Source: Candidatus Aenigmatarchaeota archaeon (GTDB taxonomy: Archaea; Aenigmatarchaeota; Aenigmatarchaeia; CG10238-14; SCSR01). Taken from it: a DNA stretch of 64,000 bases. The position numbers were made by a program, and so were the translations under genes. How positions within the stretch are numbered: the first letter of the stretch is position 1; the number at the start of each line of letters is the position of its first letter. The notes under the pieces were generated by a model. The model worked only from the letters and a program-made list of their open reading frames with translations. It searched no databases and had not been told where the DNA came from. Below are positions 1 to 64,000 of this stretch, piece after piece. Location of the stretch: contig JAWBTW010000005.1 of NCBI GenBank assembly GCA_039000165.1, forward strand, positions 981 through 64,980, in the 5' to 3' direction.

Positions 1-158
1 AAGGTTCAGAAGCTCATAAGGCTGCAGTTGTTGGCGATACTGTAGGAGATCCTTTCAAGGATACTGCTGGCCCCTCGCTAAACACAATGATAACAGTAAT
101 GTCCTTAGTTTCTTCTGTCTTTGCTCCTCTTATAGTTTCTTATGCCTTGGCTTTCTGA
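1..158 (+). CDS. hppA: Membrane-bound H+/Na+-translocating pyrophosphatase, C-terminal fragment (5' end outside window)
   Basis: Frame 3 reads ...[51 protein letters not shown]. The GDTVGDPxKDTxGPSLN motif is characteristic of V-type PPases. Stop TGA at 156-158. Confidence 0.75.
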
Positions 159-682
159 AACTTTTTCTTGTAAAGGTTATTAGCATAAACAACAATCTCT
201 TTTGCTTCCTTTGAATTTTTCCATTCTTTAAATTTACAGAATTTATGAGGCTCAAGCCTTTTATAAGTCTCAAAAAACTCCTGAATTTCCTTCAGCTTGT
301 GAGGATGAACATCCTTTATATCCTTTATTCCATCAAATCTTGCATCATTCAAAGGAACACAAAGAATTTTTGGATCTTCACCTTTTTCATCTTCTATTAT
401 CAAAGCTCCTATAACTCTTGCTTTTACTATACAACCAACTTCTAAAGGCTCATAGCTTAAGACTAAAGCATCTAAAGGGTCTTCATCATTAAACCAAGTT
501 TGGGGAATAAAACCATATTCTACAGGAAATACAACAGAAGAAGGAATTATTCTATCAAGAACAAGCTCATCCCACTCTATATTATATTCATACTTGTCTC
601 TCGAACCGCTTATACATTCAATAACAACATTAACTATTTCTGGTGGCTTTTCGCCTAAGGGAATTTTATGCAAAATGCTCAT
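140..682 (-). CDS. ppa: Soluble inorganic pyrophosphatase (family I)
   Basis: 180 aa. Family I PPase pattern: [19 protein letters not shown]...[19 protein letters not shown]. Confidence 0.85.
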
Positions 683-776
683 AGCTATTTAATTTCTTTT
701 TGATACTTTAAATTTTTTGCTTTAAAAGGCGAAGAAAGAGTCAAAAATTTTTAATAATAAAAAACAAAAAAATATT

Positions 777-2339
777 GTGAAAAATCTGAAAGTAGTTAAA
801 TTAATTTTCTTTTCTTTACTTTTTCTCTGTTTATCACTTACGAAAGTGCTTGCTGATGGGGTTTTATTCGTTAAGTCTTACGAAAGAGAGGAATGGTTAC
901 CTTCAGTTCAAACCCAACAAATCTCTGTAATAGATTTTAGTGACGAAAAAGAAAGTTTATTGATTTCTATCAAAGGAGATTTAAAAGGAGAAAAATTAGT
1001 CTGGTTATTTCCTATTCCTGCAGAGCCTCAGAGTGTTAAGATAGACGTGATTAAAAATTTTCCAACTTTTAGTGGTTATGAAGTAAAAAGTAGAGTAGGA
1101 TATGAAGTTGATAGAATCTTTCCAATTTTTACTTTCTCACAAGGTTATCCTATTTTTTATTATTTTTTTGGGGCTTTCAGTTTTGGGGGAGTAGCAAAAA
1201 CTGAAGGATTTGAAGAAGAAAGGGGTGTAGTAATCCATGAACACTTAGAAAAAGCTGGAATTTCGGTTGAGTTAGTAAGTGCAGAAGATAGTAGCAAATT
1301 CCTAAGTTATTTGAACGAGAAAGGCTTGGTCCTTCCAAACTCTTTGGTTGAAGAATATATAGGAAAGAAATATTCCTTTGTAGTGGGTTGGGTATCTGAT
1401 GTAGAAAAATATAAAATAGAAACAGAAGGAAGCTTATTAGGTCTTAAAATCGAATTCCCTACAAAGAAAATTTATTATCCATTGAAATTGACATCCTTGT
1501 ATGGAAATCAAAAAATACCTATCAGAATTTATGTTCTAGGTCATGTTTCGCCTGAAATTTTCGATAGTATAGCTAATTCAACTAAGGTTAGCTATTATAT
1601 AAATGATACAACACAAATCAAATACACAAAAATACAAATAAATTCAAATTCTAACTTGCTTACTCAAGACTTATGGATTGGCTCTTCCTCTCCTTTAGAA
1701 ATTTCATTTGCTGCTCTGATTTTGTTTAGCCCACCTCTTTTTATGGGAATAGTTTTTATATTATGTTCTATAATAGCAAGCATTGTTTCGGGTTTAATTG
1801 TTTTCAAAAGAAAATTATCTATCAAAACATTAACTCTCTTAGGAATAACCAATTTACTTACTATAATTGGAGTTTTTATATCTTCCTTAGTTCTCATCAA
1901 GAGAAAAGAGAAAAAAATATTGAAATCCTTAGGGATATTTATAATGCTTGGTGTTTTGTGTGTAATTTTGTATTTAACTTCAGCTTTTTTTACCCTGTCT
2001 ATAGCTTTTATTTTTGCTTTATTTGTTGGTCTAGTATTTCTGGGAGTAGTAGTTTATGTTATAATTACTGCCCCTGAAATTTTAGGATATACGATTTTAT
2101 TCAGCATAATCTTTATTATTCTCTTTTCTTCAGTATACGTATCATTAATAACTTTGTATCCATATAAGGTAAGTAGAAGTTTATGGTGGTGTGAAAGTAA
2201 AATAAGAGAATTTTGTACTATGTGGGCTATGGGAAGAGTTTCTGACCCGTCTTTCTGGGAAGACTTTGCACCCGAATGTAACTTTCCTGTGGATGAATCT
2301 GTTTGTATACAGTTTGGAATAGAAATTCCACATGCTTAA
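777..2339 (+). CDS. Hypothetical membrane protein: N-terminal signal peptide, large extracytoplasmic domain, polytopic C-terminal half
   Basis: 520 aa ORF. Hydrophobic N-terminus MKNLKVVKLIFFSLLFLCLSLT; several hydrophobic helices in residues about 300-480. Start codon uncertain. Confidence 0.45.
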   Translation: MKNLKVVKLIFFSLLFLCLSLTKVLADGVLFVKSYEREEWLPSVQTQQISVIDFSDEKESLLISIKGDLKGEKLVWLFPIPAEPQSVKIDVIKNFPTFSGYEVKSRVGYEVDRIFPIFTFSQGYPIFYYFFGAFSFGGVAKTEGFEEERGVVIHEHLEKAGISVELVSAEDSSKFLSYLNEKGLVLPNSLVEEYIGKKYSFVVGWVSDVEKYKIETEGSLLGLKIEFPTKKIYYPLKLTSLYGNQKIPIRIYVLGHVSPEIFDSIANSTKVSYYINDTTQIKYTKIQINSNSNLLTQDLWIGSSSPLEISFAALILFSPPLFMGIVFILCSIIASIVSGLIVFKRKLSIKTLTLLGITNLLTIIGVFISSLVLIKRKEKKILKSLGIFIMLGVLCVILYLTSAFFTLSIAFIFALFVGLVFLGVVVYVIITAPEILGYTILFSIIFIILFSSVYVSLITLYPYKVSRSLWWCESKIREFCTMWAMGRVSDPSFWEDFAPECNFPVDESVCIQFGIEIPHA

Positions 2340-3200
2340 TTAGTACTTAATAATTTGTTTAACTACACTATGTATTTCTTCTATAAGGTTACTTGCAGTC
2401 AAAGATTCAGAATATTTTTTTGCTGCAAGTTCGCCAGCCTTCCCATTCAAGTAAGCTGCAGCACAAGCCGAAGTAAAAACATCATTTCCTCTAGCCAAAT
2501 AAGCCCCTAAAATTCCTGCTAAGGTATCTCCTAGGCCACCTTTAGTTAAGGCTGGCGACCCAGTTTTATTCAAAGCAACTTCCCTTCCGTTTGAAATAAC
2601 ATCTACATGACCTTTTAAAAGAATAGTTGTCTTAAGCTTCGCTGCAGTTTCTTTCACAACTTTAATTCTTTGGTTTAAATCATTACCAACTTGGATTCCT
2701 GAAAGAACCAAAAGCTCGTGAACATGAGGAGTTAAAACAAAATTTTTGTTCTTCAAAACTTCTTTTTTTGTTGCTACTGCATGGATAGCATCAGCATCTA
2801 TTACTGCTGGAATATCTATTTTTTCTAAATACTCAACAACAGTTTCCAAGACTTCTTTTTCTCTTGTTAGTCCACCTCCAATAACAACAGCATTTTTGTT
2901 GTGGGTAAACTTTAACAACTCTTCCAAATGCTCTTTACAAAGATGGTCTCCTTTTAAAGGGTAGGCTATCAAGTCTGGAGCAAAAGAAGCTATTATGTTT
3001 GCTGCCCTTTCAGGAGCTAAGATAGTAACTAAATCGACACCTGCTCTTAAAGCTGCTAAAGCGTTGAAGGCTGGCGAGCCAGAATAATGTTTGCTCCCTC
3101 CTATTACTAGTAAGTGGCCAAAATTATACTTGTGACTCCAAGGTTCTCTCTTCTTGTAAATCTTTTTTAAAACACTTGCCTTTATTTCCAAGTAACCCAT
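2340..3200 (-). CDS. nnrD: ADP/ATP-dependent NAD(P)H-hydrate dehydratase (YjeF C-terminal / carbohydrate-kinase-like domain)
   Basis: 286 aa. GSPAFNALAALRAGVDLVTI, LTPHVHE, GGLGDTLAGILGAYLARG are typical Nnr/YjeF_C motifs. Confidence 0.75.
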   Translation of the reverse strand: MGYLEIKASVLKKIYKKREPWSHKYNFGHLLVIGGSKHYSGSPAFNALAALRAGVDLVTILAPERAANIIASFAPDLIAYPLKGDHLCKEHLEELLKFTHNKNAVVIGGGLTREKEVLETVVEYLEKIDIPAVIDADAIHAVATKKEVLKNKNFVLTPHVHELLVLSGIQVGNDLNQRIKVVKETAAKLKTTILLKGHVDVISNGREVALNKTGSPALTKGGLGDTLAGILGAYLARGNDVFTSACAAAYLNGKAGELAAKKYSESLTASNLIEEIHSVVKQIIKY

Positions 3201-3245
3201 AAAAATTATTATTAAATCAGAACTAATTAATTTTTAAGATAAACT

Positions 3246-4046
3246 ATGATTAAAACTCCTAAGGATGTTGCTGAAGAAGCAGTAGAAGTTTTCGCATCGA
3301 AAGCTACTCAAAGCGCTAAAAAAATTTTTATTCTTTCCTTTCTTGCAGGAGTTTTTATTGCTTTTGGTGCCGAGCTTTCAACCATAGTTTCCTTTGACTT
3401 AAGAAATTTTAGCCTAGGTTTTTCAAGATTTTTGGCAGGAAGTGTTTTCTCTTTTGGTTTAATGCTTGTTGTTCTTACAGGTGCAGAGCTTTTTACCGGA
3501 AACTGCTTGATGGTAATTCCTTTGCTTAAGGGAGAAATAACTAAAAAACAATTTTTGAAAAGCTGGGCAATAGTATACTTGGGAAATTTTTTGGGCTCCT
3601 TATTCTTTTCTTTCCTAATCTTCTTTTCAGGAATATATAATAATGCTATAGCAAGTTATGCAGTAGAGATTGCTGCTAATAAAACAAACCTAAGCTTTTT
3701 AGAAGCCTTTTTAAGAGGGGTAGCTTGCAACTGGCTTGTAGCGTTAGCGGTATGGCTTGCTTTAACAGGAAGCAATATGCTGGAAAAAATGGTTGGAATT
3801 TACTTTCCAATAATGGCTTTTGTTGCTTCTGGTTTTGAGCATAGCATAGCAAACATGTTTTTCATTCCCTTAGGAATTTTGCTTAAGGATTCTGTTTCAG
3901 TTCCGATAGATATAGCAAACCTTACACTTGAGGGTTTTTTCCTGAGAAATTTAATTCCAGTAACACTTGGCAATATTGTAGGTGGAGCAATTTTTGTCGG
4001 CTTGATTTACTGGTACATTTATCTTAAGGAAGAGATAATTTTATAG
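3246..4046 (+). CDS. Formate/nitrite transporter family (FNT) channel
   Basis: 266 aa polytopic protein. FNT signatures: LTGAELFTGNCLMV, GVACNWLVALAVWLA, FEHSIANMFFIPLGIL. Confidence 0.8.
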   Translation: MIKTPKDVAEEAVEVFASKATQSAKKIFILSFLAGVFIAFGAELSTIVSFDLRNFSLGFSRFLAGSVFSFGLMLVVLTGAELFTGNCLMVIPLLKGEITKKQFLKSWAIVYLGNFLGSLFFSFLIFFSGIYNNAIASYAVEIAANKTNLSFLEAFLRGVACNWLVALAVWLALTGSNMLEKMVGIYFPIMAFVASGFEHSIANMFFIPLGILLKDSVSVPIDIANLTLEGFFLRNLIPVTLGNIVGGAIFVGLIYWYIYLKEEIIL

Positions 4047-4062
4047 TATAAGGGGTGATGAG

Positions 4063-5100
4063 TTGACGATAAAGGTTGCTGTTAATGGAATAGGAACAAT
4101 AGGAAAAAGAGTTGCCCATGCCATAAAATTGCAGGATGATATGAAGCTTGTAGCTATAGCAGATGTAGCAGCAACTTCTTGGCTAAGAACAGTCCTAGAG
4201 CCAGAAGGTCCTTTGTACAAAACTGACTTGTATGCTTCGAATAAAGAAGGTTTAGAAGCTATGAGAAATGCAGGAATGTTCGTTAACGGCTTACTAGAGG
4301 ATTTACTAGCTTCAAAGAAAGTTGATGTTGTTGTTGATTGTACGCCTGCAGGAATAGGCGCAAAAAACAAGCCTTTATACGAAAAGTATGGAGTAAAAGT
4401 GGTTTACCAGGGAGGAGAGGAAGCTAATGTGGCTCAAGTTAGCTTTGTTGCTATAGCAAATTATGAAAAAGCTTTAAACGCTAACTCAGTAAGAGTTGTT
4501 AGCTGTAACACAACTTCCTTAGCAAGGACACTTTACGCTCTAGACAAAGAGTTTGGTGTAGAAGAAGTTTTAGCAGTTTTGGTAAGAAGAGCTACAGACC
4601 CTTGGGATGAAAAACCAGGACCAATAAATGCTGTAGTACCAGAAGTTCACATTCCATCGCATCAAGGTCCTGACTTACAAACGGTAATGCCCCATATAAA
4701 TATAACCACAATGGCATGCAAAGTTCCTTCCACCTTAGCTCACACGCACTTTGTTAGCGGGACTCTCAAAAGAAAAGCTTCTGTAGATGAAATAAAAAAT
4801 GCCCTAGAGAAAGCAGGAAGAATAGTTCTTCTAAAAGCTTCTCATGGTTATACAGCAACCTCAAGAATTATCGAAAGATATAGAGACTTGTGTAGACCAA
4901 GATACGATATGTACGAAGTAGCTATTTGGGACGAATCAATAACAGTAAAAGATAAGAAATTCTACTGGATTCATGCAGTTCATTCAGAAGCTATAGTAAT
5001 TCCAGAGAACATAGATGCAATAAGAGCAATAACAGGTATAGAGAAAGATAAGTTCAAGAGCATAGAAAAAACAAACAAATCGCTTGGGATCAAGTGTTAA
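4063..5100 (+). CDS. gap: Glyceraldehyde-3-phosphate dehydrogenase, archaeal type II (phosphorylating)
   Basis: 345 aa, TTG start. MTIKVAVNGIGTIGKRVAHAI ... VVSCNTTSLARTL is typical of archaeal GAPDH. Confidence 0.9.
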   Translation: MTIKVAVNGIGTIGKRVAHAIKLQDDMKLVAIADVAATSWLRTVLEPEGPLYKTDLYASNKEGLEAMRNAGMFVNGLLEDLLASKKVDVVVDCTPAGIGAKNKPLYEKYGVKVVYQGGEEANVAQVSFVAIANYEKALNANSVRVVSCNTTSLARTLYALDKEFGVEEVLAVLVRRATDPWDEKPGPINAVVPEVHIPSHQGPDLQTVMPHINITTMACKVPSTLAHTHFVSGTLKRKASVDEIKNALEKAGRIVLLKASHGYTATSRIIERYRDLCRPRYDMYEVAIWDESITVKDKKFYWIHAVHSEAIVIPENIDAIRAITGIEKDKFKSIEKTNKSLGIKC

Positions 5101-5102
5101 GA

Positions 5103-6347
5103 ATGGAATTTTTAACTTTAGATGAGGCTAAAGTAGCCAACAAAACAGTTTTGTTAAGAGTAGACATTAACGTTCCTTATGACTTGGAGAAAAAACAAAT
5201 AGAAGATTCAGAAAGAATAAGGGAGCATGCAAAAACTATTAGAGAGCTTTCTGATAAAAAAGCAAAAGTAGTTATTCTTGCGCATCAAGGAAGAAAAGGG
5301 GACCCAGACTTTATTCATTTGAATCAACACGCAAAGCTTTTATCAAAGTATGTAGGAAAGGAAGTTCAGTTTGTCGACGATATAATAGGAGAAAAAGCAG
5401 TAAAAAGAATAAAATCTCTTAAGCCAGGAGAAGTTTTGCTTTTGGATAACGTTAGGTTTTTAGACGAAGAAACCGAAGAAAAGAGCCCAAAAGAACATGC
5501 AAAAAGCAATTTGGTAAAAAAGCTTTCTAGGCTTGCAGACATTTTTGTTAACGACGCTTTTTCTGCTTCTCATAGAAGCCACGCTTCCATAGTTGGTTTT
5601 ACAGAAGTTTTGCCAAGCTATGCAGGCAGAGTAATGGAAAAAGAGCTTAAATCAGAAGAAAGAGCTTTAGACCCTTTAGGAACAAACGTTTTTGTTCTTG
5701 GAGGAGCAAAACCTGATGATTGCTTGAATATAATAGATTACATGTTTAAAAACAAACCTGGCTCAATAGAAAAAGTTTTGACTTGTGGCACAGTAGGAGA
5801 AATATTCCTTGCAGCAAAAGGTTATGATTTAGGTAAGGAAACAAAAGAGTTTTTTGCAAAAAAAGGTTTTGATAAGCTCATAGAACAAGCGAAAGGTTTG
5901 CTCCAAAATTACGAGCTTGAAATAGAGTTGCCTGTAGATGTTGCTTTCGAAGAAAATGGAACAAGAAAAGAAATTCGAGTAGAAAATTTGCCTGTTGAAA
6001 AACTTTTGCAAGATATAGGTAGTGAAACAGCTAAGAAATACTCCGAGATAATAAAAAAGGCAAGAACTGTTGTGGTTAAAGGGCCTGCAGGAGTTTATGA
6101 GAAGCAAGGATTTGAGGTTGGCACAAAGCTTATCCTCGAAGCTATAGCAAACTCAAAAGCATTTTCTTTAATTGGTGGAGGAGATACCCTAGTTGCCATA
6201 GAAAAATTGGGAATAGATAAAAACAAATTCTCTTACATAAGCCTAGGTGGAGGAGCTCTAATAACTTCCCTTTCAGGAAAAGGAATGCCAGGGGTCGAAG
6301 CTTTAATTAAAGCAGCTAAAAAAGTTAAAAAGAAAAAGAGGAAGTAA
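5103..6347 (+). CDS. pgk: Phosphoglycerate kinase
   Basis: MEFLTLDEAKVANKTVLLRVDINVPYD... and ILAHQGRKGD are PGK N-domain motifs. ATG at 5103 sits right after the gap stop; an in-frame GTG at 5094 is an alternative start. Confidence 0.9.
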   Translation: MEFLTLDEAKVANKTVLLRVDINVPYDLEKKQIEDSERIREHAKTIRELSDKKAKVVILAHQGRKGDPDFIHLNQHAKLLSKYVGKEVQFVDDIIGEKAVKRIKSLKPGEVLLLDNVRFLDEETEEKSPKEHAKSNLVKKLSRLADIFVNDAFSASHRSHASIVGFTEVLPSYAGRVMEKELKSEERALDPLGTNVFVLGGAKPDDCLNIIDYMFKNKPGSIEKVLTCGTVGEIFLAAKGYDLGKETKEFFAKKGFDKLIEQAKGLLQNYELEIELPVDVAFEENGTRKEIRVENLPVEKLLQDIGSETAKKYSEIIKKARTVVVKGPAGVYEKQGFEVGTKLILEAIANSKAFSLIGGGDTLVAIEKLGIDKNKFSYISLGGGALITSLSGKGMPGVEALIKAAKKVKKKKRK

Positions 6348-6362
6348 TTTTTTTTAATTTTC
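6348..6362 (+). terminator. Putative archaeal oligo-T terminator after pgk
   Basis: TTTTTTTTAATTTT immediately after the pgk stop codon; archaeal terminators are typically T-tracts. Confidence 0.25.
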
Positions 6363-6388
6363 CAGCTATCATTTTAAGTAGTGATTGA

Positions 6389-6667
6389 ATGAAGAAAGTA
6401 AGAATTCATGTTTTTATTTCTGGCTTAGTTCAAGGTGTAAACTTTAGATACAACACAAAAAAATTTGCAGAAGGTTTGGGAATTACAGGTTGGGTAAGGA
6501 ACTTAAAAGACGGAAGAGTAGAAGTTGTGGCAGAAGGAAGTGAAGTAAGAATAAAGCATTTCTTAGATTTTCTTAAAAAAGGACCACCAGGCTCAAAAGT
6601 TGTAAACGTTGAAGTAATAGAAGAAGAATATAAAGGTGAATTTAAGTTTTTTGACATTCTTTACTAA
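6389..6667 (+). CDS. acyP: Acylphosphatase
   Basis: 92 aa. VQGVNFRYNTKKFAEGLGITGWVRNLKDGRVEVVAEG matches the acylphosphatase fold signature. Confidence 0.8.
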   Translation: MKKVRIHVFISGLVQGVNFRYNTKKFAEGLGITGWVRNLKDGRVEVVAEGSEVRIKHFLDFLKKGPPGSKVVNVEVIEEEYKGEFKFFDILY

Positions 6668-6960
6668 ATTTTCTTAAGAAGTTCCAGCATTATCTTGTTT
6701 CTTAGTTCAGAATCTTTCAAAACTTCTTCTATAAGCTTTTCCTTGAAATTTTTTAGGTCAAGGGAAGAAAATATAAGCTCTGCTATTTTCTTACTTACTT
6801 CTTCATTATTTTTTGCTGTTTCTATGAAAGAGCTTAAGGCTTTCTCTGTTATATCGGTTTTAACTTCCTGTTTAACTTCTTCTTTTTTCTCAGAATCCTC
6901 AAAAACAATCTTTACTTTTGCTGGAACTTCTTCTTTTTTTGGAATCTTTATTTCTGGCAT
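6664..6960 (-). CDS. Hypothetical K/E-rich small protein
   Basis: 98 aa ORF, low complexity and rich in charged residues. No recognisable family. Confidence 0.3.
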   Translation of the reverse strand: MPEIKIPKKEEVPAKVKIVFEDSEKKEEVKQEVKTDITEKALSSFIETAKNNEEVSKKIAELIFSSLDLKNFKEKLIEEVLKDSELRNKIMLELLKKI

Positions 6961-7013
6961 AACAAAAAAATAAAACCTTAAACTTTAAATCCTTAACTCT
7001 TTTCTTCTAAGTT

Positions 7014-7187
7014 ATGGAAGATTTAAAGCCATTTATAGAAGAGTTGATTTTTAAAATAAAAAGTGATGAGGAATTTTTCAGGGAGTTTATTAGCTTTCTC
7101 AAAAGGTTTGGAAAGAGAGAAATATTATTAAGGATGGTAAAGAAAATTCTTTTAGATTCTTGTAAAAATTTAAAATTTAGCGAATAG
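7014..7187 (+). CDS. Hypothetical small protein (57 aa)
   Basis: ATG-TAG ORF MEDLKPFIEELIFKIKSDEEFFREFISFLKRFGKREILLRMVKKILLDSC..., not in the ORF track (below the 60 aa cut-off). Convergent with tpiA and overlaps its end by 11 nt. May be spurious. Confidence 0.15.
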   Translation: MEDLKPFIEELIFKIKSDEEFFREFISFLKRFGKREILLRMVKKILLDSCKNLKFSE

Positions 7188-7845
7188 CTTTTGCAAAATC
7201 CTCTAGAACTCTTTTTGGATTTCTAGCTTTTACTACTCCAGAAGCAACAAGAACTCCTTTTGTTCCTAAGTCTAAAGCTTTTTTAACGTCTTCTCCGTTA
7301 GTTATTCCTGCTCCGCACAAAACTTTTATTTCTGGTTCAATTTTGTAGATCTCTTCGACAAATTCTTTAACACTATCAGGCTTTACTTTTGATATAGCCT
7401 TTCCACTTCCGATTAAAATTGGATCCTCGTAAGCTATAAAATTCGGCTTAAATTTTGCGATTTCCTTTCCTTTTTCCAGACTATCGGCGCAAACTACTGA
7501 AATAAGCTTGTACTTCCTAAGCAATTCCACACATTTTCCTATTTCTTCTAATCCAATCTTTTTTTCTGAATGGTTTATCAAGCTTCCTTTTACTCCTATT
7601 TCTTTTAGAGCCAAGGGAGAAATATGCCCAGTAAAAGCTCCATACTCTATTGCGTCAACATGCTGAGCAAAAACCGGTATTTCAACTTTTCTTGCAAGAT
7701 AAAGGTCGGTAAATTGTGGAGCAATAGCTATGTTAATTCCATAGTTTCTTGCAACTTTCTCGCAAATTTTTGCTAGCTTCAAAGCTTTTTCTCCTGTAGC
7801 TTCTCTGTAGCATTTAAAGTTAACAAGTATTAAAGGAAGTTTCAT
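7177..7845 (-). CDS. tpiA: Triosephosphate isomerase (archaeal short form)
   Basis: 222 aa. MKLPLILVNFKCY...NIAIAPQFTDL...GAFTGHISPLALKEIGVKGSLINHSE is the archaeal TIM pattern. Confidence 0.9.
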   Translation of the reverse strand: MKLPLILVNFKCYREATGEKALKLAKICEKVARNYGINIAIAPQFTDLYLARKVEIPVFAQHVDAIEYGAFTGHISPLALKEIGVKGSLINHSEKKIGLEEIGKCVELLRKYKLISVVCADSLEKGKEIAKFKPNFIAYEDPILIGSGKAISKVKPDSVKEFVEEIYKIEPEIKVLCGAGITNGEDVKKALDLGTKGVLVASGVVKARNPKRVLEDFAKAIR

Positions 7846-7928
7846 TCTCTCAAATAATATTGAGGAGTTCTAAAATAAATTTTCTACCAAACGAGAAATA
7901 CTTAAGAATAGAAGTTTAAATAAAAAGT
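7846..7928. promoter_or_regulatory. Divergent intergenic region between tpiA (-) and fbp (+), AT-rich with TATA-like boxes
   Basis: 83-nt AT-rich spacer between divergently transcribed tpiA and fbp, containing TTTAAATA and TAAAATAAAT. Exact BRE/TATA positions not resolved. Confidence 0.2.
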
Positions 7929-9050
7929 ATGAAAGATAGAATGACTATTTCACTTATAAAAGGTGATGTAGGTAGTGTATGTGGGCATCATACAGTTCAT
8001 CCAAAACAATTAGAGCTTGCAAAAGAATTGCTAGAAAAAGCGAAGAAAAAAGGAAAGATTATCGACTACTATGTTTTTAACTGTGGTGACGATTTGGAGT
8101 TACTTATGACTCATGAGAAAGGGGAAAATTCGCCAGAAATTCACGGATTAGCTTGGGAGATTCTGACAGAAGTTACAGAAAAAGTTTCAAATAAACTTCA
8201 TCTTTATGCTGCAGGGCAGGATATTCTCAAAGGAAAAGAAGTTTTTTCAGGAAATGTAAAAGGATTAGGCCCAGTAGCAGTAGAGCTTGAAATAGGTAAA
8301 GAAAGACCTTCTGAGCCATTTATAGTTCTTGCAGCAGACAAAGCTGAAGCAGGGGTATTTAATTACTACTTTTTTAATGTATTTGCTAATCCTTTAAACA
8401 CAGCAGGTCTTGTAATAGATCCAGAAATGCACGAAGGTTTTACTTTTAAAGTAGTTGATGTCATAGAGGGTAAATCGATTGAACTTTCTTGCCCTAATGA
8501 AATGTATGACTTATTAGCATTAATTGGAACTACAGGAAGATACCTTGTAGAAAGAGTTTGGAGGACAAAAGATAAATTATTAGCAGCAGTGGCAGGTATA
8601 AGTAGGTTAAGCCTCATAGCAGGAGTTTACAAAGGTAAGGATGACAATGCAGCAATAGTAAGATTACAGCTTGGATTACCTGCATTAGGAGAGGCTTTAG
8701 CACCATTTGCTATTCCTTACCTTACAAAAGGATGGATGCGAGGAAGCCATGTAGGTCCTCTAATGCCTTCTTCGCTTAGAGCATCAACACCTACTTACTT
8801 TGATGGTCCACCAAGAATAGTTTGTCTAGGTTTTAATTTATGTGAAGGTAAGCTTGTAGGGTTGAATGGAAACGAGCCTACAGATATATTTGCTGATACT
8901 TTCTTCGATGAGGTTAGAAGGAAAGCAAGCGAAATTGCGATTTATTTAAGACAGCACGGGGAGTTTGAACCAGAAAGGCTTGGAATGGAGGAGTTAGAAT
9001 ACACAGGAATAATGAAGACTTTAGAAAAACTCAAAGAGAGGTTCAAGTAA
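7929..9050 (+). CDS. fbp: Bifunctional fructose-1,6-bisphosphate aldolase/phosphatase (class V FBPase)
   Basis: 373 aa. M(KDR)MTISLIKGDVGSVCGHHTVHP is the hallmark N-terminus of archaeal FBP aldolase/phosphatase. The start may be the second Met at 7941. Confidence 0.9.
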   Translation: MKDRMTISLIKGDVGSVCGHHTVHPKQLELAKELLEKAKKKGKIIDYYVFNCGDDLELLMTHEKGENSPEIHGLAWEILTEVTEKVSNKLHLYAAGQDILKGKEVFSGNVKGLGPVAVELEIGKERPSEPFIVLAADKAEAGVFNYYFFNVFANPLNTAGLVIDPEMHEGFTFKVVDVIEGKSIELSCPNEMYDLLALIGTTGRYLVERVWRTKDKLLAAVAGISRLSLIAGVYKGKDDNAAIVRLQLGLPALGEALAPFAIPYLTKGWMRGSHVGPLMPSSLRASTPTYFDGPPRIVCLGFNLCEGKLVGLNGNEPTDIFADTFFDEVRRKASEIAIYLRQHGEFEPERLGMEELEYTGIMKTLEKLKERFK

Positions 9051-9054
9051 TTTT

Positions 9055-9948
9055 CTAGCCATTATTAATTTTTAGCCATTCCCTACCCACTTTCTTATAT
9101 AGAAATTTCCATTTACAAACAGCTTCTTTTTGAGACTTGGAACTTTCTTTAATGAAGATAGCATGGACAAGTTTCTCTTGCTTCCTTTTAGAGGTAAAAC
9201 CTATTTTTACAGCGAATTTTTTAGTGTTACAGAACTTATGAACAATCAGTCTATAAACATACTTTTTTCTCACTATCCTCTTCTTATCGAAAGTGCAACT
9301 ACTTCCTGGTTTTATACACATCGTTATTTTCGAGTCTATTTTAAATTTTTTAAGTAGTTGTTTCACGTACTTGAGAAGTTCCAAAGAAGTGCTCACAAGG
9401 CCTACCTTAACAACAAACCCTTTATTTGCTTCCACATGAGGACAACCTTCAGAATCGAATAAACCTTGTAAGAATTCTTTAGGATACTTTTCTATAACAT
9501 ACTTCAAATCTTTTAACTTTTTTCCAGCAAGAAAATTGTATAGCGATTTACAACCTACTTGGATTCTAAAATACTTTCCGTCTTCGTAAATCTTGTTAGG
9601 TTTTTTGTCAAGAATAAACGCCAAGCAATAAGAAAATTTTTCAACAAATTCTTTATCTTTTGCTCTTAACTCAATTTTATAGTGGTAATTCTTTTGTTTA
9701 TAAAGAGATGCGTCACCAAAACATACGCCAATTATATAACTTAATTCTTTACAAGGTTTTGGTTTAAAGAAACCATAACGTAAAGAAGGTCGATTTTTAA
9801 TAAGATGTTTTACGGTCTTAGGAGTAATTTTAAGAACCCTGCTTATCTTATTTATACTAAGTTTGTTTGCACGTAGCATTTGAACTTTTTCATAAATTCT
9901 TAATCTTTCTACGGGAGTCATGAGACGTAAACTTTTTAATTTCATCAA
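9055..9948 (-). CDS. Free-standing LAGLIDADG-type homing-endonuclease-like protein with N-terminal HTH
   Basis: 297 aa. N-terminal HTH-like SINKISRVLKITPKTVKHLIKN. Two dodecapeptide-like motifs, YIIGVCFGDASLY and FLQGLFDSEGCPHV, spaced about 100 aa apart as in double-motif LAGLIDADG enzymes. Confidence 0.55.
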   Translation of the reverse strand: MMKLKSLRLMTPVERLRIYEKVQMLRANKLSINKISRVLKITPKTVKHLIKNRPSLRYGFFKPKPCKELSYIIGVCFGDASLYKQKNYHYKIELRAKDKEFVEKFSYCLAFILDKKPNKIYEDGKYFRIQVGCKSLYNFLAGKKLKDLKYVIEKYPKEFLQGLFDSEGCPHVEANKGFVVKVGLVSTSLELLKYVKQLLKKFKIDSKITMCIKPGSSCTFDKKRIVRKKYVYRLIVHKFCNTKKFAVKIGFTSKRKQEKLVHAIFIKESSKSQKEAVCKWKFLYKKVGREWLKINNG

Positions 9949-10010
9949 TTCTTTTTGTTGATTTCTCTGCCTTAATATGTTTTTGGAACACCTTGCTTCC
10001 GGTAAAAATT

Positions 10011-11258
10011 TTAATGTTTTTTAATGAATTCTGTCAAAACCCTTGCTTTAAAATCAGAAATTATACTCATAAAGTTTACAAAACCATCTTGAGGAGTTGG
10101 AAAACAAGAGAAATATTTATGTACATCACCATCTCCCCACCATTTTGTGCAGCAATAATATAAATGATCGCTAATCTGTAAGAGTCGCCATATTCTTGTT
10201 AGTTCAGGATTGTTCAAGGTTTTGATAGCCTTTTCAAGGTTTTTTAGTTCTTCGAAACAAACTTGTTGCATTCTATTACCAAGCCAGGCAGAAGTATCCC
10301 TTTCCATATCTGCCCAAGAAATTGTGCTGAACTCAAAAACATCAATTTCTCCAACAGGTTCATACTTTTCAATAGTTTCACTGGGCGTGCAAAACTCTAG
10401 GCTTTCGTACTTTAAAACTTCGTAAGGCAAGGCTTTCAAAAACCAGAATATTCCAGATTCTGCCCATTGATGTTCACCAAAAGTTTCATAATCCATAAAA
10501 ATGTTTATACATTGGCCAGGAGTTGCAGCAAGCCAAGCAGCATACTTATCAGCAGTCAAGGGCCATTGATCCCAATCTCTTGCAGAAAATCTATAGCCGA
10601 TATCATCGCTAAGCCTATAATTCCTTAATAAAACCCTTATTCTGCTCTCTGGTCTAGGATCATTAGGGAAAGCATATTTTCTTATGTAAACATAATTTGG
10701 GCTTCTCCATCCTAGAATTTTCTCTGTCCCTTCTGTGAAAATTCCTTTAAAACCCAAATCTTCTACAACCTTTGCTATTAAATTGTTATAAATCATCTCT
10801 GTATTAACAAAAACTTTTGGCGTGAAGTTAAGTAAATCTTTTATGGTTTGGGAGTGCATTTTTACTTGTTCTATAAACTCATCTTTTTGTTCGAAAAGAC
10901 TTGCTAGAGAATGATAGTAAGTTTCGCCTAAGAATTCCACGCATTTTGTTTCTGCTAGCTGCTTAAAGCTATCTATAAGGTCCTTATGAAACATCTCGCA
11001 CAGCTCTAAAAAAACTCCTGTGATAGAAAAAGTTACCTTAAATTTTTTCCTCTCTTTTTTGAAGTTGTCTATAAGCTCTAATAATATTCTGTTTGTAGGA
11101 TAGTAGCATCTACTTGCAACTCTGTCAAAAATGTACTTATCTAGACCATGATTAAAATATTTCGAAAAGGCTTCTTGATTGCTTAGAATACCATTACTCT
11201 GAAAGTTTGTTAATCTAAAAGGCTGGTGAACTTGAAAACAAAGGTTTATCGAAGTCAT
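10011..11258 (-). CDS. Glycoside hydrolase family 57 (alpha-amylase / 4-alpha-glucanotransferase-like)
   Basis: 415 aa with an N-terminal CFQVHQPFRL motif (the HQP motif of GH57). Lies in a glycogen gene neighbourhood. Confidence 0.7.
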   Translation of the reverse strand: MTSINLCFQVHQPFRLTNFQSNGILSNQEAFSKYFNHGLDKYIFDRVASRCYYPTNRILLELIDNFKKERKKFKVTFSITGVFLELCEMFHKDLIDSFKQLAETKCVEFLGETYYHSLASLFEQKDEFIEQVKMHSQTIKDLLNFTPKVFVNTEMIYNNLIAKVVEDLGFKGIFTEGTEKILGWRSPNYVYIRKYAFPNDPRPESRIRVLLRNYRLSDDIGYRFSARDWDQWPLTADKYAAWLAATPGQCINIFMDYETFGEHQWAESGIFWFLKALPYEVLKYESLEFCTPSETIEKYEPVGEIDVFEFSTISWADMERDTSAWLGNRMQQVCFEELKNLEKAIKTLNNPELTRIWRLLQISDHLYYCCTKWWGDGDVHKYFSCFPTPQDGFVNFMSIISDFKARVLTEFIKKH

Positions 11259-11322
11259 GATATTAAATTAATGGAAAGCTTATAAATAAAGTTAATGTTT
11301 TAAGAAAAGAGAAAAATTATAT

Positions 11323-13311
11323 ATGAGTGTTTTATTGGCTAGTGACCTTTCAAAAAACTCTTACATCCTCTCGGGAAAAAAAGTCTTTTTCCATAGATAT
11401 TGTGATACTGGTTTCAAAACTAAGTGGACAGGCCTGTGGCAGGATTCTAAAAAATTTCTAGATTATTTTAGTTTCAAAATAAACGGCATCTGGCTTTCTC
11501 CCGAGAACTGTAAAAGTTTTGAATTTGGAGAAATAGATGCGACTCATTTTTTTAACCTAAAAAATATTGAACTAAAAGAATTCTTGCAAGTTCCTGAAAA
11601 TTTGAACTCTTTCATTTCTTTGCTTACAATTCAAAATAATTCTGAGAAAGAGGAAAAAATTAAAGTGGAGGTTGAAATTGGGATTAACATAAGAGAAAGG
11701 GAAGAAAACTGGCATGAAAGAAGCTATTTAACAAGGTTTTATGACAACAAATTGATAGTCAATTCTGAGAAAGGTTGTTTGATTTTTGGGAGTTCTCCTA
11801 CTGGAAACTTTGAACAAAAGCCAATTTATAAAGACCATTATCCTTCGGGAGAGAAACAAAGATGTTTCATTCCAGGAAATTATTTCTTAGATTTTGTTCT
11901 TACCCCTAAATCCTCAAAAGAGATTTTCTTTATTTTTTCTCTAGGAAATAACGAGGTAGAAGCCTTAGCAGAATTTGAAAAAACAAAAACCTCTTTATTT
12001 TCTCTGTTTTTTGAAAAAGAAAAAAAGTATCAAGAGCTTTTAAGTATAACAAAGTTTTCTTGCGGCATGGAAGAGTTAGAGGAACTTTTTAGATGGAGTG
12101 TTATTAATTTAGAAAAGCTTGCTTTCAACTCAAACTTTGGTTTTGGTTACTTTGCTGGCTACCCTTGGTTCACTCAGTTTTGGGGAAGGGATTCAGGGTG
12201 GATAATTCCAGCAATAGTTGACTTAGGAAAATTTGAAGAAGCAAAAGAAGCTTTAAAAACTCTTGCAAGTTTCCAGTCAGAGGAAGGAAAGATTCCTAAC
12301 GTTATTTACATGAACGGGAAAGTAGATTACAATTCAGCAGACTCTACACTTCTTTGGATAATTGCTTTAAATCATTACTTGAAAAATTCTGGTGATATAA
12401 GTTTAATCAAAAGCTTGAAGAAAAATTTTTTCAAGGCTTTGGACTGGATAAAATCCAAGGAAAATAAAGATGGGTTTATAGAGCATGGAGAAAAAGAAAC
12501 TTGGATGGACACTTTAGAAAGAAAAAACGCTTTAGAAATTCAGGCAATGCTTATAGCTTCGTTAAAAGCTGCGTCAGAAATAGCAAAAATTTTCTGGGAA
12601 GATAATGAGCTATGGCAAAAGGCAACAAAACTTGAGAAAAAATTTGAAAAATTTTTCTGGAGCGAGAAAGAAAATTTTTATGTTGATTTTATAAACGGAA
12701 GAAAAGCTAGGACTATCAATTCGATATTTCCTTTATTCTTTGGAATTTCAAGAAACGCGAGGAAAGTCTTAAAAACAATAGAAAGCGAAGAGTTTACTTC
12801 AGATTATGGAGTAAGAACAATATCTAAAAAAGATTCTGAATACAATCCTGCAGGCTATCATACAGGAAGTTCTTGGGGATGGATTGTTGGCTTAGTGGCC
12901 TGTTCAGAATTTAAGAATAAAAACTATAAAAAGGGTCTGGATTACTTAAGAATCCTTTACAAAAATTTGAACCAAAGTTGTGTTAAAAGTTTAGGAGAAG
13001 CTTGGAACGCTGAAAATAACGATGTAAACCTTTGGAAGGTAAACTTTTCTGAACCCGGAGCTTGCTTGCAAGGCTGGAGCTCTGCCTTGGTTATAAGATG
13101 TGTGGACGAATTCTTACTTGGGATGAACATCTATGCTAAAGAAAAAACAGTAATATTGTCTCCTTCTCTTTGGCCTGGGGCAAAAATTTTAAGAAGAAAG
13201 AGAATAGGAAACGATTTTGTAGATTTTACGATTAGAAGAGTAAGGAATAAAGTAGAAGTAAGTTACAAAAGTGAGAATAATTTAAAGTACAAAATAATTC
13301 TTCGCCCTTAA
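11323..13311 (+). CDS. Glycogen debranching enzyme / amylo-alpha-1,6-glucosidase (GDE_C domain)
   Basis: 662 aa. GYFAGYPWFTQFWGRDSGWIIPAIVDLGKFEEA resembles the (alpha/alpha)6-barrel GDE C-terminal domain. Confidence 0.75.
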   Translation: MSVLLASDLSKNSYILSGKKVFFHRYCDTGFKTKWTGLWQDSKKFLDYFSFKINGIWLSPENCKSFEFGEIDATHFFNLKNIELKEFLQVPENLNSFISLLTIQNNSEKEEKIKVEVEIGINIREREENWHERSYLTRFYDNKLIVNSEKGCLIFGSSPTGNFEQKPIYKDHYPSGEKQRCFIPGNYFLDFVLTPKSSKEIFFIFSLGNNEVEALAEFEKTKTSLFSLFFEKEKKYQELLSITKFSCGMEELEELFRWSVINLEKLAFNSNFGFGYFAGYPWFTQFWGRDSGWIIPAIVDLGKFEEAKEALKTLASFQSEEGKIPNVIYMNGKVDYNSADSTLLWIIALNHYLKNSGDISLIKSLKKNFFKALDWIKSKENKDGFIEHGEKETWMDTLERKNALEIQAMLIASLKAASEIAKIFWEDNELWQKATKLEKKFEKFFWSEKENFYVDFINGRKARTINSIFPLFFGISRNARKVLKTIESEEFTSDYGVRTISKKDSEYNPAGYHTGSSWGWIVGLVACSEFKNKNYKKGLDYLRILYKNLNQSCVKSLGEAWNAENNDVNLWKVNFSEPGACLQGWSSALVIRCVDEFLLGMNIYAKEKTVILSPSLWPGAKILRRKRIGNDFVDFTIRRVRNKVEVSYKSENNLKYKIILRP

Positions 13312-13511
13312 ACAAGTTTGTAGAAAGTCCCTTTCTTATCCTTTATTATTTCTATTTTCCCTTCCCTTCCAAGCCATCCCAAAGCTCCGTAGACTTCGTT
13401 TAGCTTGAGTTTTGTTTCCTTTGCTATCATGTTAGCAGTCAAAGGACCTTTTGAATTTAAAGCATGCCATACTTTTCCTGCGTTAACGCCAAAAACTTCT
13501 TCCGGCTTCAT
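13308..13511 (-). CDS. Small winged-helix protein (DUF2582-like)
   Basis: 67 aa. ...LTANMIAKETKLKLNEVYGALGWLGREGKIEI is wHTH-like. Operonic with the cupin PGI: its start lies 5 nt after the PGI stop. Confidence 0.45.
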   Translation of the reverse strand: MKPEEVFGVNAGKVWHALNSKGPLTANMIAKETKLKLNEVYGALGWLGREGKIEIIKDKKGTFYKLV

Positions 13512-13516
13512 AAATA

Positions 13517-14278
13517 TTAGGTTTGGTTTCCTATAAAATAAACTTTTTCATTCTTAAAAGGATCAAAAAGTATTTCTTTAAGCCTTTTCTCATTCTTTTC
13601 AAGAAGTTTCAAAGGGTTTTCTTTTTTCTTTATTTTCCTTATGAAAACGAAGCTGCAATCATTAAAGTTCGGGTTTGGTCTAATTTCTAACTTGTTTTTG
13701 ATAAGAAAAAGGTGAAATGGAAAGCCTTTACCTTTAACAGAAGAATAATCATGCCCTGCAACTTCTGGATAAAAAGTTGCAAATAGCGTATCTTTTTTCC
13801 AACAAACTGTTCTATGGTAGAAGTTTGGATGGACAAATAGAAAATCGTTTTTTCTTAATTTTATTATGAAAGTTTTGAAAGTTTGTTTTTCTGTTAGAAT
13901 AAGAAAACAATCATTTTTAATCACATAGTAAGCCTCTCCACAATAGGTTTCATGAGCATGTCCATAAGTTGAAAAGAGCTCACCTTCCTTGGAAATCGAA
14001 TAAACTCCAAACTTAAGTAAGGTTAAATCAGAAGCAATTCTAGTTCTTTCAAAAATTTCTTTAAATTTTTCTAAACTTTTCCACAAGTGATATTGTTCGT
14101 AAACTACTACATCTCCTTTAAAGGTAAGCATTTTTCTTGCATTTTCTAAGTCAAGTATAACTTTGTCTTGAACGAGCTGTGATGCAAACCTTTTCCATCC
14201 TTCAACTTTTTGTTTAAAGTTTAAAGCTAAGGCATTATCTTTTTCCTTTAAATTATACCCAAAACTTATTCTTGCCAT
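13517..14278 (-). CDS. pgiA: Cupin-type glucose-6-phosphate isomerase (cPGI, archaeal)
   Basis: 253 aa. TYGHAHETYCGEAYYV ... HPNFYHRTVC ... YPEVAGHDYSSVKGKGF closely parallels Pyrococcus cPGI motifs (GHxH..E, YWAHRTVN, YPADAGHDYGTIAEKGF). Confidence 0.7.
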   Translation of the reverse strand: MARISFGYNLKEKDNALALNFKQKVEGWKRFASQLVQDKVILDLENARKMLTFKGDVVVYEQYHLWKSLEKFKEIFERTRIASDLTLLKFGVYSISKEGELFSTYGHAHETYCGEAYYVIKNDCFLILTEKQTFKTFIIKLRKNDFLFVHPNFYHRTVCWKKDTLFATFYPEVAGHDYSSVKGKGFPFHLFLIKNKLEIRPNPNFNDCSFVFIRKIKKKENPLKLLEKNEKRLKEILFDPFKNEKVYFIGNQT

Positions 14279-14312
14279 AATTTAAAATTATCAGAAAGTA
14301 AAAATAAATCAT

Positions 14313-15587
14313 ATGAGCTTAGCAGTTTATGTTCCTTGGCTTCATATGCATCAACCTTTAGTTTGGCTTAAAGTTAACGAAGAAGAAAAGCTTGTTAGCA
14401 ATTTAGAAAAAATGCTTATTTCTTGCGATTCAAGAGAAAGTTGGGATGCAAAGCTTATAGCAAGAGCTTACAAGAATCCTGCAAAGTACTTTAAACAATT
14501 AAAAGAAGAGGGTTATGAACCAAGAATAATCCTTGACTTTTCTGGAATCTTGCTCGAAAGCCTGGAAGAATTGGGTAAAAGAGGTGTTTTGGATAGGATA
14601 GAGGTTGAGGGAGAAAAAGTAGGTAACATAATAGAGCTTTATAAAGAGGTTCTGAAACTTGATGGAATAGAAATGACAGGCTCAGCCTATTCCCACTGTT
14701 ACTTTCCTGCAATTCCTGAGGAAGATTGGGACCTTCAGGTTAGAGAATGGAAAAATACTTTTGGAAGAATTTTTGGCAAGAAATACTTGGAGAAGATAAA
14801 GGGGTTTTGGCTCCCCGAGCTAGGCTTACCAGCATTTGAGGATAGGGTTTATAAGCTTTTGAAAGTTTTGGAAAGCAATGATTACGAATGGCTTGTTCTA
14901 CCTATTCAAGCAGTAGAAAATTATGAAAATTTAAGTTACGAGGAGAGAATAAGGATAGCTTGCCAGCCACACTTACTCAAAATAAAAGATATTTCTTTTA
15001 AGGTAGTTTTCAGGTTTCCAAGTTATGTAATAGATCAGCAAGCAGGTTGTAGTGCAGAAGAAGTTTATAAAAGGGCTTTACAAACAGCAAGAATTTTTAG
15101 AAAATTTAGTAAAAAGCCTGCCTTGATAGTTCCAGCAAGTGATGGAGAGAACGGTAATGTGATGATGAACGAATTCTTCCCCCAAACATTTGTCCCATTT
15201 TTCAAGGAAAAAATTGGTGAAGAGATAATTTCGTTAACAGTTTCTGAGTTTCTTGACGAATATTATAAAGAAAAAATCGAAAGTAAAATAACGGTGAAAA
15301 CTTTAGGAGCATCTTGGATTGATGGTCATAAGCTCTGGTTAGAGGGAATGAAAAAGATAGAGATTGCAAATAAAATTGCAAACTTGAGCAGAAGGTTCCA
15401 TCAACTAAAAGAAAAAGTTGATGAAAAGAATCTAGAAGATGTAAAAAGGTTTTTACTTATAGCAGAGACCTCTTGCTATGTCTACTGGGGGACTGATTTT
15501 TGGTACAATCAAGGAGAAAAAACTATAAAAATAGTTGAAGAAAAGCTTAAAAATCTTGAAAAAATTTATATGGGGAACAAAGTTTAA
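14313..15587 (+). CDS. Putative GH57-family-like alpha-glucan-active enzyme (uncertain)
   Basis: 424 aa. N-terminal VYVPWLHMHQPLVW resembles the GH57 HQP motif; located in the glycogen gene block. Family assignment is tentative. Confidence 0.4.
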   Translation: MSLAVYVPWLHMHQPLVWLKVNEEEKLVSNLEKMLISCDSRESWDAKLIARAYKNPAKYFKQLKEEGYEPRIILDFSGILLESLEELGKRGVLDRIEVEGEKVGNIIELYKEVLKLDGIEMTGSAYSHCYFPAIPEEDWDLQVREWKNTFGRIFGKKYLEKIKGFWLPELGLPAFEDRVYKLLKVLESNDYEWLVLPIQAVENYENLSYEERIRIACQPHLLKIKDISFKVVFRFPSYVIDQQAGCSAEEVYKRALQTARIFRKFSKKPALIVPASDGENGNVMMNEFFPQTFVPFFKEKIGEEIISLTVSEFLDEYYKEKIESKITVKTLGASWIDGHKLWLEGMKKIEIANKIANLSRRFHQLKEKVDEKNLEDVKRFLLIAETSCYVYWGTDFWYNQGEKTIKIVEEKLKNLEKIYMGNKV

Positions 15588-15609
15588 TATTATTATATCG
15601 GGATAAAGA

Positions 15610-16779
15610 ATGAGGATTGCTTTCTTTTCTTGGGAATCGCTCCACTCAATTCCTGTAGGAGGAATAGCTGTTCATGTAACTGAGCTTGCGGCAGCCCTTC
15701 AGAGAAGGGGGCATGAGGTTCACGTTTTCACAAGGATAGGACCAAACCAACAAATTTATGAATGTATAGATGGTGTGCATTACCATCGCTGTCCTTTTAA
15801 CTTTCATTCTGATTTTATTCAAGAAATGCATAATATGAGTAAGTCAATGGTTCACTACTTTTTTGAAACAGAAAATTATGTAGGAAATTTTGACATAGTT
15901 CATGGCCATGATTGGCATGTGGTTAGCGCTTTAGATGAGATAAAAAAAGCAAGAAATAAAAAAATAGTCTGGACTCTACATTCAACTCAATTTGGAAGAG
16001 ATGGAAATCATTTTTATGACGGTAAGGCTAACGATATAAAAAATATAGAATGGTACGGAACTTACATTGCTGATAGGCTAATAGTTTGCTCCCAAACGAT
16101 GAAAAATGAAGCTCAATGGGTTCACAGAGTTCCTGAGTGGAAGATTAGGGTAGTACATAACGGTATTTCTGCGCATAAGTTTAACGGTTTCATAGACCCT
16201 TGGAATGATGTGAAAAAAAGATATGGCATAGGACCTTTGGACCCTGTAGCTACTTTTATTGGAAGGATGACCTATCAAAAAGGCCCTGACTTACTGATGG
16301 AGGCAATTCCTGATATCCTAAACTCTTTCCCAAACGCAAAATTCTTTTTTGTAGGTGACGGCTATATGAAATCTCAAATAGAGCATAGAGCAAGAGAGTT
16401 AAACGTTTCTCATGCAGTAAGGTTTACCGGTTATGTTTCTGAGGAAGAAAAGATAAAAATAATAAAAGCTAGCGATTGTATTGTTGTGCCTAGCAGGAAT
16501 GAACCTTTCGGTATAGTTGTTCTTGAGGCCTGGGCAGCAGGTAAACCAGTAATAGCAACCCATGGAACAGGGGCAGGAGAAATAGTTTGGCATGAGGTTA
16601 CAGGTTTGAGAGTTTATCAAGCCCCTAACTCGATTGCCTGGGGAGTGAAATATATATTTTCTAACTTCGAAAAGGCAAGATGGATGGGAGCTAACGGTAG
16701 AAAAGCAGCAGAAGAAGCTTTCAACTGGGATAGGATAGCTTATTACACAGAGCAAGTTTACAAAGAGCTTTTAGGATAA
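15610..16779 (+). CDS. Glycosyltransferase family 4 (retaining GT-B; possible alpha-glucan synthase)
   Basis: 389 aa. N-terminal MRIAFFSWES..PVGGIAVHVTELAAAL and C-terminal EPFGIVVLEAWAAGKPVIAT are typical of GT4/GT1. Confidence 0.7.
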   Translation: MRIAFFSWESLHSIPVGGIAVHVTELAAALQRRGHEVHVFTRIGPNQQIYECIDGVHYHRCPFNFHSDFIQEMHNMSKSMVHYFFETENYVGNFDIVHGHDWHVVSALDEIKKARNKKIVWTLHSTQFGRDGNHFYDGKANDIKNIEWYGTYIADRLIVCSQTMKNEAQWVHRVPEWKIRVVHNGISAHKFNGFIDPWNDVKKRYGIGPLDPVATFIGRMTYQKGPDLLMEAIPDILNSFPNAKFFFVGDGYMKSQIEHRARELNVSHAVRFTGYVSEEEKIKIIKASDCIVVPSRNEPFGIVVLEAWAAGKPVIATHGTGAGEIVWHEVTGLRVYQAPNSIAWGVKYIFSNFEKARWMGANGRKAAEEAFNWDRIAYYTEQVYKELLG

Positions 16780-16812
16780 ACCGATAAGTTTAAGTAAAAA
16801 GCAAAGCTATTA

Positions 16813-17058
16813 TTGGTTAAGAATTATGGTGAAAAAATGAAATGCTGGTTTTGCGAAAAAGATGCTCGCGGAGTATGCATAGTTTGCGGAAGAGCTGTTT
16901 GCTACGAGCATGCTGACAAGTTAGATCAATTTACTCACGCTAAAAGCGATACCTGCACAGGGTTTGCAAGTTATGAAAAAGGTTTTAATGTTTTAAAGTG
17001 TAGAGAATGCAAGCTTGAATGGGAAAGTTGGGAACAAGGGAAAAGGATAATCAAATAG
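16813..17058 (+). CDS. Small Cys-rich zinc-ribbon protein
   Basis: 81 aa with CWFCEKDARGVCIVCGRAVCYEH ... CRECK, i.e. several CxxC pairs. Confidence 0.4.
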   Translation: MVKNYGEKMKCWFCEKDARGVCIVCGRAVCYEHADKLDQFTHAKSDTCTGFASYEKGFNVLKCRECKLEWESWEQGKRIIK

Positions 17059-17081
17059 TATTCGACAGAGAATTTTTGTGT

Positions 17082-18128
17082 TTAGAATAAACCCAGAAAC
17101 TTTCCAGCAATTATGAACATGGCATGACTCCAAGCTAAAGGAATAATTGAAGCAGGCTTACTATTTTTTATTTGCTCTGGTAACTTTTCTTCAACTCTTT
17201 CTAAAACCCAGTTAAAATACTCCAAAGCCTTAGCTTTATTTCCGGCTAAGCAAAAATAAATCGAAAGCCAAAAGTTTAAAACAGGCCAGGCTCCCCCTTC
17301 TTTTCTTCTTAAATAACCTGCATACCTATCTCCTTTATAACGCATAATTCCTTTTCCTTCTGTTGAGTTTTCTTCTATTATTTTTTCTACAGTAGAAACA
17401 ATTCTGGGATCTTTTGCGTCAAAAACTTCAGAAGGCCAAACTAAACCAAGCAAAGAAGAATCTACGGTTTTATCTTTTTCTGAGTTAAACTTTCTAACAA
17501 AACATTTACTTTCTTCGTCATAAGCTTTTTCTATTCTTGCTCTCATTTGTTTTAAGCATTCTTCCCATCTTTTGTTTGGACCGATTAAGTTTAAAGCGCA
17601 CTCCAAACCTTTAATGCACATAGCCAAAGAGTAAGTGAAATTTTCCTGTTTTTTTGGCGAAGCAACTCTTTCTTCCCATAAGTCATAATGTCTTTTGAAG
17701 CAACCTCCTTTCCATGAATTACAAATTCCTTCAGCAATTTTTTTGGCCAGTTCATTAAACTTGTTAGTTGAAAAAATTTCAGAGTGGCTATGAATAGCCC
17801 AAAGTAAAGTTCCTAGTTGATCGGGCTGAAATTGCCTTCCATACATTTTTCCGCTAGGATAATATCGCATGTAAAAAATTCCTTCTTCTTTAAACTTTTC
17901 AACTTCCCAGCACCATTCAAAAAATTTTTCTGGAATTTTCTTAATTTTTAGCAAGTCACAAGCATGACAAACAAAGCTGGCATCTCTAGGCCAAACATAA
18001 AAATAATTTTTTACTCCTTTTGGGTAGTCTGGATCATAAATGTTGGAAGCAACTATCGCTCCATTCCTTAAAGAGCATTCGTTAAAAACTTCTATACTTC
18101 TTTTAAAAATTCTCTCAACCTTATCCAT
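17082..18128 (-). CDS. GH15-like (glucoamylase/glucodextranase-type (alpha/alpha)6 barrel) protein, short form
   Basis: 348 aa. YVWPRDASFVCHACDLL resembles the GH15 WxRD motif region; sits between PfkB kinase and glycogen genes. Shorter than classical glucoamylases. Confidence 0.5.
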   Translation of the reverse strand: MDKVERIFKRSIEVFNECSLRNGAIVASNIYDPDYPKGVKNYFYVWPRDASFVCHACDLLKIKKIPEKFFEWCWEVEKFKEEGIFYMRYYPSGKMYGRQFQPDQLGTLLWAIHSHSEIFSTNKFNELAKKIAEGICNSWKGGCFKRHYDLWEERVASPKKQENFTYSLAMCIKGLECALNLIGPNKRWEECLKQMRARIEKAYDEESKCFVRKFNSEKDKTVDSSLLGLVWPSEVFDAKDPRIVSTVEKIIEENSTEGKGIMRYKGDRYAGYLRRKEGGAWPVLNFWLSIYFCLAGNKAKALEYFNWVLERVEEKLPEQIKNSKPASIIPLAWSHAMFIIAGKFLGLF

Positions 18129-19044
18129 ACTCTTTCCTCACCAATCTTTCAACTTCTTTTCTTGTTGGAAATCTTTCATCACCAAACCTTGAGATAGCAA
18201 AAGAGGCTAATGCATTACCATAAATTCCAGCTTTTTCAATTTTTTTATGTTTCAAATAACCAAAAACAAAACCTGTGTTAAAAAAATCCCCTGCTCCTGT
18301 TGGGTTAATAGCTTTTGTTTTTATTGCTCCTATTCTGAAAATTTTTTCTTTGTTTGCTACCATACAACCTTTTTCACCAAGCTTTAAAGCAACGTTTTTA
18401 CAACCAAAACCTAAAATTTTTTCAACAATTTTTTCTTCATTTTTTTCTCTTGTCAAAATTTTTCCTTCCTCAAAATCCGGAAAGAAAAAATCCAAAAGTT
18501 TGAGGTTCTTTTTCAGTTCTTTTAAGTTACAATTTATCCCACTTTTGAGATCAGGTTCTAAACATGTTATCATTCCTTTTTGTTTAGCAAATTCCAAAAC
18601 TTTTCTTACATCTTTTTGGAAATTTTTCTGTAGGTTATAACCTCCAATATACAAAACTTTTCCTTCAATTTCTTCAAGTTCGAAATCTTTTGATGAAAAC
18701 AAAGCATTTGTTCCTCTAAAAGTTAGCAAAGATCTTGCCCCATCTTTAAAATGAATCCCTATGCTTATTCCTGTTTCTCTGTTTGTTCTTTTAATTTTAC
18801 TTTCAATTCCAAACCTTTCCATTTCTTTTACTATAAAATCTCCAAAAAAGTCATTTCCAACCAAACCGATAAACCTTGTGTTTATTCCAAGCTTAGAGAT
18901 TGCCATAGCAAAGTGAGCAGCTCCTCCACCAACTTCGAGTTTAGCACAATCTACCAAAACTTGCGAATCTTTTTTTGGATATTTTTCTATCGGAGAAGTC
19001 AAGATATCAACGTTTACATCGCCTATAACAGTTATCTTAACCAT
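18121..19044 (-). CDS. PfkB-family carbohydrate kinase (ribokinase-like fold)
   Basis: 307 aa. GGGAAHFAMAISKLG and C-terminal NPTGAGDFFNTGFVFG (the GAGD anion-hole motif). 8-nt overlap with the downstream GH15-like gene. Confidence 0.75.
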   Translation of the reverse strand: MVKITVIGDVNVDILTSPIEKYPKKDSQVLVDCAKLEVGGGAAHFAMAISKLGINTRFIGLVGNDFFGDFIVKEMERFGIESKIKRTNRETGISIGIHFKDGARSLLTFRGTNALFSSKDFELEEIEGKVLYIGGYNLQKNFQKDVRKVLEFAKQKGMITCLEPDLKSGINCNLKELKKNLKLLDFFFPDFEEGKILTREKNEEKIVEKILGFGCKNVALKLGEKGCMVANKEKIFRIGAIKTKAINPTGAGDFFNTGFVFGYLKHKKIEKAGIYGNALASFAISRFGDERFPTRKEVERLVRKEYG

Positions 19045-20389
19045 TTACTTCCCTTAATTTCTTTTTTATCATTCTCGAATATTTTTTTATAAGTTCTTTC
19101 AATCTTTTTTTATTCCTTGCTTCAACACATAAGTTTATTTCGGGCATAGTTTGGCTTGCTCTAATTAAAACCCATTCTGTTTCGTTAAGTTCTATTTTAA
19201 TACCGTCCATAAGATTTAAAGCGTTCGGAAATTCAAGCTTTATTCTTTCTATCACTTTTATCTTTTTTTCATCGTTTCCAGCGTTTATGTACAACTTTTC
19301 TGTAGGGTTCAACTTAATTTTATCCACAAAGTAGGAAAGCTTCTTTTTGCTTTTTTTCAATATTTTTGCCATAAGTAAAGTAGCAAGTATTCCGTCAGAG
19401 AATGGATAAAATTCGTTAAAGTAAAAGTGGGAACTTTCTTCTCCTCCAAAGATTGCCTTTTCTTCTATACATTTTCTTTCTATAAAGCCATGACCGACCC
19501 TCCACCATATCACTTTTCCACCCATACCTTCTACTATTTTTTTCAATGTGCTTGAGCAGTCTGCCGTGAGAATTATTTTTCCTTTCTTCTTTTTTAGAAG
19601 ACTTTTTACAAAAATCGCGCTTGTTAAACTTCCGTTAAGTTCCCTTCCTTTATCGTCTACAAAAATGCTTCTATCAGCGTCACCATCAAAAGCAACTCCA
19701 AAAAGAGCTCTTTCTCTTTTTACAGTTTTCTTTAAAAGTTCTAAGTTTTTTCCTTTTGGTTCTGGCCTTTCGAAACCGTAAAAGTTTCCATCTGGGTTTT
19801 CATGCAAACCTACAACTTCTAGTCCAAAACTTTTAAAAATCGAACTTGCTACAGTGCCTGCTCCCCCAAAAAATTCAGCAACTATTTTTCCTTCAACCTT
19901 CCCGATTTTCTCACTTAAAAAACTTTTGTAACTCTCTAATGCATTTTTGTCTTCTTTAACTTCACCATTTCCTTCTAAAAATTTTTCTGAATCGAAGATT
20001 TTTTCAACTTCTTTTATTTCTTCAAGAAAGCTTGTTCCATCTGGTTTAATTAGTTTAAAGCCATTCCACTCTTTTGGGTTGTGACTGGCTGTTATTATGC
20101 AACCAAAAATTTTGTTCTTCCAAGCATAGAAATAAGCTACAGGGTTTGGAACCATGCCTAATGAAATAACTTTACACCCTGTAGAAGCTAAACCCGAAGA
20201 AAATTTTTCAAAAAGAGTTGGGGAAGAAGCTCTAGTATCGTATCCTACTGCAATAGTTTCTCTTCCTTTTAAAAAAGTTCCTAAAGCTTTACCTACTTTA
20301 AAAGCAATTTCATCGTTTAAGTCTTTCCCGTATACTCCACGAATATCGTAAGCTCTAAAGATTCCCATATAATTTAAGTATAGAGACAA
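19037..20389 (-). CDS. Phosphoglucomutase/phosphomannomutase
   Basis: 450 aa. GIFRAYDIRGVYGKDL and the active-site loop ITASHNPKEWNGFK. Confidence 0.85.
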   Translation of the reverse strand: MSLYLNYMGIFRAYDIRGVYGKDLNDEIAFKVGKALGTFLKGRETIAVGYDTRASSPTLFEKFSSGLASTGCKVISLGMVPNPVAYFYAWKNKIFGCIITASHNPKEWNGFKLIKPDGTSFLEEIKEVEKIFDSEKFLEGNGEVKEDKNALESYKSFLSEKIGKVEGKIVAEFFGGAGTVASSIFKSFGLEVVGLHENPDGNFYGFERPEPKGKNLELLKKTVKRERALFGVAFDGDADRSIFVDDKGRELNGSLTSAIFVKSLLKKKKGKIILTADCSSTLKKIVEGMGGKVIWWRVGHGFIERKCIEEKAIFGGEESSHFYFNEFYPFSDGILATLLMAKILKKSKKKLSYFVDKIKLNPTEKLYINAGNDEKKIKVIERIKLEFPNALNLMDGIKIELNETEWVLIRASQTMPEINLCVEARNKKRLKELIKKYSRMIKKKLREVNG

Positions 20390-20411
20390 TAAAATAATTT
20401 TTAAGGTTTAT

Positions 20412-21932
20412 ATGAAAGAAAACGAGATTCTCCCAGGTTTAGAAAATTTGATAATGGTTACCCCTGAACTAAAAAGCTTTAAGTCGAAAGTTGGTGGTTT
20501 AGGTGATGTGGCAGAGGAACTTAGTAAGGCTTTAGCAGATTTAGGAATTAAAGTTACTGTTGTTAGCATTCTTTACAAAAAAACCAGGAAAGAAGTGGAA
20601 GAAAACGGAAGAATTGTCATAAAGACTTTCGATTTAGATTATTCTGATCTATCGATAGAAGATACAGGGAAGGAAGTTGAGGTTGAAGTGGCAGGAGAGA
20701 AAGTAGTAGCAAGAATAAAGAAATCAAAAGTTGGAAAAGCAGACGTGATTTTTCTTGAAAACGGAAAGTATGGGGAATTGGTTTACGGAGGAGATTTGCT
20801 TAAACAAGCAATTTTCTTAGGAAGAGGGACTTTAGAAGCCCTAAGAGTTATGGGGATTAGACCGACAATAATTCATATGCACGATGGTCTAACAGGATTG
20901 GTTACTTTTCTTAGAACTGATGAAAGGTATTCAAAGGATGAATTTCTCAACAAGGCTAAGCTAGTTTTCACTGTACACAATGCAGGTTATGCTTATCAAC
21001 AAATTTTTGATGCTAGTAGGTTTGATGAACTTGGGATAGATAGAATTCACTGGGATGGTATAGTCTGGAATGGTAAGATTAACTTAACTTATGCAGCACT
21101 TTTCCATTGCCAAAAGTGCAATACAGTAAGCAAAGATTATGCTTTAACCCTAAGAAGCGATGGCGAAGGTCTAGGACCTATGTTTAGAAAAAAGGATATA
21201 ATAGGGATAGTTAACGGAATTGATGTAGACTACTGGAAAATAAAAAGAGATAAAAGGGAAGCAAAGCTAGAATTAGTTAAAGTTATGAAAAAATATGGTG
21301 CAAACCTTAACCCGAACAAATTCACGATAGTAATTCCAAGGCGAATAAGTTACCAGAAGGGTTGGGATACAGTTATCAAGATTATAAGAGAGATAGTAAA
21401 AGAAAGAAGCGAAGGTGGTTTAGGAGCTCAATTCATAGTTCTAGGAAGAGCTCACGAGAACGATTCCCTAGGACAAGAATGGGTAAGAGAACTTAAAAAA
21501 TTGTCAAAGGAATTGAAAAATTTCGTTTTCATCAACACTTTCGACCAGTCTTTAGCAAAGCTAATGTATGAAGGTGGTGATCTCTTACTCTACCCTTCTC
21601 TTCCTGAAAAAGAACCTTGTGGTACTGGTTATATGATAGCTTTGGTAAACATGACTCCAACGGTAGGAACTGATACTGGTGGTATAGTAGAAGTTATAGA
21701 GGAATTTGATCCAGAAACCTTGAAAGGAAACGGTTTTAAAGTTCCTAAGAAAGAGTACTCACCAGAAGCCTTCTACGCAAAAATTTCTAAGGCTATGGAA
21801 ATATTCCTCTTTTATCCTCAAAAATGGAAAAAGCTCATGGAAAATTGTATGAACACTGATGTAAGCATGGAAAAAGTTGCAAAAGAATATGTTTACAAAG
21901 TTTACAAACCTGTTCTTGAGACAGAAATTTAA
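20412..21932 (+). CDS. glgA: Glycogen (starch) synthase, GT5 family
   Basis: 506 aa. N-terminal VTPELKSFKSKVGGLGDV is the K-x-GGL-x-DV motif of GlgA-type synthases. Confidence 0.8.
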   Translation: MKENEILPGLENLIMVTPELKSFKSKVGGLGDVAEELSKALADLGIKVTVVSILYKKTRKEVEENGRIVIKTFDLDYSDLSIEDTGKEVEVEVAGEKVVARIKKSKVGKADVIFLENGKYGELVYGGDLLKQAIFLGRGTLEALRVMGIRPTIIHMHDGLTGLVTFLRTDERYSKDEFLNKAKLVFTVHNAGYAYQQIFDASRFDELGIDRIHWDGIVWNGKINLTYAALFHCQKCNTVSKDYALTLRSDGEGLGPMFRKKDIIGIVNGIDVDYWKIKRDKREAKLELVKVMKKYGANLNPNKFTIVIPRRISYQKGWDTVIKIIREIVKERSEGGLGAQFIVLGRAHENDSLGQEWVRELKKLSKELKNFVFINTFDQSLAKLMYEGGDLLLYPSLPEKEPCGTGYMIALVNMTPTVGTDTGGIVEVIEEFDPETLKGNGFKVPKKEYSPEAFYAKISKAMEIFLFYPQKWKKLMENCMNTDVSMEKVAKEYVYKVYKPVLETEI

Positions 21933-21955
21933 TTTATTAAACAAAAATAGAATTT

Positions 21956-23200
21956 ATGAGAATTGCAATATTTTGCTGGGAATTCTATCCGAGGCTTGTG
22001 GGTGGTCTAGGAACTTATGCTGTTGAAATTTCAAAAAAATTTAAGGAAATGGGAAATGAGGTAACAGTTTTCACATTAAACGACGGAACTTTAAAAACTA
22101 AAGAAGAATGGAATGGTATAGAGATCCATAGACCATTGATACTTGACGTTAGCGATATTTTCCCTTTTATAGTTACTGAAGACTTAAAAAAATGGGGAAC
22201 TTCGATAAAACTTTTTTCTGACATTTTTGCTTACAACTTGCTTTCAGCAACAAAGTTTGTGAATTTTTGTATAAAAAAAGAGAAAAGAAAGTTTGACATT
22301 GTAGCAATTCATGATTGGCTTTCTTCAATTACCGGTTTAGCCATAAGAAAAGATTTGGAAAAAATTCCGATAATTTTTCATCTTCACTCTGTAGAGGAGC
22401 AAAGAAGCCTAGGCTCAGGTTCAGAGGTTGTAAAATATCTTGAAAGAACGATGGCACAAAAAGCCGATAAAATAATTACTGTTTCGAATTCTATGAAAGA
22501 GTTTTTAATCAAGCTTGGTTATCCTCAGCAAAAAATAGTCGTGTGCTATAATGGTTGTGATCCAGAAAAGTACGACCCAAAAAAAGTGAAGAAAGAAAAA
22601 TTGGAAAAATTGAGAGAGTATTACGGAATAAAAGAAGGAGAAAAAGTGATATTTTTTATAGGAAGGTTAACTTGGGTAAAAGGGGTAAGAAACCTTATAA
22701 AGGCTATGCCAATTGTTCTAAAAGATTTTCCCGAATCTAAGCTAATAGTTCTTGGTAAAGGTGAAGAATATTCTGAGCTTGTAGAACTTTCAAAAAAGCT
22801 TGGTATTAGCGACAAAGTAAAAATTCGCTCAGAATGGGTTTCTGAAGAAGAAAGGATTTTACACTACGCTTTAGCTGATGTTTGTGTTTTTCCCAGCATC
22901 AGCGAGCCTTTTGGAATAGTAAGTTTAGAGGCTATGGCTATGGAAAAGCCTGTAGTAGTAGGGGCAGCAGGAGTTTCTGGTTTAAGAGAGCAAGTAATTC
23001 CTTCGGGTAAAGATAGAACAGGAACTCATGTGAACGGAGAAATTCCAGAAGATATTGCTTGGGGAATAAAGGAAACTTTTAAGAATTTTGAGGAAGCAAA
23101 AAAATGGGGAAAAAATGGAAGAAAAAGAGTTCTAAAAGAATTCACATGGGAAATTGCTGCTAAAAATACTTTGAAAGTTTATGAAGCTTTGGTGAAATAA
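21956..23200 (+). CDS. Glycosyltransferase family 4
   Basis: 414 aa. MRIAIFCWEFYPRLVGGLGTYAVEISKKF and EPFGIVSLEAMAMEKPVVV GT-B motifs. Confidence 0.7.
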   Translation: MRIAIFCWEFYPRLVGGLGTYAVEISKKFKEMGNEVTVFTLNDGTLKTKEEWNGIEIHRPLILDVSDIFPFIVTEDLKKWGTSIKLFSDIFAYNLLSATKFVNFCIKKEKRKFDIVAIHDWLSSITGLAIRKDLEKIPIIFHLHSVEEQRSLGSGSEVVKYLERTMAQKADKIITVSNSMKEFLIKLGYPQQKIVVCYNGCDPEKYDPKKVKKEKLEKLREYYGIKEGEKVIFFIGRLTWVKGVRNLIKAMPIVLKDFPESKLIVLGKGEEYSELVELSKKLGISDKVKIRSEWVSEEERILHYALADVCVFPSISEPFGIVSLEAMAMEKPVVVGAAGVSGLREQVIPSGKDRTGTHVNGEIPEDIAWGIKETFKNFEEAKKWGKNGRKRVLKEFTWEIAAKNTLKVYEALVK

Positions 23201-23338
23201 CTCACCAATCTTCTTCCTCTTCTTCTTCAAAATCTTCTAGCGGGTCCCACCAATCTTCTTCCATTTTTTTACCTCAAGTTAAATTTTCATCCTGATAAAT
23301 TATAAATAATTAAATATAAATAATTTATTATTGAGAGG

Positions 23339-23467
23339 ATGGCTTCGCTAGCAGTTGACGACGAGCTTCACAGAAGACTTAAGGTGAAATGTTCAGAGAT
23401 GGGTTTGAAGATAAAAGATGTGGTCAACCAACTAATAGCAGAATGGCTCAAAAAGCATGAAAAATAA
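23339..23467 (+). CDS. Small ribbon-helix-helix (CopG/ParG-like) protein
   Basis: 42 aa ORF MASLAVDDELHRRLKVKCSEMGLKIKDVVNQLIAEWLKKHEK, not in the ORF track. A beta-strand + two-helix RHH pattern, 31 nt upstream of a MinD/ParA ATPase. Confidence 0.45.
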   Translation: MASLAVDDELHRRLKVKCSEMGLKIKDVVNQLIAEWLKKHEK

Positions 23468-23497
23468 ACTATTTTTAGCCTAAAAACAAAATAAAAA

Positions 23498-24274
23498 TTG
23501 ATAGGTTTGAGAAAGATAGGAATAATTTCTGGTAAGGGTGGAGTAGGTAAAACTACTCTAGTTGCAAACTTAGGTTTAGCCCTAAGAGAATTTGACAGAA
23601 ACGTTGCGATAGTTGATTGTAATTTAACCACTGCCCATTTGGGTTTTCATTTTGGCTTTTTTTATTTCCCCAAAACAATAAACAACGTTTTAAGAGGGGA
23701 AGCAAAGATAGAAGAAGCAATATGTTACCATCCTTCCGGTCTTAAGATAATTCCAGCCTCTTTATCCTTAGATGATATCGTTGAAGTTAACATAAGCACA
23801 TTGAAATATTTCCTAAACGAGCTTAAAGATGTTGAGATCTTGCTTTTAGATTCTGCTCCAGGTTTTGGAAGAGAAGCTATTAGCGTTTTGAACGCAAGCG
23901 ATGAAGTAATTTTCATAACTAACCCAAACATAAGTGCAGTTTCGGATATAGAAAGAGCTTACACAATAGTCAAAGAGCTTGACCTAATTCCTTTAGGTAT
24001 AGTTTTAAACATGGTTAAAAATGAACCTTACGAGCTTTCAGCTAAAGATGTGGAAGAGCTTACAGGGATTCCTGTAATAGCTACAATTCCCTACGATAAA
24101 AACATAGAGAAAAGCCTTATGTTGGGAAAACCAATAGTTGGAATAAGTAAATATTCTCCTTCAGCAATAGCGTTTAGAAAGTTAGCAGCAGAAATTTTAG
24201 GTGAAAGATATTCACCACCAAAAGCAAGAATTTTTTCCAGAATTTACGAATATTTTAAATTGCACTTTTCGTGA
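23498..24274 (+). CDS. MinD/ParA-family P-loop ATPase
   Basis: 258 aa. Deviant Walker A GKGGVGKTT; an LLDSAPG Walker B region. Confidence 0.8.
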   Translation: MIGLRKIGIISGKGGVGKTTLVANLGLALREFDRNVAIVDCNLTTAHLGFHFGFFYFPKTINNVLRGEAKIEEAICYHPSGLKIIPASLSLDDIVEVNISTLKYFLNELKDVEILLLDSAPGFGREAISVLNASDEVIFITNPNISAVSDIERAYTIVKELDLIPLGIVLNMVKNEPYELSAKDVEELTGIPVIATIPYDKNIEKSLMLGKPIVGISKYSPSAIAFRKLAAEILGERYSPPKARIFSRIYEYFKLHFS

Positions 24275-24312
24275 AAAACTTTTTGAATATTAACTTCAAT
24301 AATTTAAGAATT

Positions 24313-24630
24313 ATGGAGCTTGAAATCTTGGAAGAAAGAGAAAATCCATTTTTTGGAAGGAAAGAGGTAAAGGTAAGAATAATTCATGAAAAAGCTCCAA
24401 CCCCTTCTAGACAAGAACTAAAAAAAGAGCTAGCTTCAAGGTATTCAGTTCCAGAAGATAACATTATTTTGGATTATATCCTGAGTAAAAAATGGTTAAA
24501 TGAAGCGGTAGCAAAAGCAAAAATTTATAAAGAAGCGCCAAAAATTAAAGAAAAGATAACCGAGAAGAAAGAAGTTAAGGAAGAGAAAAAGGAGGAAAAA
24601 AATGAAGCACAAACCAGTGAAGCAAAGTGA
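24313..24630 (+). CDS. rps24e: Ribosomal protein S24e
   Basis: MELEILEERENPFFGRKEVKVRIIHEKAPTPSRQELKKELASRY is the S24e pattern. The longer ORF from 24271 overlaps the MinD end, so ATG 24313 is preferred. Confidence 0.85.
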   Translation: MELEILEERENPFFGRKEVKVRIIHEKAPTPSRQELKKELASRYSVPEDNIILDYILSKKWLNEAVAKAKIYKEAPKIKEKITEKKEVKEEKKEEKNEAQTSEAK

Positions 24631-24772
24631 TTACTATAAAATAGAAGGAAATAAAGTGATAAGGTTGAGAAGAACTTGCCCAAAATGTGGAGACTCTTGG
24701 CTTGCTTATCACGAAAACAGATATTATTGCGGAAGATGTGGATATACAGAACTTAAATTAAATAAGACCTAA
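24617..24772 (+). CDS. rps27ae: Ribosomal protein S27ae (zinc-ribbon)
   Basis: Frame reads (V)KQSDYYKIEGNKVIRLRRTCPKCGDSWLAYHENRYYCGRCGYTELKLNKT*, matching the S27a pattern YKVEG.KV.R.R.CP.CG....H.DR..CG.CGYTE. No ATG; GTG at 24617 overlapping the S24e end, or GTG at 24656. Confidence 0.6.
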   Translation: MKQSDYYKIEGNKVIRLRRTCPKCGDSWLAYHENRYYCGRCGYTELKLNKT

Positions 24773-25435
24773 GGCTTCTGATATTCTTGCAAATTCCGGC
24801 CCGCTCGTTAATCCTCCTATTACTGCTCCATTACTGTTAGCAAAACCACAAGCCCCTAAAAAAGGCGAACCAAAATTTGCTGTTCCTACATCAACGCTTA
24901 CTTTTAAAACTTCTTCGGCAGTTTTAATCTCTTCTTCATTTGCGTCTCTATGAATTATACAACCTTTGTTCGTTGCTATACCACAAGTTCCTAAGGTTTT
25001 AATTCCTGCTATGCTTAAGTATTCGCATTCCACGCCTAACAAATCCTCGATCTTTTCCTTTTCTTTTCTGGAGAAAAGTTTACTTACCAAAGCACCATTA
25101 TCATTACACAATATTAGATTACCCAGGGCTGTGAACTTTGTTTTAATGATTCCAAAGTTAATGCCCAATTCCTTTCCCAATTCCTTTAAAGAGTTAAGTT
25201 CCTTTTCAGTCAAAATTTTTGGCAAAACTATTCCCTTAGAGTTAAAAGAGCAAAATATCCCAACTAAGTCTGTTCTGGCTAGAGTTATAGGATAAACTTT
25301 TACCTTAAGAAATTCTTCAATTTTTTTCTTAAGGTTTTGTGGAATGAAACTACCTAATAGACAAAACTTGTCACAAGCTTTTCCGTATATCCCTAAGTTA
25401 TAATCCCCAAAAAAATTTGTTTGAAGAATTTTCAT
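24758..25435 (-). CDS. eif6: Translation initiation factor 6 (aIF6/eIF6)
   Basis: 225 aa. MKILQTNFFGDYNLGIYGKACDKF is the eIF6 repeat fold signature. Sits in the conserved L39e-L31e-aIF6 cluster. Confidence 0.85.
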   Translation of the reverse strand: MKILQTNFFGDYNLGIYGKACDKFCLLGSFIPQNLKKKIEEFLKVKVYPITLARTDLVGIFCSFNSKGIVLPKILTEKELNSLKELGKELGINFGIIKTKFTALGNLILCNDNGALVSKLFSRKEKEKIEDLLGVECEYLSIAGIKTLGTCGIATNKGCIIHRDANEEEIKTAEEVLKVSVDVGTANFGSPFLGACGFANSNGAVIGGLTSGPEFARISEALGLI

Positions 25436-25439
25436 TTTT

Positions 25440-25685
25440 TTAACCCATCATTTCAACTTTTGAAGTTTTTTCATCAATTCTAGATACCTTAACTCTTATC
25501 TTTGTTGAAGGTTTCGTGCTCGAAAAGATTTTCTTGCTTAAGGAACTATCTATTTTTATTTTTTCAGTCTTACAAATTCTTTTGAGTTTTTTCCTTAAAA
25601 TTCTCATCGCTGCTTTTTTCCTTTTCCAAACTGGAGCCTTTAACAATTTCTTCCTTATGTTTATCGTTACTATTTTTTCTTCCAT
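25440..25685 (-). CDS. rpl31e: Ribosomal protein L31e
   Basis: 81 aa, MEEKIVTINIRKKLLKAPVWKRKKAAMRILRKKL. Confidence 0.85.
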   Translation of the reverse strand: MEEKIVTINIRKKLLKAPVWKRKKAAMRILRKKLKRICKTEKIKIDSSLSKKIFSSTKPSTKIRVKVSRIDEKTSKVEMMG

Positions 25686-25686
25686 C

Positions 25687-25797
25687 CTAAACCCTTAGCC
25701 TAGTTCTTCTCCATCTTTTAATTTTATTAACGTCTATCCTTCTTGTTCTTGCCCTCTTAAGACCAAATTTCCTTATGTCAGCCCATCTTGGCGCCAT
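25687..25797 (-). CDS. rpl39e: Ribosomal protein L39e
   Basis: 36 aa ORF on the minus strand: MAPRWADIRKFGLKRARTRRIDVNKIKRWRRTRLRV. Basic, L39e-like; conserved position upstream of L31e. Not in the ORF track. Confidence 0.7.
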   Translation of the reverse strand: MAPRWADIRKFGLKRARTRRIDVNKIKRWRRTRLRV

Positions 25798-25857
25798 TTT
25801 TATTTTCCTTATTCTCCCTAACTTTACTTTTTTTGATAAACTTTTTATTCCCATGTT

Positions 25858-26616
25858 TTACACCAACTTTCTTATCTCTTTACTCTTTTCTCTAGCTATA
25901 TCAATCATTTTTACTATATCATTAAAGTCTAATTCTTTAAGTTGTTTTTGCATCGAGCATATTTTATCGTCATCCCTAACAGATATGCTAAGCTTTGAGT
26001 CTAGAATTTTTTCTTCTTCTATCGTAGGGTCTAAAAGAAAATTGTTTCCCACTTTACAAACTGTTATGTTTATTGGTTTAAAAACTACTGGCAGGTCTTT
26101 TTCAAATTCTTCTCTTATTATTTTTTCTCCTTCCACTTTTGGAATTCTTGTGTTATGTAAAGCAGCTACAGCTGCTAGTGCAGAAGCGTCCAAAAGGTTT
26201 CCTTTATCGTTTATTATGTGAATGTCAATAAAAACACACCAAACTTTTTCCCCTGGAGTAATACAGAGCTTATCCAATTCTATGCACTTTGATTCTCTTA
26301 TGCCTCTATCAACAACTCTTGCAAGCTCTATAGCATCTTCACCAGGTGGACCTACATCAAATTCTGGTGAAGCAAGTGGCGTAAACTCAGCATTCACAAC
26401 TAGCGTACCTTCTTCTGGAGTGTCAGGAAAAGGAGTGCCAAAATCCATCTTCACCCCAGCTATAACTTCTGTTTCACCAAGCCTTACTCTTGCAGAACCT
26501 TCTGCCTTCTTAATTATTCCTTTTTCAACTTCTATTTTTCTGAATTCGTCAAATTTTCTACCATCAATCCTTTTTCCTTTTTCTAAAAGTTCTAAAGCAT
26601 ACTTTTCTTCTATCAT
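25858..26616 (-). CDS. rrp42: Exosome complex component Rrp42 (RNase PH-like, inactive subunit)
   Basis: 252 aa RNase PH-like; immediately downstream of Rrp41 with a 4-nt overlap. Confidence 0.85.
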   Translation of the reverse strand: MIEEKYALELLEKGKRIDGRKFDEFRKIEVEKGIIKKAEGSARVRLGETEVIAGVKMDFGTPFPDTPEEGTLVVNAEFTPLASPEFDVGPPGEDAIELARVVDRGIRESKCIELDKLCITPGEKVWCVFIDIHIINDKGNLLDASALAAVAALHNTRIPKVEGEKIIREEFEKDLPVVFKPINITVCKVGNNFLLDPTIEEEKILDSKLSISVRDDDKICSMQKQLKELDFNDIVKMIDIAREKSKEIRKLV

Positions 26617-27335
26617 TCTACTCTCCTGTACTTTTCTTTTAAAACATTTCTTTGCATTTCATAAATTTTCTTACAGGCATTTCTTGCAAGTTCTAACAGC
26701 TTCTCTATTTCTTCTTTGGTTAAATTTCCATCCATTTGTAACAAAGTAACTTTGTTCTTAGAAGGCATCATGGCAAAAGCTAAATCAGCTTCGGAGTTTT
26801 TGTCTTCTTCCCCGTTCAAATCTAATATTAAAGTTCCATCAATCTTTCCAACAGAACATGCTGCAATCAAATCTTTCATTGGTACGCCAGCACTAGCTAG
26901 AGCTAAGGAGGCGGCATTAATTGCAGTTACTCTAGTTGAACCGTCTGCCTGAATTATTTCAACAAAAACATCTATCGTAGCTCTGGGGAAATCTTCAAGA
27001 AAAATTACAGGTTCTAAGGCAAGTCTTATAACTTTTGTTAACTCTATGCTTCTTCTATCAGGTCCTGGAGATTTTCTTTCATCGACAGAAAAAGGTGCCA
27101 TGTTATACCTACATCTAACTATACAAGTTTCTTGTTCTTGTAAATGTTTTGGAAAAAGGGCTCTTGGTCCGTAAACAGAGGCTATGGCTATGGTGTCGCC
27201 AAATCTTACCATGGCAGAACCGTCAGCCCTACTAACTACCCCAACTTTCATCTCTATAGGCCTTAGCTCTTCAGGTAGTCTGCCATCTATTCTTCTTCCA
27301 TTTTTAAGCAATTCCTTCTTTTTCATATTACTCAC
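26613..27335 (-). CDS. rrp41: Exosome complex exonuclease Rrp41 (RNase PH-like)
   Basis: 240 aa. GRRIDGRLPEELRPIEMKVGVVSRADGSAMVRFGDT. Confidence 0.9.
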   Translation of the reverse strand: MSNMKKKELLKNGRRIDGRLPEELRPIEMKVGVVSRADGSAMVRFGDTIAIASVYGPRALFPKHLQEQETCIVRCRYNMAPFSVDERKSPGPDRRSIELTKVIRLALEPVIFLEDFPRATIDVFVEIIQADGSTRVTAINAASLALASAGVPMKDLIAACSVGKIDGTLILDLNGEEDKNSEADLAFAMMPSKNKVTLLQMDGNLTKEEIEKLLELARNACKKIYEMQRNVLKEKYRRVE

Positions 27336-27996
27336 TCAACATCTTTTCTATCTTCTCAGTAAGTCCTATTATATGGGATTCCTTTTCTATCTTTAAAATT
27401 GCTTCTATAGCTTTATCCTTTCTTTCACCTCTTAACCATATAACTCCGTTCTGCCCAACTACTATTTCACAACCAGTTTTCTTTTTGATTAGGTTTATCA
27501 TACTCCCCCCCTTTCCGATTATCCTTGGTACTTTTGTAGGAGTAACCTTTATTATCACTCCTTCTTTCAGTTTCTTGCAGCCAACATCCTTCATAGAAAC
27601 TTGTACTATCTTGTTTTTTGGAACTTTCAATATCTTACAGTAAATTATATCGTTTATGTCATAATACTTGCTCAAGTCAGTTCTAGAAATGTCTACAAAC
27701 TCTTCCACACCTTCACCTAAGGGCAAGAAAGCAGCATAAGGAGAATTTATATCAACTCCCCAGCCTGATATTTCAACCTCAGAAATGATTCCGATAACTT
27801 TTTGTCCAACTTTTGGAACATAAGCCCCTGCAAGAGGGATAACAGATATTTCATTCTCCTCTATTTTTGGTATCCCTAAAACTTTTGAGTAAACTTTTTC
27901 TCCTTCCAGATAAACTCCTCTTCCTATTTTTCTTCCGTTTCTTTCAGCGATAAATTCTCCTGGTAAGACAATTTCCATAACATTTTTCTCGTTCAT
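27328..27996 (-). CDS. rrp4: Exosome RNA-binding subunit Rrp4 (S1 + KH domains)
   Basis: 222 aa; S1-like N-terminal part and a KH-like GKGGSMINLIKKKTGCEIVVGQNG. Confidence 0.85.
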   Translation of the reverse strand: MNEKNVMEIVLPGEFIAERNGRKIGRGVYLEGEKVYSKVLGIPKIEENEISVIPLAGAYVPKVGQKVIGIISEVEISGWGVDINSPYAAFLPLGEGVEEFVDISRTDLSKYYDINDIIYCKILKVPKNKIVQVSMKDVGCKKLKEGVIIKVTPTKVPRIIGKGGSMINLIKKKTGCEIVVGQNGVIWLRGERKDKAIEAILKIEKESHIIGLTEKIEKMLSE

Positions 27997-28703
27997 ATGT
28001 CTTCCCTCTTTATTATTTTTGATTCAAAATTACCATGAGTTAAAGATGAAACTTTTTGAAACATTTCGTCTTGTAGACCGGCTAAAACTTCAAAACTTAT
28101 TTCTAAGCTACCGTCTTCGAGCCATTTTTCACTTTTTACTTCAGCACTTTTCTTAATTACAGAAAAGACTTTTGAGGCATAATTAGGAGGAATTTTAAAT
28201 TGTAAAGTAACCTTTTGAAATTTTATAGGTAAAACAGCTTTTATCTCTTTTAAAACTTTATCGACTTGTAACTCGGCATCAATAAAAGGATCGATGTTTA
28301 TTCCAACTTGTTCCATAGCTTTTAAAATTCTTTGAGGGGGATGAGGAGTATTAGTTTGGGGGTTAATTCCTTTTCTTGAAATTATGTTTGCTATTTGAAT
28401 CTTTTTCTGTTCAACCATTTGTCTTCTTTGTTCGGTTGTTAATTGTAGCTCGCCTTCCTTTATGATTCTTTCAGCAATTTTGAAGATATCAGTAGTACCA
28501 AAAAATTTTTGAAGCTCACTTTCAGGCACACATTCTGTACTTCTTACGTCACGATAAATTGCTGGGTAAGCTAAAATTTCATCCATGCTTATCTTTGCCC
28601 CTTTCTTAAATTCTAAAGCCTTAAAAGGGTCTACCAAAATTTCAAATTTTCTTCCTGCAATAAATAGCCTTGAGACTACAGCCTTATCTATACTTACGCT
28701 CAA
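27993..28703 (-). CDS. Ribosome maturation protein SBDS/Sdo1 homolog
   Basis: 236 aa; MSVSIDKAVVSRLFIAGRKFEILVDP FYSH-domain N-terminus. Conserved position between psmA and rrp4. Confidence 0.85.
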   Translation of the reverse strand: MSVSIDKAVVSRLFIAGRKFEILVDPFKALEFKKGAKISMDEILAYPAIYRDVRSTECVPESELQKFFGTTDIFKIAERIIKEGELQLTTEQRRQMVEQKKIQIANIISRKGINPQTNTPHPPQRILKAMEQVGINIDPFIDAELQVDKVLKEIKAVLPIKFQKVTLQFKIPPNYASKVFSVIKKSAEVKSEKWLEDGSLEISFEVLAGLQDEMFQKVSSLTHGNFESKIIKREDI

Positions 28704-28707
28704 GGAA

Positions 28708-29418
28708 TCACTTTAAAATCTTCTTTATTTCTTCCTCACTTAACTTTTTAAATCTTTCCCCTTTCTTGATTATTGCGATATCTATTGCATTTTCTTTTTT
28801 CTCTTTTTCTGTTTTGCTTATGATGTCTATAGTTAAGTCTATAGCTTCTTTTTCGCTTAGTTCCTGCTTCCATTTTTGTTTTAATATCTTGTTTGCTATC
28901 ATTCCACCTCTTCCTATGGCATAAGCATACCATTCGTAAAGCATTCCTGAAGGGTCCGACTCTATTAGATGCATGCCAGTTTTATCTACTCCACCAATCA
29001 AAAAAGAAACTCCAAATGGTCTTAATCCTGCATACAAGGTTGAAAGTTGCATTCTATCACCAATAACTCTTGCCAAACTCCAAACATCTATAGGTTCGTC
29101 ATAAGTAATTCTGTGAACTTGAGCTTTAATCCTTGCTTGATTTGCTAGAATTCTCGCATCTGCTAGTAAACCAGAAGCTACTGCCCCTATATGTTCGTCT
29201 ATTTTAAAAATCTTTTCTATACTTTGAGAAACCATTAAGCTTGCTGTCGGTTTTACTGTTGCTAGTAAAACACCATCTTTAAAAACAATTCCTAAACAAG
29301 TGGTTCCTCTCTTTACAGCTTCTTTAGCATACTCTACCTGGAAAAGTCTGCCGTCAGGTGAAAATACAGCTATAGTTCTGTCGTAACCCATGTACTCAGG
29401 CATTATTTCTACCATCAC
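28708..29418 (-). CDS. psmA: Proteasome subunit alpha
   Basis: 236 aa. YDRTIAVFSPDGRLFQVEYAKEAVKRGTTCLGI is the alpha-subunit N-terminal signature. Confidence 0.9.
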   Translation of the reverse strand: MMVEIMPEYMGYDRTIAVFSPDGRLFQVEYAKEAVKRGTTCLGIVFKDGVLLATVKPTASLMVSQSIEKIFKIDEHIGAVASGLLADARILANQARIKAQVHRITYDEPIDVWSLARVIGDRMQLSTLYAGLRPFGVSFLIGGVDKTGMHLIESDPSGMLYEWYAYAIGRGGMIANKILKQKWKQELSEKEAIDLTIDIISKTEKEKKENAIDIAIIKKGERFKKLSEEEIKKILK

Positions 29419-29522
29419 ATCACCTACTTTTACCTCCTTCTTCTGGTTTTAAATAAATTAGTTACATAATTTATTAAGTTTTAACCTTTTAAAAGGATTT
29501 GTTACCAGCTAAAATGTTGCAC

Positions 29523-29876
29523 TTAGGTCTGTTTTAGTCTTAACCCTTTTATAGTTCCAGAAACTCTTAAAATCTTTGGGACTATTCTTACATCCCCTAA
29601 ACGGGGAATTAAACTTAAGCAAACTATAGCTTTCGTGACAGATTTACTATTAGTTCTTAAAACTCCTAATTGTTCTTTTTCATTGTATAAATTCTTGATT
29701 AACCATAGGCCTGTTCTTGAAATCCCATGTTCACCAAAAAAATCCAAAGCAGATTCCCAAAGCGCGTTTTCTAGGTCTGAATAACTTATCGGTTCTTCAG
29801 AAATTATTTGAAAGGCTATGTATCTTTCTTTTTCTCTTAAAGTTGGAGGTAAAATTTTTAACTTTTTAACTTTCAT
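29523..29876 (-). CDS. rnp2: RNase P protein component 2 (Pop5/Rpp14)
   Basis: The ORF from 29906 overlaps Rpp30. The internal Met MKVKKLKILPPTLREKERYIAFQI gives the typical Pop5 N-terminus and a 4-nt overlap with Rpp30. Confidence 0.7.
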   Translation of the reverse strand: MKVKKLKILPPTLREKERYIAFQIISEEPISYSDLENALWESALDFFGEHGISRTGLWLIKNLYNEKEQLGVLRTNSKSVTKAIVCLSLIPRLGDVRIVPKILRVSGTIKGLRLKQT

Positions 29877-30589
29877 CTTACCACTTTCACACCAGGCATT
29901 ATCCAATTCTCACTTTTTCTTTCTTTAATTTTCTTTATAATTTCTTGAGGTATTCTTGAAACGGCTTCCTTAGCTTCCCTCATTTCTAACCCCAACTCAC
30001 ATCCGAAAGAAATTAAGGAATAAGGGTCACGCATCTCAAAATGATTTATTGCTCCGGAACAAATTATTAAAGGAGCCTTATACTTTTTAGCAAGTTTTAT
30101 GTTTTGTTGAACATTTCTCAAAATCAAACATCTTGTTCTTTTTGTCGTGAACAATATTTCCCTAAAATTTATTTCTATAGCAGTAGAGTTTTTTGCAGCA
30201 AGTTTTGCTAAGATATGATTCAAACCAGAATCTTGTCTCCCTAATTCAGGATGAGTTAAAATATCAACTTCTGGAGTTTCGCAAGCTTCCCTGTTCAATT
30301 CTAAATCCCCTCCCCTAACAAGTAAGATATCAAATTCTTTTCTTCTTTTAGCTAAACTTTTAAGTTCTCTTAAGTTTCTTGCTTCGAACCCGAGAAAAAT
30401 CTCTATTCCAACATCTTTCTTTATTCTTTCTATTTCACTTTTTAGAATTTCTTCTTCCTTTTTACTTAGAGGGTAGACAGTAAAGCAAAAGCCAGAATAG
30501 CCAAGTCTTTTTGCCATGCTGGCCAATTCTTCTAGGGTTGATTCTCCCCCACTAAATACAGAATGAACATGAAAGTCAAAAAATTTCAT
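29873..30589 (-). CDS. rnp3: RNase P protein component 3 (Rpp30, TIM-barrel PHP-like)
   Basis: 238 aa. MKFFDFHVHSVFSGGESTLEELASMAKRLGYSGFCF; conserved position upstream of pop5-psmA. Confidence 0.75.
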   Translation of the reverse strand: MKFFDFHVHSVFSGGESTLEELASMAKRLGYSGFCFTVYPLSKKEEEILKSEIERIKKDVGIEIFLGFEARNLRELKSLAKRRKEFDILLVRGGDLELNREACETPEVDILTHPELGRQDSGLNHILAKLAAKNSTAIEINFREILFTTKRTRCLILRNVQQNIKLAKKYKAPLIICSGAINHFEMRDPYSLISFGCELGLEMREAKEAVSRIPQEIIKKIKERKSENWIMPGVKVVR

Positions 30590-30654
30590 AATTAGAATTT
30601 AGTTTAATACTTAAAATTTTCAACTTACCCTAAATTTTTCGCAAAATCAAAATT

Positions 30655-31176
30655 TTATTTAAGCCCTCTTGCCTTTTTTCCAGCAGAAGTTAATCCTCTA
30701 AAAACTCTTTTTCTGTTTGCCGGCGAGCAAATCCAATTTATTTTTGGGTCAGCTTTTATGTTTGGATGATGAGGGTCAACTAAAATTACTTCGAAGTACT
30801 TGTATTTTCCGTCTTCTGCAACGTAGTAAGAGTTTAAAACTTCTAGGTTTGGGAACTTTCTTTGCGCTTTTTCTTCTGCTATTTGTCTTAAAGATTTTTT
30901 CGGTGTGAACTTGACTAGACCAGCTTTGCTTGGTTTTCTTCCCCCTCTTCCGTAAAGTCTTCTTCTTCTACCACCTTTTCTTACTTTAACCCTTGCTAAA
31001 ACAAAACCTTTTTTAGCTTTATAGCCCAAAGCTCTTGCTCTATCCAAGCGAGTAGGTTTTTCTATTCTTTCAACAGTATGTTGTTTTCTCCATTCGACTA
31101 ATTTTTCCTTTATAACTTTTTCTAAACTTCCTGATTTCCAAGCTTCTCTTAAATGCTGATAAAGTCCTTTTGCCAT
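30655..31176 (-). CDS. rpl15e: Ribosomal protein L15e
   Basis: 173 aa. [14 protein letters not shown]...[30 protein letters not shown]. Confidence 0.9.
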
Positions 31177-31242
31177 GGTTAAAACCTTGTCTTCTTAAAC
31201 ATTTAAATATTCTTTTATATTAAAATCTTTAAAGGTGATAAA

Positions 31243-31494
31243 TTGCACCCAGCAATAAAAATAATAATTGGTTTGCTACTAATAGTAGCTAGTGTCTACT
31301 ACATCATCAACGGAGTTCCAGGATATTTTGAACCAGGATGGCCAGCTTTGTTAACAGTTCTCAAAGGTGTTATTCCCTTAGGAGTTCTTTTAATAGGAGT
31401 TTTTATAGTTTGGCTGGAGTGGGACGAACTAAGAATAGAGAGAGAACTTAAAGCAGAAGAAGAAAAACCAACAAAAAGAAAAACCAAAAAATAG
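31243..31494 (+). CDS. Hypothetical small membrane protein (2 TM) with a charged C-tail
   Basis: 83 aa; two hydrophobic helices and a KAEEEKPTKRKTKK tail. Confidence 0.3.
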   Translation: MHPAIKIIIGLLLIVASVYYIINGVPGYFEPGWPALLTVLKGVIPLGVLLIGVFIVWLEWDELRIERELKAEEEKPTKRKTKK

Positions 31495-31539
31495 AACTTT
31501 TCCATTCTTTTTATTTTTACCAATTTTATTAGTGGTATT

Positions 31540-32562
31540 ATGGGAGTTCAACTTTCTGATTTGTTGCCAAGCAAAGAAATTGAGCTCGAGCATTTATCAG
31601 GCAAAAGAATTGCTATCGACGCTTACAACACTCTCTACCAATTTTTATCAATAATAAGAGATAGGATGACAGGTGAGCCTTTAAGAGATAGCGAAGGAAG
31701 AACGACTTCTCACCTTTCAGGTTTGTTCTACAGAACTTCTAACCTGGTAGAAGCAGGAATTAAACCTGTTTTTGTTTTTGATGGCAAGCCTCCTGAATTT
31801 AAGAAAAAAACGATAGAGAAAAGGGAAAAATCTAAAGAAGAAGCAAGAAGAAAATGGGAAGAAGCTTTAGAAAGGGGAGAAGAAGCAATTACTTATGCTC
31901 AAGCAACAGCAGTCTTAACAGAGGAAATGGTGGAAGATTCAAAAAAACTTTTGGAATATATGGGAATTCCATGGGTTCAAGCACTGAGCGAAGGTGAAGC
32001 TCAATGCGCTTATATGTGTAAGAAAGGCTCTGTAGATTTTACCGCTTCTCAAGATTTTGACAGCTTGCTTTTCGGTTCGCCTCGTTTAGTTAGAAACTTA
32101 TCTATAACCGGAAAAAGAAAATTACCCAGGAAAGAGGTTTACATCGAGATTAAGCCTGAAATAATAGAATTGGAACAGTCCCTAAAAACTCTAGGGATAA
32201 CTCAAGAGCAACTCATAATAATTGGAATTTTGGTTGGTACAGACTATGCAGAAGGAATAAAAGGAGTTGGACCAAAAACTGCTCTAAAGCTTGTAAAAGA
32301 ACACCAAACCTTAGAAAAAATTTTAAAAAATGTGGAATGGAAAGCTGAAGTTGATGCAGAAGATATTTTTAATTTCTTTATCAAACCTCCTGTTACTGAT
32401 AAGTATAAGATTGAGTGGAAAGAACCAAACAGAGAAAAAATATTAGAGTTTATGGTAGAGGAGCACGACTTTTCTAGAGAAAGGGTAGAAAAAGTTGTTG
32501 ATAAGCTAGAGCAAGCTTTTGCTTCTGGAAGGCAAACGAGCTTGAAAGGTTGGTTCAAATAA
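31540..32562 (+). CDS. fen: Flap endonuclease 1 (FEN-1)
   Basis: 340 aa. [10 protein letters not shown]...[16 protein letters not shown]...[18 protein letters not shown] are XPG-N/I motifs. Confidence 0.9.
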
Positions 32563-32797
32563 AAATTTTTGTAAAATCCTAATTTTGTTTAAAAAATCAT
32601 TTTATCCTATAAAAAACCAAACTCTTTTTTCTGACTTAATAATCTTCTTAACTTTTTATCCTCAAATTTCTCTTATATACTTGAATTATTGTTGGCCAAG
32701 AGCCTTACTAAACTAATCCATTGTTTTTAACTCTCAAATTCTAGCAAAAATGGATAGTATAACAATAATATTAATTTGTTTAATTATATTTGAAATT

Positions 32798-34291
32798 ATG
32801 GATGTGGAAAAGATTATAGCTATAGCAAAAAGGAGAGGCTTTATTTTCCCTAGTTCAGAAATTTATGGTGGCCTCTCTGGATTTTACGATTATGGACCTT
32901 TAGGAGTTTTGATGAAGAAAAAAATAGAAAACTTTTGGCGAGAATCTTTTGTTAAACAAGATAACATTTTTGAAGTTGAAACTTGCACCATTATGCACGA
33001 GCAAGTTTGGAAAGCTTCGGGTCATCTAAAAGATTTTATAGATCCTTTAACTACATGTAAAAAATGCAAATCAACTTTTAGGGCTGATGAATTAATAAAG
33101 GATTTAACAGGCAAATCTCTCGAAGGAGCAAAGCCAGAAGAGCTTACAGAAATTATAAAAAAAGAAAAATTGAAATGTCCAAAATGTAAAGGCGAATTAA
33201 GCGATGTTAAAGTTTTTAATTTGATGCTTTCGACACAAGTTGGGCCAGTAGAGGGGAATATAGCTTACTTAAGACCAGAAACTGCTCAAGGAATTTTTGT
33301 CAATTTTAAGAATATATTAAATTCAACAAGAGCAAAACTTCCTTTTGGTGTTGCCCAAGTTGGGAATTCTTATAGGAATGAAATTTCTCCAAGACAATTT
33401 CTCCTAAGGATGAGGGAATTTAGACAAATGGAAATTGAATACTTCTTTAACCCAGAAAAAGCAAACGAGTTCGAAAAATTTGAAGAAGTTGCGAAAACAA
33501 AGATAAGAATTCTGACAAGAGAAGAACAGAAAAAAGAAGGAAAAGTTTTAGAAGTTACTGCAGAAGAAGCTGTAGAGCAAAACATTTTACCGAACAAAAT
33601 CATGGCCTATTTTCTTGCAAAAGAATTTTTATGGTATCAAAAGCTTGGAATTCCTTTTAAGTCCTTAAGGTTTAGGCACATGCTTCCTGAAGAAACTCCT
33701 CATTATTCTAAAGGAAATTTTGATTTAGAGATAGAGTTTGACTTTGGTTGGAAAGAGGTTGTTGGAAATGCTTACAGAAGTGATTATGACTTAAGCTCGC
33801 ACGCAAAACTTTCTGGAGAAGATTTTTCAGTCCTAGAAGATGGAAAGAAAATAATTCCTCATGTAGTTGAGCCAAGTTTTGGGATTGACAGAACAATTTA
33901 TGCAATTTTGCTTCATTGCTTTGTTGAAGATAAGAAAAGAGGTTGGGATTGGTTTAGGTTTCCGGCAAGAATCGCTCCTTATAGCATAGCAGTTTTTCCT
34001 TTGGTAAGTAAAGATGGCTTGCCTGAAAAAGCTAAAGAAGTATTTAATCAGCTTAAAAATTGTTTTGATGTTTTTTATGATGAGTCAGGAAGTATAGGAA
34101 AAAGATATGCAAGGGCAGACGAAATAGGTATACCTTTTGGTGTTACAATAGATTATCAAACTTTAAAAGATAATACTGTTACCATTCGATCAAGAGATAC
34201 AACAGAGCAAGTTAGAGTAAAGATAGAAAATTTAGCAAGTGCTATTTGGAAATTGATTTATGAGGAAAAAAGTTTAAAAGAAATAGTTTAA
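32798..34291 (+). CDS. glyS: Glycyl-tRNA synthetase (archaeal/eukaryotic-type class II)
   Basis: RRGFIFPSSEIYGGLSGFYDYGPLGV motif 1 region and a C-terminal anticodon-binding domain. ATG 32798 is preferred over the upstream hydrophobic extension from 32750. Confidence 0.9.
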   Translation: MDVEKIIAIAKRRGFIFPSSEIYGGLSGFYDYGPLGVLMKKKIENFWRESFVKQDNIFEVETCTIMHEQVWKASGHLKDFIDPLTTCKKCKSTFRADELIKDLTGKSLEGAKPEELTEIIKKEKLKCPKCKGELSDVKVFNLMLSTQVGPVEGNIAYLRPETAQGIFVNFKNILNSTRAKLPFGVAQVGNSYRNEISPRQFLLRMREFRQMEIEYFFNPEKANEFEKFEEVAKTKIRILTREEQKKEGKVLEVTAEEAVEQNILPNKIMAYFLAKEFLWYQKLGIPFKSLRFRHMLPEETPHYSKGNFDLEIEFDFGWKEVVGNAYRSDYDLSSHAKLSGEDFSVLEDGKKIIPHVVEPSFGIDRTIYAILLHCFVEDKKRGWDWFRFPARIAPYSIAVFPLVSKDGLPEKAKEVFNQLKNCFDVFYDESGSIGKRYARADEIGIPFGVTIDYQTLKDNTVTIRSRDTTEQVRVKIENLASAIWKLIYEEKSLKEIV

Positions 34292-34638
34292 GCTGCTTTT
34301 CCTCTAAAAACTCTGGCAAAATCAGGGGTCAGAATTAAGAAGTCTTCATCCACTCCTACCATATCTCCATTCATAGCCAAACAAGTTTTTTTCAGTCTTT
34401 CAACACATCTTTTCAATTCGGTTATATCTTTATTCCTTAACTCTTTTATCTTAAGAAAAACAACATTTCCTTCTCTCAAAAGCTGTTGAATTTTTTCGGT
34501 GTCAACAAATCCGGTAAGGTTTTCAACTTTTATTTTTATTCTTTTGTCTTCTTCTATAAGGGCTGTATCCAACTCTAAGAATTCTTCCTTTTCTTCTTTA
34601 ACTGGTTTGATTTTCTGAAGGAAATCTTTTAGGACCAT
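34288..34638 (-). CDS. sepF: SepF-like protein (DUF552 family)
   Basis: 116 aa. ...KIKVENLTGFVDTEKIQQLLREGNVVFLKIKELRNKD...CLAMNGDMVGVDEDFLILTP resembles archaeal SepF/DUF552. Confidence 0.55.
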   Translation of the reverse strand: MVLKDFLQKIKPVKEEKEEFLELDTALIEEDKRIKIKVENLTGFVDTEKIQQLLREGNVVFLKIKELRNKDITELKRCVERLKKTCLAMNGDMVGVDEDFLILTPDFARVFRGKAA

Positions 34639-34677
34639 CTTAATCTATTAATAATTATTCTTTTTAACTTTAAATAT

Positions 34678-34941
34678 TTAGCTAAGGTTTCTTCTTGCCC
34701 CTTCTAGCAAGCTAACAATATTCCATATTTGTGTTCTTGTATACATCGGCATGTTCGGGTCATTAATTATTTCATCCAAAATGCTTATCGCTGTGCTTAT
34801 TTTAACTTCTGGTGCGTCGTTACTTTTTAAGGCATTTTTTGAATCTTCTGCAGCTTTCCTTATGTTTTTTGGCACTGTCCTGTCATTTATTATTTTTTCT
34901 AACAATGCGATTGCTTGTTCCATTTCTTTCATATTCATCAC
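34678..34941 (-). CDS. UPF0147-family archaeal protein
   Basis: 87 aa. ...AIALLEKIINDRTVPKNIRKAAEDSKNAL...ISILDEIINDPNMPMYTRTQIWNIVSLLE, the two-repeat pattern of UPF0147. Confidence 0.55.
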   Translation of the reverse strand: MMNMKEMEQAIALLEKIINDRTVPKNIRKAAEDSKNALKSNDAPEVKISTAISILDEIINDPNMPMYTRTQIWNIVSLLEGARRNLS

Positions 34942-35270
34942 TTCAAAACATCTTTTAACTTATTTTGTAATTCTTTCAGCTTATCCTTTATTTTTTCTTC
35001 ACTTTTTTCCAAAGCTTTAATTCTCACTTCCAAATCTTCTTTTGTTTCTTTCAACTCTTCCTTTAACTCTTCAACAGGTCTTAAAACCATTATTTGGCCA
35101 GAAATTTTATAAGCGTTTTTTTCTTTTGTATTGTTTAGCTCTTCTAAAGCTTTTTCAACTTCCATCATTTGAATCTTAACGCTTTCTTTCTGAATTAAAA
35201 TGTTTTGTAACTGTTGCTGATAGGCTTGAAATTGTGCTACTAAATTTTTCGTTTCTTCCGAAACTTCCAT
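34938..35270 (-). CDS. pfdB: Prefoldin beta subunit
   Basis: 110 aa coiled-coil. LVAQFQAYQQQLQNILIQKESVKIQMMEVEKALEEL. Confidence 0.75.
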   Translation of the reverse strand: MEVSEETKNLVAQFQAYQQQLQNILIQKESVKIQMMEVEKALEELNNTKEKNAYKISGQIMVLRPVEELKEELKETKEDLEVRIKALEKSEEKIKDKLKELQNKLKDVLK

Positions 35271-35296
35271 AGACTCACCTAAAAATTTTCTAATTA

Positions 35297-35431
35297 TTAT
35301 CTTGCCCTGACTCTTTTAATAACTTCTGGCCTAAGTTTGACAAATATTCGATAACCACAATATGGACAACGAATTTTTTCATCAATTTTTGAAACAATTC
35401 TTTTACATTTAACACACTTATACAAGTTCAC
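35297..35431 (-). CDS. rpoP: DNA-directed RNA polymerase subunit P (RpoP/Rpb12)
   Basis: 44 aa minus-strand ORF (GTG start after a GGAGG-like RBS): [44 protein letters not shown], the C4 zinc ribbon of RpoP. 4-nt overlap with L37ae. Not in the ORF track. Confidence 0.65.
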
Positions 35432-35667
35432 TCCTCCTTTTTCACTATTTCACCTTTTGGATAATAAGCTAAACCTGCAAATTTTGTTCCACATTTTTTA
35501 CATTTCCATATACCGGCTGCAACTCTTTTAACATATGGCATACTACAATTGGGACAAACATGTCTCTGTTTTTGGATTTTTTCTATTTCACTAGCAGTTG
35601 CTCTTAATCTTTTTCCATACCTTGGTCCAAACCTTCCAGTTGTTCCCACTACTTTTTTTCTCCCCAT
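35428..35667 (-). CDS. rpl37ae: Ribosomal protein L37ae
   Basis: 79 aa. [22 protein letters not shown]...CPNCS...CKKCG. Confidence 0.85.
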
Positions 35668-35671
35668 AATA

Positions 35672-35923
35672 TCACTTTATGATTTTGAAATCTCTTCTTG
35701 AAGATAAACTTTCGAGTATAAGTTTAAGTTGTTCGTCTTTAATTTCACTTTTTATCTTGTTTTGCTGATAAAGCTGAATTAAGTACAATTCAATTTGGGC
35801 AGCAAGTTCAGGCTTAACAAGTCTAATTCTTGCAAGTCTTTCGAAAGCTTCCTTAGATAAAATTTTTTTCAGAACTATTCTCTTTAGTTCTTCTATTTGT
35901 TTTAAATTTTCTACTTCATTCAT
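35672..35923 (-). CDS. PDCD5/TFAR19-like dsDNA-binding protein
   Basis: 83 aa. ...[33 protein letters not shown] resembles PF01984 family members. Confidence 0.6.
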
Positions 35924-36345
35924 GTTTTCACTTCCTTGCTTACTTCATAAGCAATATTGTCCAAAAACTTTTGGCCTTTTGGAGTAATTTTCCTACCTTT
36001 TCCTACCTTTTCCACTAGTCCAGCCTTTTCTAGTTGTTGCAAAATTTTCCTTATTATATTTCCCCCAGCTTTTCTGAAATGGGCAGGCTTATGGCCTCTT
36101 CTCTTTCTTCCTCCATAATAAGTTCTCAATCTTTCAACTCCTATTGGGCCATCTAAGTAAATTCTTCTTAGTATGGAGGCTGCTCTTATATACCAAAAGT
36201 CTTCTTGTTCAGGAGGTCTTTCCCTATGCGAGCCTGATTTAACAAACTTGCTCCAAGGTAAAGGTTTTATCTCTTCAAACTTTTTAAGCTCTTCCTTTAC
36301 TTTTTCTATGAGCTTTTGTGCGTTAACTTCTCTTGCTGTAACCAT
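35920..36345 (-). CDS. rps19e: Ribosomal protein S19e
   Basis: 141 aa. [22 protein letters not shown]...[20 protein letters not shown]...[20 protein letters not shown]. Confidence 0.85.
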
Positions 36346-36380
36346 ACATATCCTTTAAGTGCAATAGCTTAAATAATTTT

Positions 36381-36695
36381 TTATCTATAAGGATATCTGT
36401 ATATTTTTTTACAGTTTAAGCATTTAACCTCTACAATTTTTTTCTTGCTTTTTATTCTTACTTGAGAAGAATAGCCAGGGATAAGCAAGAAGTTACAGTT
36501 TTTGCAAAACTTTCTTTTAAGTTCTTTTGGAAGCCTTATGTTATACCTTAGGCCAATTTTCCTTGCTAGCTCAATATAACGTTTACTTCTTTCAGGATGT
36601 TTTTTAAATTCCTTTTCTGCTAAATCAAAAAGAATTTGAATTCTTTCTCTTGCGATTTTTTGCTGCCATTTTGGTTTTCCTGCTCTTATTCTCAT
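36381..36695 (-). CDS. rnp4: RNase P protein component 4 (Rpp21/Rnp4, zinc ribbon)
   Basis: 104 aa basic protein. CKNCNF...CLNCK zinc ribbon and an N-terminal helical region. Confidence 0.75.
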   Translation of the reverse strand: MRIRAGKPKWQQKIARERIQILFDLAEKEFKKHPERSKRYIELARKIGLRYNIRLPKELKRKFCKNCNFLLIPGYSSQVRIKSKKKIVEVKCLNCKKIYRYPYR

Positions 36696-36808
36696 AAATG
36701 AAATTAAGCAAAGAATAAATTTAAGCGGAAATGGAATTCTAGATTTAGAAATTAAAACAGGAAATTTTTCGTCTAGTAAGAAAGAATAGAAGATGAAAAA
36801 AATAAAAA

Positions 36809-37480
36809 TTAAACCAGTTTCATTGCTTTATATAACATCTTTTCTAGTTTCATCAACTTTTTTTGGTAAGAAGGGGTAGCAAGGTCTATGCTACTTTCTA
36901 AAACTTCTCTAGGGTCAAGGGGTATAGTATAAAGTACATCAGTACTCATAACTGCACCAAGCATAATGCCTGCAAGAAATTTTACTTTGTTAAACTCTTT
37001 TCCGTACCCTAGCTTGACCAATATTTTATCTGAAACGAACTTGAGCTTCTCCAATCTTTTATCTTTTTTAATTTCTTCTTCATTTCTAGGATCATCTGCT
37101 GATAAGCATGCTATTTGATACTCTTCTCCTAAAATTTTTCTAGCATTATAACTTAACCTTGGAACATGCCAATAACTTGAAATTAGGTATACTTTATCGA
37201 TAGGTTCTACGCGAGAAAGTATAAAAAGCAACATCTTACAATAATAAAGGTTAGATAACGTACTGTAAGAAAAAGGTTCTATTATAATATCTTTTCTTTC
37301 AACGCCTTTGGTTAGTATATAAGAAGCAATTGCGTCTGCTTCATTTTTCCCACAAACTATAACTCTATCTACTATAGAATTCTTGTAGGCTTTTATCGCC
37401 ACATCTGCTCTTGCTTTTGTATGAAATTGTAAACTTCGGTCTGGATTAACACCAGCTCCATGAAGTATTCCTACTTTCAT
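36809..37480 (-). CDS. DUF218 (YdcF/ElyC-like) domain protein
   Basis: MKVGILHGAGVNPDRSLQFHTKARADVAIKAY...DRVIVCGKNEADAIASYILTKG matches the DUF218 pattern. The internal Met is preferred over the ORF start at 37540. Confidence 0.5.
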   Translation of the reverse strand: MKVGILHGAGVNPDRSLQFHTKARADVAIKAYKNSIVDRVIVCGKNEADAIASYILTKGVERKDIIIEPFSYSTLSNLYYCKMLLFILSRVEPIDKVYLISSYWHVPRLSYNARKILGEEYQIACLSADDPRNEEEIKKDKRLEKLKFVSDKILVKLGYGKEFNKVKFLAGIMLGAVMSTDVLYTIPLDPREVLESSIDLATPSYQKKLMKLEKMLYKAMKLV

Positions 37481-37514
37481 AATATGGTAGGAAAGGTTAA
37501 AGGATTTAAAATTT

Positions 37515-37760
37515 TCATCTAGATTTCCAATACATAACAATGAGGAAAAAAATTACAGTAACAAAGGAAAATAATATCCAAACAGAAAATTCAGGAACAG
37601 TTACATGATATCCTGCAATTGATGGTTCCTGGGTAATCCATATAAATTTACCTTGTAAAGAGGAAGTAAAAACTAAACTAATAACTGACACTACAACTAA
37701 AAGTGAAACTACTATACTTCTCTTATGAAATTTCCAAACTTCCTTTAATATTTCTTTCAT
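37515..37760 (-). CDS. Hypothetical small membrane protein
   Basis: 81 aa, two predicted TM helices. Confidence 0.3.
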   Translation of the reverse strand: MKEILKEVWKFHKRSIVVSLLVVVSVISLVFTSSLQGKFIWITQEPSIAGYHVTVPEFSVWILFSFVTVIFFLIVMYWKSR

Positions 37761-38158
37761 TTAAACCAGCCTAGCTCTATATCACATATTTGGTGGACTA
37801 ACAGATTAATTCCAACAATTAAGGAATATTGTGGAAAAAGATTTAAGGTTAGTGAATATATCAAAAGTGAGATTATAGCATGAAAAATTGTTCTACTCCA
37901 AGAAGGATAATTCAATTTTCCATCTTTATAAAATTCAGCAAATAATTTACTAGGCATATATTTCTCCCTTAAAATTATTTTTATCGTACTTTTTCCTCTT
38001 GTCATAAGAGAGTATAAAAGATGATCTAAGTCTATTAAAGTGCCAGAAATCACACCTAGAATTATCCAAATTATACCATTTTGAATATCTAAACCAAGGT
38101 ATGCGGTTACTATGTAAGAAATTACTAAACTTATGGCTGTATGTTGCCAGAAATACAT
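37757..38158 (-). CDS. Hypothetical polytopic membrane protein
   Basis: 133 aa, about 4 hydrophobic helices; 4-nt overlap with the downstream small membrane ORF. Confidence 0.35.
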   Translation of the reverse strand: MYFWQHTAISLVISYIVTAYLGLDIQNGIIWIILGVISGTLIDLDHLLYSLMTRGKSTIKIILREKYMPSKLFAEFYKDGKLNYPSWSRTIFHAIISLLIYSLTLNLFPQYSLIVGINLLVHQICDIELGWFK

Positions 38159-38262
38159 ATTAAAAATTTAAAGTCATAAGATAAAATAAGTTTTCTTCGC
38201 TACTGTAGAATTTTTTATTATTTTTGACACATTAGTTGTTGAGAACTGTACTCTAAGTAACA

Positions 38263-38355
38263 TGGGGACGCTGGGATTTGAACCCAGGTTTTCTCGTGCA
38301 AAGCACTCTGAGCCTCCCAAGGGCCCGATCCTAGACCAAGCTAGACGACGTCCCC
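38263..38355 (-). tRNA. tRNA-Pro(UGG)-like with an ~18-nt insertion (putative non-canonical intron)
   Basis: Minus-strand read: GGGGACG-TC-GTCTAGCTTGGTCTAGGAT-C-GGGCC-CUUGGGA-GGCUC-[AGAGTGCTTTGCACGAGAAAAC]-CTGGG-TTCAAAT-CCCAG-CGTCCCC-A. Acceptor and T arms are canonical. The anticodon stem GGGCC/GGCUC with loop CUUGGGA gives anticodon UGG. 22 nt lie between the anticodon stem and the T stem, where 4-5 are expected. Confidence 0.55.
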
Positions 38356-38445
38356 CTTATTATAATTTTAAATTCGAGATAAATGCTTTTTTTACTTTCT
38401 CTTTGTCGTAGGATAGTTTTATTTAAAGCTTGCTTCAACAAAATA

Positions 38446-38520
38446 TGGGAGGACCGGGATTTGAACCCGGGTTGCCGGCACCCCAAGCCGGATGCCTAGA
38501 CCAAGCTAGCAGATCCTCCC
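38446..38520 (-). tRNA. tRNA-Pro(GGG)
   Basis: Minus-strand read: GGGAGGA-TC-TGCTAGCTTGGTCTAGGCA-T-CCGGC-TTGGGGT-GCCGG-CAAC-CCGGG-TTCAAAT-CCCGG-TCCTCCC-A. Clean cloverleaf, anticodon GGG, 74 nt. Confidence 0.75.
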
Positions 38521-38561
38521 GATAATCAAACATTATTTGATTACAAATTAAAAAATAAATT

Positions 38562-39833
38562 ATGGTTTATGAAACTATTGTCGGCAGACTAAAAGAAGAT
38601 AGAGAAAAATTTGGAAACAAGTGCTCAGGCTACTTGGGTAAGCATATTGTTGGAACTGGTGAAGACGCTCACCTAACAACAAAAGTTTTTATCGATTTGC
38701 TTCGATGTCATGTAATTCTAATTTCAGGAAAAAGGGGAACAGGTAAAAGCTATGATGCAGGAGTAATAGCAGAAGAAATTGCTTCACTTCCAGAAGAATT
38801 TAGAAAAAATTTAAGCGTAATTATGATAGATACTATGGGTATTTTTTGGAGCTTAAAAAAGCCAAACGAACAGCAAAAATCTTTACTTAAAGAATGGAAT
38901 CTAGAACCAAAAGGTTTTGAAAATGTGAAAGTTTTTGTTCCTTATTCTCAGCTTCAAGATTTTAAAAATGCAGGAATTCCCGTTGACGAAGGAATTTCAA
39001 TTTTGCCTTATGAGTTTTCAGCAGAAGAATGGAGGCTAGCTTTTAACTTAAAAAGAACAGAGCCTGCAGGAATTGCTCTAGAAAAAGTTATAAACCAACT
39101 TTTAGAATCTCAACAAAATTTTTCCATAGATGATATAATAACAAAAGTTAGAGACGATAAAGAAATTTCACAAGAAGTGAAAAGTGCTTTAGAAAACATG
39201 TTAACTGTAGCTAAGCAATGGGGAGTTTTTGGAGAAAAAGGAATTAATATAGATGATGTTGTTCAACCAGGCCAAATTTCTGTAGTTGATGTTTCTAGGT
39301 TAAGGGCAACAGAAGCCTGGAGCGTTAGAAACTTTATTGTTGCTATAATAGCAAGAAAGGTTTATGAGTATCGTTTGCTAGCAAGAAAAGAAGAAGAAAT
39401 AGCAAAGCTTGAGGGAAGAAAGCTTGAAAAAAGATATCCTATGGTTTGGCTTATTGTTGATGAAGCTCACAACTTTTGTCCTTCAGATTTTGAAACAGTT
39501 TCTTCTCAACCATTTCTAACAATAGCAAAGCAAGGAAGAGAGCCTGGAGTAAGCTTGGTAGTAATAACACAAATGCCAAATAAAATTCATCAGGATATTC
39601 TAAGCCAATGCGATTTGGTAATTTCTCATCGTTTAACTTCTCGTGATGATTTACAAGCTTTGCATGCTGTTTATCAAACTTATATGGCTGAAGAAATTGA
39701 GAAAATGATTAACAAGCTCCCAAGATGGCCTGGAGCTGCTTTAATTCTTGATGATAATTTGGAAAAAATTTTTACTGTTTGTATTAGGCCTAGACTTTCA
39801 TGGCATGCAGGAGGAACTGCTGCAGTTGTTTAA
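38562..39833 (+). CDS. DUF87 / HerA-like P-loop ATPase (short form)
   Basis: 423 aa. Walker A ISGKRGTGKSYD; Walker B/DEAH-like WLIVDEAHNF; C-terminal VVITQMPNKIHQDILSQCDLVISHRL typical of the HerA/VirB4-like DUF87 clade. Confidence 0.65.
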   Translation: MVYETIVGRLKEDREKFGNKCSGYLGKHIVGTGEDAHLTTKVFIDLLRCHVILISGKRGTGKSYDAGVIAEEIASLPEEFRKNLSVIMIDTMGIFWSLKKPNEQQKSLLKEWNLEPKGFENVKVFVPYSQLQDFKNAGIPVDEGISILPYEFSAEEWRLAFNLKRTEPAGIALEKVINQLLESQQNFSIDDIITKVRDDKEISQEVKSALENMLTVAKQWGVFGEKGINIDDVVQPGQISVVDVSRLRATEAWSVRNFIVAIIARKVYEYRLLARKEEEIAKLEGRKLEKRYPMVWLIVDEAHNFCPSDFETVSSQPFLTIAKQGREPGVSLVVITQMPNKIHQDILSQCDLVISHRLTSRDDLQALHAVYQTYMAEEIEKMINKLPRWPGAALILDDNLEKIFTVCIRPRLSWHAGGTAAVV

Positions 39834-39896
39834 TTTATATAAATAAAATTTAAAATTGAGAATTTCTTTAAACTTTAAGTAATAAATTGTATATGT

Positions 39897-42098
39897 ATGA
39901 GAAAGCACCTAATTTTACTATTCTTTTTCTTCTTTCTACCAATCACTGTTTCAGCCCAAGATCTAGTAGCTTACTATTCCTTTGACGATTGCTCAGCCAA
40001 AGATTTATCTGGCTATAATAACAACGGAACAATTTATGGCGCAATCTGCACAGAAGGAAAAATAAATCAAGCTTTAAGCTTTGACGGTATAGACGATTAC
40101 ATAAATTGTGGAAATTCCTCTATTCTTAATCCTTCTTCGATAACAATCCTAGCCTGGATCTATCCAAAAGGCTGGGGAGAAAACGGAATGGGAAGAATAG
40201 TTACCAAATACTATTCCTACCAATTCTACGTTTATTCTGATGGCAACAGACTAAGCTTCTACTTTTGGAATTCCTCTAATTCAACCAATCAAGCCTGGTC
40301 GAACATAAACTCAACAAAACTAAACGAATGGCAGCATGTAGCAGTAACTTATGACGGAGAATACATTAAGTTTTACGTTAACGGCTTACTTTCAGGACAA
40401 ACAGCAATGAAAGCAGGAAGCTTGCAATCTTCTAACTCAAACCTAATTATAGGAAACAGAGAAAGCCTAGACAGAACTTTTAACGGCACAATAGACGAAG
40501 TAAAAATCTACAACAGAGCTTTAAGCAGCGAAGAAATCTACTCAGAATATCTAAAAACTGTTAAATACTTTCTTTCAGGTCAACTTAAAGACAAAAATGG
40601 TATTCCGCTTCAAGCAAATATTTCATTTTTAGACAAAGACACAAACGAAATAATTTTGATAAATCGAACAGATGAGAATGGAAGTTACCTTTTGTCAGCT
40701 TACTATGGAAGTTATGATATCTTGTATGAACTATCTGGCCAAAACTTGTGGATAAAAATAAAAGATTTTAATTTAAATCAGGATACAAGCGACATTTTAA
40801 ATTACATATCTTTTGAGTCAAATAAAATATCTTTTCAAGCCACCTTAGACAAAACAATTACTCTTGAGATATCAACTGACAAACCTCCTAGCAAAATTTT
40901 AATAAACGGAACCGAATTGGAAAAAGTTAATTCTTTGCAAGAATTGAAAAATAACAGCTGGTTTTATGAGTCATTTAAAAAAGTAATTCATTTACAAAAT
41001 TTTTTAGACTGTAATTTTCTTTGTAAACTTAAAAGATTTTCTTATGGTTTATGTAGAAATACCATGGAAGGCTTCCCGGAACCAGCTCCATTAGACCTTT
41101 CTGATGCAAGAAGAACTTTATGGAGATATTTTCCTTACTTATGGCACAGACATGAAGTTTTGGTTGAACTTTTCAAAAACTTATCAAATGCTCATCCAAA
41201 ATACGCTTCTTACGAATCTATAGGTAAATCGCATGAAGGTAGAGATATATTGATGTTTAAGATAGGAAATCCAGAAGGAGGAAAAGTTATGTGGGATGGG
41301 TGCATCCATGGTCCCGAAGATATAGGAAGCGAGATAATGTATATAATTGCAAAATGGCTTCTTGAAAGTGGGAACGAGACAGCTAATAGAATACTTCAAA
41401 GAAATTATATTCTTTTTATTCCTGTGGTGAATATGGATTCTTACGCAAGACAAAACAGGAATTTTAGCGCATGTCAATACGGAGTAGATTTGAACAGAAA
41501 CTTTGTAACAGGATGGCGCTCAAGAGCATGCACAATAGGAACGTGTACAAACGATACAGATTGCGAAAATAATTACGGCAGCTCTTATGTTTGTAGGAAT
41601 AACACTTGTGTTAATAACTATGATTATTCTGGAGAGTCTCCTGCAAGTGAGAATGAAACAAAAGCATTAAGATACGCTTTTCAAACTTATAGACCAGAGT
41701 TTTATGTTAACACTCATAGAGGTGGTTCTATTCTGTACTATTATTCTGGCAATAATATGTCGATTGTAAATTCCTTACTCCAGAGAATTAATGAATTAAG
41801 CTTACAAATGGGTGTAACACCTTATTCTGCCACTTCAGTTGGAGCAAATGGTATGGCTTTAGCCGATGCAAATTATTTTGGCGCTACTTCTTGGCTTTTC
41901 GAAATAGAAACTTGGGATGTTAATGTAACTTATGACGATATAGTAAATGTTTATTTTCCAAGAGTTTTACCAGTTTTTATAGCGATGTGCGAAGCTTCTG
42001 AAAAAGTTGTAGAAATTAATCCCTGCCTAAACGGAGAAATTTTAATTGACCAAAATACTTGTTTGCCATACTGGAAATGCTGTTGTTCTTTTTCTTAA
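39897..42098 (+). CDS. Secreted multidomain protein: signal peptide + LamG/ConA-like lectin domain + shared module + C-terminal M14 zinc carboxypeptidase domain
   Basis: 733 aa; signal peptide MRKHLILLFFFFFLPITVSAQDL. LamG_3-like block FDGIDDYINCGNS..ITILAWIYPKGW..WQHVAVTYDGEYIKFYVNG..FNGTIDEVKIYNRALSSEEI. M14 motifs SHEGRDILMFKIG and CIHGPEDIGSE (HxxE). Many N-x-S/T sequons. Confidence 0.7.
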   Translation: MRKHLILLFFFFFLPITVSAQDLVAYYSFDDCSAKDLSGYNNNGTIYGAICTEGKINQALSFDGIDDYINCGNSSILNPSSITILAWIYPKGWGENGMGRIVTKYYSYQFYVYSDGNRLSFYFWNSSNSTNQAWSNINSTKLNEWQHVAVTYDGEYIKFYVNGLLSGQTAMKAGSLQSSNSNLIIGNRESLDRTFNGTIDEVKIYNRALSSEEIYSEYLKTVKYFLSGQLKDKNGIPLQANISFLDKDTNEIILINRTDENGSYLLSAYYGSYDILYELSGQNLWIKIKDFNLNQDTSDILNYISFESNKISFQATLDKTITLEISTDKPPSKILINGTELEKVNSLQELKNNSWFYESFKKVIHLQNFLDCNFLCKLKRFSYGLCRNTMEGFPEPAPLDLSDARRTLWRYFPYLWHRHEVLVELFKNLSNAHPKYASYESIGKSHEGRDILMFKIGNPEGGKVMWDGCIHGPEDIGSEIMYIIAKWLLESGNETANRILQRNYILFIPVVNMDSYARQNRNFSACQYGVDLNRNFVTGWRSRACTIGTCTNDTDCENNYGSSYVCRNNTCVNNYDYSGESPASENETKALRYAFQTYRPEFYVNTHRGGSILYYYSGNNMSIVNSLLQRINELSLQMGVTPYSATSVGANGMALADANYFGATSWLFEIETWDVNVTYDDIVNVYFPRVLPVFIAMCEASEKVVEINPCLNGEILIDQNTCLPYWKCCCSFS

Positions 42099-42130
42099 AA
42101 TATTTGTTCAAAGAACACTAAGTTATATTT

Positions 42131-45100
42131 ATGAAAATATATTCTCAAATAATCGTTTTTCTTCTATTTATAGTTCTTTTATGTAGTCTCCCAACTTTCA
42201 TTAAAAAAGATGAAATAAATAACGAAAATTCTTCTTTTGAAGAAGAATGTACAGCTGTAATAGTTACAGGAACTCACGCAAAAGACGGAAGGGCTATAAT
42301 GATGAAGAATAGAGATTGGAGTGATACTCAGTACCAAAAACCTTGGTTTGTTAGTAGTTATGCTGGAGGAAATTACAGTTATATCTTAATGTCTGCTTAT
42401 ATGGGAATGAATGAAGTAGGATTAGCTATTATGAACACTCTTCAATCTTGTCCTGGTTTAAATGTTTGGCATTATAACATTCATGGAAATTACACTAATG
42501 ATAAATCAGTAGCTATGCAGTATGTTCTCTCTCATTTTTCAGATGTGGAAAAAGCAGTTATGTGGATAGTCGAAAATACTTACGGATTATGCGATTGTAT
42601 AGGAATAATAGGTCAAAATAGTAGCGTAGGTGCTTTTGTTTGGATAGATGGTGATAAGAAATACATAACTTGGGTCAATAATTCGCACGATGCTGCAGCA
42701 AACAGTTGGGTTCCAAACGGTGTTTACGGAACTAGAGGAGCAAGAGCAAAGCAACTTCTAGACCAAATCTACAATCAAAAAGGTTACATTTCTTGGGAGG
42801 ATGTAATTCAAGAAATAAGTAAAGATGAGTTTGATAGAGAAAAAACCAATAACAATTGTTACAGCTATAGTGATTGTATTAGCAGAGGAATAACAAGAGC
42901 AGCTATGGTAGCAGTTTCGGGAAATAGTAGCTATGAAGGCAGACTTAACATAATGTGGCTAACTTTTGGAGAAAATCCTACTATAGGTCTTTTCTTACCC
43001 TTAATGCCTGGGGTAATAGATTCCTCTTCAGACATACCAAGCATTTTTACTTCTGGAAACGGTTTAGGAGCTTTAGTAGAAGTTAAGAGGAACTATGCTA
43101 GAAATGGTTGTAGTTCTGAGCAATGGAACGGCACAAGAGTGAGAGAGATTCAGTCTTATTCTTTTTACGCTGAAAATTATACTTTTAAAAAATACGATGA
43201 ACTGATGAAGACAATTCCAAGTGGCTTATCTTATACTCAATTAAAAACGCTTCTTAAAAATTATATGAATGATTCGATAACTGTAGCTACCAACATATAT
43301 ATAGCAGAAAAAATACCTGAAGATTCTTTACCCAATTGTAGTGTCCTAAGTATAGATGAATCTTCTCCTTATGCTTATGCTTTAGACAATTCTATTTGGT
43401 ATAGTAATCTTTCTACGGGAAGCTTTGCTGTCAATATAGAGACTAACGATGATAAAGGAATAAGCAAAGTGAGCTTTCCGAGTACTACTTCCTCAGGAGG
43501 GGATGACACAATTCCTCCATATTCTTGGACCTATAGTTGGAATACCCAGAGTACTTATTCTGGAATAGCTACAGTTACAGTTTACGATACAGCACAGCAG
43601 ACTGGTACGTGTATTTTTAGCGTGATTAAGGATAGCGTAGCACCAACTACTACAGTAAATATCGAAGGAAACTATAACATTATTTTAAGTTGCGAGGATT
43701 CTGGCGTAGGTTGTAATGTCACTTATTATTGCATAGATACCGATAATTCCTGTAATCCTTCGAATGTATACTTAAATCCTATAACAACTTCTTGTACCGG
43801 TTGTTGCTATTTAAGATACCGTTCAGCAGATAAGGTTAACAATGTAGAAACTGTCAAATCTGTTTCTTTTGGCCATACTTGCGGTTGCTCAAGAGGCAAC
43901 CCTTCAGTTTTCATTATTCCATCATCTCAAAGTAACTTACCTGGGTATAAGTCAACTTACATAGTTTCAGTTAAAAGTAATGATAATGAAGCATGTGGAA
44001 TTTCTGTATTTAATTTGTCATTAGTCTTCTGCCAAGCTGGTATAAGTTGTAGCTTAATTAATAATACCTTAGCTATCTTGCCCGGAAATGCAATCAATAC
44101 TACATTAGAAATAACTTCAAGTCCTTCTGCTTCAGAAGGCAATTATATTTTTACTGTTAGAGCAACAAATTCTTTACTAAGCAATTATTTTGGAGAGGCT
44201 TCAGGAAGTTACATCGTTGTCTTAAAAAAACTAGTTTTAGAATATAAGTTCAGTGAAGGTCTGGGGTTAGTAGCTTACGATAACTCTGGATTTAATAATC
44301 ATGCAAATATTTTTGGGGCAAATTGGATAGAAGGCAAACACGACTTTGCTTTAAGTTTTGACGGAATAGACGACTATCTTGAAGTTTTGCAAGCCGATTC
44401 GATTAGTGGTTTTTCTTATGGTTTGTCTTTGAGCTTATGGGTTAAGTTTAACGAATTAAATAGAAGACAGGCGATTCTCAACAAATATGATACAAGAAGT
44501 AATCAAAGAGGTTGGTTCTTGGAGTACCAAAACCATTCTACTTATAGGGATGTTTTAGGATTTTTTGCTTCTTACAATGGAGTTAATTATAGTGAATGGT
44601 ACACTTCTTTCAAGCCTAATTTGGGAGAATGGTATCACTTAGCAGTTGTTTGGGAGCCAAATAAACTACCAAAGTTCTACGTGAATGGCGAACTTAAACA
44701 AACAATAAACAACAGAACAATTCCGCAAATTTTCAACAATACTCTAGCACCATTTCACATAGGAAAAAGTACTTATGCTACTGGAAGAGAATTTAACGGA
44801 ACGATAGATGAAGTTAAAATTTACAATTATGCTTTAACTGATAGCGAAATATTAGAAATATTTTCGAACGAAAGTAAAAATTATTTCAAAGGTTTCCTTA
44901 CCGATAAAGATGGTAGGCCATACCAAGGAATAGTATCAATCGACTCTCACGCAGGAAGCATAGAGAATGGAAATTATTTTCTCAGAATTGATTCAGGAAA
45001 TTATGATATTATATATTCTTTAGTCAACTTTCCTGTTCAGGGATTTTGGTTGAAACTTCTCAACTACTTAATCGATTCAGATTTGAATGATATAGTAAAT

Positions 45101-45304
45101 TATGTTGATAAGCAAGACAATAGAATTTCGTTCGTTGTCGAGTGTTTTAATTCTCAAAGTATTCAGGCTTACAGCCCTTCCAAACCAAACAAAGTAAAAG
45201 TTAATGGGGTTGAGATACCCTATGACGATTCTCTTTCTTCTATTCCTTCTTGGAAATACATTTCATCGAATAAAACAATCATTATTAAGTTCTTCTGTCA
45301 ATAA
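42131..45304 (+). CDS. Secreted multidomain protein: signal peptide + Ntn-hydrolase (peptidase C69-like) domain + LamG lectin-like domain + shared C-terminal module
   Basis: 1057 aa. After the signal peptide, EECTAVIVTGTHAKDGRAIMMKNRDW parallels the C69 N-terminal nucleophile motif (CTTILVGK..DGS...ARNED). LamG block FDGIDDYLEV..WYHLAVVWEP..FYVNGELK..FNGTIDEVKIYNYALTDSEILEIF. The C-terminal ~140 aa is homologous to the neighbouring proteins. Confidence 0.65.
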   Translation: MKIYSQIIVFLLFIVLLCSLPTFIKKDEINNENSSFEEECTAVIVTGTHAKDGRAIMMKNRDWSDTQYQKPWFVSSYAGGNYSYILMSAYMGMNEVGLAIMNTLQSCPGLNVWHYNIHGNYTNDKSVAMQYVLSHFSDVEKAVMWIVENTYGLCDCIGIIGQNSSVGAFVWIDGDKKYITWVNNSHDAAANSWVPNGVYGTRGARAKQLLDQIYNQKGYISWEDVIQEISKDEFDREKTNNNCYSYSDCISRGITRAAMVAVSGNSSYEGRLNIMWLTFGENPTIGLFLPLMPGVIDSSSDIPSIFTSGNGLGALVEVKRNYARNGCSSEQWNGTRVREIQSYSFYAENYTFKKYDELMKTIPSGLSYTQLKTLLKNYMNDSITVATNIYIAEKIPEDSLPNCSVLSIDESSPYAYALDNSIWYSNLSTGSFAVNIETNDDKGISKVSFPSTTSSGGDDTIPPYSWTYSWNTQSTYSGIATVTVYDTAQQTGTCIFSVIKDSVAPTTTVNIEGNYNIILSCEDSGVGCNVTYYCIDTDNSCNPSNVYLNPITTSCTGCCYLRYRSADKVNNVETVKSVSFGHTCGCSRGNPSVFIIPSSQSNLPGYKSTYIVSVKSNDNEACGISVFNLSLVFCQAGISCSLINNTLAILPGNAINTTLEITSSPSASEGNYIFTVRATNSLLSNYFGEASGSYIVVLKKLVLEYKFSEGLGLVAYDNSGFNNHANIFGANWIEGKHDFALSFDGIDDYLEVLQADSISGFSYGLSLSLWVKFNELNRRQAILNKYDTRSNQRGWFLEYQNHSTYRDVLGFFASYNGVNYSEWYTSFKPNLGEWYHLAVVWEPNKLPKFYVNGELKQTINNRTIPQIFNNTLAPFHIGKSTYATGREFNGTIDEVKIYNYALTDSEILEIFSNESKNYFKGFLTDKDGRPYQGIVSIDSHAGSIENGNYFLRIDSGNYDIIYSLVNFPVQGFWLKLLNYLIDSDLNDIVNYVDKQDNRISFVVECFNSQSIQAYSPSKPNKVKVNGVEIPYDDSLSSIPSWKYISSNKTIIIKFFCQ

Positions 45305-45311
45305 AATTATT

Positions 45312-47009
45312 ATGAATCAATTTTTTATCTTCCTTTTATCCGCTGCTCTTTTAATTTTACTCTTACCAACTTTCTATGACCTCCATAGTTCTAAAGTTCA
45401 GAGTTACTCTTTTCTTTCTAATTATGAATTAGCGCTTTTTAACTCCGAACTTTACCCTCTAGACTCAAATTTAATAACCGTTTGTTCTTCTGGGTGTAAC
45501 TTTACTTCTATTTACTCAGCTATAAATTACGCTAATATTACTCCAGGAGCAGATATGATTTATATAAAGGAAGGCGTATACACAGAAAACAACATCAAAT
45601 TATACAGCAACATCACAATCGTAGGCGATGGTATAGACAAAACAATTATAAGAAATAAGCTTTATAATTCTACAATAGGTCAAAGGGTTGATATTTTCAC
45701 TAGTAATGTTCCTTTAGAAAATGTTCGGATCGAAAATCTAACTGTTGATACTTTAGGTGTGCCAGACAACATGGGAAGTAGTGCCATAACTTTTCGAGGT
45801 AATGGCACGAACAAAAATATTGTTATTAGAAATGTTAAATCTATAAACGCTTTTGGAGCAGGTATAGCGATTCCAAACTTTGAAAATCTTGTAATAGAAA
45901 ATTGTATAATAAATAACACATGGACAGGAATAACAGTTGGTGGGGGGATAAATGCTTCGATTAAAAACAATATAATTGTTAATACTAGAGGGGATGGGAT
46001 TTTTCCACAAGTTAGACGTTCATCGAATCTCAGCGTTATAAAAGCTTTAATAGAAAATAATTATCTAGAGAATATCGGCGATACAGGAATAGATATAACT
46101 TCTGACTGTGATTTTAAACCTCATGAGGAAATTTATGTTGTTGGTAATAAGCTTAAAAATGCAAGTGTAAGAATTTCTTGTGCATTAAACATTACCTTAA
46201 TTAAGAACTTTATTAAATATGGAAGCATCGGTGTAGATGCTGGTGCAGGAAGACCCATAAACATAGCAATCGAAAATAATTCGATAGAAAGTTCAAAAAG
46301 AGGTATTGTTCTAGGTGGTGCTTTAAACGTAACCGTCAGGGACAACATTATTCATTTCTTTGCGTCTTCGGATTCTTCGCAAACAGGTATAAGTTCCGGA
46401 GTTTGGCAATCGTCGATATTACAAAATAATATTATTTTGAACCCACAAAACTATTGTATCGATTTTAATAATTGGCAGGTTGGCGGAAGCGGAAACACGT
46501 TAATAGAAAATAACACTCTAATCAACTGTGGTGATGTAGGGATTTATGATAATAATGTTAGTGTTGGAAAAGTAGTAATAAAAGGAAATAAGATACTAGA
46601 CTTTAAGAACTTATCAAGACACAGCATTCTTACAGAGAAAGAAAATAATGTATGGATCATAACTAACAACTGGATTTATAATAAAAGCATCTTTGCACCA
46701 AGTAGCATAATTAATGATAATGATTACTCTTATCCTGAACAGTTTTATTTTCCAATTTCTTTAAAAAGTAATAAGTTTATCTTCTCTTCAATACTTCAAG
46801 ATAGTAAAAATAAAATTTTAAGAATATATCTTGAAGAAATTGGATTTGGTTTGAACGAAGAAAACACGATAGAGATTTTCAGTCCAAAAAAACCTTCGAA
46901 AATTAAAATAAATAACCTTGTTGTAACATACGACGATTCTCTTTCTTTACTCCATTCTTGGAAATACGATTCTTCTAATAAAACAATAACTTTAAAGTTC
47001 TTTTCTTAA
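45312..47009 (+). CDS. Secreted right-handed parallel beta-helix repeat protein with shared C-terminal module
   Basis: ATG 45312 (MNQFFIFLLSAALLILLLP signal/anchor) preferred over the ORF-track start at 45204, which overlaps the previous gene. Repeated N-x-x-G-x-G-I/V beta-helix rungs (NAFGAGIAIPNFENLVIENCIINNTWTGITVGGGINASIKNNIIVNT). C-terminal ...KIKINNLVVTYDDSLSLLHSWKYDSSNKTITLKFF matches the neighbours. Confidence 0.6.
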   Translation: MNQFFIFLLSAALLILLLPTFYDLHSSKVQSYSFLSNYELALFNSELYPLDSNLITVCSSGCNFTSIYSAINYANITPGADMIYIKEGVYTENNIKLYSNITIVGDGIDKTIIRNKLYNSTIGQRVDIFTSNVPLENVRIENLTVDTLGVPDNMGSSAITFRGNGTNKNIVIRNVKSINAFGAGIAIPNFENLVIENCIINNTWTGITVGGGINASIKNNIIVNTRGDGIFPQVRRSSNLSVIKALIENNYLENIGDTGIDITSDCDFKPHEEIYVVGNKLKNASVRISCALNITLIKNFIKYGSIGVDAGAGRPINIAIENNSIESSKRGIVLGGALNVTVRDNIIHFFASSDSSQTGISSGVWQSSILQNNIILNPQNYCIDFNNWQVGGSGNTLIENNTLINCGDVGIYDNNVSVGKVVIKGNKILDFKNLSRHSILTEKENNVWIITNNWIYNKSIFAPSSIINDNDYSYPEQFYFPISLKSNKFIFSSILQDSKNKILRIYLEEIGFGLNEENTIEIFSPKKPSKIKINNLVVTYDDSLSLLHSWKYDSSNKTITLKFFS

Positions 47010-47121
47010 CCATAACGAAAAAAATTTAACTTATTCGACTTAGCGATTCGATAGCTTACTATTTCTAGCGAATATAGTCAAAGGTAAATGTTGATATTTA
47101 AAGGAGAATAAAAATATTTTA

Positions 47122-50100
47122 ATGATAAAATTCCCCGCTTTTTTATTAGCTTTTCTTATTACCTTAATTTTTTTCATTAGCGAGTCCGGTGCTTACGATT
47201 TTGCAATAATAAACACAACTAATGTACCAGAAGTAAACAACATATACGAAATGTTTAAAAATTTGGGTATAACTTACAAAAGTCTTTCACCTTCTCAAGT
47301 AACAAGCGAATCTGTTTTTAGCGATGTAAATGGTATAGTCTCTTTTATAGATGAAGGTTTTCCTGTGGCAAATTCCTCTGCAGTAATCGAGTTTGCAAAA
47401 AACCATGTTGTTATATGCCATGCTTACGACTTTGCAAATTATTATTTTCCTTCTTACTCAACTTCTTATCTTAAAGTCTCAGGAAGTACAGTAAATTACA
47501 CTAAGGACTGGGGAAATTTTAGAAAAAACGATAAAGCTCATTTTCAAAGAGAAGACGGCACTTTATACATTTTTCTATCTAGCTCTTTAGAGGGTGATCC
47601 AACAATTGAAAAAATTGCTCAATTCGATGCTACAAGAACTGCTTTCTTCCAAAAGAAAGGTTTAACAGAAAATACTGGCTTTTATGTTCTTGACCTTAAG
47701 GTTACGAGAAACGAAACGGAATGGTCCGGAATTTGGCATATTTTTCCTGCAGTCAAGCTAGTAAAAAATTTTTCGACCGGTAAATATGCGATGTGGATGA
47801 GTAATGGAGTATACTGGTGGGATATAAACTGGGTAAACACCTTTACAGATAGTTTAGCTACAAACAATCCAGAAATAGTTTCGAAAATTGTTATAGGTAA
47901 AAGTCTTGAAGGTAGAGATATTAGCGCTATTCTCATCGGAAAAGGCAATCGGTATGTAATAATTGATGGGACAATTCACGGTAATGAAAAATTGTCAACG
48001 TTTGCAAGCTTGAGATTTGCTGAAATGATTATCGAAAATTATAAAGCTAGAGGTTATTGGTACGATAGGTTACAAGAATTAAAGGTAATCATACTACCAA
48101 TTTTAAATCCTGACGGATTTGTCCATAATTGGAGACAAAATGCTAGAAGTTATCTTTATCCTTCAGATTATCAAAAATCTGGGTATGCTATGGCAGTGAA
48201 TGACCAATGGATTGCTCATGGCATACCAAATAGGGCAGAAGTTGAAGGTCATAAGTGTAATATTGTTCCTCAAGATTCTAATGTTAACGGAACAGTTTTA
48301 AGTGTTAATCAAACACATTTCAAAGTTGGTTTGACTTGGAAATCTGATGGCTCGCCAATAACCACACCTACAAACATTTCGTGGAGCTGCAATGCAACAT
48401 GTTGTAATTTAAACCGTGATTTTCCACCAGGTGCTGACGCTAGCGAACCAGAAACTAAAGCTTTAATAAACCTGGCAGCAAATTATACTCCTATAATTTA
48501 CATAAATGGACATGAGGGTGCTTACTACGAGTACAATAAATATTATTATGCTTCTAATTTAAAAGAGCCTTACATGGGTTTTGCAAAAAGAGCTACTAGT
48601 TTTGCTAAGACAATTTTTACAAACTTAAAACACTGGGGCTATTATACTGATGGAGGAACAAATTATTTCCTTGGAAGAGTGGATACTGCAGCATGCTGTA
48701 ATAATGTTTTTGCTGCTTATTATGTCACATGGAAACATAATGCTTCTTCTTATCTTGTAGAAACGATTGTGTGGAGTAGCACTTATGGGGCCAGACAACA
48801 GTTATACGGTTTTGATTATTATCTTTCCTTTTTTGACGGAGTTATTTCTCATCTAGATATCCTCAAAGAAAAAAATTTTGTTATTCATAGCACAGCAAAA
48901 ATTAAGTCGTTCAATTATGATAACCAATTAATCGTTATGTTAGATACTTCAGAAGCCATTTTACCTACACAAACTGTCATCTTTCTTGGGAATTATGGAA
49001 AACCTAATTCTGTAAAAATTGACGGGATAGAAAAATCTGAAGGTGATGGTTGGGTTTATTATACTGATAGCAATAACATAACCATTACAGGAGCTTCAAA
49101 CTCAATTGTGCTTGGTTGGGAGCCAACTTACACTGCTACCTTTTATCAAACAGGAATTCCTTCTGGTACACCATGGGGTGTTACTGTTGCTAGTAATAGG
49201 TATACTTCTACAGCAAGTAGTTTAACTGTATCTGGGCTGACAGGAACTGTTTCTTACAGCTATGATGCCATTGTTCCTGATACACCAGGAACTAGATACT
49301 CTTGTGTTTCAGATTGTTCTGGCTACGTTAGCCAAGAGTATAATACAACTTCAGCAAATTACATTACTCAATATTTCTTGGCAATGAGCGTAAATCCCGT
49401 AGGAAGTGGTAATGTAGCCCCAGGTAACGGATGGTATAACTCTAGTATGTCAATTACCATTAGTGCAAGTCCAAATCCCGGTTATGGCTTCTCTTTTTGG
49501 AATGGTTCTGGATCAGGCAGTTATACTGGCATAGAAAATCCTGCGTCGATAACGATGAATTCACCAATAACAGAAATTGCTAATTTTGTTCCTTTTTCCG
49601 ATGTAATCGGTTACTGGAAGTTTGACGAAGGCTCTGGTTATGAAGCAAAAGATTCCTCTGTTTATAAAAATAATGGTATAGTTAATGCATCATGGTCCTT
49701 AACTAATTGTCTTTCAATTTATTGCCTTAATTTTGACGGTATTGATGATGTTATCAACTGTTCGAATTCTTCAATTTTAAACCCTAGCCCAACAGGAAGC
49801 ATAACAGTAGAAGCCTGGATTTATCCAAGATCATACGGTGGAAACGGCTTAGGAAGAGTTGTTTCTAAAGAAACAGGAACTACAGCAAACCCTTATGCCT
49901 TAGAGTTAAGAAACACAACCGAAGCTTATACAAACGGCTTAGTCTTTTGCATAGGAAACGGAACTTCAGAAACTTGCACTATAGGTTCAGCTTGCAACAA
50001 CATAATTGCTCTAAACACATGGCAGCATGTTGCAGGAAGATATAATCGCACGCACTTAAGCGTTTTCGTAAACGGTGTTGAAAAGTGCACTCAAAGCTTA

Positions 50101-50706
50101 CTTGATTACAACTTCCAACCAGCTCCAACAAACCTTTTGATAGGAAACAACCCCACTAACTTAAGACAATTTAACGGCACCATAGACGAAGTTAGAATCT
50201 GGAACAGAGCTTTAAGCAACGAAGAAATAAAAAGTGAGTACGAAAAATTCAAGAAAATTTTTGGGCAACTGAAAGATAAGAATGGTATGGCTCTTCATGC
50301 TAACATCACAATTTACCAAGAAGATACAGAAAATATAGTATCTTTAGTCAAGACCGACGATTTTGGTAATTATCTTCTTCATGTATTGACAGGGAAGTAC
50401 GATGTCAAGTTTAGCTTTTTAGACTTTTCCTTTTCTGATTATTGGGTTAAATTTTTATCTCTCAATATATCTTCTCACCTTTTCAATCTTTTAAACCAAA
50501 TAGGTAAAACAAACAACAAAATCTCCTTCAATTTAAATATCAGTAATGACCAATTGATTGAAATTTACAGTCAAAGTAAGCCAACAAATGTTATGGCTAA
50601 CGACAAAAAACTGACTGAAGTTTTCTCTTTTTATAACTTGCAACCAAACACTTGGTTTTATGATTCGAGTGGAAAAAAACTTTATTTGTTTGTTTTAATT
50701 TCTTAA
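47122..50706 (+). CDS. Secreted multidomain protein: signal peptide + M14 zinc carboxypeptidase domain + LamG lectin-like domain + shared C-terminal module
   Basis: 1194 aa. M14 motifs IGKSLEGRDISAILIG and GTIHGNEKLST (HxxE) plus ILPILNPDGF. LamG block FDGIDDVINCSNSSILNP..ITVEAWIYPRSYGGNGLGRVVSKE..WQHVAGRYNRTHLSVFVNG..FNGTIDEVRIWNRALSNEEI. The C-terminal module is paralogous to 39897-42098 and 42131-45304. Confidence 0.7.
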   Translation: MIKFPAFLLAFLITLIFFISESGAYDFAIINTTNVPEVNNIYEMFKNLGITYKSLSPSQVTSESVFSDVNGIVSFIDEGFPVANSSAVIEFAKNHVVICHAYDFANYYFPSYSTSYLKVSGSTVNYTKDWGNFRKNDKAHFQREDGTLYIFLSSSLEGDPTIEKIAQFDATRTAFFQKKGLTENTGFYVLDLKVTRNETEWSGIWHIFPAVKLVKNFSTGKYAMWMSNGVYWWDINWVNTFTDSLATNNPEIVSKIVIGKSLEGRDISAILIGKGNRYVIIDGTIHGNEKLSTFASLRFAEMIIENYKARGYWYDRLQELKVIILPILNPDGFVHNWRQNARSYLYPSDYQKSGYAMAVNDQWIAHGIPNRAEVEGHKCNIVPQDSNVNGTVLSVNQTHFKVGLTWKSDGSPITTPTNISWSCNATCCNLNRDFPPGADASEPETKALINLAANYTPIIYINGHEGAYYEYNKYYYASNLKEPYMGFAKRATSFAKTIFTNLKHWGYYTDGGTNYFLGRVDTAACCNNVFAAYYVTWKHNASSYLVETIVWSSTYGARQQLYGFDYYLSFFDGVISHLDILKEKNFVIHSTAKIKSFNYDNQLIVMLDTSEAILPTQTVIFLGNYGKPNSVKIDGIEKSEGDGWVYYTDSNNITITGASNSIVLGWEPTYTATFYQTGIPSGTPWGVTVASNRYTSTASSLTVSGLTGTVSYSYDAIVPDTPGTRYSCVSDCSGYVSQEYNTTSANYITQYFLAMSVNPVGSGNVAPGNGWYNSSMSITISASPNPGYGFSFWNGSGSGSYTGIENPASITMNSPITEIANFVPFSDVIGYWKFDEGSGYEAKDSSVYKNNGIVNASWSLTNCLSIYCLNFDGIDDVINCSNSSILNPSPTGSITVEAWIYPRSYGGNGLGRVVSKETGTTANPYALELRNTTEAYTNGLVFCIGNGTSETCTIGSACNNIIALNTWQHVAGRYNRTHLSVFVNGVEKCTQSLLDYNFQPAPTNLLIGNNPTNLRQFNGTIDEVRIWNRALSNEEIKSEYEKFKKIFGQLKDKNGMALHANITIYQEDTENIVSLVKTDDFGNYLLHVLTGKYDVKFSFLDFSFSDYWVKFLSLNISSHLFNLLNQIGKTNNKISFNLNISNDQLIEIYSQSKPTNVMANDKKLTEVFSFYNLQPNTWFYDSSGKKLYLFVLIS

Positions 50707-50715
50707 TTTAAGAAT

Positions 50716-51279
50716 TCAACAAATTTTTTCTCCTAAAATCTCAAAAATACTTTCATTCACAAAAACTGGTACTTCATAATCAACTCTTGCAGCTATAGCT
50801 AAGGCATCGCTTGGTCTAGAATCTAAGCCAAGAATCAAATTACCTTGTTTTAAAAAAAGTTTTGAAATGTAAGTTATTCTCCAGCTGCAATTTTCTTCTG
50901 GTAAGCAAGTCTCGTTTCTTGCTTCTGTTATTTTTACCATCAAAACTTGAATCCCAAAGTTTTTTAGCATATCTTTTATTAAATCATGAGTATAAGGTCT
51001 TGGTCCTAAAATTCTTTCCATTCCTCTTCCTATGGAAATTGCTTGGTTTTTATCAACTACCATACTTATTTGTTTGCAATCGCTTGTTAGCCTAACGATT
51101 CCTTCATCTTCTTTTATTTCAACAGAGACAGAAGAAGGGGCAAAACCTATTGTTGAGAGTTGGGGCAAAGCAAAAAAAGTTGAGAAGAAATTGCTTAGCA
51201 AATACCAAAAGAATAAAATAGCCAATATCAAAATTAAAAAAATCGTTGCGAATTTGTAAAAATTCCTTTCTTTTTTCAT
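50716..51279 (-). CDS. Membrane-anchored bifunctional nuclease (BFN/DUF151) domain protein
   Basis: 187 aa. N-terminal TM (ATIFLILILAILFFWYLL), then ISMVVDKNQAISIGRGMERILGPRPYTHDLIKDMLKNFGIQVLMVKI...RPSDALAIAARVDYEVPVFVNE, typical of the DUF151 nuclease family. Confidence 0.6.
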   Translation of the reverse strand: MKKERNFYKFATIFLILILAILFFWYLLSNFFSTFFALPQLSTIGFAPSSVSVEIKEDEGIVRLTSDCKQISMVVDKNQAISIGRGMERILGPRPYTHDLIKDMLKNFGIQVLMVKITEARNETCLPEENCSWRITYISKLFLKQGNLILGLDSRPSDALAIAARVDYEVPVFVNESIFEILGEKIC

Positions 51280-51302
51280 AATTTTAAAATAGCATTAGGC
51301 TT

Positions 51303-52271
51303 TTAAATCTCTAAGATGCAATCTTCCAAATTCTTATCGTTCCTTAATCTTACAAAGGAAGGAGCTCTTAGTTGTAAATCTTTTGTTATCTCCATAAACT
51401 TTACTTCACATATTAGCTTGGGCTTAACCCAGTTTACTATTAAATCAGAAGGAAGTTTTGGTTTTTCTTCTAAAGGGCATTCGTCTATTCTTAATTTTTT
51501 CAACTCTTCTGTAAGCTCAGCATATCCTTTTTCATCTAGGCCTGTTCCACATCTTCCTACATACTTTAATTTTCCTTGATGGAAACAAGCTAAGACCAAA
51601 GCTCCGAAGTATTTTTCACGCCAACCTTCACCTTTTGTATATCCTACAATAATACAATCTAAAGTTTTTAAGAACTTTATTTTCAACCAATTTTTACTTC
51701 TTTTTCCTATTTCATACTTTGAATCTAGGCGTTTTGCCATTATCCCTTCCAAACCCTTTTCCTTGGCTTTCTCAAAAAGATCTTTTCCTCTGCCAATTAT
51801 ATAGCTTGAAAGCATTATTCTTTGATTTTCTTTAACAATACTCTCCAGAATCCTTTTTCTTTCAATCAAAGGCTTATCAACTAAATCTTTTCCGTCTAAA
51901 TGTAAAATATCAAAAACAACGTAAGTAGCTGGCATGATTTCAGATAAAAGCTTAATTCTTAGTTTTTCTCCAACATGCTCTCTTGTCTGCAAAGCAAAAA
52001 AATCTGGCTTACCTTTTTTAAAGACAACTATTTCCCCGTCTAGCACAACTCTTTTTGCGTTTATGTTTTCATAAATTTTAAGAAGTTCAGGATAGTTTGA
52101 CTGGAAGAACTTAAGCCTTCTGTTGAGAAACCTCACTTCCTTTTTTTCTTTATCTATATAAGCTATAGTTCTTGTACCATCTAGCTTAATCTCAAAACAG
52201 AATTCGTCAGAATCAAAAGGTTCTGATATATAAGCAAGCATTGGTTTTATTATTTGGTCGAAAAGTGTCAT
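51303..52271 (-). CDS. ATP-dependent DNA ligase, minimal LigD-type ligase domain (adenylation + OB)
   Basis: 322 aa. Motif I EIKLDGTR (KxDGxR), motif III FDILHLDG, motif IV DGEIVV, motif V EGIMAKR, motif VI WLKIK. Confidence 0.8.
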   Translation of the reverse strand: MTLFDQIIKPMLAYISEPFDSDEFCFEIKLDGTRTIAYIDKEKKEVRFLNRRLKFFQSNYPELLKIYENINAKRVVLDGEIVVFKKGKPDFFALQTREHVGEKLRIKLLSEIMPATYVVFDILHLDGKDLVDKPLIERKRILESIVKENQRIMLSSYIIGRGKDLFEKAKEKGLEGIMAKRLDSKYEIGKRSKNWLKIKFLKTLDCIIVGYTKGEGWREKYFGALVLACFHQGKLKYVGRCGTGLDEKGYAELTEELKKLRIDECPLEEKPKLPSDLIVNWVKPKLICEVKFMEITKDLQLRAPSFVRLRNDKNLEDCILEI

Positions 52272-52358
52272 AATTAGATTTTATAAAAGAAATAATTTCT
52301 TTTCTTCTTTTTAAATCTCAAAACTCTGGAAAATTGGATTGGGTAAATTATCCAAAGT

Positions 52359-53165
52359 TCATCTACTATTCACTTCTTTCTTTTCCTCTTTCTTCTTTTT
52401 CACAGTTTCTATACTAGCTTTTAAAGCTTCTACAAGCTCCTTGGTTTCAGGAATTTTTTCCTCCTTAACTTCAATTTCCTTTCCTTCTGCTCTTGCTTTT
52501 ATCAGTTTCATAAGTTCTTCTGTGTAATTATCCTTAAACTTCGAAGCATCAAATTCTGATTCAGTTAACTTTGAAATTAAGGCTTGGGCTAGCTTAAGTT
52601 CCTCTTCTCTTACAGTTACTAAATTCTTAAGCTCGCTTATCTCTTCTATGTCCTTTATTTCTCCCAAGTAATGTAGAATGTGCATTACCAAACCCTTTTT
52701 AAAAGCTCTTATCGCAACCAAATATTCTTTATTTCTTATGACGACCTTCCCTATTGCAACTTTGTTCGTAATTCTTAGGGCTTCGACAAAAAGAGAGTAA
52801 GCTTTTATTCCTGTTTCTTCAGGGGCAATGTAATAGCTTTTTTCCAAGAATATCGGGTCTATTTGAGAAGCATCTACAAATTCTTGAATTTCTATAGCTT
52901 TAGTTGTTTTAAGCCTGAGCTTTTCCAGGTCTTCCTTTTTAATTATTACATACTGATCCTTAGCTATTTTGTATCCTTTTTCGATATCCTCATATGCAAC
53001 TTCTTTCTCGCATTTTGGACACCATCTCTTATAAACTAAAGGAGTTCCGCATTCTTTATGTAAATTATTAAAAGAAATTACTCTACTTTCTGTTGCCTTA
53101 TAAATCTTTATCGGAATGTTTACCAAGCCAAAAGATATGCTTCCTGAAAATATTGCTCTTGTCAT
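52359..53165 (-). CDS. ku: Ku protein (bacterial/archaeal single-domain Ku)
   Basis: 268 aa. MTRAIFSGSISFGLVNIPIKIYKATE is the hallmark Ku N-terminus; acidic/lysine-rich C-tail. Confidence 0.85.
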   Translation of the reverse strand: MTRAIFSGSISFGLVNIPIKIYKATESRVISFNNLHKECGTPLVYKRWCPKCEKEVAYEDIEKGYKIAKDQYVIIKKEDLEKLRLKTTKAIEIQEFVDASQIDPIFLEKSYYIAPEETGIKAYSLFVEALRITNKVAIGKVVIRNKEYLVAIRAFKKGLVMHILHYLGEIKDIEEISELKNLVTVREEELKLAQALISKLTESEFDASKFKDNYTEELMKLIKARAEGKEIEVKEEKIPETKELVEALKASIETVKKKKEEKKEVNSR

Positions 53166-53181
53166 AACACCACAATTTATT

Positions 53182-54279
53182 TTATGTTATGTAATTTAAA
53201 TCTAACTTTTTTGCATAATTTATAACTTCCTTAAACTCTTCTTGAGTAATATTTCTATTTATATCAATCTGCTCCAAGGCCTTAAATTCTGGCCTGTATT
53301 GGTCCATTATGTTTACTACACATTTATCCTTGATGTTCTTTGCAATCCATTCTAATACTGGCTTGCTACAGCACTCAACATGGTTTGGTAAAATTAAGTG
53401 TCTAACAGTTACTTCAGCTTGGTTTGCAGCTATCAAATGGTTTCTAGATACTACTTCAAAATAATTCTTTACCTTTGATAACCTTAAGGCGCACTCATCA
53501 TTTCCGTACTTAAAGTCTGGTAAGTATAAGTCAACCACACCTTCAAGAATTTTCATAGTCTTTTCGCTCATGTAAAAGTTAGAGTTCCAAACAACTGGAA
53601 CATTAGCGTTACAATACTTCAAACTTTCAAGGATTGTTAAAAGGTTAGGCGTAGGCTCTCCACCAACAAAGTTAACGTTTCTACATCCTTGTTCCCTTCT
53701 TTTTTCCATAATTCTTGCCAAATTCTTTGGTACAATTAAATAACCTTGCTCGAGCCATTGACTTATAGTATAGTTTTGACAATACACACAATGAAAGTTA
53801 CAACCCATGAAGAAAATTGTATGGCTAGGAGTAATATGGGCTTCCTCTCCTAGATGAATACTCTCGGAAGAAATCAAGGCTTCCTTGCCAACTTTACAAT
53901 TGCCTTTTTTTCCTCTAATTCTGTTAACTTTACACTTTCTTTCACATAGTTCGCAAGTTTCCATCATTTCTCTTGTGAGCATAATTTTCAAGTCAATCAA
54001 AGAATACCTAGGTATTTCTAGTTCTTTCAACTTAAGCTTCTCCCTATCACAAGCTTCTCTTATCTCGTAAAACTTTTTCATAAGCTCAGAATGAATTTTC
54101 CAAAGTTCTTCTGAGCTTAAACTTTTTTCAAATTCAAAAACTATTCTTCTTGCAATTTGAAAATTGGCCCAGGCTTGATCTTCAACTGTTTTAACGTATC
54201 TCGGCAAGATTTTTTTAATTAAAGGTTCTTCTAGGGCTCTTGCTGCATCTGGTCTTATGAGATAAAAGTAGCTAACCAT
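53182..54279 (-). CDS. Radical SAM protein, PflX/AmmeMemoRadiSam-like activase family
   Basis: 365 aa. Radical SAM cluster motif CNFHCVYCQN (Cx3Cx2C), preceded by the Cys-rich CELCERKCKVNRIRGKKGNC segment seen in PflX-type proteins. Confidence 0.65.
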   Translation of the reverse strand: MVSYFYLIRPDAARALEEPLIKKILPRYVKTVEDQAWANFQIARRIVFEFEKSLSSEELWKIHSELMKKFYEIREACDREKLKLKELEIPRYSLIDLKIMLTREMMETCELCERKCKVNRIRGKKGNCKVGKEALISSESIHLGEEAHITPSHTIFFMGCNFHCVYCQNYTISQWLEQGYLIVPKNLARIMEKRREQGCRNVNFVGGEPTPNLLTILESLKYCNANVPVVWNSNFYMSEKTMKILEGVVDLYLPDFKYGNDECALRLSKVKNYFEVVSRNHLIAANQAEVTVRHLILPNHVECCSKPVLEWIAKNIKDKCVVNIMDQYRPEFKALEQIDINRNITQEEFKEVINYAKKLDLNYIT

Positions 54280-54289
54280 AATTATTCTT

Positions 54290-55909
54290 TTATAAACAAG
54301 CTTTAATTAATCCATCGAAAAGCGGAGCAGGTTTTAAAGGTCTTGACTTGAATTCTGGATGGGCTTGAGTCGCAACAAAATATTTATGATTTGGTAGTTC
54401 TATAAATTCAACAAGCTTTTTATCCGGAGAAAGACCAGAAAATACTAGACCATTTTTCTGTAAGATTTCGTGGAACTTTGGGTTTACCTCATACCTATGC
54501 CTATGTCTTTCAGTGATTCTTTCCTTCTGCCCGTAAAGCTTCCAAACTAAACTACCTTTTTTGAGAATAGCTGGATAAGCGCCTAGCCTCATGCTTGCCC
54601 CATACCTTGATTCTTTAAGTATTTTTTTCTGTTCAGGCAAAATATCAATAACCGGATAAGGAGTATCTGGGTCAAATTCCGTGCTGTTAGCGTTCTTTAA
54701 ATTGCAAACATTTCTTGCAAACTCAACCACAGCCAACTGCAAACCTAAACATAAGCCTAAGAAAGGAATGTTTTTTTCTCTAACATATCTTATAGCTAAA
54801 ATTTTCCCTTCTATTCCAGTTTTTCCAAAGCCACCCGGAACTATTACTCCGTCAAGTGAGTCAAGAATAGAAAGTTTTTTGCTATCTTTTTCAAATTCTT
54901 TTGAGTCAATCCACTCTATTTCTGCTTTAGCATTATTGTTTGCTGCCGCATGTTTTATTGCTTCTATCACAGAGATGTAAGAGTCTGGCAAGCGGTACAA
55001 GCCAATGTCAAAATATTTACCGACTATACCAATTTTAACAACTTTTTTTGCTTTGTTCATTTTTTCGACAAATCTTTTCCATTCAATCATCTTGGAATAA
55101 TTGGATTTAGGTTTAAGGTTAAACTTTTCCAGTATTTTATCCCCGAATTTTTGTTTTTCAAATAGCAGAGGCAATTCATAAACATTCTCGACATTTGGGT
55201 TCGAAATTATGTAATCTTTTTGAATGCTGCAGAAAAGGGAAAGCTTTTCTTTTCTCACATCATCTACAGGTTCTTCAGACCTACAAACTAGGAAGTCAGG
55301 TTGAATTCCTATTTCTCTTAATTCTTTTATAGAATGTTGTGCAGGTTTTGATTTCATTTCACCTAAACTTTTAACCACAGGCAAATAAACTACATGGATA
55401 AAAATGACTTTTTCTCCTTCGAATTTCATTTGCCTTGCAGCCTCTAAAAACAAAACATTTTCATAATCTCCTACAACACCACCAATTTCAACCAAAACAA
55501 AATCTGCTCTTGTTTTTTTAGCGATATTTTTAATTCTTTTTTTTATTTCATCTGTTATGTGAGGAATAGGTTGAACAGTTTTTCCCAAATATTCTCCTCT
55601 TCTCTCCTTTTCTATGACAGTATAGTAAATTTGTCCAGTGGTTATGTTATGTTCTTTGCTTATGTTTGCATCTAAAAATCTTTCATAATGTCCTAAATCT
55701 TGATCTATTTCCCCGCCATCTTCTGTTACCCACACTTCACCATGCTCAGTAGGTCTTAAGGTGCCTGCATCCATGTTAATGTAAGGGTCTATTTTAATGG
55801 CTGTAGCAGTATAACCTTTCAACTGCAAAACTTTTCCTATGGAAGCTGTTGTTATCCCTTTTCCTAAGCCAGAAATTACTCCACCTGTTATGAAGATATA
55901 ATTACTCAT
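54290..55909 (-). CDS. pyrG: CTP synthase
   Basis: 539 aa. MSNYIFITGGVISGLGKGITTASIG N-terminal synthetase motif and a C-terminal glutamine amidotransferase region (GLCLGLQ). Confidence 0.95.
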   Translation of the reverse strand: MSNYIFITGGVISGLGKGITTASIGKVLQLKGYTATAIKIDPYINMDAGTLRPTEHGEVWVTEDGGEIDQDLGHYERFLDANISKEHNITTGQIYYTVIEKERRGEYLGKTVQPIPHITDEIKKRIKNIAKKTRADFVLVEIGGVVGDYENVLFLEAARQMKFEGEKVIFIHVVYLPVVKSLGEMKSKPAQHSIKELREIGIQPDFLVCRSEEPVDDVRKEKLSLFCSIQKDYIISNPNVENVYELPLLFEKQKFGDKILEKFNLKPKSNYSKMIEWKRFVEKMNKAKKVVKIGIVGKYFDIGLYRLPDSYISVIEAIKHAAANNNAKAEIEWIDSKEFEKDSKKLSILDSLDGVIVPGGFGKTGIEGKILAIRYVREKNIPFLGLCLGLQLAVVEFARNVCNLKNANSTEFDPDTPYPVIDILPEQKKILKESRYGASMRLGAYPAILKKGSLVWKLYGQKERITERHRHRYEVNPKFHEILQKNGLVFSGLSPDKKLVEFIELPNHKYFVATQAHPEFKSRPLKPAPLFDGLIKACL

Positions 55910-56051
55910 GCTTTTTTGTATGTTTTACAAGAATTAATATTTTTTTCTCTTTTTCCAAAACTTATCGTATATTTTTCTAAACCAGTATGATTTTGTCTTT
56001 TTTAGGCTTTGCTTAACATGAAAAAACCTTCTCTTTACCCTTACCATAAAC

Positions 56052-56783
56052 TCACTTATAAACTACATTTAGTATTTTTACGGTTAAAAAATCAGCTCCT
56101 GAGTACAAAGTATAAAGAATTTGGTAACTTGCATAAGTTGTATTCAAGTATACTATAGCTTCAGCTTTCCCAGAGTTTTTCCCAGGGTCTAAAGCTTGAG
56201 AATAGCCATAACCATAAGAGCTTTCTTCTCTATCGTCTATAAAAATAGAAGTATCTGAAGGAATTAAGCTCGCATCACTCGGCTTAAAATAAATGAGTTT
56301 AATGAGTTTGCTTGTGTTTATTAACTCTGGAGCTTCTTTGCTACCTTTTTTTTCAATCGCTACTCTTAAGAATTCGTTTTCTAAAATGATTTCTTGGTTT
56401 CCGTCGTTATCCAGGTCATATTCCCTAACTATAGCGTTTTTCCCTGGAATAAAAATTATATTTTCATTTTTTAGAAAAACTGGCTCAAGTCGATAGTTCT
56501 TAGGCGAATAATAAAAATCGATGCAGTTAGTTTTTTCGTTTATTTTATATTCTCCGTCAGTAACCTTAATGGAAAGAGTCCTAAGACTACCCAAACCTTC
56601 TGTTGCAACTTCTTCTATACTTTGTGACATTAGCCTTAAGTTTTCCCAAGCTTCGTTAATCACTAAAGATTCTCTTGCTTTCTCTATGGTAGGCATCCCT
56701 ATCAAAAGAACTAAAGTTATTCCAGAAACTACTATCATAATAACCATTACATAAGCTACCAATGGGCTTATACCTTTTAACAT
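56052..56783 (-). CDS. Archaeal type IV pilin-like protein (class III signal peptide)
   Basis: 243 aa. N-terminus MLKG|ISPLVAYVMVIMIVVSGITLVL, the KG-ISPLVA class III signal peptide / archaellin-like N-terminal domain. Confidence 0.6.
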   Translation of the reverse strand: MLKGISPLVAYVMVIMIVVSGITLVLLIGMPTIEKARESLVINEAWENLRLMSQSIEEVATEGLGSLRTLSIKVTDGEYKINEKTNCIDFYYSPKNYRLEPVFLKNENIIFIPGKNAIVREYDLDNDGNQEIILENEFLRVAIEKKGSKEAPELINTSKLIKLIYFKPSDASLIPSDTSIFIDDREESSYGYGYSQALDPGKNSGKAEAIVYLNTTYASYQILYTLYSGADFLTVKILNVVYK

Positions 56784-57403
56784 CTTCTTACCTCCACTAT
56801 CGGCTTGTTTTCTGGAGTTATGTCAGAATATTCCACGCAGATTTTACTTGTCCCTGGACCTAAAATTTCATCCCCCCTTATAACAACTTTATCATTTCTT
56901 AAAACCATTGTAATGAAGTTTAACTGCGTCGGATAAACAGAGAATGGTTGGGAAGGTAAGCCGTACCTTTCTACAGAATAAATCTTTTTCTCGATTTGAT
57001 TGCAGGTTCCATTAGTAAAAGCTATAATGAAGGTTGTCCCTTCAACTTTTTGTTTGATTTCAATTTTGTAACTTTCTGAGCCATCTATTAAAAAAGAAAC
57101 ATAACCTAAGTCTTGTTTTTTTCCCGAATAGATTACACTTGCCAGAATTCCTTTTTCAAATTCTTCCTCATCATAAGTGCAAACATAAAAGTGAGTCAAA
57201 TTGGTAGGATAACCTATCAAGTAATAGCTTTCGCTGGCGTTGCCAGTTGCTTCTCCAATTCTATAAAAGTCGTTGCTTTTATTTTCCCCCAAGTGATACG
57301 CGAACCTAAACTTTACATAGCTTATTTTACTTTGAGCTTTGAGAGAGGTTAAGAGAAAACAAAATACTAGGATCAAGGAGGCAAGGAAAATTACTTTTTT
57401 CAT
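56777..57403 (-). CDS. Hypothetical secreted protein (classical signal peptide)
   Basis: 208 aa; MKKVIFLASLILVFCFLLTSLKAQS. Confidence 0.4.
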   Translation of the reverse strand: MKKVIFLASLILVFCFLLTSLKAQSKISYVKFRFAYHLGENKSNDFYRIGEATGNASESYYLIGYPTNLTHFYVCTYDEEEFEKGILASVIYSGKKQDLGYVSFLIDGSESYKIEIKQKVEGTTFIIAFTNGTCNQIEKKIYSVERYGLPSQPFSVYPTQLNFITMVLRNDKVVIRGDEILGPGTSKICVEYSDITPENKPIVEVRRC

Positions 57404-57427
57404 AATTAATCTTTTGATTTTTAATAA

Positions 57428-58021
57428 TTAAACCAGTTTATAGGTTTTTAGAATCTTGTCTCTAAGCTTAAGTTTTTGGTTTTCAAGTCTTAAATCAATA
57501 AATAATAAAAGTTTGTTTTCTTCAGTTTCAACTTTCAGCAGGATTTCTTCGCTTTCTTTAGAGTAAGGTGTTTCATAGAAAATTTTTAGTGTATAGTTTG
57601 CGTTTTGCTCAGGAATTGTGAAGTTAGCACTTAATTCTTTTCCGTCTTCTATATTTTTAAATTCAACGAGCGAATCATTAACACTTAAGTTAAGGAAAAG
57701 AATTTCACTTCCTAAAAGATTTTTTATACTCAAGTTAAGCTTGCTATTCTCTAGTTTTGCTGTTAAAAGGAATGATTTGAATTCCAAACTTCTTCTCTTG
57801 AAAGAGTTTCTTGAAAATGTGGCAAAAGCTTCTAGGTTTTTGGTTAGATTTTCTTTTTCATGAATCGAAAATTCAATACTTCTTATCATTTCTTCCTTAA
57901 CATTTTCAAATTCAAGAAAAAGGCTCTCATCTTTAAATTGAAAGAAGCTTATGCTTGCTTTTATCAACGCAAGGATTATTATAAAAATTATTGCAACTAT
58001 CAAGAAAGTTTGGCCTTTCAC
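57428..58021 (-). CDS. Hypothetical protein with class III (prepilin-like) signal peptide: candidate minor pilin
   Basis: 197 aa; MKG|QTFLIVAIIFIIILALI. Confidence 0.4.
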   Translation of the reverse strand: MKGQTFLIVAIIFIIILALIKASISFFQFKDESLFLEFENVKEEMIRSIEFSIHEKENLTKNLEAFATFSRNSFKRRSLEFKSFLLTAKLENSKLNLSIKNLLGSEILFLNLSVNDSLVEFKNIEDGKELSANFTIPEQNANYTLKIFYETPYSKESEEILLKVETEENKLLLFIDLRLENQKLKLRDKILKTYKLV

Positions 58022-58380
58022 TTTCTTACCACCAAAACAATTTCTAAAGGTTGAAATCTCCCAATATCTCCTGCTAAAAGATAATTTATCCTTGATTTCT
58101 CTTCTTCAAAACTAGCTATTTTGCAAGTCTCAGAACATATAAAAACTTCATAATTCAGTTGATAAGGAAGCAACTTTACAAGCTTGTTTTTTATGCTTTC
58201 GGTATCATTTTCTAAGGCATACTTTCTTAGCTCGTTGCTTTCGTCTAAAGCTTTTAGTGCTTTTAGGCAAATTTCCTTAATGTTAATTTCTGTTTTTTGT
58301 TCTTGCGGAACAAATGCTAAAATTAAAAAAATGACTATTAAAAAAGTTGCGATTGCTGCTTCTGCAATGTATAAAGCCAT
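58018..58380 (-). CDS. Hypothetical N-terminally anchored small protein
   Basis: 120 aa; MALYIAEAAIATFLIVIFLILAF. 4-nt overlap with the downstream gene. Confidence 0.35.
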   Translation of the reverse strand: MALYIAEAAIATFLIVIFLILAFVPQEQKTEINIKEICLKALKALDESNELRKYALENDTESIKNKLVKLLPYQLNYEVFICSETCKIASFEEEKSRINYLLAGDIGRFQPLEIVLVVRK

Positions 58381-59015
58381 TATTTTTCACTTACCTCTAA
58401 GTAAAAATTATAATTAAGATTTTTAATCAAATCCTCGTAGCTAATGTTTCTAAGCTGTTTTAACTTACCTAAAGATAGCATTTCCAATTCCTGTAAAGGG
58501 AAGATTTCTATTTTAAACCCTGAATTTTCCTCGAAAGCGACATTATGGCTTACTTCCTTCACATCTTTTTCTCCTGAAAAATAGACAAAGAAATTTTTTG
58601 GCTGGAAAGCTGAGAAGTTGGACTTTAAACATAAATCAGCCCTTTTTAAGTAGCCTTCTTCGCAGAAAGTTTTATTATATAAGCTAAACTCAACTTCTTG
58701 ATTTTCCTCATAAACCCTTACTGTCGAGAACCAGGCTCTTTTTTCACATGTTTCGTCAAAAATTATAGTTAAATTTACAACAGCATTAACCCTTTCATTT
58801 CCGCTGATCTCTACAATTTTAACGGGTAGCTTGTAAAGTTTTGTGGTTAGGTTTAATTTTAAAGGAATAAACAAATTTCTTGCAACTATTTTTAGGTTAG
58901 TATTTTGATTGTATTGGAGATGTCTTACTAAGTAATTTAAAACAAAACTTAAGGCTATACCTATAACTATTATAATAATCCCAACAGCTATTACAAAATC
59001 AGCTTGGATTGGCAT
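58380..59015 (-). CDS. Hypothetical N-terminally anchored protein
   Basis: 211 aa; MPIQADFVIAVGIIIIVIGIALSF. Confidence 0.35.
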   Translation of the reverse strand: MPIQADFVIAVGIIIIVIGIALSFVLNYLVRHLQYNQNTNLKIVARNLFIPLKLNLTTKLYKLPVKIVEISGNERVNAVVNLTIIFDETCEKRAWFSTVRVYEENQEVEFSLYNKTFCEEGYLKRADLCLKSNFSAFQPKNFFVYFSGEKDVKEVSHNVAFEENSGFKIEIFPLQELEMLSLGKLKQLRNISYEDLIKNLNYNFYLEVSEK

Positions 59016-59018
59016 TAA

Positions 59019-59501
59019 CTAATCCCTTCCTCCAAAAACAATTTTATCTTTGATTTCGTTATTTAAGTTGCATCTAGAGTAGCGCATAATCATTTCCTTT
59101 TCACTTTCAAGTTTTCCTTCGATTTCAACCTCAACCTTAGGAAACTTCTTAGCAAAAATTTCTGAATCAACCCTCGACTCTATTTCTAAATTTTCTTCCG
59201 AATTTTTAATTAAAAGCTCATAATTTTTTCCTGAAATTTTAGAGGGAAGGTTCAAACTAACTTCCTGAAGCAGAACGCAAGAATTATTTTTTGGCGATAA
59301 TTCTGATTTTTTAGCGAAATCGTAAGCTGTTACTATGTAATTATACATTCTTAAAGAAACGCTTTCGAGCTCGTTTTTTGCTTGATTTTTTAACCAGTTT
59401 GAGTAAAAAGAGAAGAAAACTAGAGAAGAAAAAACAATAAGTATTACTGATAATAAAGTAGCCAGAGCATAACTTATCAGGATGGCTTGTCCTTTCATCA
59501 A
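59019..59501 (-). CDS. Hypothetical protein with class III (prepilin-like) signal peptide: candidate minor pilin
   Basis: 160 aa; MMKG|QAILISYALATLLSVILIVF. Confidence 0.4.
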   Translation of the reverse strand: MMKGQAILISYALATLLSVILIVFSSLVFFSFYSNWLKNQAKNELESVSLRMYNYIVTAYDFAKKSELSPKNNSCVLLQEVSLNLPSKISGKNYELLIKNSEENLEIESRVDSEIFAKKFPKVEVEIEGKLESEKEMIMRYSRCNLNNEIKDKIVFGGRD

Positions 59502-59558
59502 TTAAAATTGGCATGCGTAAGATAATATTTATTAACTCTCAAAAATAAAAATAAAAGT

Positions 59559-59990
59559 ATGAGAAAAGGAATATCTCCACTTGTGGCCGCAGTTCTTTTG
59601 ATAGCAGCTACTATGGGAATAGCAACAATCCTAACATACTGGGCATCCACTTTTATCAAATCTTCCTTGCCAGAAGTTGCCAATCAAAGCTATAGTCCTT
59701 GCCTATACGCAGATTTTCAGATTTATTCTTGCTCTTACACAAATTCAACTCCAACAAAAGGAAACATAACTTTAATTCTTAAGAATGTTATGGACGTTGA
59801 GCTAAGGAATCTGACAGCTACTGTATTTTATCCAACTGGCACAATAAAAAACTACAATCTTAAACCAGATAATGTTTTACCGAAAAATATTTACAAAGGC
59901 TTTACAATAGAAGATGTTGATTTGCCTTACACTAAGGTTGTCATAACTACTCATTGTCCGTATGTAGAAGAAGAGTCTCCATGCCAGTAA
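59559..59990 (+). CDS. Archaeal type IV pilin (class III signal peptide)
   Basis: 143 aa; MRKG|ISPLVAAVLLIAATMGIATILTYW. Confidence 0.6.
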   Translation: MRKGISPLVAAVLLIAATMGIATILTYWASTFIKSSLPEVANQSYSPCLYADFQIYSCSYTNSTPTKGNITLILKNVMDVELRNLTATVFYPTGTIKNYNLKPDNVLPKNIYKGFTIEDVDLPYTKVVITTHCPYVEEESPCQ

Positions 59991-60463
59991 AAGGCATTTC
60001 CCCCCTAGTGGCTACAGTACTGTTAATAGCTTTTACAGTAGCTTCAGCCGCGATAATTTCTTTTTGGTTGTTACCTTTTTTGTCATCGTTTTCCAAAACA
60101 ACTAGCGAAGAAGCTGAGATTCAGCTTAAGTGTAGCAGAGGAGGGGTTTATCTTTTTGATTTAAATTATAACTTATCTTCTTCCTCTCTTTCCGGAAAAA
60201 TTGAAAATACTGGCTCTGTCTCCCTTGGAAATTTTGCTTTGCAAATAGTTTACCTTAACTATACGACAGAAAAAATAGAGCTATGCTTTTCTGGAGGAAC
60301 AGTAGTAGCTTGTGAAAACTCTAACCTAACGCTCCTCCCTAGGAACATAATATCTTTTAGCGTTCTGCTTCCAAACAACTACGACATAATAACTCTAACT
60401 ACAAACTGTTCAGTTTATGGAGTTTACGATAGAGTTACAAGGGAAGAGATTAACCAAATATAA
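59981..60463 (+). CDS. Archaeal type IV pilin (class III signal peptide)
   Basis: ATG 59981 gives MPVKG|ISPLVATVLLIAFTVASAAI. The ORF-track start at 59954 adds 9 non-pilin residues. Overlaps the upstream pilin gene by 10 nt. Confidence 0.6.
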   Translation: MPVKGISPLVATVLLIAFTVASAAIISFWLLPFLSSFSKTTSEEAEIQLKCSRGGVYLFDLNYNLSSSSLSGKIENTGSVSLGNFALQIVYLNYTTEKIELCFSGGTVVACENSNLTLLPRNIISFSVLLPNNYDIITLTTNCSVYGVYDRVTREEINQI

Positions 60464-61265
60464 GAAAAACTATTACACCAACACTTATCATAAAAAGACT
60501 ATGCTTTATTCCTGCTACTATAGCTCCTTCCGACATTTTTCCGACTATTAATCCGGCAAAAAAACCTTGGATTATTATGAGATTTTGGAAGAGAAACTTG
60601 TACCTTTCTGTAAGGTTTGTTTGATGAGCTTCCTCAAGAGGGGTTTTAGCTTGCGAAAGACTAGGTATCAAGAACCTTTGCATTATTATCATTACCGCCA
60701 AAAAAACAAAGAAAATTACATAACCTGTAATCATTTGAGATTGAAGGTAGAGCCTCCTTTCTGTTCTTAATCTTTCTATTTCTATGGCAGTATTTGCCAA
60801 AGCTTCTAAGGTATCTGTTAAGTTTCCACCAAAGCGGTGAGTTTCTATTACACTTGAAATAATCCTTGCTATAACTCTTGATTTGCTCTCCTTAGCAAAA
60901 TTTTGAAGAATCTTATCAACGTTAATTCCCCAATCAACTTGTGCTGCCATTTTTTTAACGTAAGGAGTTAGGCTTTTGTAATCGTTAGAAGAAAGAGCTT
61001 TCAAAGCTTGTGGCAATGTCATCCCACTTCTTACGCTTTCTACAAAATCCCTTAGAAAAACTGGAAAAATTTCCTCCAATTCTTTCACTTTTTTGTATTC
61101 CTTATACCTTGAAAAAATTAACGGCGAAACAAAAACTCCAAAAGCGACTATTAAAATTATTTGAAAAATGTTTGAGGTTAAAGAAAAGTAAAGGGAAGAG
61201 AAAGTGAGTAAGAATGCAGCTAAAAGGCCGGTTGGAATAAACACTATAATTTCATTCTTCTTCAC
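60450..61265 (-). CDS. TadC/FlaJ-like pilus assembly membrane protein (T2SSF-like domain), second half-gene
   Basis: The ORF-track start at 61508 overlaps the upstream gene by 247 nt in another frame. A GTG at 61263-61265 (inside ATGTGA, after a GGAGG RBS) gives MKKNEIIVFIPTGLLAAFLLTF... with a 4-nt overlap. Polytopic membrane protein. Confidence 0.5.
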   Translation of the reverse strand: MKKNEIIVFIPTGLLAAFLLTFSSLYFSLTSNIFQIILIVAFGVFVSPLIFSRYKEYKKVKELEEIFPVFLRDFVESVRSGMTLPQALKALSSNDYKSLTPYVKKMAAQVDWGINVDKILQNFAKESKSRVIARIISSVIETHRFGGNLTDTLEALANTAIEIERLRTERRLYLQSQMITGYVIFFVFLAVMIIMQRFLIPSLSQAKTPLEEAHQTNLTERYKFLFQNLIIIQGFFAGLIVGKMSEGAIVAGIKHSLFMISVGVIVFLIFG

Positions 61266-62140
61266 ATTTCTACCTCCACACTTCTCAGGAACATTAGAAA
61301 AGCTATGTTCAATACTGGAAGAATTACATAAATAGTTAGCTCCATCAGGTTGAGAATTTCTATCCCTCCTATTGTTGTTGCTCCTGGTATTGTATTCATT
61401 ACAGCAAAAAGAGAAATTATGAAAAGAGGAGCAGCTATTAGTAAGCCAGTATAAATTTCCGCATAAGTTGTTAGTTGTTGTAAAAATCTTTCTCTTCTTA
61501 TTCTCCATTCAAACAAAGCCCTTATTCCAGAAGTTTTCAAGTATTCTTTCATACTTCCTCCTGCTTCTGTTGTTGTCACAAAGCCTAACAAGAGTTGCCT
61601 TAGGCTTTCCGAAGGAGTCCTTTTGGCAACTTCTCTCGCTGCAGTAACAGGGTCTGCACCAAAAACTTCTATATTCCTAACAATTTTTTTCATTTCTTCA
61701 GCCACTTCTCCGTATTCTTTGAAATTGCTTATAATCTTGAAAACAACATACGGAGGAACTCCGGATTCGGCTATCGCGCTCATATGAGTTAAAACAAAAG
61801 GTAAGTTAGTTTCTATGTTTCTTTTTTTCGATTGCATTATCTGATAAGGGGAAAAGAATAGTGTAAAAAGGCAGATAAACGAAAAGACTATCGGCATAAG
61901 AATGACATAAATCGGAAACAGGATTTCTGGTAGTTTTGAAAAAATGAACACAAAATAAGAAGAAAAGAGACTTATAAAAAAAACTATTATTGTGGTTAGA
62001 ATGCTCATACTAACATAACTTCTTAAAGGAATTTTAATCCCTGATTTAACTAAACTTTCCCTCAAAAAAGAAAAAAGTTTAGGATTTTTGTCTACAATTT
62101 TCCCGAACAATAAAGTTGCGAAGCCGATATATCCCATCAA
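61262..62140 (-). CDS. TadB/FlaJ-like pilus assembly membrane protein (T2SSF-like domain), first half-gene
   Basis: 292 aa polytopic membrane protein immediately downstream of the secretion ATPase. Hydrophobic helices flank a cytoplasmic segment, as in T2SSF domains. Confidence 0.5.
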   Translation of the reverse strand: MMGYIGFATLLFGKIVDKNPKLFSFLRESLVKSGIKIPLRSYVSMSILTTIIVFFISLFSSYFVFIFSKLPEILFPIYVILMPIVFSFICLFTLFFSPYQIMQSKKRNIETNLPFVLTHMSAIAESGVPPYVVFKIISNFKEYGEVAEEMKKIVRNIEVFGADPVTAAREVAKRTPSESLRQLLLGFVTTTEAGGSMKEYLKTSGIRALFEWRIRRERFLQQLTTYAEIYTGLLIAAPLFIISLFAVMNTIPGATTIGGIEILNLMELTIYVILPVLNIAFLMFLRSVEVEM

Positions 62141-62146
62141 CTTTCC

Positions 62147-63757
62147 CTATTTTTTCTTTTTCAACATTTTTGCCTGCTTATAGTAAAACTTAATGTATTT
62201 TGTAACTTCGATATAATCTTTAATTCCTTTTTCTCTTAAGCTTTCAAGAAATTTTTCCCTTCTTTTTATTTCTTTCAAGGCTTCTTCAACCTTACCTCCT
62301 AGTTCTTCAGCTATTTCCTTTATCTTCACACTTTCGTAAAATTTTTCATAAGTATCTTTTGTAGGGTTCCACCTAAAAACAGGGTTTGCTTTTACTTCTC
62401 CTGTTTTCGGGTCAACTGACTGAATTTCAACAACTTCTTTAACCCTTCTAGCAGATTCTCCTTTTTCTTTTGCGTGCGTCATTATAACTATAACATCTAA
62501 ACTTTCTAAAAGCGTAGGCGGGAGCTCTATCGGTGGAGAAGTTAACCTTTTAATAACAGTGTCAACACTTCCTGCATGAAAAGTGCTCATGCAAGGATGG
62601 CCTGAGCTCATTCCCTGAAACATAACATAAGCTTCTTTTCCTCTTGTTTCTCCAACTATAACATAATCAGGATTTTGTCTAAAGCTTTCTTTTAGCAAGT
62701 CAAAAAGAGTGACTTCACCGTATTTTTCTCCACTAGGCAAAGGAATTCCAAAACCTACTCTTGCCAAAGTGGGAATCCAATGTTCGTGAGGAATTCTTAT
62801 TTCTCTTGTATCTTCTATCGAAACGATTTTTGCTTCTGAAGGAATAAACATGCATAAGCTATTGAGAAAGGAAGTTTTACCAGTTGCTACTCCACCAACT
62901 ATCAAAATGGAAGCTTTATGTTCTATCAAATACCAAAAATATGCTAGCATTTCAGCGCTTGCTGTATTAAGTTCAATTTGCTCTATTGGCGAAATAGGTT
63001 TTGTGGTAAATTTTCTTATAGTAAAAGTTGGTCCTCTTGTTGCTACATCTCCTGCAAGCGTGGCAGAAACTCTTGAACCGTCTGGTAAAGTACCTGAAAG
63101 AATAGGTTCGGCATAACTTATGTATCTTCCGCATTTTTCAGCTAATTTTACGACAAAACCTCTCAACTTTTCTTCTTCCGTATAAACTATGTTAGTTTTC
63201 ATAGACCCAAACTTTCTATGAATTATATAGATTGGGATATTAACGCCATCGCAACTTATATCTTCTATGTTTGGATCTTGAAGTAGGGGTTCTATCTCGT
63301 TCAAGCCTATAAAGTTTCTATAAATATGGTACATGAGTTTGATGTAACTTATTCTTGAAAGCTTAAGCCCAAACTCTTTTATTATTTTTAAAACATTTTT
63401 TTGCAAGTATTCCATAGCTTTTGAAATATCTTTGATGGCAGTAAGCTCAACTTCAATAAGTTCTACCAAGGCTTCAGAAATTTTTTCCAGAATTTCTTTT
63501 TCATTTTCTGTAAGTTCTGGTTCTATTACATTATAAATTAGTTCTTGATTCTGTTTATCCCATTTTATGTGAGCAAAAGCAAAAGGTTCTATTAAAGGAT
63601 AAATAACATTAACTCTTGTTAGGTCATGATAAGTAGGGATTTCCACTATTCTTTCCTGTTTTTTCAAAGCAAAGGCTGGAAAGAATTTTCTTTCTTTTTT
63701 TATTAGTTTTCTATAAAGGATTCCTTTTAAACTCTTCACTTTTTCCAACATAATCAT
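62147..63757 (-). CDS. Type II/IV secretion system ATPase (archaeal FlaI/TadA/PilB-like)
   Basis: 536 aa. Walker A GGVATGKTSFLNSL, Asp box/Walker B DVIVIMTH region, His box FHAGS. Confidence 0.85.
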   Translation of the reverse strand: MIMLEKVKSLKGILYRKLIKKERKFFPAFALKKQERIVEIPTYHDLTRVNVIYPLIEPFAFAHIKWDKQNQELIYNVIEPELTENEKEILEKISEALVELIEVELTAIKDISKAMEYLQKNVLKIIKEFGLKLSRISYIKLMYHIYRNFIGLNEIEPLLQDPNIEDISCDGVNIPIYIIHRKFGSMKTNIVYTEEEKLRGFVVKLAEKCGRYISYAEPILSGTLPDGSRVSATLAGDVATRGPTFTIRKFTTKPISPIEQIELNTASAEMLAYFWYLIEHKASILIVGGVATGKTSFLNSLCMFIPSEAKIVSIEDTREIRIPHEHWIPTLARVGFGIPLPSGEKYGEVTLFDLLKESFRQNPDYVIVGETRGKEAYVMFQGMSSGHPCMSTFHAGSVDTVIKRLTSPPIELPPTLLESLDVIVIMTHAKEKGESARRVKEVVEIQSVDPKTGEVKANPVFRWNPTKDTYEKFYESVKIKEIAEELGGKVEEALKEIKRREKFLESLREKGIKDYIEVTKYIKFYYKQAKMLKKKK

Positions 63758-64000
63758 CTCATGTGCTTCTTTCTTACGCTCTTACCAGGTTTGGATATCC
63801 CCCAGAACCTTGCACAAGCAGGGCAAATCCTCATTTTTGTGCTCATAAGGTGAATGAACCTTTTGTCAGTTTGCTGAAGGATTAGAGGATCGGTAATTCT
63901 TAACCCTTTAGTTACAACAAAAGTTTTGTATCTAGGAACTTCTCTTTTGCAAACCCCGCAAGTTACAGTGGTTTCACTTCCTCTTGCCTTGGTGTGAGCA
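63754..64000 (-). CDS. rps26e: Ribosomal protein S26e (3' portion; N-terminus beyond the window end)
   Basis: Minus-strand frame: ...HTKARGSETTVTCGVCKREVPRYKTFVVTKGLRITDPLILQQTDKRFIHLMSTKMRICPACARFWGISKPGKSVRKKHMR*. Matches the S26e pattern C.NC...VPKDKAIKKF...YC.SCAIH. The stop overlaps the ATPase start (ATGA). Confidence 0.6.
   Translation of the reverse strand, partial: AHTKARGSETTVTCGVCKREVPRYKTFVVTKGLRITDPLILQQTDKRFIHLMSTKMRICPACARFWGISKPGKSVRKKHMR

Follow-up and report, generated by a model that had tools for sequence, protein, structure and literature searches.

Does a tRNA-Pro(UGG) gene with 22 nt between its anticodon and T stems encode a functional tRNA interrupted by an intron, a tRNA with a long variable arm, or no working tRNA at all? 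The gene in question lies in a 64,000-nt stretch of an archaeal contig (hereafter the window), and the original prediction read its surplus of about 18 nt as a non-canonical bulge-helix-bulge (BHB) intron in the variable region; the other option it named was a degenerate duplicated tRNA. Our analysis makes it highly probable that a functional tRNA-Pro(UGG) is interrupted here by an 18-nt protein-spliced intron of the BHB type, located in the variable loop at positions 45/46. The observations behind this reading are the gene itself, the boundaries of the insert, a splice motif together with its covariation, and the presence or absence of the insert among orthologues.

A tRNA-Pro(UGG) gene with a long variable region

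ARAGORN calls a tRNA-Pro(tgg) of 93 nt on the minus strand at 38263-38355 (Table 1), and the Rfam model RF00005 spans the whole gene (44.3 bits, model positions 1-71 of 71; gathering score 29), so that both agree with the identity and the extent originally predicted. The Rfam alignment places a 19-nt insertion state in the variable region, in the interval between the anticodon stem and the T stem. In the tRNA sense, which is also the sense of the sequences quoted in the prediction, the gene reads GGGGACG UC GUCU AGCUUGGUCUA GGAU C GGGCC CUUGGGA GGCUC from the acceptor to the anticodon arm, followed by AGAGUGCUUUGCACGAGAAAAC CUGGG UUCAAAU CCCAG CGUCCCC A. The acceptor stem (GGGGACG/CGUCCCC), anticodon arm (GGGCC-CUUGGGA-GGCUC) and T arm (CUGGG-UUCAAAU-CCCAG) that had been recognized are thus all present, the D arm is indeed like that of the neighbouring tRNA-Pro(GGG) at 38446-38520, and the spacing between anticodon stem and T stem is 22 nt (AGAGUGCUUUGCACGAGAAAAC), as claimed. 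The unconstrained minimum-free-energy fold of the 93-mer is a rod rather than a cloverleaf (-38.6 kcal/mol, z = -2.1); it is uninformative, because the spliced 75-mer, that is, the intronless tRNA of L203 (see below), folds likewise.

Table 1. Features of the tRNA-Pro locus (window coordinates)
Feature	Position	Strand	Details
pre-tRNA-Pro(UGG) gene	38263..38355	-	93 nt, CCA not encoded; ARAGORN, Rfam RF00005
Exon 1 (pre-tRNA nt 1-48)	38308..38355	-	acceptor 5' strand, D arm, anticodon arm, A44 G45; identical to L203
Predicted intron AGUGCUUUGCACGAGAAA, 18 nt (pre-tRNA nt 49-66)	38290..38307	-	tRNA positions 45/46; absent from L203, L199, L205, L194
Exon 2 (pre-tRNA nt 67-93)	38263..38289	-	A46 C48, T arm, acceptor 3' strand, discriminator A73; identical to L203
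Anticodon UGG (pre-tRNA nt 37-39)	38317..38319	-	ARAGORN position 37; Rfam alignment
BHB central helix, 5' strand G40 C41 U42 C43	38310..38313	-	same as anticodon stem 3' strand; partners 38292-38295
BHB central helix, 3' strand, intron GAGA	38292..38295	-	GAGC, GAGU or CAGC in relatives
5' splice-site bulge A G ^ A (3 nt)	38307..38309	-	between central and inner helix; AGA/AAA family-wide
Inner helix h', GUGC-UUU-GCAC hairpin	38296..38306	-	within intron
3' splice-site bulge A A ^ A	38289..38291	-	between central helix and C48; AAA, UAA, AUA in relatives
Candidate promoter element GCATTTATC, TATA-like	38378..38386	-	about -31 to -23 from mature 5' end
Tandem partner tRNA-Pro(GGG)	38446..38520	-	75 nt, without intron, loop CAAC; ARAGORN; Rfam 50.2 bits

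Taken at face value, the ARAGORN result, an uninterrupted 93-nt tRNA, would mean that the insert is retained and that the tRNA works with a long, class II-like variable arm built on the GUGC-UUU-GCAC hairpin. A cloverleaf carrying the insert hairpin is also the most stable structure when the acceptor, D and T arms are imposed on the fold (-32.4 to -32.9 kcal/mol), and the insert is perfectly conserved in four genomes. However, long variable arms are restricted to Leu, Ser and bacterial Tyr tRNAs, with rare exceptions such as nematode nev-tRNAs (PMC4033280). Here the isotype is Pro, and the orthologues share no conserved self-paired variable stem.

Insert boundaries defined by intronless orthologues

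A metagenome scan for tRNA-Pro(UGG) genes having the anticodon loop and the T loop of the window gene recovered orthologues free of the insert. In one of them, L203, the exons are 100% identical to those of the window gene and the variable loop has 4 nt, AGAC. Without 38290-38307, the window gene is 75 nt long and matches the syntenic L203 gene in every position, the AGAC loop included; since the two genes differ only by those nucleotides, the insert is exactly 18 nt long, and the approximate length given in the prediction turns out to be precise. L203 has the same tandem of tRNA-Pro(GGG) and tRNA-Pro(UGG) beside the same neighbour, a HerA-like ATPase with 86% protein identity to that of the window, and therefore represents an orthologue rather than a second copy. 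The AGAC loop without the insert is also found in L199, L205 and L194. The assignment to position 45/46 (between G45 and A46) assumes that a 4-nt loop is numbered 44, 45, 46 and 48, and a register shifted by one base in the 3' direction yields an identical product and is thus equally compatible with the sequence.

These orthologues speak against a retained variable arm, as the insert is wholly missing from all four, including the one with identical exons. They also bear on the possibility that the gene is a decaying duplicate which has acquired an insertion, while a canonical tRNA-Pro(UGG) elsewhere does the work. The lower Rfam score of the window gene (44.3 bits versus 53.0 for the intronless L203) would fit such decay, but the stems are all intact and the exons are exactly those of the intronless orthologue.

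Two other kinds of element were considered and rejected. The 18-mer AGUGCUUUGCACGAGAAA occurs once in the window, and a search for a mobile mini-element found no further copies in the window or at non-orthologous loci, apart from one match with 3 mismatches inside ORF 777-2339, which is probably due to chance. Group I and group II introns possess a catalytic RNA core and extend over hundreds of nucleotides; a self-splicing intron of either group can be dismissed for an insert of 18 nt that matches no Rfam intron family.

A relaxed BHB motif borrowing the anticodon stem

To look for a splice motif, we considered all registers of a 4-bp helix flanked by two 3-nt bulges, one on each strand, and placed the cut after the second base of each bulge, a rule taken over from canonical introns, whose central helix includes anticodon bases 34-35 (PMC4090602). 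The BHB motif that the prediction expected across the insert does exist: one solution reproduces the AGAC junction. It combines three standard central pairs (C43-G, U42-A and C41-G) and a G40.A mismatch with opposite 3-nt bulges at the splice sites, and removal of the insert defined in this way restores a canonical mature tRNA. The outer helix consists of the single pair G39-C48. When the 18 bases of the intron were shuffled in the fixed register, 0.25% of the sequences reproduced the motif under a strict requirement (at least 3/4 central and 4/4 inner pairs), and 2.2% of the same composition-preserving shuffles did so under liberal criteria.

A strict hBHBh' motif, the substrate of alpha4 / alpha'2 EndA, has a perfect 3-4-3 geometry with h and h' helices of at least 2 bp each; the window motif does not belong to it because of the G.A mismatch and the 1-bp outer helix. 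The proposal of a non-canonical BHB intron in the variable region stands, on the strength of the L203 junction, the motif and the covariation over eight intron versions (see below), with the qualification that the motif is of the relaxed kind. The central helix cannot coexist with the anticodon stem, as the 3' strand of the latter is used in both, and according to ViennaRNA at 37 C the BHB conformer lies 6.5 kcal/mol above the cloverleaf (-25.9 versus -32.4 kcal/mol). A relaxed motif that in addition competes with the anticodon stem calls for a splicing endonuclease of broad specificity. In our structural model, the G39-C48 pair stacks on the T stem, which could in our opinion serve as a surrogate outer helix.

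Two competing structural readings of the insert did not hold. A 7-nt intron, for which GUGC/GCAC would be the central helix and the UUU loop would hold the second cut, was rejected because it would leave a 15-nt variable region and disagree with the intronless orthologues. A K-turn or K-loop formed by the GA...GA flanks of the hairpin, considered by eye, lacks the 3-nt bulge before the second GA and is not kept in relatives.

A family of predicted introns in related genomes

Intron versions were collected by a scan of 185,579 species-representative genomes and by the metagenome scan. The first pattern, applied to viral contigs (CTTGGGA N{16,46} GGGTTCRAATCCC), gave 71 matches, many of them the D-arm CTTGGGA of other tRNAs, and the tightened pattern used in the genome scan gave 118, many of which were actinobacterial tRNA D-arms. 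Including that of the window, eight distinct versions occupy the 45/46 site (Table 2), and for all eight the predicted spliced loop is AGAC or AAAC. The exons are near-invariant in most intron-bearing relatives, L204 being more divergent.

Table 2. Intron versions at the 45/46 site, divided according to the predicted motif
Locus	5' bulge	Inner region	Central 3' strand	3' bulge	Position 48	Intron length (nt)
Window, L115, L129, L209	AGA	GUGC UUU GCAC	GAGA	AAA	C	18
L132	AGA	GUGU AUUU ACAC	GAAG	AAA	C	19
L200	AGA	AAGC UUA GCUU	GAGU	UAA	C	18
L085, L216	AGA	GUUUAAAC	GAGC	AAA	C	15
L204	AGA	UC GCAA GA	CAGC	AUA	C	15
L093	AGA	GUAAAG	GAGC	AAA	C	13
L092	AAA	AAAA	GAGC	AAA	C	11
L180	AAA	AUUU	GAGC	AAA	C	11

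The family displays the compensatory change among homologues that is expected of a BHB intron. In L204, the 3' strand of the anticodon stem is GGCUG instead of GGCUC and the intron segment is CAGC, a compensatory double change (GCUC/GAGC to GCUG/CAGC), and the inner helix is swapped for GUGU/ACAC in L132, AAGC/GCUU in L200 and UC-GCAA-GA in L204. On a MAFFT alignment of the family, 93.4% of the cells are paired overall and 90.6% in the central helix; both partners have changed in four pairs, the inner helix accounting for three (3/4 of its pairs). Neither the observed pairing nor the covariation score was matched in any of 500 shuffles, and sliding the partners by 1-3 columns left only 16-50% paired. 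The full 4-bp central helix is found in 6/8 versions, whereas L132 retains only two of the four central pairs. In the shortest relatives, a loop of 7-9 nt (7 nt in the 11-nt versions) replaces the 5' bulge and the inner helix, resulting in a motif of the BHL type.

The same family makes a retained variable arm very improbable, since an intronic stem is impossible in the 11-13-nt versions (L092, L180 and L093) and since a variable arm has no reason for keeping a complementarity to the anticodon stem that is both conserved and covarying. It likewise disposes of the idea that faulty assembly or sequencing produced the insert, or that it was inserted by chance and has no biological meaning. Although the window stems from metagenome-assembled genomes, the identical 93 nt recur in no fewer than five assemblies or samples that are independent of each other (L001, L002, L115, L129 and L209), and variant inserts are present at the same site in L132, L200, L085, L216, L204, L093, L092 and L180, with L085 and L216 having the same sequence. 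In view of this recurrence in independent assemblies, we consider an artefact effectively refuted.

The paralogous tRNA-Pro(GGG) lends independent support to the intron reading. In L132 and L200 its variable loop contains inserts of 13 and 12 nt, respectively, whose 3' parts complement their own anticodon stems (GCCG/CGGC in L132; GCUG/AAGC, 3/4 pairs, in L200), and both are predicted to splice to CAAC, the loop of the intronless tRNA-Pro(GGG) of the window.

A number of further inserts were observed in these genes. The variable-loop inserts of tRNA-Pro(GGG) belong to the genes L132:1319-1408 and L200:1992-2076, while inserts of ~10-13 nt are located beside the anticodon loop of tRNA-Pro(GGG) in L203:1920-2005 and L194:1086-1170. 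Judging from these differing inserts, both the presence and the position of introns are polymorphic in the two tandem tRNA-Pro genes. The tRNA-Pro(UGG) genes of L204, L092 and L093 have a second insert of ~11-17 nt in the D-loop/D-stem region, which in L092 and L093 contains CCAA, complementary to the D-loop UUGG. In L194, the tRNA-Pro(UGG) gene (minus strand, ~885-915) is without the 45/46 intron and has an apparent ~29-nt insert in the 5' acceptor strand near 7/8, GGGGACG[CUUGACUGCGGGGAUACAUACCGCAAACG]UCGUC or an equivalent register; ARAGORN mis-calls the 5' end of this gene.

Conservation and surroundings of the locus

The two tRNA-Pro genes, which share the minus strand, are the only tRNAs that ARAGORN finds in the 64-kb window. 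Rfam's tRNA model covers each of them from end to end, and a permissive scan of the window with Rfam detected no further (disrupted) tRNAs. The tandem order of tRNA-Pro(GGG), tRNA-Pro(UGG) and ATPase is conserved in all relatives, so the gene is an orthologue rather than an extra copy. Including the intron, the 93-nt gene is 100% identical in the window, L115, L129 and L209. Among the same four, identity is 82-90% over the 300 nt upstream, where the invariant neighbouring tRNA is located, and falls to 12-30% over the 300 nt downstream, which barely align. The element GCATTTATC is kept in all four amid a diverged inter-tRNA spacer; its position fits an archaeal TATA box, and it might therefore act as a promoter element. 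All this is at odds with a pseudogene, for which a degraded cloverleaf, relaxed constraint and no conserved position would be expected. Instead, the gene holds its place in a conserved tandem in all relatives, has accumulated no substitutions over 93 nt between genomes with diverged flanks, and is preceded by a conserved TATA-like element, and no further tRNA appears within the 64-kb window at a permissive threshold. A decaying duplicate thus seems hardly credible, and the degenerate-copy alternative of the original prediction does not survive the conservation of the exons and of the Pro/Pro/ATPase order.

The relationships among the relatives are not fully congruent. L129 and L209 share both tRNA-Pro genes and the 18-nt intron with the window, yet their ATPase is only 78% identical; the ATPase of L132 is 92% identical to that of the window, yet its 19-nt intron and its intron-bearing tRNA-Pro(GGG) are both diverged. 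This incongruence between ATPase and tRNAs might possibly reflect recombination or gene conversion at the tRNA locus.

The host is archaeal: the window (32-35% G+C) encodes informational proteins of archaeal type, namely S19e, L37Ae, prefoldin beta, SepF, exosome subunits and proteasome alpha. The identical tRNA and the same proteins are found in assemblies GCA_039000015.1 and GCA_044343425.1, and the nearest named genomes carrying this tRNA, L115 and L132, are hot-spring MAGs labelled "Candidatus Aenigmatarchaeota archaeon", Aenigmatarchaeota being a DPANN phylum. The RNase P proteins Rpp14, Rpp30 and Rpr2 are encoded at 29523-30589 and 36381-36695 (minus strand), 2-9 kb from the tRNA-Pro genes. 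A class II aminoacyl-tRNA synthetase 4 kb away was considered as ProRS and rejected, as it is GlyRS. In L115, the HerA-like ATPase (4285-6660, plus strand) contains an in-frame 369-aa LAGLIDADG intein inside Walker A (GKRG|C...HN|TGKS); its orthologue in the window, 38562-39833, is without the intein. A free-standing 297-aa ORF with a LAGLIDADG_3 domain (Pfam 1e-17) is located at 9055-9948 (minus strand), amid glycolysis/glycogen genes. These belong to a dense gluconeogenesis/glycolysis and glycogen cluster at 2340-23200, notable for a small-genome DPANN lineage, which comprises sugar genes (GAPDH, PGK, TIM, a protein with an FBPase_3 domain (PF01950), GPI and PGM) and glycogen genes (two GH57, one GH15, a debranching-enzyme-like protein and three glycogen-synthase-like glycosyltransferases). 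At 51303-53165 (minus strand), Ku (268 aa, PF02735) adjoins an ATP-dependent DNA ligase (322 aa), and in the related assembly L220 a LigD primase-polymerase gene is found ~11 kb from Ku, past a pilus-like cluster. Judging by its gene content, Ku/ligase/LigD resembles an end-joining set of the bacterial type, here in a DPANN archaeon. The region 56052-63757 (minus strand) of the window resembles a type IV pilus/archaellum cluster, with a PilB-type ATPase, two T2SSF membrane proteins and eight small ORFs without a Pfam match.

Discussion

Non-canonical BHB introns have been documented in Thermoproteales, Thaumarchaeota, Korarchaeum and ARMAN/DPANN (PMC4090602, PMC4033280, PMC3239211, PMC5829648, PMC8450103), and the window intron has the testable defining features of the relaxed BHB class; it is a known sort of element and not a new one. 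The taxa that the original prediction had named (Thermoproteales, Korarchaeota and some DPANN) do include documented carriers, although the host here is a hot-spring DPANN archaeon of the Aenigmatarchaeota and not a member of Thermoproteales. The closest parallels are the relaxed hBH/HBh' (BHL) introns of Thermoproteales and other Thermoproteota (Marck & Grosjean 2003; Sugahara et al. 2008; both as cited in PMC4090602 and PMC4033280). Like them, the introns of the present family are short, (as predicted here) protein-spliced and located away from 37/38, have a 4-bp exon-intron helix with 3-nt bulges and a splice motif for which the cloverleaf must refold locally, vary in presence between orthologues, and in some genes occur several times. 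They differ in the DPANN host, in a length of 11-19 nt and in the near absence of the outer helix. In ARMAN-2 (Ca. Micrarchaeum), a 13-nt hBH intron at 59/60 of tRNA-Cys is cleaved in vitro by epsilon2 EndA, an enzyme of broad specificity (PMC3239211, PMC3488258). The window intron shares with the ARMAN-2 introns the DPANN host, the very short length, the relaxed BHB/BHL motif and the non-canonical position, but it resides in the variable loop rather than in the T loop and in another phylum. With the canonical 37/38 hBHBh' intron it has in common the 3-4-3 geometry and the cut after the second bulge base, both assumed here, and presumably the enzymes EndA and RtcB. Unlike that intron, it is positioned at 45/46, takes its central helix from anticodon-stem positions 40-43 instead of anticodon-loop bases, and has one mismatch and a 1-bp outer helix where a strict substrate has neither. 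A class II variable arm differs more fundamentally, since the insert is dispensable, has no family-wide stem, is complementary to the anticodon stem and occurs in tRNA-Pro.

Splicing of this precursor might proceed as follows. The intron 3' segment GAGA would pair with GCUC at tRNA positions 40-43 to form the central helix, flanked on one side by the bulge AG^A and the 4-bp intron hairpin and on the other by AA^A and then C48. EndA, the archaeal splicing endonuclease, would next cut behind the second base of each bulge, and an RtcB-type ligase would join the exons into a 75-nt tRNA with the variable loop AGAC, its maturation being finished by RNase P trimming and CCA addition. EndA cleavage, ligation and expression of the locus are inferred. 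Neither EndA nor RtcB was found among the Pfam-annotated genes of the 64-kb window and of the intron-family loci, and a tblastn search with an approximate M. jannaschii EndA query had a Pyrobaculum locus as its sole match. Substrates of this sort, relaxed hBH/HBh' motifs outside the canonical position, require and are cut by (alpha-beta)2 or epsilon2 EndA, or else by loop-bearing enzymes known from DPANN (PMC3239211, PMC5829648). An alpha4 EndA with an 'L3' loop is known from several other DPANN lineages, from a study whose set did not include Aenigmatarchaeota (PMC5829648). A bolder and rather unlikely idea is that this clade may splice its 11-19-nt variable-loop introns through a minimal motif with an EndA recognition mode or architecture undescribed for DPANN. 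The motif would be reduced to a 4-bp exon-intron helix stolen from the anticodon stem and a 3-nt bulge, with hardly any outer helix; where the second bulge should be, the 11-nt versions would have no more than a 7-nt loop. If true, the stacked T stem might be used as the surrogate outer helix, and the intron could double as a folding or modification checkpoint for tRNA-Pro.

The expectation that such introns are easily missed by annotators is borne out, as ARAGORN reports the window gene as uninterrupted and detects no tRNA in L204, L092 and L093. The intron models of tRNAscan-SE were trained on Crenarchaeota/Euryarchaeota and Thaumarchaeota (PMC8450103). Given the errors of ARAGORN on this gene family, tRNA inventories of DPANN MAGs will contain gaps or errors as long as non-canonical introns are left out of the models.

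DPANN lineages often have disrupted tRNA genes (PMC3239211, PMC5829648), and none of PMC4090602, PMC4033280, PMC3239211, PMC5829648 and PMC8450103 describes tRNA introns in Aenigmatarchaeota; the link between disrupted tRNAs and DPANN (PMC5829648) now reaches this phylum. Added interest comes from the ultrashort orthologue series, from the competition between the BHB motif and the anticodon stem, and from the failures of a standard tRNA finder on this gene family. Spanning no intron through 11, 13, 15, 18 and 19 nt at one site, as well as other sites in the same gene, the orthologues constitute a compact natural experiment on how BHB introns are gained, lost and shortened and on what the splicing endonuclease minimally requires of its substrate.

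Follow-up and report, generated by a model that had tools for sequence, protein, structure and literature searches.

Four neighbouring genes of a small-genome archaeon encode large, secreted-type proteins that combine hydrolase-like or beta-helical heads with a lectin-like LamG domain, a transthyretin-like module or part of that module, and the set of such genes differs between close relatives. With moderate confidence we propose that they are strain-variable extracellular hydrolases targeted to glycans, which would harvest amino acids and sugars from glycopolymers of a host surface or matrix; in this proposal we infer the export, the glycosylation, the glycan binding, the substrates and the nutritional role.

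Layout of the array and its neighbourhood

The window, the whole stretch of 64,000 nucleotides analysed, comes from an Aenigmatarchaeota (DPANN) archaeon of a hot spring with a genome of ~0.8 Mb; the species is represented by a scaffold of 802 kb. Four ORFs of 733, 1057, 565 and 1194 aa lie side by side on the + strand at 39897-50706, consecutive as the original prediction had described them, with the third one residue shorter than the 566 aa given there. The frame of this third ORF is open from 45204 (601 aa) and yields 565 aa from the sensible ATG past the g2 stop (45312). The features of the region are as follows.

38263..38520, - strand, two tRNA-Pro genes (TGG, 93 nt; GGG, 75 nt; ARAGORN, Rfam tRNA)
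38562..39833, + strand, HerA/DUF87-like P-loop ATPase gene, directly upstream of g1 (Pfam DUF87 and Zot)
39897..42098, + strand, g1, ORF of 733 aa
40536..41006, + strand, internal copy in g1 of the shared ~150-aa module, a transthyretin-like beta-sandwich with a beta extension
42131..45304, + strand, g2, ORF of 1057 aa
45312..47009, + strand, g3, ORF of 565 aa
47122..50706, + strand, g4, ORF of 1194 aa

The array had been placed right after a tRNA pair and next to a type IV pilus locus. Both placements need correction: the ATPase gene stands between the tRNA-Pro genes and g1, and the pilus-like locus begins ~5.3 kb downstream, past five housekeeping genes. The tRNA-Pro pair, 1.4 kb upstream of g1, is context only. 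The ATPase gene matches HerA/CedD weakly in NCBIfam; it has no intein in the window, and its ortholog in the sister locus L003 carries Intein_splicing and LAGLIDADG_3 domains. Nothing was found that ties this gene to the array, and we treat it as context only.

Each of the four proteins has one strongly hydrophobic segment at its N-terminus and no further TM-like window, in keeping with the proposed signal-peptide starts, which were called from hydrophobicity only. Sequons (N-x-S/T) number 2.1-3.2 per 100 aa in g1-g4 against 0.53 in the remaining ORFs of the window (4-6x), and the observed 19, 22, 18 and 25 (g1 to g4) compare with shuffle means of 9.7, 15.9, 10.8 and 18.2. The density noted earlier is thus confirmed, much of it being explained by richness in N, S and T. 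The motifs quoted in the original prediction (FDGIDDY/V, WQHVA/WYHLA, FNGTIDEV(K/R)I(Y/W)N, SxEGRDI, HxxE and CTAVIVTG..DGR..KNRD) were all found in the translations. Over the four genes dN/dS is 0.10-0.31 (g1, 0.12-0.15; g4, 0.20), which indicates purifying selection, and therefore all four are maintained.

Heads and shared unit

Two of the four genes have M14 carboxypeptidase heads, as had been predicted. In g1 a signal-like N-terminus (MRKHLILLFFFFFLPITVSA, then QD) is followed by LamG (63-214), the shared module (~214-370) and an M14 domain (~424-700) that holds a Cys-rich insertion. The order in g4 is a signal-like N-terminus, a ~210-aa region, M14 (239-515+) interrupted by a ~90-aa insertion, an InlB-B-repeat-like segment (755-823), LamG (889-1037) and the module (1039-1194); Pfam finds nothing in its first 236 aa. 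Peptidase_M14 (PF00246) scores 100.1 bits in g1 (E 2.3e-28) and 84.7 bits in g4, well above the Pfam gathering score of 21.6. The best PDB match of g1 is carboxypeptidase B (7eqx), with HxxE, DLNRNF and the distal His aligned, and g4 matches carboxypeptidases B and A with HxxE and the distal His aligned. Alignments to carboxypeptidases B and O put HGPE/HGNE, DLNRNF/NLNRDF and THRGG/NGHEG at canonical positions, so that both heads have the predicted zinc ligands (HxxE and the distal His) and the N-R substrate-binding pair. LFEIE in g1 and LVETI in g4, placed by eye, are candidate equivalents of the catalytic Glu270, and a Tyr248 equivalent could not be placed with confidence in the sequence alignments of either head.

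The suggestion that these heads lead towards cell-wall M14 peptidases found no support among solved structures. Matches of both domains by phmmer were carboxypeptidases B, A, O, T, N and M, which are the nearest solved relatives. All PDB matches at E ≤ 0.01 are named carboxypeptidase A, B, O, T, N, M or D, except the generic entries 3mn8 ('LP15968p') and 3l2n ('Peptidase M14, carboxypeptidase A'); none has a murein-peptidase name, a weak test of likeness to the M14C murein type that covers solved structures by sequence. On this comparison with solved structures an identity as M14C gamma-D-Glu-meso-DAP or murein peptide peptidase was not supported, the closest matches being carboxypeptidases and none murein-named.

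The g2 protein consists of a signal-like N-terminus, a short pro-segment, an N-terminal-nucleophile (Ntn) head (40-~395), an Ig-like middle (Big_7, 428-484; OmpL47-like, 519-580), LamG (745-907) and the module (909-1057). Cys40, immediately after signal and pro-segment, and K59-N60-R61 are invariant across 29 sequences. In Foldseek the AF2 model of the head (pLDDT 80) finds the C69 dipeptidase 5imh best (E 1.9e-10; TMq 0.57; 13% identity), then C45 IAT and C59 BSH; matches to C69, C45, C59 and NAAA/acid ceramidase structures span E 2e-10 to 1e-3, and solved members share 11-14% identity with the head. The family profile matches 3gvz and C59 enzymes only weakly. The earlier label of a C69-like Ntn hydrolase stands for the fold; at the level of the family, g2 has no Pfam match to C69 (PF03577) or C45 at E ≤ 0.01, it scores 35.9 bits with the NCBIfam C45 model NF040521 (cutoff 85), and 20 of 28 homologs of the head carry a precomputed PF03417 (C45/AAT) domain. 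Conserved residues and the model place the head in the Cys-nucleophile branch (clan PB: C45/C59/C69) of the Ntn-hydrolase superfamily, with predicted autoprocessing.

The third gene encodes a signal-like N-terminus, a right-handed parallel beta-helix and, from the shared module, no more than the final ~50-90 aa (46740-47006), this tail being 59% identical to that of g2. Beta_helix (PF13229; 46.2 bits against 25.9, E 4.9e-12) and Pect-lyase_RHGA_epim (PF12708; 34.7 against 27, E 2e-08) both exceed their cutoffs, consistent with the pectate-lyase-like beta-helix that had been expected in one gene. A Pectinesterase match covers only the N-terminal 60 aa (profile positions 3-68 of 298; 28 bits against 27), PDB matches reach E 0.02-0.05 across ~50 aa, and no catalytic residues of pectinesterases or pectate lyases were identified in g3. 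We therefore rejected its assignment as such an enzyme. In locus L008 the g3 ortholog is fused to a GH39/GH5-like domain.

LamG is present in three of the four genes, in agreement with the prediction: Laminin_G_3 (PF13385; gathering score 27.6) scores 116.7 bits in g1 (E 1.3e-33), 92.1 in g2 and 96.2 in g4, spanning positions 1-150, 2-150 and 14-151 of the 151-position profile, and g3 has no Pfam match to it. The shared module is predicted with high confidence as a transthyretin-like beta-sandwich plus an extension that has no structural match. The description of the four genes as paralogs applies to LamG and the module (28-40% identity) and not to the heads, which are unrelated, and g3 has only the last ~50 aa of the module. 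Structural matches of the module include the transthyretin-like domains of CPD and CPM as well as generic stalk or adhesin folds (CnaB, cellulosomal X-module), and because of these generic matches the module could be a mere spacer. A profile search with the module retrieved 562 protein clusters at E ≤ 1e-3 and 174 at E ≤ 1e-10. Partner domains among 62 clusters were LamG (15), GH5 (12), Beta_helix (5) and Polysacc_lyase (3), with GHL15 and GH99/43/39/130/32 as further partners. The Tat-fimbria subunit TafC (NF052521), part of haloarchaeal Tat-fimbriae (PMC11821415), matched the LamG part at 33-51 bits against an equivalog cutoff of 410, and this identity was rejected.

Variation among relatives and candidate roles

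The array differs in content and order from those of relatives at 98%, 80% and 74% identity, four related loci showing such differences at a conserved site beside a BFN nuclease gene. In the 80%-identity relative g3 and g4 are missing and other cassettes occupy the site; in another relative gene order is swapped. In sister loci, genes of the GH5, PHP+GH-like and GH39-like+beta-helix kinds are present in addition. More distant relatives have single, scattered M14-LamG genes, and a comparable tandem array, with GH5/GH39 heads, occurs in a small-genome archaeon that is more remotely related. The four genes are thus no conserved housekeeping operon, in agreement with the original prediction.

The junction between gene X and g1 in L003 is nearly identical to the g2/g3 junction of the window, and g1 of the window diverges from that of L003 exactly in the first ~21 nt. 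Together with the differing content and order of the four related loci, this hints at a recombination-driven array in which near-identical DNA at the junctions would let cassettes be inserted, lost and reordered, each strain gaining its own set of lectin-targeted enzymes and with it the host surfaces or polymers that it can use; we think this reading unlikely. The junction unit would then be module tail, stop codon, short spacer and next start codon, a detail just as doubtful. If true, the array would be a determinant of host range or niche, with a logic comparable to variable tail-fibre or PUL loci.

In the role that we propose, each protein would be exported through its Sec-type N-terminal signal and probably N-glycosylated. 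LamG and the transthyretin-like module of g1, g2 and g4 would most likely form a glycan-targeting and spacer unit that keeps its enzyme attached to polymers bearing glycans. Candidate polymers are S-layer glycoproteins of a host and the matrix of biofilms or detritus; the archaeon's own glycosylated surface is a further, less certain target. The M14 heads, as zinc carboxypeptidases, would trim peptides from their C-termini, the g2 Cys Ntn amidohydrolase or dipeptidase would activate itself at Cys40 and split small amides or dipeptides, and the g3 protein is probably glycan-active; in sister genomes clan-A glycoside hydrolases occupy the same locus. Amino acids and sugars might thus be freed beside a cell unable to make them. 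For Aenigmarchaeota, a lack of amino-acid biosynthesis and the presence of extracellular peptidases have been reported (PMC8407114), and there is precedent for a DPANN symbiont that hydrolyses polysaccharides outside the cell (PMC7443923). The few amino-acid transporters reported in Aenigmarchaeota weaken a model of digestion and import (PMC8407114). The original prediction of a secreted glycan-binding peptidase arsenal survives as a set of secreted-type, sequon-rich fusions of lectins and hydrolases, encoded by a DPANN archaeon with a small genome; it does not survive as a purely peptidase set. Because the module mostly accompanies glycoside hydrolases and sister loci hold GH5- and GH39-like genes, a mixed set of glycan and peptide hydrolases is indicated.

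The lectins may instead recognise a specific host surface while the heads open its S-layer or wall for ectosymbiotic contact. [quoted passage not shown] However, M14 and C69/C45-type Ntn enzymes work on chain ends or small amides and not as endoproteases, the nearest solved M14 relatives are carboxypeptidases A, B, T and N, the commonest module partners are GH5 'cellulase'-type enzymes, and whole-gene dN/dS shows no diversifying selection. Since the heads are of exopeptidase or amidase type, breaching of a wall is unlikely as the primary role, and we consider the attack or attachment reading possible but doubtful.

Maturation or remodelling of the archaeon's own S-layer, pilins or surface glycoproteins, also raised earlier, would suit secreted-type proteins near pilin genes, since carboxypeptidases could trim the C-termini of surface proteins and LamG could bind the cell's own N-glycans. 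Core envelope biogenesis genes are expected to be conserved, and this role sits uneasily with a close relative that lacks g3 and g4 and has other cassettes at the site, with the swapped order in another and with the scattered single genes of distant relatives; we regard it as improbable. We think it equally improbable that the proteins are mainly adhesins or surface scaffolds whose enzyme-like domains bind rather than catalyse. They are large, beta-rich and multidomain, with Ig-like, CnaB/TTR-like and LamG domains, and work cited in PMC5498576 describes beta-helix and PKD/Ig domains in archaeal S-layer proteins, but both M14 domains keep their catalytic motifs, the Ntn head keeps its nucleophile Cys, and purifying selection acts along the genes.

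Little is known about the ways in which DPANN archaea recognise partners and acquire amino acids and sugars, the candidates being almost all unannotated surface proteins. This locus offers predicted enzymes of recognisable chemistry that can be assayed, namely two M14 carboxypeptidases and one Cys-Ntn amidase or dipeptidase, and its lectin and transthyretin-like unit recurs in hundreds of proteins of uncultured archaea with glycoside hydrolase heads. Should this unit serve for targeting, its presence would flag the proteins with which these lineages 'feed' or make contact outside the cell, and from the cassettes that differ between strains one could read their specialisation for a niche or host; otherwise the locus would encode an ordinary, though well-annotated, secreted hydrolase set.

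Relation to known systems

SPEARE proteins are unusually large and carry serine protease and restriction endonuclease domains. Like them, the proteins described here fit the concept of a DPANN surface protein uniting adhesion and protease functions; unlike them, g1-g4 measure 565-1194 aa, and Pfam finds neither a serine protease nor a restriction endonuclease domain in them. PMC7443923 mentions SPEARE proteins in Ca. Nanohaloarchaeum antarcticus. In nanohaloarchaea, LamG/ConA lectin-like, heavily N-glycosylated, organism-specific surface proteins have been reported as common (PMC7443923), and pectin-lyase-, peptidase (thermopsin)- and lectin-like surface proteins of Nanobdella aerobiophila have been proposed for host recognition and S-layer degradation (bioRxiv 10.1101/2023.10.27.564410). 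The statement that the array is not a described system was therefore too strong. Its proteins resemble the DPANN lectin-like group in being large, organism-specific, sequon-rich and secreted-type, with LamG/ConA jelly-rolls in a small genome, features by which we place them in that group, with a predicted role in attachment; and as in Nanobdella, lectin-like proteins are accompanied by a pectin-lyase-like beta-helix and peptidase-like proteins. They differ in that the lectin is fused in one polypeptide to M14 or Cys-Ntn heads and not to thermopsin, in that LamG is always followed by the ~150-aa module, and in being encoded by a tandem array that changes in content from one close relative to the next. 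The array thus fits the known DPANN lectin/hydrolase theme, and what is new is the enzyme types and an array that differs between close relatives.

Variable heads on a constant targeting or spacer unit also recall modular secreted carbohydrate-active enzymes of the CBM/X-module, cellulosome type. The module resembles X-module/CnaB folds and co-occurs with GH5, GH39, PL and beta-helix domains, and distant archaeal homologs of the Ntn head, and only these, bear dockerins (PF00404). Here, however, three heads out of four resemble peptidases or amidases and not glycosidases, and the organism is a DPANN archaeon. Pfam detected neither dockerin nor cohesin in g1-g4, so a cellulosome-type component was rejected.

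The g2 head shares the alpha-beta-beta-alpha Ntn fold, a KNRD-type motif and an N-terminal Cys nucleophile, predicted to be exposed by leader removal, with the C69 dipeptidase of Lactobacillus farciminis (5imh) and with C45 isopenicillin-N acyltransferase and carcinine hydrolase; it differs in being secreted-type and fused to Ig-like, LamG and TTR-like domains. M14 and a transthyretin-like beta-sandwich occur within one protein in metazoan M14B enzymes (CPD, CPM, CPN) as they do here. In g1, however, the module is N-terminal of M14, in g4 it is ~500 aa away, and because the same module occurs with unrelated heads, the architecture is not that of M14B.

The gene array and its shared lectin unit

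The array consists of four genes, g1 to g4, which lie in tandem:

39897-42098, + strand: g1, an ORF of 733 aa
42131-45304, + strand: g2, an ORF of 1057 aa
Open from 45204, with an ATG at 45312, 7 nt past the g2 stop, + strand: g3, 565 aa
47122-50706, + strand: g4, an ORF of 1194 aa

The length of 565 aa for g3 is also the one called in public assemblies. The intergenic spacers from g1 to g4 are, in order, 32, 7 and 112 nt, and TATA-like AT-rich stretches are found 5' of g1 and of g4. Judged from these two features, a division into two transcription units, g1-g2-g3 and g4, is plausible. A hydrophobicity scan found a single strongly hydrophobic N-terminal segment in each of the four proteins and no further TM-like window, including any C-terminal TM segment. 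Classical signal cleavage contexts were recognised by eye in the translations of g1 (VSA/Q) and g4 (SGA/Y). Per 100 aa, g1-g4 have 2.1-3.2 N-x-S/T sequons, compared with 0.53 for the window's 55 other ORFs, and the downstream pilin-like genes are similarly rich. The means after per-protein shuffling were already high (9.7, 15.9, 10.8 and 18.2 for g1, g2, g3 and g4, against 19, 22, 18 and 25 observed), and therefore much of the excess in g1-g4 is owed to composition.

The original prediction described the genes as paralogs. BLASTP among the four showed that the paralogous portion of g1, g2 and g4 is confined to LamG and the next ~150 aa, a transthyretin-like (TTR-like) beta-sandwich referred to here as the module. 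Identity over LamG and the module is 40% for g1/g4, 34% for g1/g2 and 28% for g2/g4, and the M14 domains of g1 and g4 are 25% identical. The term therefore fits the LamG and module unit but not the whole genes. In g1 the unit lies at the N-terminal end, in g2 and g4 at the C-terminal end; g3 overlaps with it in the last ~50 aa only, with 59% identity to g2. An exhaustive search with a profile of the module matched 562 protein clusters (E<=1e-3), 174 of them with E<=1e-10. Among 116 full-length matches the module was N-terminal in 23, internal in 75 and C-terminal in 18. This variable position, together with the lack of a C-terminal TM segment in g1-g4, rules out that the module serves as a signal for C-terminal sorting or anchoring. 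Its partners in 62 proteins were LamG (15), GH5 (12), Beta_helix (5), polysaccharide lyase (3) and GHL15 (2), and further GH99, GH43, GH39, GH130 and GH32. With these partners, the module is a unit that moves among secreted enzymes acting on glycans.

Catalytic heads

A Pfam search located Laminin_G_3 at residues 63-214 of g1, 745-907 of g2 and 889-1037 of g4, and Peptidase_M14 at residues 424-620 of g1 and 239-515 of g4. Matches of g3 were to Beta_helix and Pect-lyase_RHGA_epim; g2 also has a Big_7 Ig domain and g4 an InlB-B-repeat-like domain. NCBIfam added an OmpL47-like barrel and a sub-threshold C45 match at the N-terminus in g2. A TafC fimbrial match in NCBIfam, which covers LamG alone and is far under the cutoff, was dropped. 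Where their source was named, LamG homologs of g1 came mainly from CPR bacteria, with single ones from Woesearchaeota, Methanoperedens and a few other bacterial phyla. The M14 domains of g1 and g4 matched carboxypeptidases B, A, O, T, N and M in PDB sequences, and no cell-wall M14 peptidase was named among the chains matched. HxxE, the DLNRNF/NLNRDF pair and a distal His align at canonical positions in both domains, and candidate catalytic Glu residues were picked by eye in LFEIE (g1) and LVETI (g4).

The first 440 residues of g2 have 28 homologs with 31-41% identity, those with a named source coming from MAGs of Bathyarchaeia, Thorarchaeota and Thermoplasmatota. Most carry PF03417 (C45/AAT), and some have dockerin or C-terminal hydrophobic tails. 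Cys40 of g2, just past the signal and pro region, is invariant among the homologs aligned, as is K59-N60-R61 downstream. The AlphaFold model of this head (pLDDT 80) had its best fold match over the full length in the C69 dipeptidase 5imh of L. farciminis (E 1.9e-10, TMq 0.57), followed by 3gvz, C45 isopenicillin-N acyltransferase, C59 bile-salt hydrolases, NAAA and acid ceramidase. The head sequence used directly found no match in the PDB; the family profile matched 3gvz and C59 enzymes weakly. The invariant residues, the fold matches and the weak profile matches indicate that the g2 head is a Cys-nucleophile Ntn hydrolase, and its predicted chemistry is the cutting of dipeptides or other small amides. 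It had been described as C69-like, which holds at the level of the fold, where 5imh is the best match, but by sequence the family is nearer to C45. Ordinary membership of C69 is not supported by sequence profiles and agrees with the fold alone. Four homologs from other archaea (P0004, P0006, P0008 and P0011) end in I/V-PEF/PES followed by hydrophobic residues and a basic tail, which we take to resemble PEF-CTERM-type archaeosortase signals. Because some homologs have these PEF-type tails and others dockerin, the Ntn head is anchored for display in ways that differ between lineages.

Variation among relatives and possible role

The array of L003, the sister genome with 98% identity, has the order X-g1-g2-g3-g4. 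The extra gene X encodes 1105 aa with a PHP/DUF3604-like N-terminus, a GH-like middle containing WEIWNEP and the shared tail. Further upstream there is a gene for a GH5 cellulase. At L007 (80% identity), X'-g1-g2 is followed directly by the bifunctional-nuclease gene, and g3 and g4 are absent. L008 (74% identity) has, in this order, a g2-like gene, a g1-like gene and a g3 ortholog whose fusion partner is a GH39/GH5-like domain. In small-genome archaea that are more distant, lone M14-LamG genes lie among housekeeping genes, and one has an analogous tandem array of GH5/GH39 heads with LamG and the module. The analogous GH5/LamG array, on the 783-kb contig L010, is interrupted at mid-array (6338-7551) by an AbiEii toxin-like gene with a small ORF as its partner.

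The stop-spacer-start junctions of X/g1 in L003 and of g2/g3 in the window are nearly identical, and the tails have a conserved DNA stretch in common, which hints at recombination between array cassettes. Compared with L003, the array genes have a dN/dS of 0.10-0.31; compared with L007 and L008, the value is 0.12-0.13. At this whole-gene level no strong diversifying selection was seen, and the array genes are functional and, taken over their full length, under purifying selection.

A comparison of window 33934-38737 with L003 1-4443 gave a mosaic of identity, 85.6% across the housekeeping genes from SepF to Rpr2 (33934-36726) and 94-98% from the tRNA-Pro genes on. At 36809-38158 the window has a DUF218 gene and small ORFs, where L003 has a GH5 cellulase gene instead. 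The mosaic suggests a hot spot of recombination or replacement, or a chimeric MAG. L007 is an 8.8-kb contig (JAWBPK010000036.1, GCA_038824995.1) of a MAG labelled 'Candidatus Jordarchaeaceae' (Asgard). At the aa level its g1 and g2 orthologs are 81% and 89% identical, and they have the bifunctional-nuclease gene as neighbour, as in the window. It is likely a mis-binned Aenigmatarchaeota contig; transfer is less likely.

Organism-specific, heavily N-glycosylated LamG/ConA lectin-like proteins are reported to be common to nanohaloarchaea and have been proposed as host-attachment systems (PMC7443923), and ARMAN Mia14 has a LamG locus on a genomic island (PMC5498576). Four features are new here: LamG is fused to M14 and to Cys-Ntn heads, a TTR-like module recurs, this module is tied to glycoside hydrolases, and the array varies in a cassette-like way at one fixed chromosomal site.

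We propose that the array encodes strain-variable extracellular enzymes built on one plan, in which a signal and a catalytic head would be joined to a lectin and TTR-like targeting or spacer unit. The peptide-acting heads would be of exopeptidase or amidase type, and g3 and the GH5-/GH39-like genes of sister genomes would be the glycan-related members. Judged from the usual partners of the module, the target may be glycopolymers. The group of this organism reportedly has no biosynthesis of amino acids or nucleotides, and has genes for extracellular peptidases (PMC8407114). The harvest of amino acids and sugars from glycosylated surfaces, for example a host S-layer or biofilm matrix, is therefore the most economical role, and stands about an even chance of being correct. 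Attack on and attachment to a host, as the original prediction had it, is rather unlikely, being weakened by the enzyme types of the heads and the nearest M14 relatives. If the enzymes remodelled the cell's own envelope, the presence/absence variation of the array genes would be a poor fit, and we regard this role as improbable. It is just as improbable that the proteins are catalytically inert adhesins, since the catalytic motifs are kept.

Neighbouring genes and source organism

The array is flanked by the following genes:

Upstream, opposite strand to the array: two tRNA-Pro genes
38562-39833, upstream: HerA/DUF87-like ATPase (Pfam), 423 aa, intein-free
50716-53165, - strand: bifunctional-nuclease-domain protein, ATP-dependent DNA ligase and Ku homolog, side by side
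Downstream after Ku, - strand: radical SAM protein, then CTP synthase
From 56052 onward, - strand: pilin-like genes, T2SSF and PilB-type ATPase

GC is 0.32-0.36 across the array, the same as in the remaining window, and the neighbouring ORFs scanned gave no integrase or transposase match; a mobile island is thus unsupported. Among the products of the window are the archaeal ribosomal proteins S19e and L15e, a proteasome alpha subunit, components of the exosome and RNase P p30. An identical g2 is present in GCA_039000015.1, and an 802-kb scaffold of 'Candidatus Aenigmatarchaeota archaeon DRTY-6_201808_bins_93' carries a gene with 98% identity to g1. A scan of genome contigs with g1 gave a match in the species representative only.

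The nuclease-domain, ligase and Ku trio resembles a repair set of the NHEJ type, here in a DPANN archaeon with a small genome. The L003 ortholog of the HerA/DUF87-like ATPase (L003 4268-6646) has 792 aa and contains an intein with a LAGLIDADG homing endonuclease. The tRNA-Pro(TGG) gene (38263-38355, - strand) is 93 nt long, compared with 75 nt for the adjoining tRNA-Pro(GGG), and probably contains an archaeal intron. The overlapping ORFs 60450-61508 and 61262-62140 (- strand) each have a T2SSF match. They could be two adjacent genes, with the start mis-called, or a pilus platform gene that is frameshifted or has been duplicated.

Follow-up and report, generated by a model that had tools for sequence, protein, structure and literature searches.

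A movable two-domain cassette on secreted hydrolases of Candidatus Aenigmatarchaeota that may serve in ligand binding or presentation

The window analyzed here, a stretch of 64,000 nucleotides from a Candidatus Aenigmatarchaeota archaeon, holds a tandem array of four neighboring secreted-enzyme genes, A to D, that carry a genuine non-catalytic cassette of ~150 residues. The cassette consists of two domains, D1 and D2, of which gene C has D2 alone. All genes and features lie on the + strand and were delineated from open reading frames, Pfam, and separate D1 and D2 profiles. Gene A (39897..42098; 733 aa) encodes a signal peptide, a LamG domain immediately before the cassette (aa 63-214; 40083..40538; PF13385, E=1e-33), an internal D1-D2 module, a Cys motif, a Peptidase_M14 domain (aa 424-620), and a C-terminal Cys motif. 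The module occupies aa 223-372 of 733, upstream of the peptidase, and comprises a CarboxypepD_reg-like sandwich, D1 (aa 226-305; 40572..40811; D1 profile E=9e-26), and a small, apparently undescribed beta domain, D2 (aa 307-367; 40815..40997; D2 profile E=1.3e-21). The product of gene A is 80% identical to MEM2144126.1.

Gene B (42131..45304; 1057 aa) encodes a hydrophobic N-terminus, a C45/Ntn-like hydrolase, an Ig-like/OmpL47-like region, a LamG domain (aa 745-907; 44363-44851; PF13385, E=5e-26), and a C-terminal D1-D2. Its D1 spans aa 918-992 (44882..45106; D1 profile E=1e-20), and its D2 (aa 994-1055; 45110..45295; D2 profile E=1.2e-22) has a variant end, ...PYDDSLSSIPSWKY..KTIIIKFF. Gene C (45312..47009; 565 aa) was taken to begin at the ATG at 45312, as in the 97.7%-identical protein MEM5794634.1, and encodes a hydrophobic N-terminus, a pectin-lyase-fold beta-helix (Pfam Beta_helix, Pect-lyase_RHGA_epim, and Pectinesterase), and D2 only. 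This D2 (46851..47003; D2 profile E=7e-16) covers profile positions 14-66 of 66 and aa 515-565 when counted from 45309. The separate D1 profile found no match in C, and the part shared with the other proteins is the last ~50-60 residues. A similarity that seemed to begin as early as aa 471 is weak, probably through over-extension of the alignment, and a fragment model has a pLDDT of 56-63 there.

Gene D (47122..50706; 1194 aa), whose product is 97.4% identical to MEM5794635.1 from a Ca. Aenigmatarchaeota metagenome-assembled genome, encodes a signal peptide, a Peptidase_M14 domain (aa 239-515), an InlB B-repeat-like region (aa 755-823), a LamG domain (aa 889-1037; 49786-50232; PF13385, E=3e-27), and a C-terminal cassette made of D1 (aa 1045-1127; 50254..50502; D1 profile E=3.7e-30; AF2 model pLDDT 88) and D2 (aa 1130-1191; 50509..50694; D2 profile E=4.8e-27). 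A segment of D at aa 603-666 (..GKPNSVKIDG...GWVYYTDSNNITI) resembled a second D2 copy by BLASTP (E=0.005-0.008 with a 5-sequence database), but we do not claim it as such because the D2 profile has no match there at E<=0.01.

The original prediction was of a ~140-aa C-terminal module shared by four secreted paralogs, and the peptides it quoted are found in the ORFs where it had placed them. The homology is real, whereas the description must be amended in that the module is internal in A, only D2 is present in C, and the block common to A, B, and D reaches upstream into LamG. By tail-only BLASTP, A and D are 36% identical over 142 aa (91.7 bits), A and B 32% over 149 aa (70.9 bits), B and D 31% over 144 aa (66.2 bits), and B and C 57% over 47 aa (60.1 bits). 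When searched against all six-frame ORFs of the window, a profile built from the four aligned tails matches A-D alone (next match E=0.079). Against 1.84 billion proteins the same profile matches 550 cluster representatives at E<=1e-3, 175 of them below E<1e-10, and 104 relatives from this search align with the whole module. With 550 representatives recovered, more than 100 of them over the whole module, the resemblance is not the low-complexity coincidence that might have undone the prediction. The paralogous block in A, B, and D begins upstream of the cassette and takes in LamG, for ~370 aa in total; between A and D it shows 40% identity over 377 aa (E=1e-67). We considered and rejected the idea that the paralogous tails underwent recent gene conversion, as DNA-level repeats occur solely in the LamG segment FNGTIDEV.IYNRAL.

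D1 (~85 aa) belongs, as a divergent member, to the CarboxypepD_reg/transthyretin-like sandwich superfamily, in agreement with what had been proposed for the first part of the module. At E<=1, PF13620 recognizes 46 of 50 family members (best 2.5e-8), over positions 3-59 alone, whereas scans of the full-length A, B, and D proteins with a limit of E<=0.1 return no match to it. The D tail, which is the only window copy scored on its own, reaches 21.3 bits (E=3.6e-4), under the gathering score of 32.3 bits. Residues characteristic of CarboxypepD_reg are nearly universal among the 50 sequences (G5 98%, T35 92%, G39 98%, Y41 100%, Y50 94%, D51 94%). Foldseek assigns D1 to the ~80-residue transthyretin-like (prealbumin-like) beta-sandwich with a probability of 0.99-1.0, though with E values of only 3e-3 to 6e-2, and the matches include carboxypeptidase D (CPD; 5aq0_B, TMt 0.65), carboxypeptidase M (CPM; 1uwy), 1qmu, CnaB, and HIUases. 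D1 resembles PF13620 and the M14B carboxypeptidases D and M (5aq0, 1qmu, 1uwy) in being a beta-sandwich of ~80 residues with a G in strand A and the signatures T-D-x-x-G-x-Y and G-x-Y-D, and, like the transthyretin-like domain of CPD and CPM, it is a non-catalytic accessory domain on secreted hydrolases. It differs from PF13620 in the D tail's score below gathering, in a Pfam match confined to the first ~57 residues, and in always being followed by D2. Unlike in metazoan CPD and CPM, D1 does not come directly after the M14 domain in A and D.

D2 (~65 aa) and the D1-D2 cassette as a unit appear to be undescribed. Searches of D2, a small all-beta domain, against Pfam, NCBIfam, PDB sequences, and PDB folds returned no match. 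The second part seen in the original prediction is thereby supported as conserved and without a known family, and we found no described relative of it. Its motif reads ..SF......Q.IQ.YS..KP..V.INGT......SLS.L..NTWFYDS..KKLY. The idea that D2 is a duplicate of D1 was discarded (hhalign probability 0.2%). An AF2 model of the cassette is all-beta (pLDDT 88, pTM 0.83) and supports the transthyretin-like first part. The best Foldseek matches to the whole cassette, over 122-137 columns, are Bacteroides DUF3823 (4yok, 4fxt), BF0290 (3hn5), and DUF4876 (4q1z). In these two-domain lipoproteins, too, a transthyretin-like domain at the N-terminus precedes a second beta domain. However, the E values are only 3e-3 to 5e-2 with an rmsd of 14-15 A and no sequence similarity, and neither the second domains nor their orientation superpose with those of the cassette.

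The position of the cassette within proteins bears directly on the earlier suggestion that it is a C-terminal sorting tail. Of the 104 whole-module relatives, 63 carry it internally, 23 at the N-terminus, and 18 at the C-terminus. A hydrophobic N-terminus is present in 78 of 97 complete relatives, and a hydrophobic C-terminus in 0 of 104. The four window proteins end in ...CCCSFS, ...KFFCQ, ...LKFFS, and ...LFVLIS. Direct reading of these ends, together with the count from the relatives, bears out the original remark that neither a C-terminal transmembrane segment nor a PGF-CTERM is present. A secretion signal of the PGF-CTERM/archaeosortase or T9SS kind could be suspected because the module is C-terminal in B, C, and D and because 3 of 50 members faintly match the T9SS C-terminal domain (Por_Secre_tail, TIGR04183; best E=0.0035). 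However, those matches fall far under any cut-off, including the curated one, none occurs in the window copies, and T9SS is a Bacteroidota system. A signature motif with a hydrophobic helix and basic tail after it, as in PGF-CTERM, is found neither in the relatives nor in the window proteins, and a signal that lies at the very end of each of its substrates is hard to equate with one that is internal in A and in most relatives. Because its position varies and no hydrophobic C-terminus accompanies it, a sorting signal is unsupported, and we regard this function as highly improbable.

The enzymes that carry the cassette are varied. Among 67 relatives, partner domains belong chiefly to LamG, GH5, and further glycan-active families and include LamG_3 (15), GH5 (13), Beta_helix (5), GHL15 (3), polysaccharide lyase (3), GH99, GH43, GH39, GH130, GH32, and pectinesterase. 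The catalytic partners in the window are M14 peptidases (A and D), an Ntn/C45-like hydrolase (B), and a pectin-lyase-fold protein (C). One other locus, L002, is a larger array in which eight of nine consecutive + strand genes carry the cassette or D2. Two of its genes, like window protein C, have D2 without D1 (profile positions 82/90-150). Exactly one D1-D2, in fixed order, is present in 114 of 114 proteins. As far as organism labels show, the family is specific to Aenigmatarchaeota, a group of DPANN archaea; Ca. Aenigmatarchaeota is named in six of seven organism-labeled clusters, and a minority of matches bear labels.

One handle per enzyme on many catalytic heads, together with large tandem gene arrays, is reminiscent of the dockerins of cellulosomal enzymes. 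Moreover, the D1 part of the profile also matches giant proteins with 9-22 D1-like repeats. Perhaps D1-D2 docks many different enzymes on a scaffold, or on a giant surface protein, for multi-enzyme display. Dockerins, however, are small Ca-binding helical modules, whereas D1-D2 is all-beta, has no dockerin or cohesin similarity in Pfam, and has no known cohesin-like partner, and the giant repeat proteins match generic CarboxypepD_reg features only. We consider such docking very doubtful. A slightly less doubtful, though still quite unlikely, version is a lineage-specific docking handle by which glycosidases and peptidases are hung on a scaffold, S-layer, or host-cell surface structure, the contact being made by D2, itself a new fold family. 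If true, this would make the handle a functional counterpart, archaeal and all-beta, of cohesin-dockerin or SLH display.

Alternatively, in a weakened form of the original surface-attachment idea, D1-D2 might bind the S-layer or envelope glycans of its own cell non-covalently and so keep anchorless enzymes on the surface, as SLH and CWB2 domains do in bacteria. SLH-type anchoring domains can occupy either end of a protein, the cassette is single in each protein, and the 104 relatives have no C-terminal transmembrane or sortase-type signal, yet most have export signals. Furthermore, the C45 match of B suggests that Ntn-type self-cleavage at Cys ~40 would free the enzyme from the hydrophobic segment at its N-terminus, and therefore another retention device would be useful. 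Against this, 61% of relatives carry the cassette internally, and it has no similarity to known anchoring domains. The proposed co-occurrence with S-layer or pilus genes did not materialize as a consistent neighborhood: the cassette genes were linked with S-layer or envelope genes in none of the five loci examined, among which L004-L006 have housekeeping neighbors and L002 is a tandem enzyme array. The observations also fit the substrate as a target just as they fit the surface of the producing cell. On balance, we view retention on the producing cell as rather unlikely.

A further possibility is that D1-D2 is an inert glycosylated stalk between catalytic and lectin domains that has no ligand of its own. 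CarboxypepD_reg and Ig-like sandwiches commonly act as spacers, and the cassette is rich in N-glycosylation sequons (228 observed versus 153 expected after shuffling), and 29 of 50 sequences have NGT at position 117. PT/S-rich linkers (14/104) or Cys-rich mini-domains (30/104) often follow it. It also evolves somewhat faster than the catalytic domains, as judged from B and its orthologue P0010, which are 46-52% identical in the cassette and 85% in the catalytic domains. However, the usual spacers vary in repeat number whereas D1-D2 is invariably single and ordered, residues Y41, P111, and W135 are strictly invariant among 50 sequences that share ~30-45% identity, and D2 is retained alone at protein ends. 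A mere spacer, which would reduce the finding to routine domain bookkeeping, therefore seems unlikely.

The explanation we favor, with a probability of roughly one half, is that D1-D2 is a movable accessory cassette for ligand binding or presentation on extracellular hydrolases. Shuffling has placed it, as a single copy, on many secreted proteins, where it follows the signal peptide, lies between domains, or forms the C-terminus, and it would direct neither export nor covalent anchoring. The probably N-glycosylated cassette may act in binding or presentation in the manner of a carbohydrate-binding module (CBM) or X module, such that LamG and the cassette together would keep the hydrolase attached to a polymeric target, be it a substrate glycan or a glycan of the host's or its own cell envelope. 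The analogy draws on the CBMs and X modules of bacterial carbohydrate-active enzymes, which are likewise non-catalytic beta-sandwiches of variable position on GH5, GH43, and GH39 enzymes. Both the partner census and the L002 array show the cassette fused to carbohydrate-active catalytic domains, and it is also found on polysaccharide lyase and pectin-lyase-fold enzymes and beside the lectin-like LamG. Unlike CBMs, it is archaeal and, so far as labels indicate, lineage-specific, and no CBM family is among the Pfam matches of 50 modules at E<=1.

Secreted LamG and lectin-like proteins of DPANN archaea are regarded as host-interaction factors; LamG/ConA-like lectin proteins of Nanohaloarchaeota and of Mia14/Micrarchaeota have been proposed to function in host attachment, and in Mia14 some LamG proteins are encoded near type IV pilus loci (PMC7443923, PMC5498576). 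The window proteins resemble these lectins in being secreted, sequon-rich, strain-specific, and encoded in a DPANN genome, and here too there is a pilus-like locus, 5.3 kb away. They differ in that the LamG proteins of the window carry hydrolase domains too, and the D1-D2 cassette does not figure in those reports (PMC7443923, PMC5498576).

The cassette marks a coherent set of secreted hydrolases of Aenigmatarchaeota, with more than 100 clusters at 50% identity, several members per genome, and gene arrays that sometimes reach 8-9 genes. Aenigmatarchaeota, like other DPANN archaea, have been cultured barely or not at all and are believed to live in attachment to hosts. Proteins with the cassette are currently labeled 'LamG-like', 'pectinesterase family', 'cellulase family', or hypothetical at NCBI. 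Annotation gains from the definition of D2 and of the D1-D2 unit, which may also provide a handle on what these enzymes bind.

At the sequence level, the similarity among the copies of the shared module is real and strong. In BLASTP comparisons of the tails only, those of the secreted paralogs A, B and D align pairwise with 66-92 bits over 142-149 residues, and those of B and C share 57% identity over 47 residues (60 bits). The four-tail profile matches only the A-D open reading frames in a six-frame translation of the whole window (next match E=0.079), and an exhaustive HMMER scan over 1.84 billion cluster representatives yielded 550 proteins at E<=1e-3, of which 175 reach E<=1e-10 and 16 reach E<=1e-30. 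The original prediction that the tails align is therefore well founded. Its boundary of about 140 aa was drawn too narrowly, as the shared block in A, B and D reaches upstream and takes in LamG (A-D paralogous block: 40% identity, 377 aa, E=1e-67). DNA-level repeats among the four genes are limited to short LamG-segment pieces, which indicates that the paralogy is old and rules out recent gene conversion.

The four genes are consecutive on the + strand: A (39897-42098, 733 aa), B (42131-45304, 1057 aa), C (ATG at 45312, end at 47009, 565 aa) and D (47122-50706, 1194 aa). The start of C is best placed at ATG 45312 because a 97.7%-identical database orthologue uses the same start. All four proteins have a hydrophobic N-terminal segment, which in A and D reads as a classical signal peptide (ending ..VSA and ..SGA, respectively). 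Pfam assigns LamG (aa 63-214) and Peptidase_M14 (aa 424-620) to A, a pectin-lyase-fold beta-helix to C, and Peptidase_M14 (aa 239-515), an InlB-B-repeat-like domain and LamG (aa 889-1037) to D. By Pfam and NCBIfam, B carries a weakly matching C45/Ntn-like N-terminal hydrolase (C45_proenzyme, E=5e-9, aa 35-143), an Ig-like region and LamG (aa 745-907). No Pfam or NCBIfam family covers the module region of A-D at E<=0.1. A whole, C-terminal copy had been proposed for all four proteins. However, the module of A lies at aa 223-372 with the M14 peptidase downstream, and C lacks the first half, retaining by separate profiles only the second domain (aa 515-565).

Two further features of these proteins deserve mention. 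The B N-terminus (window 42131-42300) has a hydrophobic segment with no obvious signal-peptidase site, followed by 'EEEC-TAVIVTGTHAKDGR', close to which the C45/Ntn-type match starts; perhaps Ntn-type autoprocessing at the Cys of EEEC would release the enzyme from its N-terminal anchor. The LamG parts of the A-D proteins resemble the outward-facing LamG of TafC, a haloarchaeal fimbrial subunit (PMC11821415). However, the NCBIfam TafC match is confined to the LamG region and its score of about 33-51 bits stays below the cut-off of 410, so these proteins do not belong to the TafC family.

The module comprises two domains, D1 and D2. The first, of about 85 aa, is a divergent member of a well-known superfamily, as anticipated from its carboxypeptidase-regulatory/transthyretin-like appearance. 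PF13620 (CarboxypepD_reg) matches 46 of 50 family members at E<=1 (best 2.5e-8), although the protein D copy, at 21.3 bits, falls under the 32.3-bit cut-off. This match is restricted to module positions 3-59, where a profile search of PDB sequences also picks up carboxypeptidase M and, at E=7e-4, the lambda tail-fibre N-terminal domain. AlphaFold2 confidently predicts an all-beta structure for the whole module (pLDDT 88, pTM 0.83), and about 80 residues of the model align in Foldseek with transthyretin-like domains, including carboxypeptidase D (5aq0_B, TMt 0.65), CPM (1uwy), CnaB and HIU hydrolases, with probabilities near 1 but E-values of only 3e-3 to 6e-2.

A conserved second part does exist. 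D2 spans about 65 aa, with the consensus ..NK.SF......Q.IQ.YS..KP..V.INGT...EV.SLS.L..NTWFYDS..KKLY, and has no match in Pfam, NCBIfam or PDB sequences. Modelled alone, the second half reaches a moderate pLDDT of 72, with its first 30 residues scoring 56-63 and the remainder 73-83, which is consistent with those first strands being part of D1; Foldseek gives no PDB match for this model (best E=0.13). Because protein C and two genes of the metagenomic locus L002 (profile positions 82/90-150) have D2 but not D1, D2 is an autonomous unit, and hhalign detects no relatedness between the two domains (probability 0.2%).

Exactly one D1-D2 pair, in constant order, is found in 114 proteins using separate profiles; about 35 other profile matches are long D1-like repeat arrays without D2, and two are D2 alone. 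Among 104 whole-module representatives, the module is internal in 63, close to the N-terminus (within 60 residues) in 23 and C-terminal in 18. These positions, together with that in A, contradict the proposed common sorting function of a C-terminal tail, rule out a C-terminal sorting signal and make covalent anchoring implausible. The predicted absence of a C-terminal transmembrane anchor holds throughout (hydrophobic C-terminus in 0 of 104), and 78 of 97 Met-starting relatives have a hydrophobic N-terminus. This leaves an accessory cassette that is extracellular and non-catalytic.

Across 67 full-length relatives, the partner domains include Laminin_G_3 (15), GH5 cellulase (13), Beta_helix (5), GHL15 (3) and polysaccharide lyase (3), with single cases of GH99, GH43, GH39, GH130, GH32 and pectinesterase. 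Residues Y41, P111 and W135 are invariant across 50 sequences of 28-45% identity. The regular occurrence of the cassette with lectin-like LamG and with catalytic partners active on glycans, the single copy per protein, the fixed domain order and the invariant aromatic residues favor a specific binding or presentation role over a generic spacer. We regard a passive stalk as quite unlikely. N-glycosylation sequons are denser in the module (3.3 per 100 aa) than in whole proteins (1.8), exceed shuffled expectation (228 versus 153), and recur as NGT at position 117 in 29 of the 50 sequences. Published work already views the sequon-rich LamG proteins that DPANN archaea secrete as probable mediators of interaction with hosts or glycans (PMC7443923, PMC5498576). 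Divergence between orthologues is somewhat faster in the cassette than in the catalytic domains: D1 and D2 of B are 46-52% identical to those of P0010 versus 85% for the hydrolase, and that of A is 77% identical to its P0002 counterpart versus 81-86%. The best reading, a predicted function that we hold with moderate confidence, is that the cassette would act on secreted enzymes as a CBM/X-module-like targeting cassette. A dockerin-like handle seems very doubtful.

Cys-rich motifs also adjoin the cassette. In A, 'CNFLCKLKRFSYGLC' directly follows D2 (window 41010-41054, aa 372-386), the M14 domain comes next, and 'CLNGEILIDQNTCLPYWKCCC' (42024-42086, aa 710-730) ends the protein. The motif is likewise split in P0002 and in P0004, the latter with a different, seemingly non-M14 region of about 300 aa between the halves, which are contiguous in P0033 (261 aa). 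It looks like a small disulfide-rich domain (CxxxC...GxC...CCC spacing) with an inserted enzyme domain. Downstream of the cassette, 12 of the 154 proteins examined (P0006, P0008, P0011, P0016, P0017, P0019 and others) have a second recurrent Cys-rich mini-module, 'C.DGT.YG.CS..KP.YCDNG.LI..CS.CGCP.G..C', which is absent from the window proteins.

Counterparts with 97-98% identity to D and C occur in a Candidatus Aenigmatarchaeota MAG (longest contig 938,630 bp): MEM5794635.1 ('LamG-like jellyroll fold domain-containing protein') for D and MEM5794634.1 ('pectinesterase family protein') for C. Seven of the 30 family clusters looked up carry organism labels; six are Aenigmatarchaeota/Aenigmarchaeota, and the seventh, an 80%-identical relative of A, comes from a MAG with the label Jordarchaeaceae (contig of 8.8 kb). 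The remainder of the window is in keeping with a small archaeal genome: it has an intron-sized tRNA-Pro, genes for FEN1, Ku, CTP synthase and an ATP-dependent ligase, a glycogen gene cluster and a type IV pilus-like locus. Genes A-D are flanked on one side by a HerA-like ATPase and two tRNA-Pro genes, UGG (38263-38355, - strand; its 93 nt suggest an intron) and GGG (38446-38520, 75 nt), and on the other by nuclease, ligase and Ku. The Ku (PF02735, E=1e-51) and ligase pair (51303-53165, - strand), adjoined by a bifunctional-nuclease-domain protein (50716-51279), gives this small DPANN genome a repair module of the NHEJ type. A glycogen/alpha-glucan metabolism cluster (10011-23200) has two GH57 genes, a GDE_C amylo-1,6-glucosidase-like gene, three GT4/GT5 glycogen-synthase-like genes and phosphoglucomutase.

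A type IV pilus-like locus (56052-63757, mostly - strand) lies 5.3 kb downstream of the enzyme cluster and encodes pilin-like DUF7289 and DUF7266 proteins, Pilin_N (59954-60463, +), two T2SSF membrane proteins and one T2SSE/PilB3-like ATPase. LamG genes close to pilus loci have also been reported for the DPANN archaeon Mia14 (PMC5498576). The suggested co-occurrence with S-layer or pilus genes is not seen at three other loci: at L004-L006, single cassette genes sit amid housekeeping genes with no pilus or S-layer neighbors. At L002 (29-22469; JGI 3300031862, a metagenomic contig of 783 kb), a tandem array of GH5/LamG-type secreted proteins is encoded by nine consecutive + strand genes, six with D1-D2 and two with D2 only; the sole interruption is an insert of two - strand genes, among them AbiEii. 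Linkage to envelope assembly is thus inconsistent, but there is a tendency toward enzyme arrays. Retention of the proteins on the organism's own surface is unlikely. This reading, the stalk, the handle and the preferred targeting role differ mainly in what the cassette touches.

Neither D2 nor the obligate D1-D2 pairing is present in Pfam-A, NCBIfam or PDB as searched, and our literature search found no description of either. Accessory modules on secreted enzymes are a familiar theme, encountered here in a poorly known archaeal lineage. If it is true that the cassette is a docking or host-attachment device, its interest would be sharply higher.
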